Source of the DNA: Orbicella franksi
Taxonomy: Eukaryota
NCBI GenBank assembly: GCA_964199315.1
Contig: OZ116712.1
Location: 11,718,001-11,782,000, forward strand
DNA length: 64,000 bases
Direction: 5' to 3'
The position numbers and the translations under genes are program-made. Below, piece after piece: positions 1 to 64,000 of this stretch; positions within the stretch are counted from its first letter, which is position 1, and each line of letters opens with the position of its first letter. Under the pieces are notes generated by a model. That model had not been told where the DNA came from, searched no databases, and saw only the letters and a program-made list of their open reading frames with translations.

Positions 1-19
1 TGATCCTGTCTGTAATGGG

Positions 20-239
20 GTTCCATTTCATTACTCATTAATAGCATTGCTCATCACATTATGGCATCCTCTGTCACCTCCAGAATAGATGATTGTCTTT
101 CCTGTCATTGTCCTGGCTTCCTCAAAACCTGTTCACCTGTTATCTTATTCAGGTCAAGAATGCTCAGTTTTTACCTTCTTGTTTCCTTCATAAGTGTTGC
201 TGTCTTTCCAATGGCATATGCTGTTCTGGTGTTCCAGCT
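20..239 (-). mobile_element. Decayed LINE (RTE-like) APE endonuclease fragment
   Basis: Minus strand reads SWNTRTAYAIGKTATLMKETRR*KLSILDL, then after a frameshift TMTGKTIIYSGGDRGCH. This resembles the TWNVRT...IxxLGLSE...GxxIxYSG start of non-LTR endonucleases. Confidence 0.5.
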
Positions 240-1501
240 TCCTACATTGAAGAAGTCTTTGGACGTAAGCAAGGAATGTTTTATGCAACCTTGTCATGCT
301 TCTTGCTTCTTTATGGCTTTCACCTGGAGCAGTCATAGCGACTAGTTGTCACTCCACTGTATAGAAACTGTATATCCTGGCTACATGTGTTTCTGTATCT
401 TAATTTAATCTCCCTTACATTTTTGCTCCATCCCTTTCTTAATTCCCAAAGTCATTAAGAAGCTTTTGTGTCAATGTCTGATCAGGAAAAAAATTGGTTT
501 GTCATAAACAGTAAAATAGTTTTTTCTGAAGAAAGATAATTGTTTTGCTGTTGATAACTACTCTTTTAGAGTGTGCTATTGTTAATTTTCCCTGTATTTT
601 GACCGTTTCGTTTTTGATAAGGTGGTAAGTGCAAAGAAGAGGTTCTGAAACAAACCTGTCGGTAAGCTGTCAGCCAACAGGTTACTGGCAAGCTACTATA
701 CTGACAGGCTACCAACAGGTTACTGACAGTTTTCTAAAACAAAAAGTTTGCTGTAGAATAGACAGGAATAGAGTATTATATCCAATCAACAAAATTGTTT
801 AAGAAACCCCAAAACAATAATTGTTTTGACTTTTGTGTTACTAATTATTAGTAACACTTCTCATCACAACACAAAATTACCGATCGATGTCAGCATAGAA
901 AATATTGATCATGAAGTATTCTTTAAAAACTTAATTTTATATCAGATTTGTAATTGTGTAACTTAAACGGACGAGAACATCTTAAAGTTTAAACCATATA
1001 AAGCAGATTTCATCCAAAAGTTAAAGCAAAAACTACTGCATAACTCTTTCTTGTACAATACAATTCAACCCTGACATAATTTTAGGGGGCATGGTACTTA
1101 GTCGATCTTTCCAATATGGTGGCAGAAATGGCTTTACTGTATTTGTATAAATACTCTGGTCATTTTCTGCAGTCCTGGCACTAGACGTAAGCAGTGATTA
1201 CCAAAACTCAGAAGGTCATACTTTTCTATTCAATTTATTATATATCTCAGGTGCAGTATGGAGAAACAACATCAGATCACTAACTGCTGGCCAACTGTTG
1301 GTCTGTGTTTTGGCCAAAACCTGTCAGCCATCTGTCAGACAACAGTTGGCCAACAGTCGCCTTACAGACGGCTGACAAACAGCCAACAGTCGGACAGCAG
1401 ATGGCTGACAGTCGGCAACAGGTTTTTTTTCAGGACAGTTCTTCACAGTTACTTATATGGTTAAGGTTCTAGAAAAACTTTGCCTTTATTTTTTCTCACA
1501 G

Positions 1502-4500
1502 GGACTTAAAACCTCAGAACCTGTTGATTAACGAAGTTGGAGAACTAAAACTAGCTGATTTTGGTGAGCAATGAGATGTTTCTCTAGTAGACTGTCACAA
1601 TTATATTAAAGTGTATATGACATGACAAATAATTTCTGCTTACTAGAAAGGCCTTTCAAAATACAGAAGAATGGTGTTTTTCTTTTTGAAATATGTTTTT
1701 TTGTTTTAGAGATATTGATGTTTGTCTGTTATGCAAATTAAAGCAGTGACGACGTCATATTGTTTGCAGCTAAAAAATGGTAAATACTGAATAAACAATA
1801 TCCCTAGAAATATTGAAGCAGTGTTCTTGAAACTTGGCACCACAAATGTACTTCACAAAAGAAACAAAATGACACTGTTGCCATAGCCACTCTTTCAGCT
1901 CCAGTCTCTTTCTGTCAAAAAACCCAAGTTTAATATCCCCATCTGTAACATCTAAAGTGAGACAAAGGGTCCTACTTGGAACAGACATAGTTCCCATATT
2001 GTCTTAACTCCCATCATTAGATTGGGTGGGGTAGATGGTTCTTGGTTTAAGACAAAAACTGGGAATTTCAGTTTTTATTAAGACAGCACCAGCAGCAAAA
2101 CTGTTGTCATAGCAACAGCCCTAAGGTTATCATTTTGTTTCTTTTGTGATGCACATCAATTTTGTGGTGCCAAGTTTGAAGAACACTGCTTCAATATTCC
2201 AGAGATATCATTTATTCAGTATTTTACCACTTTTTAGTTGCAGATCTTATGACGTCATCACTGCTTTAATTTGCATGACAGAAAAATGTCAATATCTCTA
2301 AAATGAAAAAAGATATTTCAAAAAGAAAAATGCCATTCTTCTGTATTTTGAAATGCCTTTCAAATAAGCAGAAATGATTTTTCATGTCATACACACTTAA
2401 AACAAATGTCGCAGTTTAGTCTCATTCCAAATTCTGTTACAATCAACTCTCTCTAAAGCAGCCACTATCTGCTCAACTCCAGCTGACCACCTAAGAGAGT
2501 TGTTTGCCTTCTTGAATTAATGTAATTTGACACTATAAAAATACTGTAATTTTAGAACTGGAACAAGATCTTACAATTCGATAATCAGTTAAAACACACA
2601 TGGATATCTTCATTTCTTTGACCGAGTGCCCTTTTCTTGTTACATGAAATTTTGGTCATTTTACCACTTTTTGTATTTATATCCTTAACCAGAGTTCTTT
2701 GAATTTTGTCATATTTTTTCAAGTAGTAGTCATCTGCTACACAAGGCCCCTGCTGAAACCATGCTAGTGCTGAAAGGATCACCCTGCTTAAATAAAATTG
2801 ACTTTCACTCTCACTGATTTATTACTCACAAAGCCAGTGCAGCCCAAGGGATAATAATATTTCTCTGAAGCATCTCATTTTGGGGTTGTGAGCCCATATG
2901 AAATCACAAGTAATTGCTGCTGACATTTCAAGGGTTGGCATGGTATGCTTGTTCAGGAATGGTGGATGTATTTTGTATGGTTTTGAAGCCTTTTTTAGGC
3001 ACCAACTTGTCAGACTGTTTGCGTTTACACCAAACAATGTATTTAGGGTTCAATCAGTAAATTCATGTTCGAAAACCTAGGAAAGATAATACAATGTTTT
3101 TGTCACAGTAGCACTTATAGTTAAAATTAAGGGTGTCTTTAACAGGTTGTACTGTTACGGTGATATCCTGTTATAGCATGGAACACAACTTGTTCACTGA
3201 CGATTAGGCATTTACATGACGCCAATATTGAACATCGCCTGATGAAGAGTCGTATCATTCATCCATAAAAGTACAACTACTAGAAAGTGCTGCCCAGAGT
3301 CTGTTTCCAGTAAACTTGATTCTTTCCTAAGTCATTCCTTCTTAAGTCTTTCTTTCCTGATTTCAATAATTATTAATTCTGTATAACTTTAATACATTGG
3401 TAGTGGTAATTTTAAAGTGATCAGTTACTGAACCCTATTAAAATCCCGATGACATGTTCCTTCACCAAATGTTTATGATAAATTTCATTTACTTAACTGA
3501 TAATTCATATATTGTTCTACTATGATTTTTTGGATACAACCTACCATTTTATGACAATTAACCCTTGATTATACTGCCTACATGTAGGTTTGGCCCGTGC
3601 CAAGTCAGTTCCTAGCCATACATATTCACATGAAGTTGTCACACTATGGTGAGGAAAAAAATAATAATCATTAATTTTTAAATTACCTCGCTTTACCATC
3701 TAATTTAAATTACCTTTTACCAATTCTTTCATCAATAAAATTTATGTATGACAGAAAGGAATTCTATACACTGTCCATTTTTGAGAATGCCAACGATATC
3801 CTCTGTGAACATGGGCTCATCATGCACAGAACAAAATTCCATAATTTTGTCCTATGAATAACCGGCAATCTTTCATCTTTTGCTGTTGCCAAGTTCCAGA
3901 AACCACTGCAGTACTTTAATTCACCTTTGCAGTCTATAAATATCAAAGGTACTTGATGTGAATGTTGATATATGTAGGCATGTATATTAAGTCTGAGTTT
4001 TTAATTATTCCAAAACAATTTGTGCTGCAATTTACAAAGCACACATCAAGTCTTGGATAAAGTCAACGTTGGTTTGATTCTGCATATTCTTCACAGAACT
4101 TCACAAAATTTTTGTAGTTTTTAACAAATAGTGGAAAAGTCAGAATTCAAGTCAAGATTAAACTGAAAACAAAAAAGTATGATTGCGCATGAATGTTTCA
4201 CATGACAAAACAGATGCAGACATAGTTTGCGCATACACAATAGGAAATCGAAAACAGTTAAGTGTTTGTAAAATTACAATTCAAGAAGCTGAAAGACCAG
4301 CTCTTATAGTTTAGGTTTATGAAAGTTGTTGACAGCAACAACAGCAAACATTATTCTTTACAATAACTGGCCTCTTCCAGCCCAACAAACTTATTCCAAA
4401 GTTTGTGCTGGAAAAGGAAATAAATGCCCCATCCTTAATAACTGCTCCCTTTCTGATAAGTGCCTTCTGCATACTTAGGCTATGAAAAGTAAATTAAGAA

Positions 4501-7500
4501 GAAATTGGTATTATTGTATATTTTGGGATGCATTGAAATCAATATAATTATACTTGCGTGTTGATTTCCTGATAATCTTTTATTATTGCATGTTAGGAGA
4601 GAATTGATTTGTCTTTTCTACAGCATCTTTATGGTACTGGAATTTCTTCTCCTATCTTGGGGGCATAAAATATAGCAATTCTCTGCTGTATTCTCTATGT
4701 TATTCACTCATCCAAGTCTTGCTCAATTGGTCATACCCTGCCTGACATCACCTTAACATTGTCTTGTTGAGTCAAATATCATGATTATTTGCTGATTTTT
4801 AGGTATCGACCTCCAGATGTTCTTCTTGGATCAAAAGATTACACAACTTCATTAGATATCTGGTGAGACTGAGGAAAGGTTTTAAATAAAACATTGGTTC
4901 ACTTTTGAATTTTCAGTATTTATTGTTAATTATTATAATGTTATTATAAAATATGCAGCTGTGTAGTTGATCCTGAACACTGCAATACCACAAAAAAAAA
5001 ATCGGTAAACATCGCAATTTTGCAAAAAAAATTCACCAAATACCGCAATACTTCAATACTTCAATACCAAGTCAAAACTTTAGAGCAAATATAGCAATTA
5101 AGAATTTGCAGGGCCCTGGAATTTGTTAATGAACATGAAGTTAGGTTAATTTCTATTTAGACAACATGATCAAAACAAGTAACTTCCATTACCCTTTTCT
5201 GATTGCAACACAAGGAATTGCAGTTTTCTGTTACCATGAGAGCTAAGTTTCATTGGGAATGTCCAATCAGAAACTGGAAAAGGCTCAGAAAACATTGGAG
5301 GACTTGAAGGATAATTTCTAATACCGTCCAAAATGGAAAAAAAAAAAAACGAAAAAAAAAAACACGTCCCACAGGTTTGGAGAATACTGCTATACTACAT
5401 TTCCAGATTATAACTACTGAAATACCATAAGAAAAATTGTCCAATACTGCAATACCACAAACCCCAATGTCCCCCTCTTTCAGGGTAGTTTTCAGGAAAC
5501 TAGATTATAGTTACCATAGTCAGGGTTACCATACATACACATACAAACATACACTTTATCTAACCTTGGATTTAATAAAGACCAATGATAAAGGAATGAA
5601 GCATGTCCATACTCTTTAAATATAAAGTATAACAACAATTCAGGGATGTACACTGACTGCATGTCATCCATTTTTAACAGATCTCCATTCATTCAAATGG
5701 TTTCATGCCTGCCATCAGTTAAGAGACAAAAATTCACTCTGGAAACCATTCCTTATATACTACCTGCCCAAAATGAAATGAGTGAAATCTGTTGGCCTGT
5801 AAGTTTATTTCTTATCAAATATCAAAAATGGCTTTGACCCACCAAACACAGAGAATGAGTTATGAAACAGTGGTAATTTTGAGACTACTTTGCTAAGTTC
5901 TTAATAGAGCTAGAGAGGGAAACAATATTTTGTATTGTAAAAGCTTATGAAATATTATTTAAAAATTCGGTTATCCTCTTCAGGAAGCTATCTGTTACTG
6001 AGGCTGCTACAGGTGGTAGTTCTGAGGGGCTAGCAGTAATCAAATGAAGTTGCAATTTGCATGGTTGAAGTGGAAGCCTACACCAGCACTAAAAATTATT
6101 GTTTGTACCCTTTAAAGACCAGAACTGCCAAACTGAGAAGAGCATGAAATTTGTGACAGTACTATAGCTAATTAGAGATTTTTAAAATTTGATGACTAAG
6201 CAGTAATAGTGGAATTCTACTGGTGTGCTAATACTATTGGGTTATTCCAGAAAAAATCCATAGACCCTGATGCCCAGTGAATGGGCACATATTGTAAGCC
6301 CCCCCCCCCCCCACCTCCTACCCAGATTTCACGAAGTGCTAGGCCCCTCCCCCCCACCACCGGCCTCTGGATTTCCAAGGCAAAATACCCCTCCCGCCTG
6401 GATTTCCAAAAAATTTACGAGCCTTAAATGTAATTTATTTTCTATAAAATTATATGCAGACATCCAGACGATGCTCTTGTGTAATTTCTAAAGCTTAAAC
6501 AAATATTAAGCTTACAATTATTCTTTGGAACTCAATAAAGCAAGCTTATTAATGTGAAAAAGTTTTTGGACTCTCTTTAAATATTTAAAAAAATATTTGA
6601 GTATTGTGCGGGATTTTGCAGAATTGGAGAGTTGTGCATTATGTATTGCAACCAAGAGCGTGTCGCCATGCTTACTATTTGAAAAACAATCCGTTCTTGC
6701 GGATTTTACATGACTGTATGTAGACTGTACCAGACCAGTGAATTTTGAAACTCTTTTCTATGACAGCTATTTTTGTCAACAGTTACGTTTAGCAGAGCAT
6801 TGGGCAATGGTATGACAATACAAATAGTGTCAGATGTTACACACTCCTAGTGATCTTTGTTTCGACAGCTAGGTTTCTTCATGCTTGTCCTTTTGTCACG
6901 TGTTTTCTGCATGTTTACTGTGATCATGGAGAAACCTGTGTAGGTAACTTGACGTATCTCAGGAAAGAAAGCCATGAGAACTGAAATACTTCAATTTTTT
7001 GAGTTATTTTTTTGTAAAAAAGAATACTTCTTAGTGGGCATGTCGGGTATGTTATGGACGGGTCAATGGATGAGTGAGTGAGAGATGTATGTATGTCACA
7101 CCAATCAGATTGGATCTACTATAAACAGCCAGTCAAATTTCTTGTTGTAAAGGTAAATGGTATGTGAGAAGATTTGATCCTGATACAGTTCAGAACGGCC
7201 ATATTTATTCTTCTATAAAAGAGGAGGGAGTATTCATATATTGGGCCTACTTCAACATTTTCTGTGGGTTAGGCTGAGGATTTTGTGGGCAGGTTTGATA
7301 ATCATTTGCTACTGGATAATCAGTCAAAAAAACATAGTGTTTGGCATATAACTACGAGCATGCGATGAAGGGTGAGCTTTTCCCATTAGATAAGTTTTTG
7401 AATTGAGTCTTAGCCACTTTACCACTAGGTTTAAGATGTGAATGAAAAACAAGTTGATGTGCATGGTTTCTATGATAGGATCAATTGTATTTTAGGGGGG

Positions 7501-10500
7501 CGGAATGCACTACTGGGAATGTGAAGAGGTTGTGACCAGGTTAAAGTCATTTGCGTGTTGTATTGAAAACCTAACTATTGCTGCAGAGTTCGTAATCTTA
7601 TGAGTGTTCCGGGCATGCCATTAATTTCAGCATCCACTGATAAGTTTCAATGTGAAAAGCGAAGAGACTACGATTAATTTGGTCAACAGAAGGAATGGTT
7701 CTTGCTGACTTCTGGAATGAGAAGATACGTTTTAATGAAACTAAATCTTTTCTCTTCAATGTTATCAGGGTTTTGCTTATTCACGTTAATAACTAACACG
7801 AATTGTAGTTGAAGAAAAAGGAAATTATTTTTGTTCAAGATAACTTTAGTGAGGTATACGAAGTCTTGAGCGTTTTATTGTATTAAACACAAGGACTTTG
7901 GTAATTGAAAAATAAAGACTGACATGTATGTTGCCAGTTTGATTTTTAGTCCGGGTTTGGAGCGGAGTGTGACAGTTACATACATACATTGGCCAGGGTT
8001 GTTTTAGAGTGCATGATGTTCAGTGTAATGGTGGCTAGTTATGAACGAGATGAGCCTTGAGTTTTGAAACAGTTCATGAGTTAGTAGTATGCAAATGAAA
8101 CGAGATATTTTTATTTTTAGTTACAAAGGTAACTTGATACTTTTGTTTTTCACAAGGAGTAAACTCAAATAGAGGTCATGAATCATCGCTTCTAGTTCTT
8201 AGGACATGTTTTAGAGGAGACAAGACTATTTAAATTTGAAACAGTTCTAGCATTTACAATGAAGTGCAGGTAACGATTGTTTTGTTCTTGTTGCATGGAA
8301 ATATAACGAGATATTTTTATTTTTTAGTTACAAAGGGTAATTTGACACTCTTGTTTTTCACAAGGGTGTAAATTCAATTAGAGCTGACGAATTGTCGCCA
8401 CTTGTTCCCACGAGATGTTTGCTACCTTTAGTTACAAATGGTAACTTAACACTTTCGTTTTTTATATGGGAGTAAATTCAATTAGAGCTGACAAGTTATC
8501 GGCTATTGTTCCCAGGATGTTAAACAAAAATGAAGCTTTCATTTCTGGACGGTTTTTATGTCTCTGCAGTGGCAGTTCAATATTTTTATTTGATGGGCAT
8601 TTTATGACATTCTTTTCAGTTCAGGTAAAAAGTATGAAAACTGTTAAAATGTTCTTTGAAGACTGTGTGGCACCAAGTTAAAGTGCAATTTAATTAAAAC
8701 AGACTTTCAATGTGTCAGAGAGGTTTTTTTTCTCATTCTTTCTACTTTCAGTGAAGTAGTGTTGTTGCATTGTGTTGTATAAAAAGAGTAAACTTATGAC
8801 TCATATAAAATGTGAAAAGTTCTCTTAAGGTCGGTAATACGGGCAACATTTTTCTTCAACTTTTCTTGCAACTTTGTTGCATTGCAAGTTGAAACCCTCT
8901 ATTGTGCGTATTACCACGTTTGTGACCAACTTGTCTTGGAGCAAAATACAGTGTTGCTAGTCTGCAGAATTCTTCTTGGTTAATCGTGTGTAATTAAAGA
9001 TGGCACCTTCTTTCCTATAATTTAGTGTTTCCACGAACTTCCACTTTGACTTCTTGCCGTCATTTTGTCCTTGATTTTCCGTGCCAACGAAGTTCTGTCA
9101 GTATGAAGCTCAGTGTCATTTCAGATAGCTAGGCGAAAAGTTGTATTTTTTGTGACAGTTCTTCCACGCCTTTTGCCTTTTTTGCTGCTTGTTTTGAAGG
9201 GCCAAACAACACTGACTATGATAGCCCTTGAGGTCTTTGTACAGGGCAAATTTCTGACTTTCCAAGAGTTACTCGTCTACTTCGAATTCACCCTTGTCTT
9301 CACTGTCCACCATGTTTGTTATGTTTGCTGCGTTGCCGCGCTTCACGACAGTCAATCACAAGCGTTGAATTCAAATTTGTTGCGAGACAAGTTGTAGCTT
9401 CAGTGGTAATACGAGAAGCAAAACTAAAATTTGTTGCAGAAAGTAGAACTTGGATGCTTACCATTTACAGAAACCATCCGGTTGGAAATTTCAGGCAAAA
9501 ACATTAAACAGTTGAATACCACGTTGCGAGAGAAGGAATTGCTATAAAGTATATCCACATCACCTAGAGAGACTTAGAGCAGAAAATAGCATCACCTCAA
9601 ATCACAGCCCATATTTTCAGAAGCTTCCCAAATGGAATGGCACGAACCATTTGATTTTCCAACTGGAATTTACAGTTTTCCCATGTAAATGGTAAGTACC
9701 CCTTGAGTCTACTTTGGGCAACATGTTGCCCCAACTTGCAACACTGTATTTTGCTGCGAGACAAGTTGGTCACAATCGGGGTAATACACGCAACAATGTG
9801 TTTCAACTTGTAATGCAACAATGTTGCCAGACAAGTTGAAGAAAAATGTTGCCTGTATTACCGGAAGTAGTGTTTTTGCGTTGTGTTGTGTACATGTAAA
9901 AAGAGTAAACTTACAACTCATATAAAATGCGAAAAGTTCTCTTAAGGACGTTTGCACTAATTGTTTCTGCGCATCCTAACTGTGCACGCAAATTCACATG
10001 CCACATCATGCATCAAGCGCACGCACTATGTACTAAAATGAACAATGATAGGGCAGATGGCCATTGCTATTGCTTTGCGTGGATTTAACGATCTTGAACA
10101 TTCGGTGACCCCTACTTTTCTTACCAGAAACAGATTTTATTTACAATTATCGCCACATTGTCCAAAAATGGAAAAAAATCAATGTGGGAAGTTAAAAAAA
10201 TTTCAAGATATCTGTCCACAGGGCATCGAATCCTGCCATCTTGCGGCTGCAAGGCATGTTAAACTATGGTCACTAAATGTGAACTTGTTCTTTAAGAAAC
10301 CTCGTCAGTTGACTAAATTCACTTAATAGGTCCACTTAAACAATACTTGGCAGAGAACATTTCACTTCAAAGATCTAATTGCAGTATATTTGAGCTTACA
10401 AACACTGTGGCCTTATTCGCTAATGAAGCCTGATTTTTTCAGATTTAGGGTGTTCTTCCGGGCATGTTCCCTCCAAAACAAAGTCAGTGACCCCCCATTT

Positions 10501-13500
10501 TTTTGCCTTTTTGGCAAAAGTAGATCAGTACCTTTCTGTGTGGGAATATTTTGGGCACGAACATCCTTAACTTGAGTATTTTTGAGCAAAAATTCCTCTT
10601 AGGGGTTGGAACGGCTATGTGATCGGTGAGTGAGGGTGTTATGCATGTGCGCGTGTCACACCAATCACAGTGTGGGTTGTATCAAAGAATGAATCAAACT
10701 GTCTGTTAGAAAATAAGATGGTATCTACATTAATCTGGAGATGTTTCAGATTACTGTAGTTTTTTCAGTCAAACATTTTATGGCTTACTATTTAGTTATC
10801 TCACCATTACCGATGTAACATCATATGTCCATCATAAATTCCCAGTTTCTTTCTTGCTGTACATTGTACATCGCAACCAAAAAAACTTGTCAAATAAACC
10901 AAATCATTACTGTAAACAGTTCTATGAATGCTCCTATCTCCGAGACTTTTAGTTCACAAAAACAATAACTCTTGCATGCCTTGCGTGCCTATGTTTTCAA
11001 ATTCAGAGAGTGCTCAAGTGTCACATGTTACACATCTAAAAGTTCGAGGTTACCAGAACATTCAGTTGGAAATGATCCCTGAAAAAGATTTTTATGTTCA
11101 AAGCCCCATTTGCAGGGATTTTCATGGTATTTGACACCTTGTTCCAAGAGAATTTCAAGGAACCCTTCCATTGGTGGGGGGGAGAGGGGGGATTTTTTCT
11201 GGAATGACCCATTGCTAAAATATGCGTGCCTGAGTTATTGTATTGTTTCAGCCATTAATCTGAAGTTGGGGTACATCATCTACAAAATGGCAACATTTTT
11301 TCTTTTGTACACAGTATCAGAGTAAAATTTTGAAATACCACTGGGTCAACTATTCCAGCAACTAAATCAAAGTGCTCTATGAGCAAACTCAAGAATTTCA
11401 TAGTGAATGGTGATTGATAAGAGCTAAGGTTTGTGTGACGTGAAATTACTCTTTTCATGGAAAAAAAATGATGTTTAACAGCAGAAAAATTATGAGAAGC
11501 AAAAATCAAAGCTTTAACTGGAAATAATTATTCTGAAACTAAACTTTCACAAAGATCATTTCTCAAGACTTCATGTCCACAGCAGAAAGATATTTAAAAA
11601 CTTTTGAACCAACACTGTTATACAATTTTAATAGAATAAACCAACCTTTTCAAGACTTGTCTTAAACCTGATGTACACCTGAACGATTGAGATTAACACT
11701 TTCCCTGACCAACAAATGAACCAGAAATTTTACCACAATGATCTGGGTCGTTTGAACTAACAGTTACAAGCTGTCATTAACACACTATTAACAACCATTT
11801 AATTTGACTTATTTGAAATAACAGTTCCATTTTTAGCACAACACTCCCACTTACATAACCCATTATCCCAGAGATGTCAAATGAATCAAACAGCTTCTCC
11901 TTATAATTATATGGAATACTGGTCTGAAGAACCATCTCTGGAGGGAATGTAAACATTGAACAGTTCAAATATAAAAGTAAGTTACAGTATGATTTATTGT
12001 TGCTTCATGAGGTAAATTTGTAGTTGTGTTTGGCTGGCCAAATTCTCTTGACCTTTGCAGCGACACTACATGTAATTTGATTTCCAAACACCTTCAGAGA
12101 GAAGTCATAAGTGTTGTACACAAAAACCACGAGTAGAAATTTTGGTTGTTACATTGCTGGACTTAAGATCACATTGTAAACTACTTTATCAGCACGATAA
12201 ATAGGTGTACACAAAAAGGAGATAAGCATCACAAGACACCGACAGATTTCTAATTCTCACAGAGGCCCTCTGCAGACAACAATTCTAGATTGGACTCAAG
12301 CAACAATAAATCATAGTTATCTTCACTGTTTTTACTTCAAATTCAAACTTGATGAAGAGTCTGCCATTGCCAACATTTTCCCCTAGTGTGCATGTGTGAA
12401 TCCATTTCTGTTAACCAGTATTCCATGAAAGTTGCTGCTGTTTGATTGGCAGAAGTGTATTACAAAGAATGTTTTGATTTGAAGGTTGTGTAGTCATATT
12501 TGTATAAATGAAATTTGGAAAAGCACTGCTGAGACTTTTGCCCTGTTATTATGATTGTTGTCCCTGTTGTTATTTATCGACATTCAAATTCTACTTTGAA
12601 TGTTGATAAATAACTGAAGATGATTATTAAAAGAAAATAAAGATATTCAACTCTCAATTTCTATGAAGTCTTTCTGTGCATTGACTATCGTTTCATTAAA
12701 ATCTCGAGCATGATCTCATCAAATAATTTATGAACAGTGATTAATGCTGGTAATTCTGGCTTTTTGCTTAGGGGTGCAGGATGTATTTTTGTAGAGATGA
12801 TAACAGGAATTGCTTTGTTTCCTGGAACAGGAGATTACATTGCCCAGCTCAATAAGATATGGCAGGTAAGAAATGATTCCTTTGTAACATCCTGAGAATG
12901 GGTAGATCTAGATCTGTATGGGCAGAAATAAATTGAAGAAGGGAAATGAAGCTATGTGAGTTATCACATTACAAAACACTTCCAGTAAGTGGGACAAGTG
13001 ATGGTGGTCATCTTGTCTGCTAAATGTAAACTTGTGTGTAACATATGGATATGAAATCAATCCAGACCATCATGTATTTGATTAAGAAATACAGAAACAG
13101 ATTGTCTGTCAGCACCAGCGATGAACAGAGAAGCTTGTTATAAACTACAGCTATGGCAGACTGTAAGACCTCAGGACCAAGCTATATTTTTAATTTTAAC
13201 ACCCGACACTTAACAATTACGATAATAATGCAAGCTACTTAACAATAAACAGTATCAATTGGCGCTGAACACTGTGCTTGATGCTTACTGGTAGCACTAT
13301 TGATATGCCTGGGAACACCAGGAATTCACATTTAGCACTTTTGATTTGTTTTTTCCTGGCACAAATGGCTCCTGATATTTGCAGGCACACATTAGAAGGA
13401 CATATGGGAAGAAAATTATTCCAAGCAAGAGAAACAGGAACAGAAATGTGTCTCTTGTTTAATATCAGCAATTAAATTTGCAGGAGATTCCAATACAATG

Positions 13501-16500
13501 TTGTAGATTGCACACTTGGGGCAGAGATGAAATCACTCGCAATTTTTACCGGTGATTTGAATCGCTCATGAATACACGTAATGACCGTACAAAATCGCAT
13601 GATACATGCATATCCCAGGCTTTATGAATGTCCTTGCTTAACAGAACATTTTCATTCAATATTGTGTTGGGTTAGCATCTCTCAAATTTGATCATTTAGC
13701 CAAGGCTTTAGGGGATACCCACAACCACTGAAACTACTTGAAGCCTGAAATCGGGGTCTGCAAACTCTGCATTTGACAGTCTTGTTGACTTACAACATTA
13801 AATTGGACTGTGGACTTGCATTTTAATAATATGTTTCTGTGTTGAGATAATTCTTTTCAGAAAATGCAGATGAAAAATCAGTGATTTGAAGGTATATGGT
13901 AACCTTAGAGAAGCTTTGGTTATAGCTTCTTGTAATTTTTTCACTTTAAAACATTAGTTTTTTATATGAGGGGGGTGATTTCATATTACACAGAGGTTAG
14001 CTCATATCAGATATCATTCACTGCTGGGAAATTCATGCATTTGCTCATAGAACACTTTGATTGTTTCTCTTGGATTAAGATTGCAGGAACAGCAACAGAA
14101 GAAACATGGCCTGGAGTGACCAGATTTCCTGAGTATAATGCAGGTAATGATCAGTAAACTTTGCCAAAATTGCAGCGATTGTGGGTGAATTTTTAGACGC
14201 TACTCATTTATTTTGAATTTATAGGCAAAGCCCTGAAATACCCATGAAAAAGCCATCAAATTTAGGAATTGTTTTTCATAGCCTCTTAGTGGTTTTCATG
14301 GTGTTGTAGTTCACAGACTTTTCTTGAGGCACTGAATTCATGGCCATGAAAAAACCATGGCTATCCATTAATATTAAAAAATTTTAATGTTAATAGATCA
14401 TGAAAAATTGGTAATTCGATGGCCTTCAACTATTTTCATGGGGTAAACAAGAAACACATAGACCATAAAAACTACATTAAAATAGTACGTGACCTCTGGC
14501 CTCAAAATCATGGTAATTCAAGCACCAATTTAAAATAAATTATGAAATATTAATTACGAATTGGTTGGTACACAGGACTACAAGGCATGTATCTTTGGTT
14601 GATATAATTGACTTTATTCAACCCTTTCAATGGTGTTTAAGGTTACTCCAAACTTTAGCAGGGATACTCTTGCCAATTGTGTGGTTCCAGAAAATATCCA
14701 TATCCCCCATGGAGGGTTTTTTCCAGTTTGACCCCCTGCCCCCCAGGATTTTCTGTTCCAGGGGACTTTACAGTACTCCTCCCAGCCCCTGGAATTTCCA
14801 TGATTTTTCTACTTGGGTCCTCTACGCCTTAAGCTTCAAAATTCCATATCCATAAATAACAAAGTTTAACTTAGTTTAGCTATAAGTAATTAATTTATAA
14901 GTAACATGCCTTGTTTCCGTTAATTTAGATTTGTTTGTGGACTTTCCACCTCAACGACTTGGCATTGTTGCTCCAAAGTAAGTGGTCAAATTTAGAATCT
15001 GTACTTTCCATTGTTGTAAACAAGAATGATCTCTCTAACCCTGGTTCTTGGCTGAAGGAAGGTAAATTTAGAAAGCCTTGGGTGTGTTTTGTCTGTACCT
15101 GAGAGAACTAAGAAAATTGTTTAGGAGCTCAAAAACTGGAAACTTGCACGCATCATTACAGTGGTACTGCAATGACACATCACTGTACTGACATACCCTT
15201 AAGTTTCTTCTGATGTGAATATTGATCGTGAGACAGGATAGAAACACAAATATGAAAACTGAGACAAGCAGCAATGGTGGCAGACCCAAATTTCTAAGCT
15301 TTGCGAGTGGTCTCAAATTATTCATGTAAAATGACAAGGGCCATGTAAAGTAGGAAAAGTGCAGCATGGTGCAAGTGAGACGAAATGAGCACCTTAAGTA
15401 AGGAGCAATTGGCATTGTTATACCCCCCAACTCAAATATGTTTCCTGATTGGAGAACATGTCACATGTGATGAGTTGAAACTCGCTTACTCCCTAGGGGG
15501 AACAAAACTCATTAAGTCCTAGGGAAACAACAGCTTGAACTTTTGACTTGCACGTGATCAGGTTGTGCACCTTCAAACAGCAGAGAATTTGTGTGCTGGT
15601 CATCCTGATGTCAAAAAGCTATGGAAGTTGGGCCATGTTTCTCACTAGATACATCCTTGGAGATCTAGGGGCTGCTAGTTGGGACGAATATTTTGTGGCA
15701 AGCGACATTTTTGGGCGAAAGTTTACAACAAGAGCGAGAGAGCCCCTGGGCACTTACTCTTACAGAACCAGTTCCAGAAGGATTTGAATTCCTTCCACTG
15801 ATGGATAGCGTAGACGTGGATAACGTAATTCTTTAATTATGCGACTCATGTGACCACTTTGCTAGCCCTTTACTCATGGAAAAACCAATTGAATTTAATC
15901 ATGACTTTTGAGAAAGAAAGCTGTAGTTAATAGTGTTATTGTCATAATTATCATTCGTATCGTTCATGCCCATACATATCCCGAAGAATGTTCCAGATTA
16001 AGACCATTACATCATTGGAGATATTACAACGGCTAAGAGCAATGGTGCAATAATACGGTTTGTGTTGACCAAGTGATGTGGTGTCTACAGTAATCAATGG
16101 ATCATCAAGGACTGCTTTCGAATGTGCACTATGTTGCGACTGTAGTGCTAAGAAAACAGAGAAATTTTAAAAATGCAGTTTTAAGATCTAACAGATCTTC
16201 TGGTTTTGTTCTGTTCCATCATGGATAGTGTATGTTTTGAAACTAGTGCCAATGTTCCCAAGTTTTGGCTTCTTATGCAACCTCATTCCCTGGGTCTCTC
16301 TTCTTCACACCCCCTGAAGTAAAGAAAGAGAGAGGGTGAGAAAAAGAGACCCCCTGGGAACAAGTACATGTAAGATAAATACATTTCTTTATACATTGCT
16401 TTTGCACAGTGCTCTCACTTCTTTATTTACTTGTTTACTTATTTGCGTTAATAACTACATACACCCATGTGTGTACATATGTAGGCTTATCTGTAGTATA

Positions 16501-19115
16501 CACTTCCTCTTGAATGAAATTCTGCATAGCTGGCTACATGGTATGAAGAGACTTGTTAGTTGAAGCTGAAGTTGGCAATTTATTCAAGTAACAAATAAGT
16601 TGTGAATCCAAATGTATTACCCTCTGTGTAGCTTGTACTGTGTAGGCAGCATGTCAGGGCCTCTTCATATGAGCCGGGTAACTGGGCTGGCTCAGTTACC
16701 AAGACAAGTTTTGTTGTCTGATCATATGGAAAAAGACAGCTTAGCTTCAAGAAAGAAGACCAAAATGATACCACATAAAGTAGTATTGTTTGCAGCCATT
16801 GCAGCTTTGGTAAGTCTCATAACTTAACTAATAAATCTTATTGGTATTCTTCTGAAGTAGAAATATATACAAGGCAAAAACATGCCATTTTGTTTCGTCC
16901 TGGATACCCAGGCTGGAGTGTTCATCATACGAGAAAATTCTCATCTTGGTTGTAGAAACCGAGATCTCAGTAACCTGGCTGGTCCACCTTCTCATATGAA
17001 CACACCAATTTTTTACAGTAACCGGGCCAGCCTGGTCAACTGGGCTCATAAGAAGAGGCCCTCAGATAGCTTCTCCTCTAACATATACAGGGTACAGTGT
17101 ATAACTCACTGGGTACCATGCAGTGCATAGCCACCCGTTTTCATTAAAGGGCTTGATGTGGCAGGGTATTCTGCAGTAGCTCCAATATGTTCATGTGCAC
17201 ATACTAACCTACTTACTTCATATAAATGTATTTACTTCTAACTTGCAACCACTTACATACTTATTTACTTACTTTTTTAACTGAAGGCTGCTGCTTTTGA
17301 CTGGTGCTGAATCTCTAGCCGCAGGAATGGTTCAGGTAAACCATAACACACCGGCCTGCATGATATCATCCTCTGACTACAACTACCAAAATTAATTTAC
17401 TTGCTCCTTTATAATTTAAATTTTTAAACCACAACAGTGTTTACATGAAAAATTCCTAATTGGCAAGAGAAAAGGAAACGTGAAGGATTCTGGTAGTCAA
17501 ATGATGCTGTGACCAAGTTAACTAGCAAAATTGCATGATTTTAAATGAGACAGCAAACTATAGCTTTACATTGCTTTCAAAACCTGTGATATCCTTTTAG
17601 TCAAAACACGGATTGATATTTGCACAAGTGATATCTGCTGTTGGATGGACTGCAGTAATTTAAAGTTAGACCAGGATAAAACCAACATTTTATTCATCCA
17701 TTCAGTTAAGAGTTCAGTTCATATTGGAGAATATGGGTCTTTAATGTAACTCCACCAATATTTTCCCCACAAACCTCACACTAGTTCAGTAACATACCAG
17801 ATGATTGTATTTTATGAGTTGTGCTGTTTTGACAAACCTGTAGTGAGTCAAATTATGAAAAACATGTACTTTGTATTATTCAAGTGATATCACTTAGTAC
17901 AAAAGAAAGTTAGAGTTAAAAGGAGTGTGGTACTTGCCGTACACTTGTTGTTTCTATTGCAACTAATCTTGAGAACTTGCTTAACAAAATAAATTTATGC
18001 CATAACTATATCATTGGATTATTTATTTATGTTGTTATCATTTACTTGAACTAATTTACCCCAAGATTTTAAAATTTGAAAGGAAATGTATTTATAGATG
18101 TATACATTGTGTTGGTGGATGGATTTTATAAATTGATGAAATGGGATTACTGTTATTTGTTGTAGTAGTCACAACTACATTACTATTTTGTTCTGTAGTG
18201 TGTTCCAAGAAACAGAATATCTGCCACTGATGCCATGAGACATGCATACTTTAGTAATTTACCAAAGGAGGTGCTCACATTACCTAATGGTATGAGAATT
18301 TTTGTTTTGTTTGACATAAAGAATTTGATCATCCATTCTAGATACCATTTGTCTAAGATAATATACAATAACTATTGTGTGATTCATAGGTCTTGTGTAT
18401 TGAAGGCATCCATGGTCAAGTGTCCATCAACACTCTGACATCAATCAAAGGGAACAACACTCGATTGACAATCGATTGACTCTTGATCAACAGCTTGTGC
18501 TAACAACAGATTTTGTTCTTATACAATTGAACATAGGACCAAACTCTCTTTTCTGCAAGACTTCATTTCCTTAAATGTAATAATTATATGTTTCCTGTAG
18601 AAAAACTTTTGATAACATAAGATTTTGTAAAACATTTTAAACTAAACTGTGCATGTAGCTATATTTAAACATCATGTCAGGTTTTTGTATTCTTGGTCAA
18701 GTACCTCATGTGTGACTTATAACCCCTTTCTCAGTACTTTCAGTGATATCAGTTTCTAAGCTAGAAAGTGTGTTATCTCTAACACAGTAAACAGGACACG
18801 TAAATGTGAAGTTGTATTGCATTGTTTCAGAAATGACCATACCCCTCTCATGGAAGGTTTTTAGTTTGAACCCCACCTCCATGCCCCCTGGAAATTCCAG
18901 TCTAACTACATACTTTCCTTTATAAATTTGGGCTTTTGAACCCCCCTCCCCCCCCCCCCCTCCCCTTTGGAATTTCCATTAACCTTCCTTGGGGTGGAAA
19001 TGGATATTTTCTGGAACTGCACATTGTTTCCTACACTCTAACTATCCATGTTTTGTTTTCAGGGTCATCAATATTTACTGTAGCTGCAATTCAGCTATGC
19101 AAGGATGAGGAGTAA
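1502..19115 (+). CDS. CDK14: PFTAIRE-type cyclin-dependent kinase (CDK14/CDK15-like), 3' part; upstream exons not found in the window
   Basis: Nine AG/GT-bounded exons join in frame: 1502-1563 ([20 protein letters not shown]), 3588-3648 ([20 protein letters not shown]), 4803-4862 ([20 protein letters not shown]), 12772-12865 ([32 protein letters not shown]), 14080-14143 ([21 protein letters not shown]), 14929-14977 ([16 protein letters not shown]), 17287-17335 ([17 protein letters not shown]), 18199-18289 ([30 protein letters not shown]), 19063-19115 ([17 protein letters not shown]). [10 protein letters not shown] and SSIFTV match the CDK14/PFTK1 subfamily; CDK14 vs CDK15 cannot be resolved by eye. 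Confidence 0.92.
1610..2397. mobile_element. Non-autonomous TTAA-target (Kolobok-like) element with long TIRs, copy 1
   Basis: TTAA|AGTGTATATGACATGA...TCATGTCATACACACT(TAA); inverted arms of roughly 280 bp including the GTGTTCTTGAAACTTGGCACC motif. Same family as 47791-48560. Confidence 0.7.
4970..5478. mobile_element. Partial copy of the ACCGCAATAC-repeat element ending CCCCAATGTCCCCCTCT
   Basis: Shares the right terminus and internal CCGCAATAC-type repeats with 39388-40432; left terminus not found. Confidence 0.5.
8095..8522 (+). repeat. Three diverged tandem copies of a ~100-200 bp unit
   Basis: The motif TAGTTACAAAGGTAACTTGA...GTAAA(C/T)TCAA(A/T)TAGAG recurs at about 8117, 8325 and 8430. 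Confidence 0.7.
8829..9863. mobile_element. TTAA-target MITE with long TIRs; right end clipped
   Basis: Left end TTAA|GGTCGGTAATACGGGCAAC; right end GTTGCCTGTATTACCG; inverted arms about 110 bp. A smaller CTTACCATTTAC-ended repeat sits inside at about 9455-9700. Confidence 0.7.
9946..10566. mobile_element. TTAA-target MITE (GGACGTT... family)
   Basis: TTAA|GGACGTTTGCAC...GGGCACGAACATCC|TTAA; TTAA at 9942-9945 and 10567-10570. Confidence 0.7.
14676..14830. repeat. Short dispersed GTTCCAGAAAATATCCATA...GGAATTTCC repeat family
   Basis: Related copies at about 6240-6420, 11110-11210, 18825-19022 and 44850-44930. Confidence 0.6.
16657..17063. mobile_element. MITE with AGGGCCTCTTCATATGAGCC TIRs
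   Basis: Left AGGGCCTCTTCATATGAGCCGGG, right GGGCTCATAAGAAGAGGCCCT. Confidence 0.6.
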
Positions 19116-19269
19116 AAGGTCAGTGACTAATCTCATGTTAACTGTAAGGCTAATTGCAGCACCAAATGGGTAACTGTCTACTGTAGTGTGATTTTTGTCA
19201 TTTTGAGTTTTGAGGTTTTTTGGAAAAAAAAGAAATTATTCCTTATTTGTTGAGTCTGGGCTATGTTAA

Positions 19270-19395
19270 TGGGTGGAGGAGTGAGTGAGAGGTTATGTAT
19301 ATCACGCCAGTCAGATTGGGGCTACTATGCACAACCAATCAAATTTCCTCTTGTATAGGTGAAATGTGAGTGTGAATATTTCATCCTGATTTTAG
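19270..19395 (+). repeat. Dispersed ~130-bp repeat, three same-strand copies
   Basis: GAGTGAG...TGT(C/A)ACACCAATCAGA...AATCAAA...GTAAATG-like motif at about 7070-7190, 10625-10745 and 19270-19395. Confidence 0.55.
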
Positions 19396-20809
19396 AATGA
19401 CCATCTTTGATTTTATTAAAACAGGAACAGGTTTTCTTGTAGTTTCCTTATTTTGAAATTTGGAATGCTGCATTTCACTGTAGTTAAGTTTTTTGTGGGT
19501 GGGTCTCAGAATAATTCTAAATTTGATAATCAGTTGAGGAATCAAAGTCTTTGGTTGCCTGCAAGCAGGCTCACGTTGGAGCACAAGTGCGAGCTGCGAG
19601 TGCAGAAATGAGCAGTGAAGCGAAGGGATGAAGCTGCGAAGCCAAGGTGCAATCAAGACTATACTTTGCATTACTTGTAATTTTGAATGTTATGAGTCTT
19701 ATACTGCAGAATGCAGTATTGGGATGGTGAGGGAACTTTTGTCGATGATGGTATCTACCAGGTTTCAATCAATATTGTTTCTATTATGTGCAGCTTATGA
19801 GAAAAAAGGACAGTACCAACTAATAAAACAAAAACTAAGGTCTTTTCAGGAGCTTATAGGACTATTTGGAAAAATAGATCTTTTAGCAAGGGCTATTGGA
19901 ATGCAGAAAGAAAACTGGGGGTAGCCTGACATATTTTCAGAGGTTATGCAGGATCTCTCATAAAGTGGCAAAATATTTTCTCTAACTTACTTTTATGTGT
20001 GACCAAAAAGGCTCTCATGCTGGCATTTGGAAGGTTTGTGTGACAAGGAAACTTTTATAAAATTTATACAACCTTTCTGGTGTCTGGTTGTTTTAAGTCA
20101 CAATTTGAATTAATTCCTTATTTGAATGAAACCCCTTAAGGTTTTTGTTAAAAAAAAATACTCTTTAGAGTAGTAGATATAGCTAGCAACCTTTGTGGCA
20201 TTTCAGGTACAAAAGTATGGGATCGCGTAATAAAAGGTAGATGTGCATTGCAGTTTGTTGGTCCCTCAACATTAGTGTACACTTAAACATCTAACAATTT
20301 GATCTGATGTTATTTTTTTATTATTATTTTCAATTTTTGGCTTACAACAATTGCCGTACATAAACCCACCCCCTGTTATAATACCCACTGTTTCAGTGGA
20401 GATTTGGGAACCCTTTTATTAGGCAATCCCATACTTTTACACCTATATCTACTGCTCTAAAGGGTTTTTTCTTTTTGAACAAAAAGGAGACCAATCTGGT
20501 CATGGCTGGACATTGTTTGACCCTTAAAAGTTACCATAAGCAACCAGGCCTGTCCTGTCCTAAATGTTTATTGTTTTGTAGTATTTATTGTTGTGGTCTA
20601 TCCTAAACCAAACAGAAGATAGTTATGTTATGTCCTATAATAAGAAAATAATGCATTTTCAAGGTTCAGAAAAGCAGCTGAATACATTAATTTGGAATAA
20701 CAACTCTGGCATCCACTAACATTTTTGTCTAGACCACATGTGTGCATAATTTTGTTTGTGGAAGAAGGAAAACCATCTGCTATTGGATAATTACTAACTA
20801 AATATTATA

Positions 20810-21110
20810 ATATAGATGGGACCCTGCATCCACTCTGATTGGTCAAAAACCCATGTTTTATCAGAGTATAAAACATAGAAAAAGCGTATTTAATTGTTTT
20901 TCACCACCTTATCTCCATATCATAAAGCAAATGAAGAAGCCTAAGCCGTGTATTACACTGTGATTAAACACTCTGGACATTTGAGAACACTCAAGAAACA
21001 TAGAAAACACTCACCTGTGGCTCTTGTTTTCTACATTTTCCTTGTGTTTTCAAATGCCTGTCGTGTTTAATCACAGTGTAATACATGGCTTAGGCTTCTC
21101 TATTTGTTAA
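20810..21110. mobile_element. MITE with internal palindrome
   Basis: GAAGCCTAAGCCGTGTATTACACTGTGATTAAACAC (20936) and its inverted copy GTGTTTAATCACAGTGTAATACATGGCTTAGGCTTC (21063). Confidence 0.6.
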
Positions 21111-21149
21111 GTAATTGTGAATGGTGTTTGTGGATGGTTTTGTAGAAAG

Positions 21150-22401
21150 TACGCTGAGAGCGGGCTCACCTTTGAGTCACGCGCATGAGCGGCAAAGAGC
21201 AAAGCGATCTGACGGAAAGGAGTCTGGAGAAGAGGCGCCAAGAAAGTGAGCCTGCCTTGATCTCTGTAATTTGTTCATTTCTGCTTTGCCTGAGTAAAGT
21301 GAAATGCCATTGGCTGAAACGTGGAAAACTGTCAATCTGTTATGTTTGATGAGGAGCAATTAGATCCCCATGGAGTCGGTAATTTATCGCACGTTCTCAC
21401 AATAAAAAATAAGTCATCCACATTTAGAGTCATAGAAAGAGTTGAGTGCACGCATTACTGAATGTTTTAACAAAGTTCCAGTCTATCTCATTTCTGGGTA
21501 AATATCAAACTGAGGAGGGAGCAGGAAATAGCAGTTGAAAGTATGTTTATGAATCAAGATGTACTTGATGTGTTGCTGACTGCATATGGAAAGAGTTAAA
21601 TATTGCAAATGTATGTGATTGTAAGCAGGCAATGAAACAACACAAAGGTGTTTGCCTAAGTGTTAAGTACTTAGCTGATTTGTTAGTATTGCATCAACCA
21701 AATAGGCATCTTTGCTCAAACGCTACTGACAACCTGCAACTGTACAGGCCAGTGTTTAGGACAAAAAAACTATGGTGGTCACGCTTTTTCATCTTGCGCA
21801 CCCATGCTTTGGAATGACCTTCCGCTAGTCGTGAGGAGCGCCCTGTCCATTGTCATTTTTAAAAACAGACTTAAAGCATTTGTATTTAATCTTTAAGCAT
21901 GCCCATCTTGTTTGTTGTTTAGTTTTTACATTGTAATTGATTATTGTAAAGGACCCTTGATCCTAATTAAATTATTACTATTTTTTCTAAGAGCATGATT
22001 GAGATTTTTGATGTAATTTGCTAGAAATAAATTATTATTATCATTATCATCAAAGACCAGACTGCCAAAGAAAGATTACTTGGAATCAAGTGTGTGTCCT
22101 TGCTGGACATAAGCTTTGACGGTTTTTCTTCTGCAAAACTGTATCAACAACAGATATCATGCCTGCTTGTTGTTATGAAAAAGATTTACAATTTTCCTGA
22201 GAAATCTGAGCTGCCATGATAGTTAATACTTCTGGTGAAAATTAGTTGGCTTATTTTTTCTGCGGTTTCCAGAGTGGAAATAAAAAATTTGCAGAGATCA
22301 GAGCATGCTCACTTTCTCGTCTTGCAGCTTCACTGCTCAATTTCGCGCTCGCAGCTATGCAATGAGCGCTTGTGCTCCAACATGAGCCTGCTCACAGGCT
22401 C
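21150..22401 (+). mobile_element. AcademH-like DNA transposon relic with RecQ-like helicase motif I fragment
   Basis: 9-bp TSD TGTAGAAAG at 21141-21149 and 22402-22410; degenerate TAGCCTG-type inverted termini. 21501-21617 reads NIKLRREQEIAVESMFMNQDVLDVLLTAYGKS*ILQMYV, a decayed form of DVLAVLPTGxGKSLIFQ. Confidence 0.7.
21730..22052 (+). mobile_element. L2/CR1-group LINE 3' end nested in the AcademH-like relic
   Basis: Reads NYGGHAFSSCAPMLWNDLPLVVRSALSIVIFKNRLKAFVFN, typical of the YGxRAFSxxAPxLWNxLP C-terminus, followed by an (ATT)n-like tail. Confidence 0.7.
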
Positions 22402-23576
22402 TGTAGAAAGGAGTTAGTGTAGTATGCTGGTATTGTTAAATGGGATGAAACAAGACCATTTTCCATGTCACAAATATCATTTAATATTGCCATTTGCCCA
22501 AACCATTCAACAAAAATATCATTGTACAGTAACCTACCCATGCCAATAACAATTAAAAGGTTTGTTTAATAATGTGCAGGGTCACATGATGTGACTTCTT
22601 CCTTTCAGTTCCCCATTGTTGCTAAACTCTTTTTTTTTGTTTTGCACAGGTTGTCTCATGTCCATATTCTTGATGACTCTGTCTGCTCTGGCAAAGAATT
22701 CAGTTAATGGGACTTCCCCCATACCTTTGTCAGACGATGTTTACTGTAAATGTGTGAACTTCCAGGCTGAACTTGTTTTGTCAACAATGGACTCGTTGTT
22801 TGTAAAATGTGGACATTTTCTGTTAATGGTTAATTAAGTACAGATTGTGTTGTAAACTGAACTTCAGCAGTGGGAATTTTCTGTTAATAGTTTTTATGAA
22901 GCCTCTATAAGCTTCTTGCCCGGCTATTCATAAGGATGCTGCCACTAGGTAGTGCTAAAAACACAGACTGAAGACCTCACAAACAACTCAAAGACCTTGA
23001 GCTTTAGGTTGTTGAATCATGTACCATACAACTGGACTTGCTCATTCGGTATTTTAACAGGCACAGTGTTCCGTTTATTGAAAATATGTTACCTGTAGTT
23101 TCCAGAATGAGTCTTGAAAGTCAATTTTAAGAATTAATGGGTGTTAAGTTCCAGACATAAGTAATCGATGGTCAATGACATCAATGAGTAATTGATGGGT
23201 AATCAGTTACTGTTCATCCGATTAATCATTGATTATTGGCAGTAATCAATGAGAAGTCCACGATTAATTGTTGACCAAACATTTTGTGGCCTATCCATTG
23301 CTCATTGACATCATTGATTTTTCATTGGTGCTGTTGTTTACTCCTCATTCCCTCTTTTTTCATCACAGGATTTTCCGTGTTCCTATCAACTTATAGAAAC
23401 ACTCGTGGAAGTTTGGGAGAGCTCAAGAAAGCACTGGGAACAGGAGGCAACAGCCAACAGCATTTCTCATTCTCGTAAACTTCCACTTATGTTTCTATAA
23501 CTAAAATCATGAAGAAACTCAAGGGGCACAGACATTGGTTTCACAATTACAATTATTAGTAGATGCTGACTCCTCA

Positions 23577-24590
23577 TCACCAATTTATATTGATATGCGA
23601 CTCTCGGATCGAAGCTCCCATGAACATTTGGCGATTCACTTCCGTCAATCATGCGCTCCTTATATTTTGCTACATGTATAGGGTTGCCACTCATGTTTTC
23701 AAACATATGGGGGCCACTGTGTAGCCTGTTTGTTCAGCATGGTTACTTGTTATTCTTCAAGTTTACATTGGTGAGTGGTCTATTTGCTCGTGCTGGGGTT
23801 AAGCGTTAGCATTATAGTAAGATTTCTGCACGTGGGGAAGACATTTCATTTGGGAAGAAAATTTGGGGAATCTACAGAATAACTCCACGGTTGATTAACC
23901 AGCCTAGATGGGAAAAGCAAGGTAAATGGACAGTAGGTTAGAAAAGAATTGCACAAATCAGAAATACAGAAATATATTTATTTATGAATGATTTTGATTG
24001 CAAGACAATGAATTTACAAGTCAAACTCACTGCCACACGAAAGTATGTACCAAATCTTATTTTTGAAACAGTTAAAAGGCATATTGCCATCTAGCCATCT
24101 CTGTATTTCATCTTTATACACTGCGGGATATTGTTAAGTGATTCTCCTTACAAAAATTATGTCGTGGGATCAGTGTCATCTACTGAATGTTTGTTTACTT
24201 ATGCCAATTATGTGATTCTTTTTTCACCTACCATCCATTTCCCTTGCTTTTCCCATTCCAGCAGGGTAATCAACCATAGATTTCCTGAATTGTCTTCACA
24301 AATGTCTTCCCCTGCATGCAGAAATCTTCCTACAATGCTCACGCTAAACCCATGCACGAGCAAATACACCATGAGCAAAAAGACCACTTGCCAATGTAAA
24401 CTTGAAGAATAACAAGCAACCATGTTGAATGAACAGGCTACACAGTGACAGCCATATTTTCAAAAACAAATCAGGCATTCTTATAGCACCATGTAAGGAG
24501 TGCATGATTGACAGAAGCAAATCGCCAAATGCTTGCAAGAGGTTTGATTCGATGGTTGCGTATCAATGAAATTGGTGGCAAAAGACATGT
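23577..24590. repeat. About 1-kb foldback: ~380-bp diverged inverted arms around a ~245-bp spacer
   Basis: 23577-23955 aligns by eye to the reverse complement of 24200-24590; shared blocks include CATTTGGCGATT, CTTGTTATTCTTCAAGTTTACATTGG and TGGGAAAAGCAAGG. Confidence 0.75.
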
Positions 24591-38800: not shown

Positions 38801-41800
38801 ACTGTAGTGATATTGGTAAGGATTTGGGTAACCCATATATTTTACTCTGACTCTCTCTTTCTTATGTTTTAACATTTTAAGTCCTTTCCTCATTGAATGT
38901 TTTTCATCTATGGTAGTCCACTTTTAGTTTTTGTCTTTGTTTGATTTGGCTTCCCTTAATTAAGAAAACAATAAGAACCAGACACATTGGAAGGGGAAAC
39001 CCACACATGTATCACTAGGGATTTGGATATCCCATACCTTTTGACATTTCTAGTTCTTATTCTCCCTTGAATCCCTTTTGTTTATTTAAGTTTACTTTAA
39101 CTTTTTATCTTTGGTCGATATGGCTACCCTTAATTCAGGAAATGGTAACAACCAAATGGATTGGAAGGGGATACCCATATTACAACTGCACTTGGGATTT
39201 GGGTATCCCACTGTCACATGACTGTAAATACAATTTTCGTATAGGACTTTGTTGCTTCACAACTCTGCCTATTACTAGAATATATTTTCTCCCAACTAGC
39301 TGCAACTGCTGTCTCAAAATTTCTTGCACATTAACTGTACATTTTAGTCCATATAGTACATATATTTTGCTTGCACACTGTACATTGAGAGGGACATGGG
39401 GGGGGGGGGGTCTGGACACCGCAACACTGCAAAAAAAAATTAACGAACACCGCATCACCACGAGAAAAGTCAACAAAACACCATCAGCACAGCACATATT
39501 TTTAGCGCCATGATTCATTCATCTGCACTTCAAGTAGAATAATAATTTAATACCTCAACAATTTTCCACAAAATAAACACATCACAACATTCTTCATTGC
39601 GCATATGTCAATACTGCTGATGCCTGTAAATCAGTTTTCTCGCTCTTGTGAAGAAACCTTGCGTGAAGCTACAAAGCGGACAAAGAAAAAAGAGAGGAGC
39701 CTCGAGAGATGGCCTTTACCCCAGATCCCTCTCTTCTTTTATATTGATATCTTCGATATTGATAATCGTTTGAAAAAAATAGATGGTCAAGAAAGTCACA
39801 GGACCTTGGAGCGGGTATGGACCGGTATCAGAATGACCTCAAGACAAAACCGACTAGCAAAAGGAAAAAAATAGTAAACGTGTGCAAGTTACAAAGCTTC
39901 CTTAGCCTAGAAAGCCTTCCTTCTTCTCTCGTAGAAAAAAACTGCGCAGTCAATAATACATTATATTCGGCCTTGGCATTTCCAGAATTTCCAAGATTGT
40001 TTCTGTCCTCGCTCCTCCCCGGAACACTGAGCTCCGGGTGGCATAGGTCAAGTTACTTGTCAAGTTATGTATAAATGAAAACAGCTTAGGATTGGTAGCC
40101 GAAGCATAGTAAAGATTGACTACAGACAGTGATGGTCTGTATTTTGTTACAAATTATTAACCTCAATGGTACATGATTGTCATAAGTTAGCATGGATTAA
40201 TGAAGTTTACATGCTAAATTTAGGTCAAATTTAGGTTTGAAAAAGGTAGATCAAAAATCCCAGCACCGCAAACAATTTCATTTCACCGAACACCACAGCG
40301 TGAAAAACACAAACATTGCACACCATAGGGTTTGAGATAAGCACAACACCGCAAGTTGAGATTTTATTCACCACATCACCACATTGAAATAACATCAATA
40401 CCGCAACACCTCAAATCCCCATGTCCCCCTCTACATTGTATGTGTAATGCAAATGTACATGTTTGGTCCTTATGAAGCTTTTAAATGTTATATCATCAGG
40501 TGGAGATGTACCAGTCCCATTCCTTTCAAATGCAGTGTTTATGACACACAAATGGTTTATTTCCTCCGAAGAGCTGCTTAGAAAGTTTATGCAAAGGTAT
40601 TAATTTCATCCTTTTATTCATTGCTATATGATTGTATGACTGAAGAGAAGAATTGGGAACATTCCCCATGAGGAGGGAGATACATGTAGTGCATTTTTGT
40701 TTGTGATTTAGGTATTAGTTTTTGGTGTAGTGTCTCAACATAATCTGCAGTATTGTATTTATAGCTGTTTTGGGTGGAGCAGTATGCTAGAGCTGCAATG
40801 AAATCGTTAATAAAGGATGGGTTACAGTGCGTTTACTGAAACCGGGGCCACCCAGACAATGAAAACCAATCAGATGGCAGAACTGAAACAATAGATTCCA
40901 ACATTTTCAAATCCAGCCAATGAAATGTCCCGTACAAAACAATGAAATCTAAACTTGTTCGTTGTGATGCTTATGCAATTATGGTGTCGCATAATAAATT
41001 GTCAAGCTCAAGCAGTACTTTCGCGTTAGAAAATACTGTGTTACTTTACTTTAGATTTCACATTTACAAGCGTGATAAACTCATTAGATCGACCGTTTTC
41101 CAGCTGTGAACATACGGCCACACAAAATATCACTTTTATGGTTGTTGTTTAAAATTTAGAATAATGGATTTTGACAATTTTTACAAAGTAAATTCCACTC
41201 CTGCTGTCTGTGCACGTTTCTATTTTTACACACCTTTCAGTTGTCCACTAGGCAGTTCTTGAAAAAACCATCCTGTTGACTGTCTCAGGAGCTCTACATT
41301 TCAGAGTTTGGGCTCCCTTTGTGGGTTATCAGTGTAGTGAAATAACATCTTCATGAAAATTCAAACGACTTTTTTTTGCTGCGTTGTACTATCAAAGCTT
41401 CAGCTTGTAAAATCACTCAAGCAAAAACAAAAGATGGACACAGGAGTTTACCCTGCATGGAAAAATCGAAGACATTTGAACAAAGAATTCATTTTTGTAT
41501 CAAGTTAACTTTTCAATTCTCCTGCTTGAAGTTTGCTTTCAGCTCCTTTCAGTTACATCAACAATAATCCCTTCCAATTCATACATTATGAACCTGCGTT
41601 CATGCGAAACTGCTCAGAGACCATTTGAAGGGTTTCTTTTAAACAGCTGCAACAACATTCACACAACGCACTCTGTTGTCAATATATATTTACAAGTCAC
41701 ACCCTTACGCAGCTATTATTTCCATGTATTTTCCAAACCAACCAACGATCCCATACAAAATGTAGCATACAATTCTTCTTGAACCCACAAGCACGCGAAA

Positions 41801-44800
41801 CTACTAATGGTTTGAGCTTGACAATTTATTATGCGACACCGTAATTGCTTAAGCATCACAACAAACAAGTCGAGATTTCATTGTCTTGTACCAAACATTT
41901 GATTGGCTGGAATTGAAAATGGGACATTTGATTGGCTGGATTTGAAAATGTTGGAATCTATTGTTTCAGTTCTGCCATCTGATTAGTTTTCATTGTCTGG
42001 GTGGCCCCGGTTTCAGTAAACACACTGTAACTCTAACTGGAACTTGCTGATGAGTGCTGAAATGTAACCCACAAAGTGCATGTACATAGATGTTGTCCTC
42101 AGATAAAGTATTCTTTTCATGAGAGTTACATTTTTTGCCTGATATGAGAAGTCTTGAAATTATTAGCTTTTTTCCAAACAGTATTCATTCCCTGAACACT
42201 TTTGCACTTTAGGTACTCCAACCATTCAGCACTAAACAATGAACATATCAGAAAATTCAAAAGAAGCATTTGCTCTGCTGTTGGGTAAGTATACCGAGAC
42301 CTTCCAAGAGGGGTAGCCATGTCACCATGTCCCCATGTCCCCATGTCACCATGTCGCCATGTCCCCGTGTCACCATGTCCCCATGTCCCCATGTCCCCAT
42401 GTTCCATCCTTTCTTGTACTGATGTCACCTAACCAGTGAGGCATAAAATGTCGCTGTTGTTTTTCTGCATGAAGTCATATGTCGCTGTCGTTTCAAGATT
42501 GATTTTTTTTTTGAGCTCATTCACTAGAAAAGCACACAAGTCTCTGACATTTACAGACTTTACAAGGTAATACGATTTCTAAAAAGGCAAAAAGTTAAGA
42601 AGGGTTGATGTCACTGTCTTTTCTAGTGCTTCTCGTGTTGCTGTCAAATTTTAGCGACACATTCAATTTGATTGTTGTTGATAATAGCAATTTGTGTGTT
42701 GCTTGTTTTTGGGGTCATGTCGCTTGCCTCTATACCCAGTACGTGCATTTATTTTACAATTGCAGACCCATTGCTACAAATATATCATTTATACATATTG
42801 TAGGTCAGAATGAAATTCCTTTGTCTCTTAACCCTAATTATTCATGAATCATGAATATTAGGGTTAGAAGACAATTGAAATTGATAATCAAACTGGGTTA
42901 AAATCATTTTAACCTGAATTTCATTTTGACCTACAACATATACATGTTGAAGTAATTAGGTACTGACTAAAATAATGTTGTATAGTAAATGAATGTCCCA
43001 TGTTCTCTTTTGTAATACAGTCAAACCTCTCCACAATAGCCACCTTGGGGACATGCTAGGAAAGTGGTCATTGTAGAGAGGTTGCAGTCAAGGGAAGGTG
43101 GGGGACTGCAATATACACCATTTTTTCCGGGGTTTGCAAAAAAAAAATGCTTATTGATGTAGCATATAAATATGTAGCACAATCAAAATGTATATCAATA
43201 CAAAACAGAAACGAAACAGAAACAGGTATAACAACATGCTGTACAGATTAGGTTTTGTGACCTTTTACACTAAAAAAGAAATTGGTGTTCAGAGGGGAGT
43301 GTATGGACACCATTCGTCAGTCACTGATTAGTACTGGCTATTGTTAAGAGGTTATTTTGGCAGTTAAGGGATGCACTTAAGTGGTCATTGCTGTTGTGAA
43401 GAGGTAACCACGGTAGGGAGGCTAAAATAAGTTAGAGTGAATGTACAATGCATTGACTGTCCTCAGGGCCAAAAAAAGTGTGCAGCTATTGTAGAGAGGT
43501 GACGTTATCCGGTTACTTTGTTCCATGGTCACTTCATTCCAAGTCACTTCATTCTATCCGTTAGTCACTTCGTTCCATCAAAGAGTCACTTTGTTCCAAA
43601 GAATAGTCCCTTCAATTTGTTCCAAGGGGAAACCTTACAAATCTTACCAATCTTACAGGGCTACTAAACACCTAACGCGGATAGAATGTCAATTCGATAC
43701 AAACTTCTAGTTTACTTACAAAAGTAAACTAGAAGAAATATCCCAATGAAAGTGTTTAATCTTTGCATCAGACCAAAAAGATCCCCAGGACTTGGAATTT
43801 GAAATTGCAGCAGACCATATCCCATCAGAGTTCCTGAGCACTGACATCAGATTGCAGAGTCAGAGACACCTAGTTTTCGCCACCGATCTGCAGTTCGAGT
43901 TCCTTGCCCGTTCAAAGTCTTGGTACGTTGATGCCACATTTATTAGCTGTGCTGTGGAGTAACTCGTTCGTAAATGAAGATTCAAAACAGACCAAGCATT
44001 CGTTAACTTCAAATTTTCGGAAAAATCTATCGAGAATAAAAGTTTAATAGTTTAAATATAGTTTGCCTCTGGAACGAAGTGACTATTCTTTGGAACGAAG
44101 TGACTATTTGGTGGAACGAAGTGACTCTTTGATGGAACAAAGTGACCGTAAACCGAGGTGACAGTTAGTAGAGGTTCCTCTGTATCATTCAGTATAAAGG
44201 CATGGGTGAGTGGGTTATTAAAGCGTTATTATTTGTGTAGAGCAGATTATTTTGATATTGAAATTTCTTTTCTTTGTTAGTTTGTTAACATAATCATTTT
44301 ATCGTCTTAGTTAAGTCTAATGTAAGTCCTCTGGGTTTTTTTTAAGTATTTTATGTACTGATAAGAGTTATTGTCTGTCAGTTACATTTCTAATTGAGTT
44401 AAACTCTTTTAGTGTCTAGTTACTTTTGTTGGAATATTCTATCACTTTTGACATTCCCATGTTTTAAATTTTACCAATATTTGCTAACAACATATGAATT
44501 TTGATGACCTCACAGAGATCAAACCGTCGCTTTTTTATCACTAGTTTCTAACAATTTAACCCATTTATTTCGAAATGCTTTTTTGTATGGACCTATGGAC
44601 ACTCATGTTTTATTTTACAGATTTTGGATATCCAGCTATGGTTCTGACTTCAAAAAAGATGAGCAACTCACCGCATTGTTGACTGAGTTTCATGAAAAAG
44701 TAGAATGTGAAGAGGAGAAAGATATCATTCATCTGTCCAATCTGTAAGAGCTACTATCAGTCACATATGTTATATGATTCCAGGAAATACCAAATGCCCA

Positions 44801-47800
44801 TGCTGAGGAAGGACGTTAGAAATTCTGATGGGGACTAGCACAGTTTCAAAACCCAAATCTGGAATTTCTGAGTGGTGGGGGTTCTTCTCAAAAAACTTCC
44901 CTGGGAAGGGTTGGCATGTTTTCTGGAATTTTGTACATCTAGTGTTTTTTACAAAAGTGCTCCCTTGGCTGTAGAATATTGAGTCATTTAAAGTGTGACA
45001 AGACGAGTAGGTCATTGACACCTCCAAGCTTTATAACTACTAGTCTTTGAAGCATGTCTACTTCCCCTATTAAAAAAAAGCTGCAACTGGGATAGCAATC
45101 TTGAGGCGAAATATTTCATGTTTAATTGCCACTAAATTTGTCATCCATGAGTTAATCTTTCTCAAATGAGCCATCCTTGTTTACAGTGCCGCTCAAAAGT
45201 AAGTCACCACCTCTCGTCTTGTGAGACAAGAGTCTCATCTCAAGAGATGAGAGACTGGTCGCGCAAGACCAGAGTCTCGTCTTGTGAGAACCAATGAAAC
45301 GTATATTTTGGAATAAATTACAGGCAATTGGCTTCCGAGGAAATAGTTAATTTCTCACAACGCATTTGTTGCAATGTATGCTTCGAGAAGTTCCCGATAA
45401 TACAGCGTCTTGAATTGAAACTTGCTTCGCTAGATTCAACACTGTCATTACAAACGAAGAACTTTAATGGATTGGAGTTATGAAGAAAAGAAGTTACAAG
45501 TATGAAGAAACAAACACCAAGATGTCAGCGAACTATTGTGTAACATTGCATCACACTGGTTGGTGAAATGTTCTACATGTAGTTTTAGGCTTTTATTGTG
45601 TTGAATTTCCATGTTACATGCGTGCAAGCGAATTGAAACGAAACTGTGTTTTGTAAGATCGGTACTATCGCCAGAATTAAACAAGCTGATTCGTTATGGA
45701 AAGCGCTTGATAAAGTTTCAATCTTTCTCCGATTACTCAGAGTTATTCCTCGGTGCATTGAATTTGCATTTCATGCCTGTGTGAGTCCATTGAACTGGAA
45801 CTCATTGTTTTCTTTACAGATAAAAAAAATTAAACTTGATCACATAACAAATTGAAAATGTGACTACACATTGTTTCATAACAAACACATGTGATTGGGA
45901 AAGACGTGTCGAAAGGAAAGGATTCTTTACGGCGACCAGAAAATTTGAAAGAAGTATTTCTCGCCAAGCTAGGCTATAGGCAGCAAGTGGAATGGGGCTC
46001 TTCATATAAAAAGATTAGCTGAGAAATATAGTTCAAAACTGAGCAAGTGAATGGGAGATGGGAATATTAATAAAACGTTACTCCAGTTTTGTAATACATA
46101 TTTATTACTATTACAATTTATACAGTATACTGCTACTAAGTGTAATACTTAGAATTATTGTTGATATACTACTACTTGTTACAACCAAGTGTACATGTAA
46201 TACTAAAAATCCTAAGCAAGCATACTATAAACTGTTTCATGTCCTTCAAGGTTAATACTAATAAGCAAAAACCTACAAATTTTTCGTATGACAATATATT
46301 TGAAAACATAATAAGTCAATAAAGCATGTGACAATGACAGATAAAGAAATTTTTCCTTGGAGAAAACATGTAGTTCAAACCAAATAAAATCCTGCAATTC
46401 AGCAAACTTAATTTCTAATTAACTACCTTTTCATGAACCCTACATTTCCCAAAAATTATTGTTGCCTGTTACCTTTTCCCAGTGCCCTGCGTAAATACTC
46501 GTCTATCGCGACAATGCACTTGCACCATTGTGCATCTTCCTGTGCTTGTCTGCAAGGATACAACTTAAACACATACTTTCTAACTATACCCAGCTTCCCT
46601 TGATCTAATAGCATTTCCCCCCTTGTCCCTGAACAATTTATTTCAGCCGTCCAGTCCCCAGGTTGAAAAATAGTTTCAACAATTCTCTTGCCAAGCTGAG
46701 TTTCAGACGCAAATGGGAACAGCCGAAGTTCAAGGGTCGTGCGAAACATCCCTACAAAGTCCATGTTTGGACTGGGATTTCTAAACGCGGTGCAACAAGG
46801 GTCCTTGTGTTTACTGGAAACATGCATGGACATCAAGTTTTACGTCAAAGAAATTCTCGGCAGAACCCTGCTTCCTTTCATCTGAGCAACATTTCCTGAC
46901 GGCCACAGATTCCAACAAGACAATGACCGGAAACACACTAGCAGGCTCAGGTGAAAGAATTCATGAAATCAAGTGGGATTTACTGGTGGAAGATGCCTCC
47001 CGACAGCCCTGACCTCAATCCCATAGAGATGCTATGGCATGAGCTAAAACATTTTCTGCAAACAATAGTAAAGCCCACAACTAAAGAGCAGCTACTCGAA
47101 GGAATAACGAGGTTCTGGAAGGAGAGGGTGACGGCTGAAAAGTGTACGATGTACATCAATCACTTGAAGAAGGTTGTCCCAATGGTGATCCAGCACCAAG
47201 GCCTTAGGGCACTGAAAACAAAACGGTTCTTTTTGAGAACAACAATGGCACCTTTAGGAGCCACATTCAATAAAAGTCATGACCAATGCAATCCAATCTC
47301 TTCCCTTCAAAAAACCCCTGTAAACTACTTTGAAGTATTCATACTACATGTTAGTCTGTTGATTCCAAATTCACTTAATTGTTGAATTTGCTTACATGTA
47401 GCAAGAAAGTTAAAGTCAGTTGAGCAATCTGAAACGGAAAAAAAGAGATGCTTTCAAAGTATAAACTGGCTTCCTATAAGTTTTACATGTGTTAGCAGAC
47501 GTTTAAAAGTCAAAGAACTAATGCTTTATTTTATCGAATTCTGTCAAAATCTGTGAGGGAGTTCAGTCGATCAATGGAATGCTTTTGGAGAATGCTAGGA
47601 CGAAACAGAAGTCTTTCAAAATATGGAAGAGGAAGAGCTTTATAGAAGTTTTAATTGCAAATGTTTATCCAGTCAAAAACCAAAAATTAACTGCTGTTGG
47701 TTATAAAATTTGTTTGTCGACCATACGTGGCAACAAACCACTTCTGTTCAGTCGATCAATTGAAACTCTGGAAACAAATGACGCTTTTAAAGTGCCTATG

Positions 47801-50800
47801 AAGTAAAAATAATTCCTGCTTATTTCAAAGTCTTTTCAAAGTAAAAAAGAATGGCATTTTCTTTTTTGGAATATCTTTTTTCGTTTTAGAGATACTCACA
47901 TTTTTGTATTATGCAAATGAGGAAAGTGATGACTTCGTAGGCGGTTCCTCTAAAACAGCACAACACTCAATCGAGAATAACTCTAGAAATATTCAAGCAG
48001 TGTTCTTCAAACTTGGCACCAGCAATGTACATCACAAAAGAAACTGAATGACACCTACGATGCTGTTGCCAAGGCAACACTCTTGGCTCTAGTCTCTTTC
48101 TCTGAAAAACCAAATATCCCCATTTGCAACCTTTTAAAGTGGGACAGAGGGTCTTACTCAGAACACACATGGTTCCCATATTGTCTTAACTCTCCCCATT
48201 AGATTGGTGGGAGTGGATGATCCTTGTTTAAGATAAAATCTGGGAATTTTAGTCTTTATTAAAACAGAACCAGCGGCATAACTGTTGTCATGGCAATGGC
48301 ATGACAGGTGTCATTATGTTTCTTTGTTCTGTACATTTCTGGTGCCAAGTTAAAAGAACACTGCTTTAATATTTCTAGAGTTATTCTCGATTGAGTGTTG
48401 TGCTGTTTTAGTGGAACCACCAATGACGTCATCACTTTCCTTACAAAAACGTAAATATCTCTCAAACGAAAAAAGATATTCCAAAAAGGAAAATGCCATT
48501 CTTTTTTACTTTGAAAAGCCTTTCAAATAAGCAGCAATTATTTTTTACTTCATAGGCACTTTAAACATGATCTAGATTTGAAAGAGTTCATAAACAAATG
48601 TTTACCCAGTAAAAGAAGCACATTGTAGTCCCTTAAATTAGTTGTGTTACTGAACACGCTAAGAAGCAAAGAGTCAATAACGCCTGTTGATCATCGATCT
48701 AAATGATCAATTTCGTCGACCTTGAAAATGTGAATGACACAAAAGCCAAGAACTGGCTGTACATATTTGCCTTCAAACATGAAACTGTTAAATATTTTCA
48801 TCACTGCTTTCTTCCAGGTCTACAAACCTTTCTAAATGACCGGTAAAAGTCAAGTTAATAACTTCAATATCCACAACTTTCGCTTTATATAATTGCCAAA
48901 AGAGGAAAACTTTCTTCGTACAGGTTTAAGCACTTTTCCTTAAACCCATGAATGACGTGAATTCCATTTAAATTAGAAAGCTTTGCAGCATATTCTTGGA
49001 TACGATTTTTGAGCCAAGTAGATTTGAAAAGTTTAAGAGTCAAATCTCAAGTGATTGTAATAAACAAACAACAGAGTTAGGCAAACACTTCGTTGGAGGG
49101 CACGAAGTTATGCTTGGCTAATTCTCTGCGTGCTTGCAAGTTCGCATTACAATAGGCTATTAAAATCTTGCGAGAAATTCAAGCAGTGGCGCTTACAGTT
49201 TTTTTAAGCTCTCGCAAGATGAGAATCTCGTCTTGCGAGATGGTGGTAACTTTTGAGCGGTACTGTAGTTTTGTCTTGTTAGACTGATTTCTGTGTAGGA
49301 AATCAATGTTTTCAGAGTCTTATTTGTGAGAAAATCATTTGGGTAGCCTTACTACTTTTTAGGAGCATACATGAGTGCAGAGCAAAACAAAAACAATCAT
49401 TATCAATAAAATTTAGGTACTTGTTGATGCACCAGCAGTAGTTTGTTAGTTCCTCGTGATCGTGGTGTGTTATTTCAATTTTGCAAACAGCTGTGCTGAG
49501 GGAATGAGGAATCGTGCTTTAAGTGGTCTTACAGGCACTGAGCACCCTCCCTTGGATCAACGGAAAAGTTCTTTGGCTTTCAAGGACATATCAGCTAACA
49601 CTATTGCAGAGCAACTAACATATCTTGAGTACAGAATGCTTCGTAGAATACCAGTAAGTATGCACATTTTGTATACAACCTGATGGTTTGTTTTCTCATG
49701 TTAAAATCTCAACTCTTCTGTAGGTTAGTATTTCAGTTGGCCCTCAGTGAGGTTAGTCAATGCAAGCCCTGAGTTCCAAACTCATTGAAACATGTTTAGA
49801 CTGCTAATATTTGGCCTCAACTCAGGAAAATGTATTCGTAAATGTACAAATAGTATGGTGATTGGAGACAAAAGAAATTTATAACCAAGACAACATATAA
49901 CAACATTTCCAGGGTTGAGGCTTCTACTGGATTGGTAATGGTGGTGCTCCTGTTTCTCAAAGATGGACAGTTTGGTTACTTGAGAAACCTCTTAAGTATG
50001 TTTTTTTTTCATCAGTGTTTATTTATTTTACTTAATACCAAAAAATAAATAGTGGTAAGCCCAGGCTAGCACTCATAGGAGACCACTGAGAAGATGAATG
50101 TATCAATCAGAATGTTCTGTGGGCTTGATGTGTGACATTTTCGATGGAGACCTTTATAGATTTTATTATCAATGTGGCTTGTGTTTGTGGCTGATATAAT
50201 GGTCATCCTGATTGGCTACTGCCAAGAGCAGTATTCTCCTGTAATGCCCACAGGCCGATTACAGGCCTGCAGAAACAAAGTAAAAAGCCATATAACAAAC
50301 TTTGAACTTTCTGTCTTTACCGGAAAGTCTCAAACCTTGGCCTTGCCGTGTTGACCTCACTATCACTCAATCAGTATATGGCAAGGTCTCGGTTTGAGAT
50401 TTTCCTATAAAAACTTCACTCTTGGTTTAATTGGTAGTTAATATGTAAATAACATTATTTATTAGTTTTCAGAGTGGAAGACTTATGTTTGCACTGGAAA
50501 ATTAGGGGAAACAACTTATCTTGAGAGATATGTAGCTCTTTTCAATGGCTTATCGCGTTGGGTACAAGCAATGGTTTTGAACTGTGTTACACCCCAGGAG
50601 AGAGCTTCCTGTATGGAAAAGTTTCAGCAAACAGCCAAAGTAAGTTATAATTTTCTCTTAAACAATCAGATACCCATACTCAAATACCTGGAAAAGCAAC
50701 TTGAAGTTCACGGTTTTGTGCAGTGGGGTAGGCAATCAAAAACCAGGTTGAGTAATGTTGACAGGGCATTGCTTAAGGTAGCACAGGCAACTGTTTCCCT

Positions 50801-53800
50801 GTTTAGAAGTGAATATATGAAATATCATATAACTGAACCATGGAGAAAGATATGACGACATTATTGTTCATCGCAGCTATATGCATTGCACAACTTAAGC
50901 AGTTGTGAGGCTGAATCCTGAAAAAAAATTGAGACTTGAACAGGATTCAAACCCATGTCCCCTGTGATACCGGTGCAGTGCTATTTTTTCCCAGGCTTCA
51001 ATAACTGATATTGTTTTACAACTGCTTAAGTTGTGTACATACTGTAACTGCGATGATCAAACATTTCTTCATATGTTTCCCTGTTTCTTATCAATATGTG
51101 TTGAAGTAAAAAAGATACAAAACCGGGAACAATGTTTAAAGGTTGGCAACACTACCATCTTGATCAATTCTTGAAGCTTTGGTGGAGGCAACAATTCCAG
51201 CTTAAGAGGAACTAGCTAGGGCCTACATGTACTATCTTGTCAAGTAGAAATGCCAAATGGAACAAAAATTTTGCAGAATTTCCAAATTTGTGGATAAAAG
51301 ACAACCTCAAGAAGTTGATCAGAATTGTCTGTTCTGATGGATTTTGTTCTGGCATTTCTGGAAATTTTGGTTAAATTGAACACACATATTATATCTGGTT
51401 GTAGAGATGTTTTGAATATTCTGTTGTAGTTCAGGAGTCTATAAATCACGACCTTGTTGGGCAGGGCAGTACATTTAGGTATTTCTGATAAGAGGAGAAA
51501 TGGAAAAGGGCAAAAATATAGCAAGCTAATTAGATGCCCTTGTTTTCCATTTCTCCTCTCACTTGTCTACTTTATATTTATCTTTGTAATTTTAGAAAGG
51601 AATAAATAAATAAAATGAAAAAAAATGAAAATTTCTGATAAGTACCTACAAGGTATTGATGTGAGGCAGAAAATTGTAGCACAATTGCTAGAAAGTGTTA
51701 CAATATCAGGATTTAGCCGCTTAACAAACTCCAGACAATATTTTGCTATTCAAGGTACATATAACCAAAAATTGTCCATATTATTTATTTTTCCTTATAT
51801 ACAGAATTACATACGTTGAGCTAATGGTGTACACATAAGACACAAGGTTATTCCTTGTCATAGTAACTAAGAAAAGTCTTTTGATTTTTGCTGTGGTCAT
51901 TGTGCTTCTTTCTTTACCAAGCATTTGAAGGAACTCCAGAATTTTAATGGTTTAATGGCAGTGGCTGGAGGACTGACAAACTCAGTGTTGTCACGCTTAC
52001 GACAAACTCAGGAGCTACTCTCAGAAGATTGTCGCGAGGTACTAATTCTTCCACCCAGCTAAACTCACTCAGATTATAGTACAGTTTGATCTCCCATATC
52101 AAGGACCCATTAACTGATTAATGCACACGCTCACACTTGAGAAAAATAGCGTGCAAATTTGGTTACAATTGGATGTTTTTTTCTTGGTGTTTCCCAAAAT
52201 GCAATGTAAAAAAGTAACAGCAAAAACAAATAAGAAATAAGAGAAAAACAGAGAAACAAGTGAAAAAGAAAAAAAACTTATCTCCGCGTGACTATCATGT
52301 GCTTTGTTTGATCTTATTGGAGTGCGGCTAGTAGTGTGAACTACACAAGCGCTAATAGGCTAAGTTCCAATAGAAACCAGGAACACTAATCTGTTTTCTT
52401 TAAATACCAAAAGAAATGCAGGTTTTTCATGGAAATATAGCTTTGCATTCAATATTTTGAAATCCTCCCAAAATCTGACCTTTTAGAAATGAAACAAAAG
52501 AATTGAAGGCTTTCGTGCAAAAAGGGCGTATATAGCATTTTGGGTCGATTTTTATCTTTTGCAGGATCGAGCTAGTTTTTGGCAGACTGACTCGTTTTGA
52601 CATGAAAAGCATCGTTGCATAATTGTTCTTGTTGATTTGCACTTCGTTTTTGAGAAATAACGTATGCAAAAAAACTCAGTTTTCCGAGCGGCATCTTTTG
52701 GAGCGAATCCTTCCAAGGTGAATTTTGACGCAGCACAAACTTCAACGGTTACTTTTAGCAGCTTCAACAGCACGGTTTTTTTTTAAATAGATGTTTTGAT
52801 TTTTGAAAGAAGTAGAGAAAAAGACCGGAAAAAAAAAATCGACTGACCTGGTATTGAACCAGTGTCACGACAAAACAAACTTGAATCTGGCCCGTTCAGC
52901 GCCTTATTTGCTTGCGCTAATGAAGCAACAGTAAGAGAATTGCGTAATTATATGAATTATAAAACTAGCAGCAAATACCACGCTTCGGTGACTTTATCAT
53001 TTAGCAAAACAAAGGTTTCTTTTGTTTTTCGCTCAACAAAAGATCTCCAAAAGATACCCTTGGAAAACTGAGTTTTTTGCATACGTTATTTCTCGAAAAT
53101 GAAGCGCAAATCAACAAAGACAATTACGCAACGAGTACAAAACAAGTCAGTCTGCCAAAAATTAGCTCGATCCTGCAAAAAATTAAAATCGGCCCAAAAT
53201 GCTATATACACCCTTTTTGCTTGAAAGCCTTCAATTGTGAATAGCAACAGTACTGAGGATTAAAATTGAAATATTAATTAAATCAAAGAATCAATTAAGT
53301 ATTATGCCTCGGGGAGCCTTTACATTTTTTGTGTCACATGACCATAGGCGTGACCTGATGAGGTCTTCACTGGTGTTACTGATCATGAAAAATTAAAACG
53401 CATGAAATAACTCTGAACTAACTGAAAATGATGAGGTTATATGAGAATAAATTTTCCGTAGCAATGGCTCAAAAAGATCAGTTATGGGTCCTTAAAGCAG
53501 ACATGCAAACAGCAGTAGTTAGCTTTAAAGCCAAATACATTCATTTAATAAATAGTAAAAATAAAAACAGATAAATACCATTGCATTTACAACCAATCAG
53601 CATTACCAGATGCGGAGGGATTATCACTCATGCCCATGATGTTGTCACTGATTGGTTATGCACTGGTATTTACCTATTTATTTCTATTTCTACAGGATTC
53701 AAAATGACTTAAAACATAAACAGATGACTCATAATTACATTGAAAGACTGCAGCCCTTGCATGAAGTGTGTCTGACTCTCTGTGTTTGTTTTTCTTTAGT

Positions 53801-56800
53801 ACCTCAAACTGTTAATGGAGTTCTTGTCTTCCAATGGAAACTACGCATCCTATAGGAAAACCTTGAATAACTGTACTGGATTCTATATTCCTATTTTGTA
53901 AGTTCTAGACTAAGAATCATACTTGCAAGTTGCAATTATTACTATAATATTACTTGACAAAATGTTACCGAAAATAAATTTTTTCAGTTCAGCTCTGGAT
54001 TGAGCACAAAAACATGCATTGATCTTGGTGACTATGCAGCACTGTTTGTATTGCTGGCAAGAACAAAATTTACTTCAACATTGTTTTTTCAGTTTACCGC
54101 TCGCAACTAAGACCACCACCCTTGCTTTAGTACATGCAGTGACAAGTTATCAGTGAATTTACATTCTTTGGAGATGCCACTAATATTCCATGACTCGTAT
54201 GCATTGACTCAGGATTATTTTGTTGATAAAGTATTGTAATTGTGACAAGGTTGGTTTTGTGCTCAATCTGTTCATATTTTCTCTATTCTGTTTTCTTCAA
54301 TCCTCCATCTGCTGTAACATACCTGTGTTGGGAATGAACACAGAGGTGAGTTCACAAATTTAGTACATAACAATATGTTTTCCCACCACTGGTATATAAT
54401 TTTAATATTTAGAGCAAAGTAATTAACCCACATATAACATGTATGTGGCTAAAAGATTAAGATGATTTCCGCAGAACATTCGAGCAACAATGGCAAAAAT
54501 TAAGTTACCAAAGAAGCCCCGTGGCATGATAATATTCTGAATACAGTTAAGAAGAACTTATCGAGACTTAAGCTCTTAAGCTGACCCCACGAGAGAAAAT
54601 TAAAGTTGAAGTTATTCATATTTCAATTAAAACAGACGTTTTGCATTAGTTAGAAACACAATAGCACGCGCTTTGAGCATTCTCACGAGGTTTGACATTA
54701 ACTTTCTTGAGAATGCTTGAGAATTTAATCGTGGGGTCACTGGGAGAAATGAACTAAAGTGAGTTGTTTTAAGGTAATTCTTCTGAAATAAAAGTGACAG
54801 TAGATGTTTGTTCAAACTTTGCCCACTGAATATTTGTCATATGATAACTTAAATTTTGAAATAAAAAGGGGGGTGCCCATACTCATTAAGAAGCAGTGAG
54901 GCATTGAAAATGCCCCATTTTGGCATTATTTAATGCTTATTATAAGAACGCATTCCCAGTAATTGTAAAATCTTTGTGAGCCCAGACTCATAAGGACATG
55001 CATTAAACTGCAGTCAATACATTGTGTCGGACACAAATAAACATTTTAAGTTTGATTCAGACAAAGCTAAATCCTTGATTAAAAATTTGAACCAAATTTC
55101 TTGACGTGGTACCAAACTGCAAAATAGAATAGACCACAGTGTATCTGCTATTTTTCTTATTTATTCAATTTTCAGCAATAGAAATTAGATCAGTCTTTTC
55201 TCACACAAAGCTTATGATTAGTTGATTACAATGACTGGAAAAAAAATTGGGGTGCCTGTGCTCGTTGGTGAGCTAGAGCCATTTTTCAACTAACAGAGCC
55301 CAATATCAAGGCAAATCCGTCATGTTTTCAATATGCGCATGCACGAGCGTGCGCTAATGACGCCATAAATTATGCGCAGTAAGGATGCGCGATGCAAATG
55401 TGAGGAATGACCTTAAATGGTATTCCAAAAGTTACTGTGTTATGAGTAGATTTTTAGTGAATAATTTTTGCACTTATTGCTCGAACTTTGAGCGGAATCC
55501 GTCTTAAGTAGTTCATTTAATACAACCCCAGATGTGATGGACAGACAAACAAATTGACTGACCCATGGACTGGTTAAATGACTCACTGACATTGTTTCAA
55601 TGATACAAAACAAATTAAAGAAACAGATACAATAATTACTCTATGTACATATACAAGCTACTAACAAATAAACACCAGTCATTGTTCCAGATAAATGAGC
55701 GGTCCCAGGTCAAAAACCCGACAAGATCGGCTACATAACCCAACAAATTAATGGAAAATTTACAGTGATTTGGTGGGAGCAGTGGGAATTGACCTATTGG
55801 ACTTCGTAATGACTAATTGACACCTTGTCTTGAAAACTTGTCTGTAACCCTACCAATACATTGACTCCCTGTATAACTCACTGATTGAATTGCAGAATGA
55901 CTGAGGGCATACGGTGCTGTGAAACTCTATTAATCACAGTGAGACTGAACATCTGATTTGGTGACAGCATCTTGAATTATTTAATACTAATACTTCTACA
56001 GGCATTCAGTTAAAAGATCTTATTGCCTTGCACACTGCGCTCCCTGACACCGTGGATGGACATCTCCTTAATGTACAGAAGATGATTCGTTTATCAAATA
56101 TCATGTCACGACTACTGCAGGTGCAAACCTCACTTCCAGCTTTGCAGCCAAATTTGGAACTCATCAAAATGTTACGGGTAAGATTGAAATCAAACCAATT
56201 TAAACTTAAAATTCCATGCACTTTTGTTACACAGTTCAAGGGATAAAATTAATACTTTCTAAATTTTGGTATTTTAAAATTAAATTAAATGTAGTTATTG
56301 TTTTGTTTCTTTTGCTATGCAGTCAAACTTCCTGTCGGCAATTACCTTAAATGTCAAACCTTGATGGTCACTTATGCATAAACACTAGAGAAGTGATTTA
56401 AATTTTTGAATTTGATTGGGAAAAAAAACTAATTTTATCTAAACAGCACAACTTACTCTAGGCCAGAATGCAAAGTATAAATTAAAATTATCCTATTTCA
56501 GACTAAAAATTTATATCCCCTTATGGACCATAACTGTATAACATTATGTATAATATTAAAATGGGTTTAATTAATGTTTTCCTCTTTTTTGTCAGAATAA
56601 TCAAGATTATTTCGGAAAATATTCACATTAATTCTGCATCTATAGTTAAATTAGATTACCCTGATATTTAGTGTCTGCTAAGTTTGCACTTTCACTACAC
56701 TGTGTGACTAAAGTTTCCATTATTACTGAAAGGTCAAAAAACAATACTAACAATTGCTCCACCTTTTTTGCAGGTCTCACTACAACCCAGACTCACAGAC

Positions 56801-59800
56801 GAAGAGCTGTATGAATTATCTCTTGCAAGGGAACCAAGAATGCACAGTCATTCTGTAAGAAAACTAGTGATGCAATATTCATTCCATTACATCTTGAAGT
56901 TTTATGATGATTATTTTGGTATTTACGCCTCATAAGATGTCAGCTAGTGATCTCCCGACCATTATTTTGAGGTGTGAAGTCATGACTGAAATTTTTCAAT
57001 CCCTGACCCCTTCTCCTGAAGTAATATGAAGTGAAGATAGCTGGATTTTGAAACTTGCCTCATAAAGAAGAAAAAAGTTTGGCCATTATCCTGTCATTTT
57101 GACACCACGGTTGGTCAACAACCCATATAGCTATAGTTGCTAATTTGCTACCCTGCTAATTTATTCTCGATTATTTTGAATATTCTTTCCCCATATTTAT
57201 TTCAAACTCAAAAGCATTTCCCTTGGGTCTGCCCTTCAGTCATTTACTATCAGGTATTTCGAACTCCCACTATTTCAAACTACTTTTTGTTTCCCCTGAG
57301 AATTCAATATAGCAGGGTTCAACTGTAGTCTACATCTTAACTTGTAAGCTGCTTGAAGCTCGCGCAGTTGGACGTGTTCTTTGATGAATTTTGCTCAACT
57401 TACACAAGTCATCCCGATGATACAAATAAGCAATGTGTAAAGCTATAATAAAGAAAAAGCCCCTTTAAAGACTTTGTGAGGGGCTGAGAGGCAAGGATAA
57501 TAAAAATATTATCTCTATTGGAAAAAGAATGATTTGTTTTGTGACATAATGAAGGATGACAGTGCCTTTGTGATCACTTTATTAAGAGCTGTGCAAGTCT
57601 TGGAAGTGTAGAGTCAAGTGGTGAACAATATGTGATGTTTGCTGATTGGGCGGCTGGATTGTTAGACACAACACCTGATCCTGTGACATCCGAGAAACAT
57701 GTTGCATCCATGGTGGAGGTTGGTAGCATATTTGTTAAGTTAGAGGAATTGCTTTTTGGCTCTGTGTCAAAAACAGTCTTCGTGCGAAACCATTGATATG
57801 GAAATGTGTTCCCCCTACAGGTTCATTTTCATACAGATCAAACTCATTTTCATATAAAAGGGTTTGCATGAAGACTCGTTTTGAAACTGAGGCACAAGGC
57901 AGCGGCATGTAGGACCGTTACTTGGAACAAAGCAAAAGACAAGAGGCTATATTGTTCCCAATAACGATCCCACAAGCCACTGGGAGATTGAACTCGCCCC
58001 AGATTTCCTCTCGTTTTTATAGTGGCAAATACTGACAGGGATGCTCTTATGTAAAACAACTTTCAGGTATTAAAATGCCTGTTTCTTTACCACTTAGGCC
58101 CTGGACATATTGACATTTTCACTTACCTGTGGCTATAGTTGAGTAAACGTATGTTAATAGAGGGATTGTCCATGTAAACAAACCCTCTTTTTAACTTGGA
58201 AAATCCTGGTTGTGGGTATGGATGGGAGATTCGCTTGATCCTACCTTCGCTCTTTCACTCCTTCGCTTCCTGTTAGACTTTTGCTAAAGTGTCTTGTTAT
58301 ATTCGACGTGGAGGTGTAACGATTTCCTCACCGAGTGAGACGATCCATTTTCCTAGTTGAGTGGCTCAGATTCCGCTCATAGCCACTTTGATTCTATGTT
58401 GAGGTTGTTTGGATGTATCATTCAATTGGGAGCCACCGTAAGAGAAAAAAAATACTGTATGAAGGAAACTGAACACAAGTTTAGAAAAACTGATGATAAC
58501 AAAAGAAATGTGATTCTCGTCTCTTAAATACCATTTATGTAATAACCCGGATATTTTGACGGTAACTGGCCATCCACGAGCACTTAAGAACAGGCTGTCC
58601 AGAATCTTAGCCTACCGTAAAGTCATCTAGCTAACGTAAGCCTGCGTGAATTTCTGTTGTTTACTCCCAATGTATATTATTTCAATTCACTAGGTGGCTT
58701 GTAGCGCACCCACTGATGACAGTGCTTCTTGTATTAACAAGTGATCCCACATGTTTACTTACTATTTTCTTGTATTCTGTGTAGGCTGTGTTCAAAGTTT
58801 ATGACACAAACAAAGATGGTTCAATATCAACAGAAGAGTTTGATGCAATTGCTACTAATTTTCCATTTATTGATTCATTTGGAGTTCTCGATGTTAACCG
58901 GTGAGAATTTGGTTTGCTATTTGTTCTTAAGTCTCATCAAATGATTTAATGTCCAAGTAGTTACGTAGGTTCACGCGCTTCACACACAAGGTTTACGCTC
59001 ATGGCGCTCCGCGCCTTTCGAATAGGGAAGAAACAACAACTGTTTGGCAGTCTAAGTAGTTACGTAGACTGCAAAACAGCTGTATTTTTACGTTAGACAA
59101 TTAAGTATGAATATTAATGGCGCTTTCAATTCGACCAAAATTCCAGTTTGAATTTCTGCACATTTGTAATGGCGAATGGAACAGTGTTTCCTGGAATTTC
59201 TAGAAATGATGACAACCTTGCCAGGTATACCAAAATTTTCGAAATTTATTAGTGGAACTTGAATTCGGAAATTCAACAATTCTCACGGATTTTTCAAAAG
59301 CTTTCAAGGACATTCCCTTTTGCCCCAGTTTCGAATGTTACAGATTTAATAACAATATACACTACCATGCAGTACCTCTTCCCCTGCCTTAAAAATGTCT
59401 AGTAAAATTAGCACTTCCACTGAAGTTTTGTTAAAGGGTGAAAATGACTGAGTTATCGCGACACTCCAGTCTTACCAGAAAACCATTCAAGGTAGCTAGT
59501 GTACTGAATGCAATGAATTTGTCGCCTTTTGCCAGATCTTAGCCCACTTTTCAGAGTAGCTTTTACAATATAAAATGCTCTACATTCAGTTAAATTATTA
59601 TATGTCACATGCGTGTGCAAACCGAAACTCAAATGCTTTTCTTAATCAAGTTTATCAAACTTGCAGTTCGTGGTAGACTTTGTGTGTCTTCGCTTTTTTA
59701 GCTCAAATGGCTCTGTGTTGTGAAGTAACGGTCACAATTTCGCAACTTGATAATTTCAAGTTATGCATGCCTAATCCGTGATCAGGGTGTGCTTTAGTTT

Positions 59801-62652
59801 GCTCATTACGTCAATAATTTTCAAGTTAATAAACAGAAGTAACTTTGAGACTGATTTGATGTGACGGCATTTTCATTGTGTAGTGATGGAGTCATCAGTC
59901 GTGAAGAGATGAAGAATTACTTTATGAAAGCACACTGTCACGAGTTGAGTAAAGGCTTTTCGCACACCTTTCAAGAAACAACGTACTTCACACCAACCTT
60001 TTGTGACCATTGTGCAGGCATGGTAAGGAACGCATTTATAATTAAACTGTATAGAGCGTATTCTTTCACGTGTCCAGCAGCCATGCAAATTTATTGGAAC
60101 GAACGACAGTCTTTACATAAGAAAAGAGTTGAACTCCCACAGGATTGGTTTGGTACGCCAACATGGCTGTCGTGTCATTCTTTTGGAACACCAATATGGC
60201 TGCCATGACGTCATGTGCATGCGTTCCACAGTCAGGAACATGAAGAAAGTGCTTGTTTCTTTTGCCGCCATCTTGCCAATTGTAGTCTCATTAGATGGTT
60301 CTTTCTTCGGCTTTCATTCCTGTCTTCCTTCCTTCCCTCCTTCCCTTCCGTTCTTCCTTCCTTCCCAGTTTCCTCCCTTTTTCCGTCCTATACCCTTCCT
60401 AACTTCCTAACGTCATGCTTTTTCTAAATATCTTTCAGCTATGGGGAATCATCAAGCAAGGATACAGGTGTAAAGGCAAGAATTTTTAAGTGGTGTTTCA
60501 ATGCAATGCCCAAAATTACAAACAAAAGAGAATCGCAATTCCTAGTTTGACAACATTTATGCGTATTGGGTACAAAGGAAAAAACTCCTCAAATGGAGTC
60601 AGTGTTGTTCTCCTGAGCGATCTTTTAAGAGCGTTATTATCACCCATTGACTTTGCTTATTTCTACCGACGGTTAGGTCGCCTTCACTTCATGATCTGAT
60701 CGTTAGATACAACACAATGGCACGTGTTGGCCTTGCAAGGAGAAATCCGTCATTATTGGGTTTTTGGATTACAAATACCTAACATTGCTAAATTTGACTC
60801 ATATCCTTTCAACAGTCCATTAAACCAATTTGACTACTTTCCCTCGTTTTCTATGGGCAGCCGTCGCTTATATTCCCTTTTTCATATTACCTCTTCACTT
60901 CCCTCACTGCCATTTTATTGCGTTCTTCCAGTTTGTCACATTAATTGCCACAAGAATTGCAAAGGAGAGATAGTGAGAGGATGTCGTCAGAAGTCGCCTA
61001 ACCAGTTGAATGGTAAGAGTAACTCCCAGGATCCGACGGAATAGGCTTTTATTATATGGCTAGCTCCGTGAGCGGGCAAGATCAACTGAATACTACGCTG
61101 TGATTGGCTACCCGAGTGGGCAAGATGGTGCCATCTTGCCCGCCCGGGATTACCCGCCGTGTGTAATAAATCCTTTATTGACCAAGCTTGTTCAGTCAAT
61201 ATGGCTGGATATTGGTCTCCTTTTATTTTTCCGTATTTATGGACCTCCACTCCGTCTTGGTCTTTAAACACGGAAAAAAATAACTTGGCCAATATCCAGC
61301 CATCTTGACCGAACAAGCTTGGTCAATAACCAATAAATCTTTCCTCAGTCTTTTCTTAGGATAGAAAAGGCTTATCTCTCCTCGGTGAAATCACTAGGAT
61401 TGAAATAGACTCGTCTTTAATTACTCAATTGGCTGTGATTGAAACAGGCTCGTCTTTGCTTATGCCAATCCCTAGGATTGGAATAGGACAGGTTTCATAA
61501 CCAAGGAACTACTACTATTCATAAATGGGGCTTCTTTTCAGAAAATATAATTAATTGTTCTACTTACTGTTTCTTCATCAACTGTTTCAGGCGTAGAAAA
61601 GTCTCCTTACAAAGTGGACACACTTAGAATTGCCAAATGGAAAAACAAAATGAAGCTCCACAAACAATTTTCCGAGGAATCCCTGAAGTCTTTAAATGGC
61701 GAGTCTGTCAGTGTACCAGTAGATCAGTACAAACAACTTCTTCGTGCCCAGCAGGTCAGTAGATAAAAGGCCGTACTACTTCGTTGATAGTGTTGACACT
61801 CATTGAAATTTACTGGGCTTCTGTTGCCAAGAATTTGAACAGGATCTTTGCCCTCACCTTAATAAAGCTCTTATGACTGATGAAATTTGTCTCCAGTTTG
61901 AAGACACTTTTCTTTTCCATTTTTCCGCTCACTACTGTTTTTTCCACCCTCTGTATTCATTAACACTGGTTACGATTGACATCTCAACAACAAAAATCAC
62001 GTGATTTTGTTCGGGCACACAGCAATCGCGTTGAGGTCAGGAAACCCTGTTCTACACTGAAAAATTCACATTCAAAGTTATTTAGCAAATTGTTTCGCTT
62101 TTTTTCCTCTGGTACCTCAAATTTAAGGTAGCGGAATCCTCTTGGTGGGATGGGCAGGGGAACCAGCGAAGTACACTTTTTGTTGTGACCTCCAAGAAGC
62201 ACTTCTGTTATCAACTAAACCTTTTCACTCTGCTATAAACATTAACTTACTAACAAAGAATAATAGCTCCTCGGATCAAACCTTGTTGTGTGCTCTCCGA
62301 GTTATTTTGTCAGCGAACAAAGGATATGGTCTTTCATTTCCTTTGCACAGGAGGTTGTCTGATAGCGCATAGTTTTCCCTTGATAATTAACAAAGTAGAA
62401 ACACTCTGTTTGTTGTTATCATTATCATTCTTAAGCTGAGTTTGTGTCACTTGATTTTGTTTTTTTCATTAAACATTTTAGGCAAATGAAGCAATCCTGG
62501 CGGAGAATGTTCGTCTTCACAGGGACTTACAAGACGCCACACACAAGTTAGGCTTGTTGCAAAATCATCTGAATTCTCTGAGACAAAACACTGTTACTTT
62601 TATCTTGGAGCAGATGGATGCTTTACAGATGCAGAAGGATACGGAGGTATAG
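35882..62652 (+). CDS. RASGRP1: RAS guanyl-releasing protein (RasGRP/CalDAG-GEF family), 690 aa: REM, CDC25 GEF, 2 EF-hands, C1, C-terminal coiled coil
   Basis: Exons: 35882-36011, 40500-40596, 42213-42284, 44621-44743, 49491-49653 ([17 protein letters not shown]), 50466-50639 ([15 protein letters not shown]), 51922-52038 ([14 protein letters not shown]), 53800-53897 ([12 protein letters not shown]...FYIPI), +2 nt (see findings), 56002-56177 ([10 protein letters not shown]), 56774-56854 ([11 protein letters not shown]), 57587-57718 (ADWAAG), 58785-58900 (EF loop [12 protein letters not shown]), 59884-60022 (EF loop spanning the junction [12 protein letters not shown]; [17 protein letters not shown]), 60439-60475, 60932-61012 (CHINCHKNC), 61591-61754, 62482-62652. 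Total 2073 nt. The symbol is family-level; one-to-one orthology to a vertebrate paralog is not established. Confidence 0.92.
38136..38702. mobile_element. Non-autonomous element with G/C-run termini and 8-bp TSD (hAT- or P-like)
   Basis: TSD GCAAAGGC at 38128-38135 and 38703-38710; termini CCAGGGGGGG / CCGCCGCCGGG; internal ACCCTGTTTAGGAC repeats. Confidence 0.7.
39388..40432. mobile_element. Element with AGAGGG...CCCTCT termini and 6-bp TSD
   Basis: TSD ACATTG at 39382-39387 and 40433-40438; TIR AGAGGG(GG)ACATGGGG; subterminal (A)CACCGCA repeats. Confidence 0.65.
40825..42027. mobile_element. Tc1/mariner-type MITE with ~200-bp TIRs
   Basis: TA|CAGTGCGTTTACTGAAACCGGGGCCACCCAGACAATG...CATTGTCTGGGTGGCCCCGGTTTCAGTAAACACACTG|TA. 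Confidence 0.8.
42316..42403 (+). repeat. 9-bp minisatellite (CCATGTC(C/A)C) x ~10
   Basis: Directly visible tandem array; accounts for the spurious [11 protein letters not shown] at 42126-42428. Confidence 0.9.
43018..44182. mobile_element. TA-flanked CAGTCAAACCTCT-type MITE with a nested MULE
   Basis: TA|CAGTCAAACCTCT...AGAGGTTCCTCTG|TA. Confidence 0.65.
43510..44155 (+). mobile_element. Internally deleted Mutator-like (MULE) element
   Basis: Termini CGGTTAC / GTAAACCG; GTCACTTCGTTCC subterminal repeats at both ends. 43771-43941 reads [57 protein letters not shown], resembling a MULE transposase up to the first catalytic D (WYxDGTF). Confidence 0.7.
46456..46692 (-). pseudogene. BEN-domain coding fragment, 5'-truncated
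   Basis: [68 protein letters not shown] fits the BEN pattern (hhxxhF...SG...LDxxKLxxh+xxh...aP...Wxxh...Ixxxh+). The frame is open to its stop. Confidence 0.7.
46684..47210 (+). pseudogene. Tc1-like DD34E-type transposase, 5'-truncated and frameshifted
   Basis: KLSFRRK...[22 protein letters not shown]; [24 protein letters not shown]; [22 protein letters not shown]. Two frameshifts and one stop; D-to-E spacing about 34 after correcting the frameshift. Confidence 0.85.
47791..48560. mobile_element. Non-autonomous TTAA-target (Kolobok-like) element, copy 2, nested in the Tc1 element
   Basis: TTAA|AGTGCCTATGAAGTAAAAA...TTTTTACTTCATAGGCACT|TTAA; homologous to 1610-2397 along its length. Confidence 0.8.
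50868..51056. repeat. Small foldback enclosing a tRNA 3'-half-like core
   Basis: About 40-bp inverted arms (TCATCGCAG...CACAACTTAAGCAGTTGT). The core 50929-50982 on the - strand reads GCACTGCACCGGTATCACAGGGGACATGGGTTTGAATCCTGTTCAAGTCT (degenerate B box). Confidence 0.55.
52501..53235. mobile_element. MITE with ~190-bp TIRs and a tRNA-Leu-like core
   Basis: Left AATTGAAGGCTTTC...ACGTATGCAAAAAAACTCAGTTTT; right AAAACTGAGTTTTTTGCATACGT...GAAAGCCTTCAATT. Confidence 0.75.
60324..60412 (+). repeat. (TTCC/CCTT)n-like pyrimidine low-complexity tract upstream of the C1 exon acceptor
   Basis: Visible degenerate TTCC repeats. Confidence 0.75.
61048..61335. mobile_element. MITE-like repeat with internal palindrome
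   Basis: TTATTGACCAAGCTTGTTCAGTCAATATGGCTGGATATTGG and its inverted copy CCAATATCCAGCCATCTTGACCGAACAAGCTTGGTCAATAA. Confidence 0.6.
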
Positions 62653-64000
62653 GACTTGCCGGAAAAGGGAAAATCCTTGTTTTAAACGTCCCGCGACGTA
62701 TTCAGAAATAATCTTTTGTACTGTAGTATTGTAAATCATCAGAAAACGTGTGATGTTTTCATTTACAAACATTACTAAATATTTCACAAATTCAAGCTAA
62801 AATGTAACATGGGCAAGACATCTCGATGTAATTTTCTACTTATTATTTTAACTAGGACAGTTATCGTGATGTCTTCTCAACAATAGTTCAGTTGCTTTAA
62901 GTCATAATGTTGTAGTTACGTCAAGTGGTATTCTGGGTATCTAAAGGGCACACGCACAGAGAACGGACGATTCTATTTTCGTTCTGTTCCGTTTTATTTT
63001 TGTCATTGGTGTTCCTTATTTAAAATAACATACGGAATAACATGCAAGTGTAATATAATACAGGTGCCTCTTTGTGTAAATTATGGTTAGTGAGGGTCAA
63101 CACAGTAGAATAATTTATTGTCATCTTTAAATTGTACAGATAGAAGATAACCAAAAGAAAAATAGGAAGAAATAATGTTTTCCATTCCATTAAGAGATAA
63201 GGAATTGTGGTTAAGTAATTTAAAAATTCAAGATGTACATGTATCAATTTGGAAGACGACCGCAATTACGGATTGGGAGCGTGAAATATAGAAAATAATT
63301 AATGTCTAAATAAAGACAAAGAATTGATGATCGTAAGAAATATTTCCTTAGTGCGACTTATAGTTCTTTACGACTTTGAAAGCATAGGAGGGCAGACGCA
63401 AAATTCGTCTGGACTACATGTCTCTATCGTAAAGAAAACTTTAGCTTAATGTTACATTTTACATTCATTATTTGTGAGAGGGAAACTTTTTTTTTTCAGC
63501 AATCTTGCTAAAAAACCCGATGTCTGGAGTTGAGTGCTATTATTTTCGGAATGGTACAAATTTTAGTTATTAATTTTGTTAACTCGTATAGGTGTGAAGA
63601 TCAATCCCATTGTATCCAAGCGTTTTAGGCGAGGAAACTTATATTTGTAAATGCGCGATCTATAAATTATATTAAATTATCTGGTCGATTTAATAAATAT
63701 CATTCAAACTACTTTAGTTGTTCATTGGTCATCAATCACACTACAGTAGTAGATTTTCTTTGTAGCTTTGGACGAGTCACGGGTAAAATGTCTTTAACTG
63801 TCTCTTATGTCGAATTCTGCTTCTCTTCACTTTAACACCTTCACATGTCTTTCAATCTAAAACTTTTAACAGTGATTAGTCTAATGAAGCTGTGTATTGT
63901 TTCGAAAGGTTATTCCAAAGCAATTTGTATTACGTACTTAAAAACAGTACCCAAAGAATAGTGCAGTATAAGTGTAATACCAGTGCAAAGTTCGAAACTA

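Follow-up and report, generated by a model that had tools for sequence, protein, structure and literature searches.

A decayed Tc1-like element carrying a BEN-domain gene in Orbicella franksi and its complete two-gene relatives

Tc1/mariner elements are the textbook minimal transposons, with a single gene, and because they work without need for host factors they have become widespread gene-transfer tools. In a 64-kb stretch of Orbicella franksi DNA, here called the window, the remnant of a Tc1-like transposase gene lies head-to-head with a piece of a BEN-domain gene, which raises the question of whether the BEN piece is a proper part of the element. The analysis presented below showed that window 45184-49265 is a deleted and decayed member of a two-gene, cnidarian (stony-coral type) family of DD34E Tc1-like elements. 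We regard this explanation as very probable overall, with the accessory role that we propose for the BEN protein as its less certain part.

The element in the window

The preliminary description of this DNA had presented 45184-49265 as one TA-flanked element bounded by terminal inverted repeats (TIRs), and direct reading of the sequence bore this out, with TA on both sides and CAGT... inverted ends (Table 1). The 17-nt cores of the left end (CAGTGCCGCTCAAAAGT, 45184-45200, preceded by TA) and of the right end (ACTTTTGAGCGGTACTG, 49249-49265, with TA next to it) agree at 16 of 17 positions, and a fainter mutual similarity extends ~60-100 nt inward of the cores, where the left TIR has subterminal repeats with CpG-decayed TCTCGCGAGA at 45217 and 45280. 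When the 64 kb were searched for the core with up to 3 mismatches, the two element ends were the 2 matches obtained, versus 0.13 expected. Similarity to other copies breaks off 1-4 nt from the termini, and the flanks are unrelated.

Table 1. Coordinates of the element in the window and of complete relatives on other contigs
Feature	Position	Strand	Basis or remark
TA target-site duplication, left	45182-45183		sequence read; same TA flanks in other copies
Left (BEN-side) TIR	45184-45290	+	collinear with ends of L001, L002, L007
Non-coding, downstream of BEN gene, to left end	45291-46458	-	collinear with L001 11895-10760, 81-88% identity
BEN remnant, last exon of accessory gene, near-complete BEN domain, 78 codons	46459-46694	-	homologues; BEND3 BEN4 match
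Deletion junction, microhomology TGCCAA, 6 nt	46689-46694		local alignments to L001 and L007 overlap
DD34E Tc1-like transposase remnant, ~residues 166-339 of 339	46689-47215	+	Pfam DDE_3, tblastn, L007 alignment
Non-coding downstream of transposase, part 1	47216-47785	+	mostly collinear with L007 9021 to ~9451
Nested foldback MITE	47786-48565		arms ~250 nt, 91-100% complementary
Non-coding downstream of transposase, part 2	48566-49160	+	collinear with L007 9446-10149, 81% identity
Right (transposase-side) TIR	49161-49265	-	decayed TCTCGCGAGA at 49166, 49210, 49231
TA target-site duplication, right	49266-49267		sequence read
L002, TIRs	3523 and 9822		
L002, transposase	4974-5864	-	
L002, BEN exon	7542-8432	+	
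L008, element	3361-10545		intact transposase and BEN gene
L011 and L012, elements			8.2 kb each; perfect 26-nt TIRs, TA duplications

The plus strand carries a DD34E-type transposase, as had been proposed, which is indicated by a DDE_3 match, the spacing of the catalytic residues and a mean column identity of ~94% to the intact gene of contig L007. The Pfam DDE_3 match of the last piece (E 1.5e-6) reaches 28.6 bits, exactly the cut-off. The second D (46919-46921) and the E (47026-47028) are separated by 35 codons plus a 2-nt insertion with respect to L007 (46948-46949), which corresponds to the DD34E spacing. Further differences from L007 are a 4-nt insertion (46821-46824), an in-frame TGA (46883-46885) and a 5-nt deletion after 47200, and the first catalytic D and the helix-turn-helix (HTH) domains are missing. 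The window copy is a relic, i.e. non-autonomous, internally deleted and decayed.

The assignment of the minus-strand reading frame, whose stop codon lies at 46456-46458, to the BEN domain was settled by its homologues and by a match to a solved BEN domain, since the window piece alone scored 17.7 bits against Pfam BEN (PF10523), under the cut-off of 23.2. A total of 129 homologues, the best of them 76% identical, have the BEN domain in C-terminal position. Pfam BEN was matched by all 10 homologues scanned, in 9 of them over the cut-off, and relatives no more than 61% identical to the window piece scored 31.6 (P0003), 39.6 (P0006), 43.3 (P0011), 27.3 (L008) and 30.1 bits (L011). In agreement with this assignment, a profile of 12 element BEN domains matched BEND3 BEN4 (7w27, 7v9f-i) with an E value of 4e-12 over positions 3-82 of 89, and the conserved C-terminal helix ...IDEFLRR aligned with ...IDERCRR of BEND3. 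BANP gave no match to this profile among the solved structures, even at E values up to 10.

Window 45182-46694 is collinear with contig L001 from the TIR through the BEN gene, and from 46689 onward the window follows the transposases of L001 and L007. The overlap of the BEN-side and transposase-side homologies at the junction therefore places the meeting point of the two genes where it had been claimed, at about 46685. The deleted middle corresponds to ~2.9 kb of contig L002 (~5335-8190). That both genes had lost their 5' halves holds for the transposase, but the BEN gene lost far more, ~83% of its coding sequence, and keeps 78 of ~463 codons. Microhomology-mediated internal deletion after interrupted gap repair is the usual fate of cut-and-paste elements, and the ~2.9-kb middle was lost by such a microhomology-mediated event, which took the shared intergenic (promoter) region and the N-terminal half of the transposase with its first D and left only the BEN domain of the accessory gene. 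The frameshifts, the stop codon, the CpG decay and the nested MITE were gained afterwards.

Comparison with L007 revealed no counterpart there of window 47540-47649. The target of the nested foldback MITE is TTTAAA, and L007 has the unoccupied site at 9446-9451; this MITE entered the Tc1 element later. A second copy of the same foldback MITE is located at 1606-2404 of the window.

Complete relatives with both genes

Related contigs contain complete elements of 6.3-8.2 kb that have the same termini and an intact gene for a transposase of 339-340 aa head-to-head with a spliced BEN gene; all these full-length copies come from unannotated ENA metagenome-style assemblies, and none was retrieved from the genome of the window itself. 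Four of them (L002, L008, L011 and L012) are the longer copies with the same TIR and both full genes that the preliminary description had proposed to look for, and their head-to-head layout agrees with its suggestion that a central deletion removed the shared-promoter region from such an element. L011 and L012 share 99.66% identity along 8.2 kb that include both genes, but their flanks are unrelated, and therefore the transposase and the BEN gene move as one unit. An identical 340-aa transposase was present on 14 contigs. TA duplications were also observed in L002, L005, L007, L008, L011 and L015, and in L005 the same TIR with its TA comes after the BEN gene. The TIR arms of L008 are 31 nt long including the TA and 94% identical, and the ends of complete members read CAGTACCGC....

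The E residue is located 35 residues past the second D in L002 and L011 (DNDPKHTS...SPD(L/M)NPIE). The L011 transposase matched DDE_3 with 52 bits, HTH_Tnp_Tc3_2 with 32.6 bits (cut-off 31.5) and HTH_32 with 32.3 bits. The best match among solved structures was the catalytic domain of SB100X (E 1.2e-19), and the named relatives, ~50% identical, are annotated as 'Tcb2 transposase' in Exaiptasia and Paramuricea; the placement in the Tc1 family rests on these nearest named matches and on SB100X.

Three sublineages, with only 54-69% identity among their transposases, agree in the place and orientation of the BEN gene, and no termini of its own were seen for the BEN segment in inverted-repeat scans and between-copy comparisons. 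Five copies without the BEN domain (L007, L009, L010, L013 and L015) differ in their deletion breakpoints, and stubs of the BEN gene were left in L007 and L015, where the stub is exon 1, and in L009 and L013; L010 has none, and L009, L010 and L013 form a deletion series with identical ends. The BEN-less copies are independent internal deletions, not empty sites. The fixed position in three sublineages, the lack of own termini and these separate deletions show that the BEN segment is not an independent insertion, an outcome that would have overturned the earlier proposal.

It could still be argued that the BEN piece of the window is unrelated filler, i.e. debris of another BEN-carrying element (Sola1/EnSpm type) or host DNA from gap repair, and that the Tc1 lineage has one gene. 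The sub-threshold Pfam score is in line with this explanation, and so is the existence of a homologous Tudor-BEN gene that adjoins a DUF7869 protein inside inverted repeats, with no Tc1 parts (L016 and L017). Nevertheless, the stretch of the window that runs from its left TIR through the BEN domain aligns collinearly with L001, in which a BEN gene is likewise followed by this TIR, full-length copies of three sublineages have the BEN gene inside the same TIRs and head-to-head with the transposase, and L011 and L012 moved as a single 8.2-kb unit. Filler is, in view of these data, highly improbable.

The accessory gene and the end repeats

The accessory gene was modelled from sequence in a single copy, L002, as four exons coding for 463 aa, with GT-AG introns, in frame and with a single stop. 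L008, L011 and Exaiptasia L014 have conserved both exon 1 and its phase-1 donor, and among 34 homologues of this exon conservation stops at the splice site. In the BEN region, pS was 0.6-0.95 versus a pN of 0.24-0.5, and dN/dS was 0.13-0.36 where computable. Judged by this conservation, the accessory gene is a real gene. Its predicted product comprises an N-terminal Tudor-like β-barrel, basic NLS-like stretches, a predicted helical region, a low-complexity region and the C-terminal BEN domain. The model of the 65-aa Tudor-like domain encoded by exon 1, which is absent from the window copy, has a pLDDT of 81.3, and its best matches in the PDB and AlphaFold DB are the Tudor domains of ARID4A/B and KDM4A/B (TM 0.63-0.69, rmsd 2.0-2.9 Å, with weak E values of 0.03-0.1); no Pfam match was found for this domain.

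The element ends provided a possible clue to the role of this protein. Exact copies of TCTCGCGAGA, spaced 21 nt, number four at each end of L002, L007 has eight of them at one end and a single one at the other, and the window has 5 CpG-decayed matches, all within the two ends, where 1.55 were expected in 64 kb. The repeat is the published motif of the BANP BEN domain (PMC10206803), and BEND3 BEN4 reads CpG-containing sites in a methylation-sensitive manner (PMC11514455). Because the nearest solved BEN domain is BEND3 BEN4 and not BANP, the motif match is suggestive only. Unlike BANP, whose motif the element ends bear, and BEND3, the predicted protein is transposon-encoded and has one BEN domain, C-terminal after the Tudor-like domain. 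Sublineages with diverged BEN domains have other CpG repeats at their ends. That the accessory protein recognises the ends of its own element by sequence-specific DNA binding is, on these sequence grounds, a reading with about an even chance; the transposase, which has HTH DNA-binding domains of its own, could itself bind the end repeats. According to the mechanism that we propose, the palindromic CpG repeats with their 21-nt spacing (TCTCGCGAGA in the sublineage of the window) would be recognised by the BEN domain, and the Tudor-like domain would contact chromatin; together the two domains would either help to pair the ends and recruit the transposase or hold the ends and promoter open and unmethylated. 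The self-regulation and anti-silencing suggested in the preliminary description are likewise putative functions.

The BEN gene might alternatively be a passenger, a passively captured host gene that takes no part in the life cycle of the element. In vitro, the transposases of Tc1, mariner and Sleeping Beauty can generally act alone. Derivatives that lost BEN independently and have intact transposase genes are frequent, which indicates that an element can do without BEN in cis and perhaps altogether; our proposal is that the accessory protein can act in trans, so that copies without BEN can persist. Against passive capture, the position of the gene is held across sublineages with transposases down to 54% identity, it has preserved its reading frame, intron positions and splice phase, with pN far under pS, it is intact in the youngest copies, homologous genes pair with a different transposase-like protein elsewhere, and the element ends contain arrays of a motif known from a BEN protein. 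We thus consider a mere passenger unlikely.

A functional BEN protein that binds the element could also act as a brake, either as a self-encoded repressor or as an insulator, with transposase expression limited or host neighbours shielded; this would lower the cost of the element instead of helping it to move. Most characterised BEN proteins have been described as repressors or boundary factors, among them Insensitive, Elba, BEND3 and BEND6, and also BANP when it was first reported as a MAR-binding protein (PMC10206803, PMC11601247), and head-to-head genes with a common control region would suit autoregulation. However, the end repeats match the motif of BANP, a regulator of CpG-island genes that acts by binding unmethylated CGCG (PMC11514455), and the motif arrays are located at the termini and not in the intergenic region. 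This possibility appears more plausible than a passenger but still rather doubtful.

Comparison with known systems

The lineage shares with the DD34E Tc1 family (Sleeping Beauty, Tc1, Tc3, 'Tcb2') the TA duplication, the CAGT... ends, the DD34E spacing, a ~340-aa transposase with paired-like HTH and DDE_3 domains, and the formation of internal-deletion derivatives. In contrast to the ~1.6-2.4 kb of that family, the full-length coral-type elements measure 6.3-8.2 kb, complete members have a second, spliced and divergent Tudor-like/BEN gene, and the ends, of ~100-130 nt, contain palindromic CpG repeat arrays.

Partner genes are known from other superfamilies, since PIF/Harbinger elements combine a DDE transposase with a Myb/SANT-like DNA-binding partner, and En/Spm elements combine TnpD with TnpA. 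Like these cut-and-paste elements, the present lineage has a separate gene for a predicted DNA-binding protein within the TIRs, where it travels with the transposase in L011/L012 (L002 and L008 have an equal layout), and short subterminal repeat arrays. The role of the accessory BEN protein would, by analogy, resemble that of the Myb-like partner or of TnpA, although the transposase superfamily is unrelated and retains its own DNA-binding domain, and the partner is BEN plus Tudor-like and not Myb or TnpA.

Within the IS630/Tc1/mariner group, the DD37E(L31) family carries an ORF2, and to our knowledge neither this family nor the TBE and Tec elements have been reported with a BEN domain. The present lineage resembles all three in that the group is not strictly one-gene; the statement that Tc1/mariner elements encode only a transposase, made in the preliminary description, is right as the normal case but has exceptions in the ciliate TBE and Tec (PMC7325037), ciliate minor families whose extra genes encode a zinc-finger protein and a recombinase. 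Membership of the DD37E(L31) family was rejected, because L002 and L011 show DD34E spacing and divergent rather than convergent genes. No description of a BEN partner gene for Tc1-type elements was found in the searchable literature, and we regard the lineage as a new Tc1 variant with a BEN partner gene.

In this lineage a second chromatin-type spliced gene (Tudor-like plus BEN) has been retained through long diversification and is found in near-identical young copies, which suggests that some Tc1 elements need or profit from a DNA- and chromatin-binding partner of their own. The exon-1 homologues associated with DUF7869 are 62-65% identical to exon 1 of the Tc1 partner, whereas those elements have a different transposase, termini and end repeats, and their BEN domains are only 35-39% identical. 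A BEN partner beside both Tc1 and DUF7869/Sola-like proteins would point to a recurrent DNA-transposon strategy in methylating cnidarian genomes. More tentatively, and with a probability that we hold to be on the low side, the Tudor-like/BEN protein may be an accessory module exchanged among unrelated cnidarian DNA-transposon superfamilies (Tc1; DUF7869/Sola-like L016 and L017), whose BEN domain co-evolved with the palindromic CpG end repeats of each element, possibly in a methylation-dependent manner, and whose Tudor-like domain would contact host chromatin. If this were true, BEN proteins encoded by transposons would serve generally to counter silencing or to pair ends, and the animal BEN transcription factors that read CGCG-type motifs (BANP and BEND3) could share ancestry with them; the BEN genes of these elements bear on the origin of animal BEN-domain regulators. 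With their intact transposase of 340 aa and perfect TIRs, the young copies of the L011 type would be natural candidates for an active element.

The window copy and its deletion junction

The left end of the element reads TA followed by CAGTGCCGCTCAAAAGT and its right end ACTTTTGAGCGGTACTG followed by TA, and the 17-nt terminal cores of the two ends match at 16 of 17 positions. At up to 3 mismatches, no other copy of this core was found in the 64-kb window, where 0.13 would be expected by chance. The similarity between both ends extends for about 60-100 nt and includes short palindromic sub-repeats. When compared with the intact transposase gene of the related locus L007, the transposase piece showed a mean column identity of about 94% and carried insertions of 4 nt (46821-46824) and 2 nt (46948-46949), a TGA stop codon (46883-46885), and a loss of 5 nt after 47200. 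Because 35 codons, with the 2-nt insertion set aside, separate the second D (46919) from the E (47026), the enzyme is of the DD34E type. In agreement with the preliminary description, the plus-strand gene was thus a DD34E Tc1-like transposase, matched by Pfam DDE_3, within TA-flanked inverted repeats.

The minus-strand ORF had been read as a BEN gene. The piece itself scored below the Pfam cut-off, yet all 10 homologues scanned matched Pfam BEN, 9 of them above the cut-off, and a profile of the element BEN domains matched the BEN4 domain of BEND3 (E 4e-12), the closest solved domain, which upholds the assignment. An exhaustive HMMER search yielded 129 homologues, at most 76% identical to the piece, and the BEN match was always located at the C-terminus.

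The two gene remnants had been described as meeting at about 46685, and their homologies indeed overlap by six bases close to this position (see the table). The region 45182-46694 is collinear with contig L001 from the terminus through the BEN exon, at 81-88% identity, and from 46689 onwards the window tracks the L001 and L007 transposases and then the L007 3' region to the other terminus; no matches beyond the element termini were detected in the comparison with L001 and L007. Relative to L002, a related locus carrying both genes, about 2.9 kb is absent from the middle of the window copy; lost with it are the HTH domains and the first catalytic D of the transposase, the region between the genes, and about 385 codons of the 463 in the partner gene, as proposed when a central deletion of a two-gene element was suggested. 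The window copy is a dead relic. Of the nine longest window ORFs lying no more than about 10 kb from the element, none gave a Pfam match.

Coordinates of the features in the window and in the loci compared with it
Locus	Feature	Position	Strand	Remarks
Window	whole element	45184-49265		4082 nt; TA-flanked, terminal inverted repeats
Window	Tc1-type transposase, C-terminal half	46689-47215	+	Pfam DDE_3, E 1.5e-6 on last piece
Window	BEN-domain piece	46459-46694	-	Pfam BEN 17.7 bits, cut-off 23.2
Window	deletion junction	46689-46694		TGCCAA; overlap of transposase and BEN homologies
Window	foldback MITE	47786-48565		780 nt; nested in Tc1 element; arms about 250 nt, 91-100% complementary
L002	termini	3523, 9822	+, -	TA both sides; same terminus as window
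L002	transposase ORF	4974-5864	-	faces BEN gene
L002	partner exons	6433-6622, 6729-6856, 7265-7435, 7530-8432
L002	BEN gene, last exon	7542-8432	+	between both ends
L008	element	3361-10545		7.2 kb; TA; 31-nt end repeat including TA, 94%
L011	intergenic repeat copies	6645-6917, 6959-7250, 7588-7844
L009	missing segment (L011 coordinates)	3904-7719		ends exactly as L011
L010	missing segment (L011 coordinates)	3550-6725		ends exactly as L011
L013	missing segment (L011 coordinates)	3713-6756		ends exactly as L011
L016	inverted repeats	7513-7563, 16004-16054		51 nt; enclose Tudor-BEN gene and 579-aa DUF7869 protein
L017	two-gene element	6011-14496		same gene pair as L016, flanked by palindromic CCGTTCGAACGG arrays
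L014	Exaiptasia diaphana scaffold (GCA_001417965.1, LJWW01000188.1)	10001-21301		annotated Tcb2-like transposase and Tudor-BEN-type gene

Full-length relatives and deletion derivatives

Relatives were found through contigs encoding the closest BEN homologues and then through contigs encoding transposase homologues. The full-length copies were all found in unannotated ENA assemblies; the genes flanking them include MCM, MEKK4, and spectrin, indicating that the hosts are eukaryotes, most likely animals. As the preliminary description had anticipated, longer copies hold both genes, arranged head-to-head in L002 and L008 and both present in L011 and L012, and these full-length copies led us to reject the idea that the BEN piece is filler or nested debris.

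Each end of L002 spans about 130 nt and contains four exact TCTCGCGAGA palindromes at 21-nt spacing. Its transposase ORF ends about 45 codons before the usual C-terminus of the family, and its nucleotide similarity to the window runs on beyond that point, to 4739; L002, with its two genes, is hence unlikely to be autonomous. A near-perfect 34-nt hairpin (4377-4457; 97% complementary, 13-nt loop) also occurs in L002, in the interval separating the transposase stop from the terminus. L008 encodes an intact 339-aa transposase and a head-to-head gene whose last exon exceeds the Pfam BEN cut-off. L011 and L012, which derive from different samples, share 99.66% identity across 8.2 kb that cover both genes, with perfect 26-nt TIRs and TA duplications, and their flanks are unrelated to each other, which indicates that the two-gene unit transposes whole and has done so recently. 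The same 340-aa transposase is encoded, without any difference, by 14 contigs.

Deletion is also found in other copies. L009, L010, and L013 are three independent internal deletions, and in L007 and L015 the transposase is intact and the partner gene is reduced to a first-exon stub. In L005 the same terminus and a TA come after the BEN gene; L004 is too short to reach the element end. The search for a Tc1 terminus in L003 and L006 revealed only subterminal repeats downstream of BEN and then a degenerate or truncated end.

Other repeats were observed in these loci. The 1.6-kb region between the L011 genes contains three repeat copies of about 270-300 nt that are 72-81% identical, and upstream of its BEN exon (4183-4603) units repeat in tandem with a period of about 60 nt or a multiple of that length; this array may be coding low-complexity sequence or an intron. 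In L001, a second member of the family begins with its transposase-side end (13487-13762) about 1.5 kb past the BEN-side terminus of the first element; the sequence to the right of this end yielded no transposase, so the second element is probably also a deleted copy.

The two genes and the end repeats

The full-length transposase relatives (339-340 aa) contain HTH_Tnp_Tc3_2, HTH_32, and DDE_3 Pfam domains with DD34E spacing. Their best solved match is Sleeping Beauty SB100X (E 1.2e-19), and the named relatives, at about 50% identity, are 'Tcb2 transposase' of Exaiptasia and Paramuricea. The transposase is an ordinary Tc1-family enzyme that has kept its own DNA-binding domains. In the few loci with both genes, transposase and BEN divergences agree in rank order.

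The partner gene of L002 consists of four ORF pieces joined by canonical GT-AG introns with polypyrimidine tracts, and in the gene model the joined exons form a single frame of 463 codons with one terminal stop. Conservation of exon 1 and of its phase-1 donor extends to L008, L011, and the Exaiptasia scaffold L014, and the alignment of 34 exon-1 homologues is good as far as the donor site and breaks down directly beyond it. The AlphaFold model of exon 1 is a small beta-barrel (pLDDT 81) that is matched best by Tudor domains from ARID4A/B and KDM4A/B (TM 0.63-0.69, rmsd 2.0-2.9 A); because the E-values of these matches are weak (0.03-0.1), the predicted fold is termed Tudor-like rather than Tudor. 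No Pfam family was detected in the upstream partner-gene exons of L002, L008, and L011. Most comparisons across sublineages show saturated dS, which leaves pS against pN and a few dN/dS values as usable measures. In the BEN region, pS (0.6-0.95) is far higher than pN (0.24-0.5), and dN/dS was 0.13-0.36 where computable and 0.51 for the window versus L001, both decayed copies. Only one relative of the partner protein has a name attached, an uncharacterized protein from Oculina patagonica, a stony coral.

The palindrome TCTCGCGAGA occurs exactly in L007, with eight copies at one end, a single copy at the other, and 21-nt spacing, and is also present in L001 and L006. The window retains only the CpG-decayed form TCTYRYRAGA, and all 5 of its occurrences lie inside the two ends; the expectation for 64 kb is 1.55. 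Where the BEN domain has diverged, the sublineages have other CpG end repeats: L008 has arrays of TTTCGAG, and L011 has units resembling GCGTCAATCGCGAG. Published work gives TCTCGCGAGA as the genomic motif bound by the BEN protein BANP (PMC10206803), and BEND3 BEN4 recognizes a CpG-containing site, where methylation of a single cytosine blocks it (PMC11514455). Judged from these sequence parallels, the chances are roughly even that the partner protein binds the subterminal repeats of its own element. In that case its role would resemble that of the DNA-binding partners in PIF/Harbinger or En/Spm, or it might serve as a device holding the ends and the promoter open. Several points count against such end binding: BANP itself gave no sequence match, copies without BEN but with intact transposase genes are common, and the transposase, instead of the partner protein, could bind the end repeats.

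Precedents, related genes outside the family, and a nested MITE

The L31 family of Tc1/mariner has an ORF2; that two-gene type is DD37E with convergent genes and belongs to a different family from the DD34E element described here. Other multi-ORF members of the Tc1/mariner group are the ciliate TBE and Tec elements (PMC7325037). We found no BEN-domain cargo gene in any DNA transposon in the literature searched.

Two exon-1 homologues, 62-65% identical, were located in L016 and L017, loci without any Tc1 parts, where the Tudor-BEN gene is paired with a DUF7869 (PF25273) protein of 578-579 aa. Their BEN domain shares only 35-39% identity with the Tc1-linked BEN domains, and the L016/L017 element is probably of the Sola type with a BEN partner. 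In L014, a Tudor-BEN-type gene lies about 830 nt downstream of the Tcb2-like transposase on the same strand; this gene opens with a homologue of the Tudor-like exon, and its product has a weak BEN match. We rejected L014 as a sea-anemone case of the two-gene layout because the genes are on the same strand and the TIR of the family was not found in it.

The foldback MITE nested in the window copy was inserted at TTTAAA, and the uninterrupted site is visible in L007 (9446-9451); since the MITE ends are palindromic, TA, TTAA, and TTTAAA are indistinguishable as its target duplication. A second copy, 76% identical, is present at window positions 1606-2404, and the length of the family is about 780-800 nt.

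Follow-up and report, generated by a model that had tools for sequence, protein, structure and literature searches.

We found that the RasGRP gene of the coral Orbicella franksi very probably contains a 2-nt constitutive exon, AG, at 54344-54345 of the window (the whole 64-kb stretch of DNA that was analysed), that the introns on its two sides are removed stepwise, and that the exon was inherited from before the cnidarian-bilaterian split. A microexon AG at this site had been proposed in an initial annotation of the sequence. The proposal is now supported by the mRNA, which reads TT-AG-GC, and by the occurrence of the same element and the same frame deficit in five other animals. The features concerned are collected in Table 1.

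The RasGRP gene and its frame deficit

The protein encoded in the window is collinear with P0097, a transcript-derived coral protein of 687 aa. By tblastn, residues 1-687 of P0097 were placed in order on the window with 59-100% identity per segment, the low end belonging to segments that extend into an intron, and the sole internal break was the microexon junction. P0097 and its relatives have precomputed Pfam hits to RasGEF_N, RasGEF, EF-hands and C1_1, and the order of the domains is that of the RasGRP (CalDAG-GEF) family, namely RasGEF_N plus RasGEF (CDC25), an EF-hand pair and C1. Furthermore, the product of the exon at 56002-56177 matches PDB structures of RasGRP1, RasGRP2 and RasGRP4; its Gly-Ile-Gln-Leu-Lys-Asp aligns from residue 308 of human RasGRP1 (4l9m), with the Gly as the first residue. 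A paralogue check of the 497-Mb genome found a single copy of the exon. The gene is the single-copy RasGRP of the coral.

The exon ends, the frame deficit and the AG motif were as described in the initial annotation. The upstream exon ends CCT ATT TT and is followed by GTAAGT at 53898, and the downstream exon reads GC ATT CAG TTA AAA GAT from 56002, after the acceptor ttctacAG at 56000-56001. Direct joining of TT to GC shifts the frame and leads to a stop codon. The motif gaacacAG-AG-GTGAGT is found at 54342-54351, downstream of the pyrimidine tract that had also been noted. With the microexon, whose AG completes the Leu codon TTA and opens the Gly codon GGC, all splice sites are canonical. 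The pattern AG[AG]GGT[AG]AGT has an expected count of 0.006 in the 2,104-nt intron; it occurs a single time in the 64-kb window on both strands (128 kb), and this occurrence is the microexon site.

Two other solutions for the upstream exon were tried and rejected: when the exon is extended past its donor, a TAA is reached at once, and use of the upstream GT in TGTACT as the donor would remove a conserved 10-residue stretch. Most of intron B is a transposon-like repeat, which does not belong to the splicing element. Its summed contig word depth in the DNA run X4 was 10^4-10^5, compared to about 38 in the single-copy flanks, and many loose ends and internal joints were seen within it in the same run.

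Table 1. Positions of the RasGRP gene and of the features around the microexon junction in the window.
Feature	Position	Strand	Description and evidence
Complete RasGRP gene	35891-62652	+	RasGEF_N, RasGEF/CDC25, EF-hands, C1, C-terminal coiled coil; tblastn, Pfam, PDB
Coding exons of RasGRP	35891-62652	+	17 ordinary coding exons plus the probable 2-nt exon
Upstream exon	53800-53897	+	32 residues + (L), ends in phase 2 (TT); sequence, RNA joints, tblastn
Intron A	53898-54343	+	446 nt, GTAAGT...acacAG; sequence; single-copy, depth about 38 in DNA run X4
Pyrimidine-rich tract	54263-54312	+	78% C+T, upstream of the microexon acceptor
AG-free spacer	between the tract at 54263-54312 and the acceptor	+	about 30 nt, with a TGTAAC branch-like motif
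Probable 2-nt microexon	54344-54345	+	AG; mRNA content, motif unique in the window, element in five other animals
Intron B	54346-56001	+	1,656 nt, GTGAGT...ttctacAG; sequence
High-copy transposon-like repeat	54398-55573		most of intron B; does not belong to the splicing element
Downstream exon	56002-56177	+	starts GC ATT CAG, (G) + 27 residues...KMLR; sequence, PDB, RNA joint, tblastn

Transcripts across the junction

As the initial annotation had predicted, the mRNA contains AG between TT and GC. Eleven raw poly(A) reads of run X23, which have 10 different start positions, connect 53897 with 56000 without positional ambiguity, and a 1,858-nt poly(A) RNA contig from run X35, which carries another species label, has the identical joint. 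The transcript-derived coral proteins P0096-P0103 read IPILG-IQLKD. The junction depth of 11 reads was equal to that at the adjacent constitutive junctions (11, 14 and 14 reads), and in this one tissue sample set the microexon was included in 11/11 reads. Skipping that is rare or cleared by NMD may have escaped these counts. Among the RNA joints listed for the same set, neither a skipping joint TT-GC nor another junction was found here. The other RNA joints run from 52036 to 53798 (cut +2) and from 56176 to 56773 (cut +1). Poly(A) RNA depth was zero at 54006-54397 in both runs that cover the gene, and the region around the microexon is thus without reads. In these data no splicing intermediate or lariat with an end at 54343/54344 or 54345/54346 was seen, which speaks neither for nor against the microexon. 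Run X21 gave 12 reads only, all at repeats.

The direct RNA evidence comes from the species group of the window; for the other five species with the deficit, the mRNA was inferred from RefSeq or transcript-derived proteins of these or related taxa. The mRNA is identical whether a 2-nt exon or a single GT...AC intron is assumed, since in the latter case the two bases could come from the AG of the acceptor, and the mRNA alone cannot separate these two readings.

Comparison with orthologous introns

The GT-AC intron had been put forward in the initial annotation as an alternative. In this reading, a single non-canonical U2-type intron extends from GT at 53898 to AC at 55999 and the exon starts AGGC at 56000, so that the second splicing step would act on the phosphodiester bond that lies 2 nt before a perfect CAG. 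It needs no exon below the sizes validated in animals, and the read aligner does report the junction as GT..AC.

The junction in the window was compared with that in Porites lobata, Actinostola sp., Nematostella vectensis, Dendronephthya gigantea (an octocoral), Branchiostoma belcheri (an amphioxus), Haliotis and Amphimedon. The first five have the same 2-nt deficit, with an exon 1 that ends in phase 2 (TT or CT) and an exon 2 that opens with the last two bases of a Gly codon. In Haliotis and Amphimedon there is a single ordinary phase-2 intron, exon 2 starts GGGN, and the deficit is absent. Exactly one AGAGGT per intron was present in all six species with the deficit (window included), and the hexamer was absent from the intron of the two species without it (0/2). 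The initial annotation had proposed the conservation of CAG-AG-GTGAGT in orthologous introns as a test, and AG-AG-GT was observed in 6/6 deficit species. Moreover, a tract of at least 17/20 pyrimidines lies upstream of AG-AG-GT in 6/6 species, and the microexon is followed by a GTRAG donor in 5/6. The remaining donor, GTATTG in Dendronephthya, is weak, and both sub-introns of this species are only about 100 nt long.

When all loci were searched on both strands, 123 AGAGGT sites were found in 427 kb. Six of them combine a pyrimidine window of at least 16/20 with a GTRAG donor, and the proposed microexons account for five of the six. For the bare hexamer to be present by chance in each of the six introns, the probability is about 2.6e-4. 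Apart from this element the introns cannot be aligned across species, and the sole weak match, between Orbicella and Porites, spans the microexon. Judged from these sequences, the AG-AG-GT element is conserved among the orthologous introns to a degree that chance does not account for.

If the junction were read as a GT-NN intron, its last two bases would be AC, AC, AT, AC, TC and CC in the six species. This dinucleotide is not conserved, while a canonical YAG acceptor directly before the downstream exon is conserved in 8/8 species. A consensus YAG only 2 nt downstream would have to be ignored in every transcript, and no TT-GC was found among the joints listed. The GT-AC intron also leaves unexplained why an acceptor-AG-donor element is present in six unalignable introns and absent from the two species without the deficit. 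The exon-1 donors in all orthologues are GTAAGT, GTGAGT or GTGAGA, and the donor of the window at 53898, GTAAGTTC, has the U2-type consensus GTAAGT and not the U12 consensus RTATCCTT. The GT-AC intron is thus compatible with the mRNA but disfavoured by the comparative data, and we consider it distinctly unlikely; the comparative data therefore favour the 2-nt exon.

The base at 55999

The initial annotation had also allowed for a change of TAG to TAC. In this case the true sequence would be TAG at 55997-55999, or there would be a 2-nt indel, and the window would represent an assembly error or a defective haplotype with an allele-specific variant. It is true that one base change would make a canonical in-frame acceptor. 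However, an independent DNA contig from run X4 (55774-56930) has two differences in all from the window, the one listed being at 55856, and there is no difference at 55999 among those listed (162 low-support differences are unlisted); this comparison is with one DNA run, whose differences are partly listed. Furthermore, the RefSeq model P0156 of Orbicella faveolata translates the intron tail as ...TSTG, which is ACA GGC, so that its assembly has C at 55999. The source assembly is an independent one, and a few residues in it differ from the window. The related-coral models P0001 and P0003 have the same ...TST-G reading, and the 2-nt deficit recurs in five other genera in independent assemblies. 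The variant was rejected on the ACA GGC translation and the X4 contig. An assembly slip does not account for the C at 55999, the X4 check being good but not absolute, and an error or variant is a very unlikely explanation of the deficit.

A longer 3n+2 exon, RNA editing or translational frameshifting, each conceivable a priori, can hardly be credited and was rejected, since the reads and the contig pass from ...TT to AGGC... with exactly the two extra bases AG and the protein alignment has no room for residues between IPIL and G.

Gene models broken at the junction

The models Orbicella P0156 (RefSeq), Stylophora P0007, Porites P0013, Actinostola P0019, Nematostella P0104, and P0015 are broken exactly at this junction, as would be expected with a microexon if predictors are unable to place a 2-nt exon. 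The RefSeq models of Exaiptasia, Actinia, Oculina and Branchiostoma yield the correct protein, which may come from an annotated 2-nt exon or from a patched frame. P0156, from the window's own genus, omits a whole exon of the catalytic domain. The alternative-site solution chosen by the predictors in P0015 and P0019 was discarded as wrong according to the transcript-derived proteins. A jellyfish-like model, P0168, is cut at the same place, which hints at the same problem there.

Proposed splicing and origin of the microexon

The mature mRNA, ...ATT TT-AG-GC ATT..., encodes Ile-Leu-Gly-Ile and in this way restores the invariant IPILG-(I/V)xLKD of the CDC25 domain. Directly upstream of the microexon lies the sequence of an ordinary 3' splice site (pyrimidine tract, AG-free spacer and acacAG), and directly downstream that of an ordinary 5' splice site (GTGAGT). 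A 2-nt exon can presumably not be occupied simultaneously by U1 (5' site) and U2AF (3' site), so introns A and B would be removed sequentially, by intron definition, and the process would resemble a recursive-splicing ratchet point offset by two bases. If intron B is removed first, ...acacAG-AGGC would be used as a normal acceptor; if intron A is removed first, TTTTAG-GTGAGT would be used as a donor. The acceptor would have to be the first AG of AGAG, because use of the second AG, or skipping, would give TT-GC and a frameshift.

A further reading takes the AG as the smallest and among the oldest of animal nuclear exons, kept as a tandem-acceptor switch between productive RasGRP and frameshift with NMD. 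At cAG-AG-GT, the first AG would then lead to productive mRNA, and the second AG or skipping to a frameshift and NMD. If it were true, a Ras/Rap activator would have a built-in splicing switch. We consider this reading improbable. The NMD on/off switch that the initial annotation had suggested has found no support so far, as inclusion was complete in the reads and equal to that at the adjacent constitutive junctions.

With regard to the origin of the constitutive microexon, the phase-2 position of intron A is common to sponge and mollusc, both of which are without intron B. The most likely origin would therefore be the gain of a second intron at an AG-GY proto-splice site that lay 2 nt further downstream than the older intron. 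Intron B would have been gained before the cnidarian-bilaterian split, and its later loss would have removed the microexon in some lineages. The distribution of the microexon suggests an age of hundreds of millions of years.

Relation to known systems

To our knowledge, validated exons of less than one codon come only from plants (1 nt, APC11 and VPS55) and Fusarium, and surveys and tools for animal microexons have a lower limit of 3 nt. Our literature search found no paper on a 2-nt exon or on a RasGRP microexon.

Constitutive 1-nt exons have been described in plant APC11 and VPS55 (Guo & Liu 2015, PMC4674806; Yu et al. 2022, PMC8831610) and in Fusarium CYP621A (PMC12940212). These exons and the RasGRP AG have in common that they are shorter than a codon and constitutive, have canonical flanks that include a strong GTRAGT donor, maintain the frame of a conserved motif and are conserved over long evolutionary distances. 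They have likewise been overlooked by annotation pipelines and mis-mapped by RNA-seq aligners, and stepwise removal of two introns has been proposed for them. Nevertheless, the RasGRP AG has 2 nt instead of 1, lies in animal nuclear genes and extends from cnidarians to a chordate. The APC11 exon is backed by an experimental splicing assay, whereas the RasGRP AG is known from sequence and RNA reads.

Zero-nucleotide recursive splice sites, or ratchet points, are known from Drosophila long introns (Hatton et al. 1998; Duff et al. 2015, bioRxiv 10.1101/006163; PMC8605326). In both systems a pyrimidine tract, a YAG acceptor and a GTRAGT donor are juxtaposed in an apparent single intron, whose two-step removal is necessary. 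However, a ratchet point leaves nothing in the mRNA. The RasGRP AG is a mechanistic analogue of a ratchet point and not a member of the class, because the mRNA retains the two bases that separate acceptor and donor. It is also not a long-intron device, given the short sub-introns of Dendronephthya.

Animal microexons of 3-27 nt include those of a neuronal SRRM3/4-dependent programme, 3-nt exons such as micro-Ex8 of Drosophila hth (PMC7392893) and a constitutive 4-nt MPC1 exon (PMC9929638). Like these, the RasGRP AG is very short, its flanking sites are strong and the intronic region upstream of it is extended, and like the MPC1 exon it is obligatory and not a multiple of three. In contrast to animal microexons it is below the 3-nt survey limit and gave no sign of tissue-regulated inclusion in the one tissue sample set, and in contrast to those of 3-27 nt it is neither symmetric nor protein-surface-tuning. 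Non-canonical and U12-type introns (AT-AC, GT-AG U12, rare U2 variants) share with the RasGRP junction that aligners report a non-canonical GT..AC. The RasGRP junction differs from them in its donor, in its unconserved terminal dinucleotide and in having a canonical explanation.

The 2-nt exon explains the mis-annotation of RasGRP in several cnidarian genomes and gives a recipe for more cases, in which GT..NN junctions or frame deficits of 1-2 nt are taken as a reason to look for an intronic AG-N(N)-GT. The RasGRP AG would be a natural substrate for the study of stepwise, intron-defined splicing, and one of the animals that carry it, Nematostella, is genetically tractable. If the reading is true, the animal spliceosome processes 2-nt exons faithfully, and such exons may persist for hundreds of millions of years.

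RasGRP gene and the reading-frame deficit

All 687 residues of P0097, a transcript-derived coral protein, were collinear with the window in 17 ordinary coding exons by tblastn, and the RasGEF_N, RasGEF, EF-hand and C1 domains are present in this protein and its relatives. The exon copy number was one in the 497-Mb assembly, and the sequencing runs in which the exon occurs derive from corals. The junction between exons 1 and 2 matched, base for base, its description in the initial annotation: when TT is joined directly to GC, two bases are lacking and the frame shifts into a stop. With a G prefixed, exon 2 translates as [16 protein letters not shown]..., which aligns from its first residue onward to human RasGRP1 (4l9m) 308-365; RasGRP2 and RasGRP4 also align to it. 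A scan of the 64-kb window, both strands included, found the pattern AG[AG]GGT[AG]AGT a single time, at the microexon site; its expected count in the 2,104-nt intron is 0.006. No AG occurs in the approximately 30 nt that separate the pyrimidine tract from the microexon acceptor.

Features at the RasGRP junction and its surroundings (slashes mark splice boundaries)
Feature	Position in window	Remarks
RhoGAP-domain gene	32634-35263	minus strand; head-to-head, just upstream of RasGRP
RasGRP, match of P0097	35891-62649	plus strand
Upstream repeat block	52438-53613	very high copy
Exon 1	53800-53897	encodes [32 protein letters not shown]; ends in TT (first two codon bases), then GTAAGT
Intron A	53898-54343
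Pyrimidine stretch	54263-54312	78%; upstream of the AG/AG/GT motif
TGGAA/TGGAT-like motif	54325-54335
acacAG/AG/GTGAGT	54342-54351	inside the intron between exons 1 and 2
Proposed microexon	54344-54345	AG
Intron B	54346-56001	ends ...ttctacAG, AG = 56000-56001
Downstream repeat block	54398-55573	very high copy
Exon 2	starts at 56002	GC ATT CAG TTA AAA GAT

The two repeat blocks lie in neighbouring RasGRP introns, reach a summed contig depth of 10^4-10^5 versus approximately 38 for single-copy DNA, and are also contained in the RNA. The upstream block shows opposite-strand joints, suggestive of remnants of inverted-repeat transposons. The divergent RhoGAP/RasGRP pair was also seen in Actinostola (L002 1-1535), Porites (L003 1-1275) and Nematostella (L005 1-922), and this conserved microsynteny may be due to a bidirectional promoter region that both genes share.

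Mature mRNA at the junction

In raw poly(A) RNA reads (run X23), position 53897 was joined to 56000 by 11 reads with 10 different starts and no positional ambiguity, and the flanking junctions 52038/53800, 56177/56774 and 56854/57587 were covered by 11, 14 and 14 reads. The same four joins were present in a 1,858-nt RNA contig from X35, a run labelled as another species. Neither a TT/GC join nor any other inserted sequence was among the joins listed for the RNA reads and the contig. The mature mRNA thus reads ...ATT TT-AG-GC ATT... (Ile-Leu-Gly-Ile), as had been predicted, and the two bases of 54344-54345 (or, formally, of 56000-56001) are present in it.

Two-base inclusion looks constitutive in these RNA data, which cover the window's species group in one sample set. 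The earlier proposal that skipping acts as an on/off switch through NMD found no support in this sample set, where inclusion was level with the flanking junctions and skipped forms were absent from the joins listed; skipped transcripts could nevertheless escape listing because NMD would hide them. The RNA depth over 54006-54397 was zero and partly spliced intermediates were not seen, which in poly(A) RNA at the depth obtained speaks neither for nor against the microexon.

Microexon versus a single GT-AC intron

The read alignment labelled the 53897-56000 join as GT..AC, because the AG of the acceptor itself can supply the two bases. Since the mRNA is the same under either origin, a 2-nt exon and one non-canonical intron (53898-55999) are indistinguishable by mRNA alone, which the initial annotation had foreseen. 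To compare the two readings, the junction was read directly in the genomic loci of eight species.

Junction in the window and seven orthologous loci
Species	Locus	Exon 1 end, exon 2 start	Deficit	AGAGGT	Intron A/B (nt)
Orbicella, stony coral	window	TT, GC	yes	1	446/1656
Porites lobata, stony coral	L003	TT, GT	yes	1	774/393
Actinostola sp., sea anemone	L002	TT, GT	yes	1	343/1893
Nematostella vectensis, sea anemone	L005	CT, GT	yes	1	201/405
Dendronephthya gigantea, octocoral	L004	TT, GA	yes	1	105/111
Branchiostoma belcheri, cephalochordate	L006	CT, GT	yes	1	260/1706
Haliotis rubra, mollusc	L007	CT, GGGT	no	0	single, 937
Amphimedon queenslandica, sponge	L008	CT, GGGC	no	0	single, 55

Conservation of the element, initially proposed as a check, was borne out, with one AGAGGT in each of the six deficit species and none in the two without a deficit. 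In all six, the hexamer parses as acceptor AG, exon AG and donor GT, a pyrimidine window of at least 17/20 lies within 70 nt upstream of it, and YAG precedes exon 2. The donor is GTRAG in 5/6, and GTATTG in Dendronephthya. Across all fetched loci (427 kb, both strands), AGAGGT was counted 123 times, an empirical frequency of 2.9e-4 per base; at this rate the chance of finding it in all six deficit introns is approximately 2.6e-4. Of these 123, no more than six have both the pyrimidine tract and a GTRAG donor, and five of the six are the proposed microexons. No intron alignment between orders was found, so residual homology is not the cause of the shared hexamer; the only alignment, a weak one between Orbicella and Porites, covers the microexon. 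The AG/AG/GT element is under selection.

Backed by the TT-AG-GC mRNA and by this element in five further deficit species, the AG microexon at 54344-54345 is highly probable, and all four splice sites are canonical under it. There is little chance that a single GT-AC intron is used instead. Although it yields the same mRNA and matches the alignment label, its last two bases would be AC, AC, AT, AC, TC and CC across the six deficit species, whereas YAG directly before exon 2 is kept in 8/8 species. In every transcript, a consensus CAG lying two bases further on would have to be ignored by the spliceosome; the donor fits the U2 and not the U12 consensus, and the conserved intronic element would be purposeless. 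A TAG-to-TAC variant or assembly error at 55999, also raised initially, is very unlikely, since a DNA contig from an independent study (X4) spans 55774-56930 with two differences, one at 55856 and none listed at 55999, and since ACA GGC is required at the junction by P0156, a protein model from an assembly that departs from the window in a few residues, with close relatives (P0001, P0003) giving the same reading at the intron tail.

A short TGGAA/TGGAT-like motif follows the pyrimidine tract and precedes the microexon acceptor in 5/5 cnidarians (window, L003, L002, L005, L004), in the forms ttgGGAATg, cttGGAAAc, catGGAAAc, tttGGATAt and gatGGAATt; amphioxus shows no obvious counterpart. The motif may act as an enhancer of splicing or belong to the branch region.

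Damaged gene models

Searching with the 59-residue exon and then with a full-length match retrieved RasGRP orthologues from across animals. P0156 (RefSeq Orbicella faveolata, 450 aa, named RasGRP1-like; compared over window 50466-62649) is near-identical to the window exons, skips exon 1 entirely and includes the translated intron tail, [12 protein letters not shown]/IQLKD; the window accordingly belongs to Orbicella or a sibling species. This model is badly wrong elsewhere: the N-terminal third is missing, several intron stretches are read as coding and the C1 domain exons are lost. At the junction, P0019 (Actinostola) reads ...EFLSSES/IQLKD and P0015 ...YRKAL/GIQLKD; P0007 (Stylophora) reads intron sequence into the exon, P0013 (Porites) begins within the intron, P0104 (Nematostella) has ILR in place of ILG, and P0168, a jellyfish-like model, is also cut there. 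IPILG/(I/V)xLKD was found in transcript-derived proteins and in RefSeq models of Exaiptasia, Actinia, Oculina and Branchiostoma; in these four species the NCBI pipeline may already place the 2-nt exon, or patch the frame.

Proposed splicing mechanism and origin

U2AF and U1 would be unable to bind a 2-nt exon at once, which would make exon definition impossible, and introns A and B would then be removed sequentially by intron definition, either order being workable on paper. The acceptor would have to be the first AG of cAGAG, which agrees with the first-AG rule for a distant branch point. The same sequential model was proposed for the 1-nt APC11 exon (PMC4674806). Resplicing at Drosophila ratchet points is analogous, but there the acceptor abuts the donor and nothing is retained.

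The position and phase of intron A are common to sponge, mollusc, cnidarians and amphioxus, and Haliotis and Amphimedon have one ordinary phase-2 intron there; intron B was found in cnidarians and amphioxus only, among the taxa read. The boundary between microexon and exon 2, AG/GY, is typical of proto-splice sites. Most simply, an old phase-2 intron would have been joined by a second one, gained 2 nt further on before cnidarians and bilaterians split, and intron B would later have been lost, in the Haliotis lineage at least. Independent gains of intron B in cnidarians and amphioxus are a possible alternative, and the sponge condition may be primary absence or loss. The Haliotis intron contains gacacAG/GTAATG (L007 ~15820-15830), a zero-length acceptor-donor juxtaposition approximately 110 nt before its 3' end, although no microexon is needed there. 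Coincidence, a ratchet point and a remnant of the lost arrangement are all conceivable explanations.

In the paper library searched, nothing relevant turned up on 2-nt exons or on a microexon in RasGRP. Guo and Liu (2015) stated that the smallest exon characterised before their study was 3 nt (PMC4674806). Validated exons below 3 nt are those of 1 nt in plant APC11 and VPS55 (PMC4674806, PMC8831610) and that of Fusarium CYP621A (PMC12940212), for which annotation failures, aligner mis-mapping and strong GTRAGT donors were described, the same as for the RasGRP microexon. The animal examples that came up in the search measure 3 nt in Drosophila hth (PMC7392893) and 4 nt in MPC1 (PMC9929638). The RasGRP AG exon is therefore new within the ultra-short class that it joins; as far as could be found, no exon shorter than 3 nt precedes it among animal nuclear genes, and its age is unusually great.
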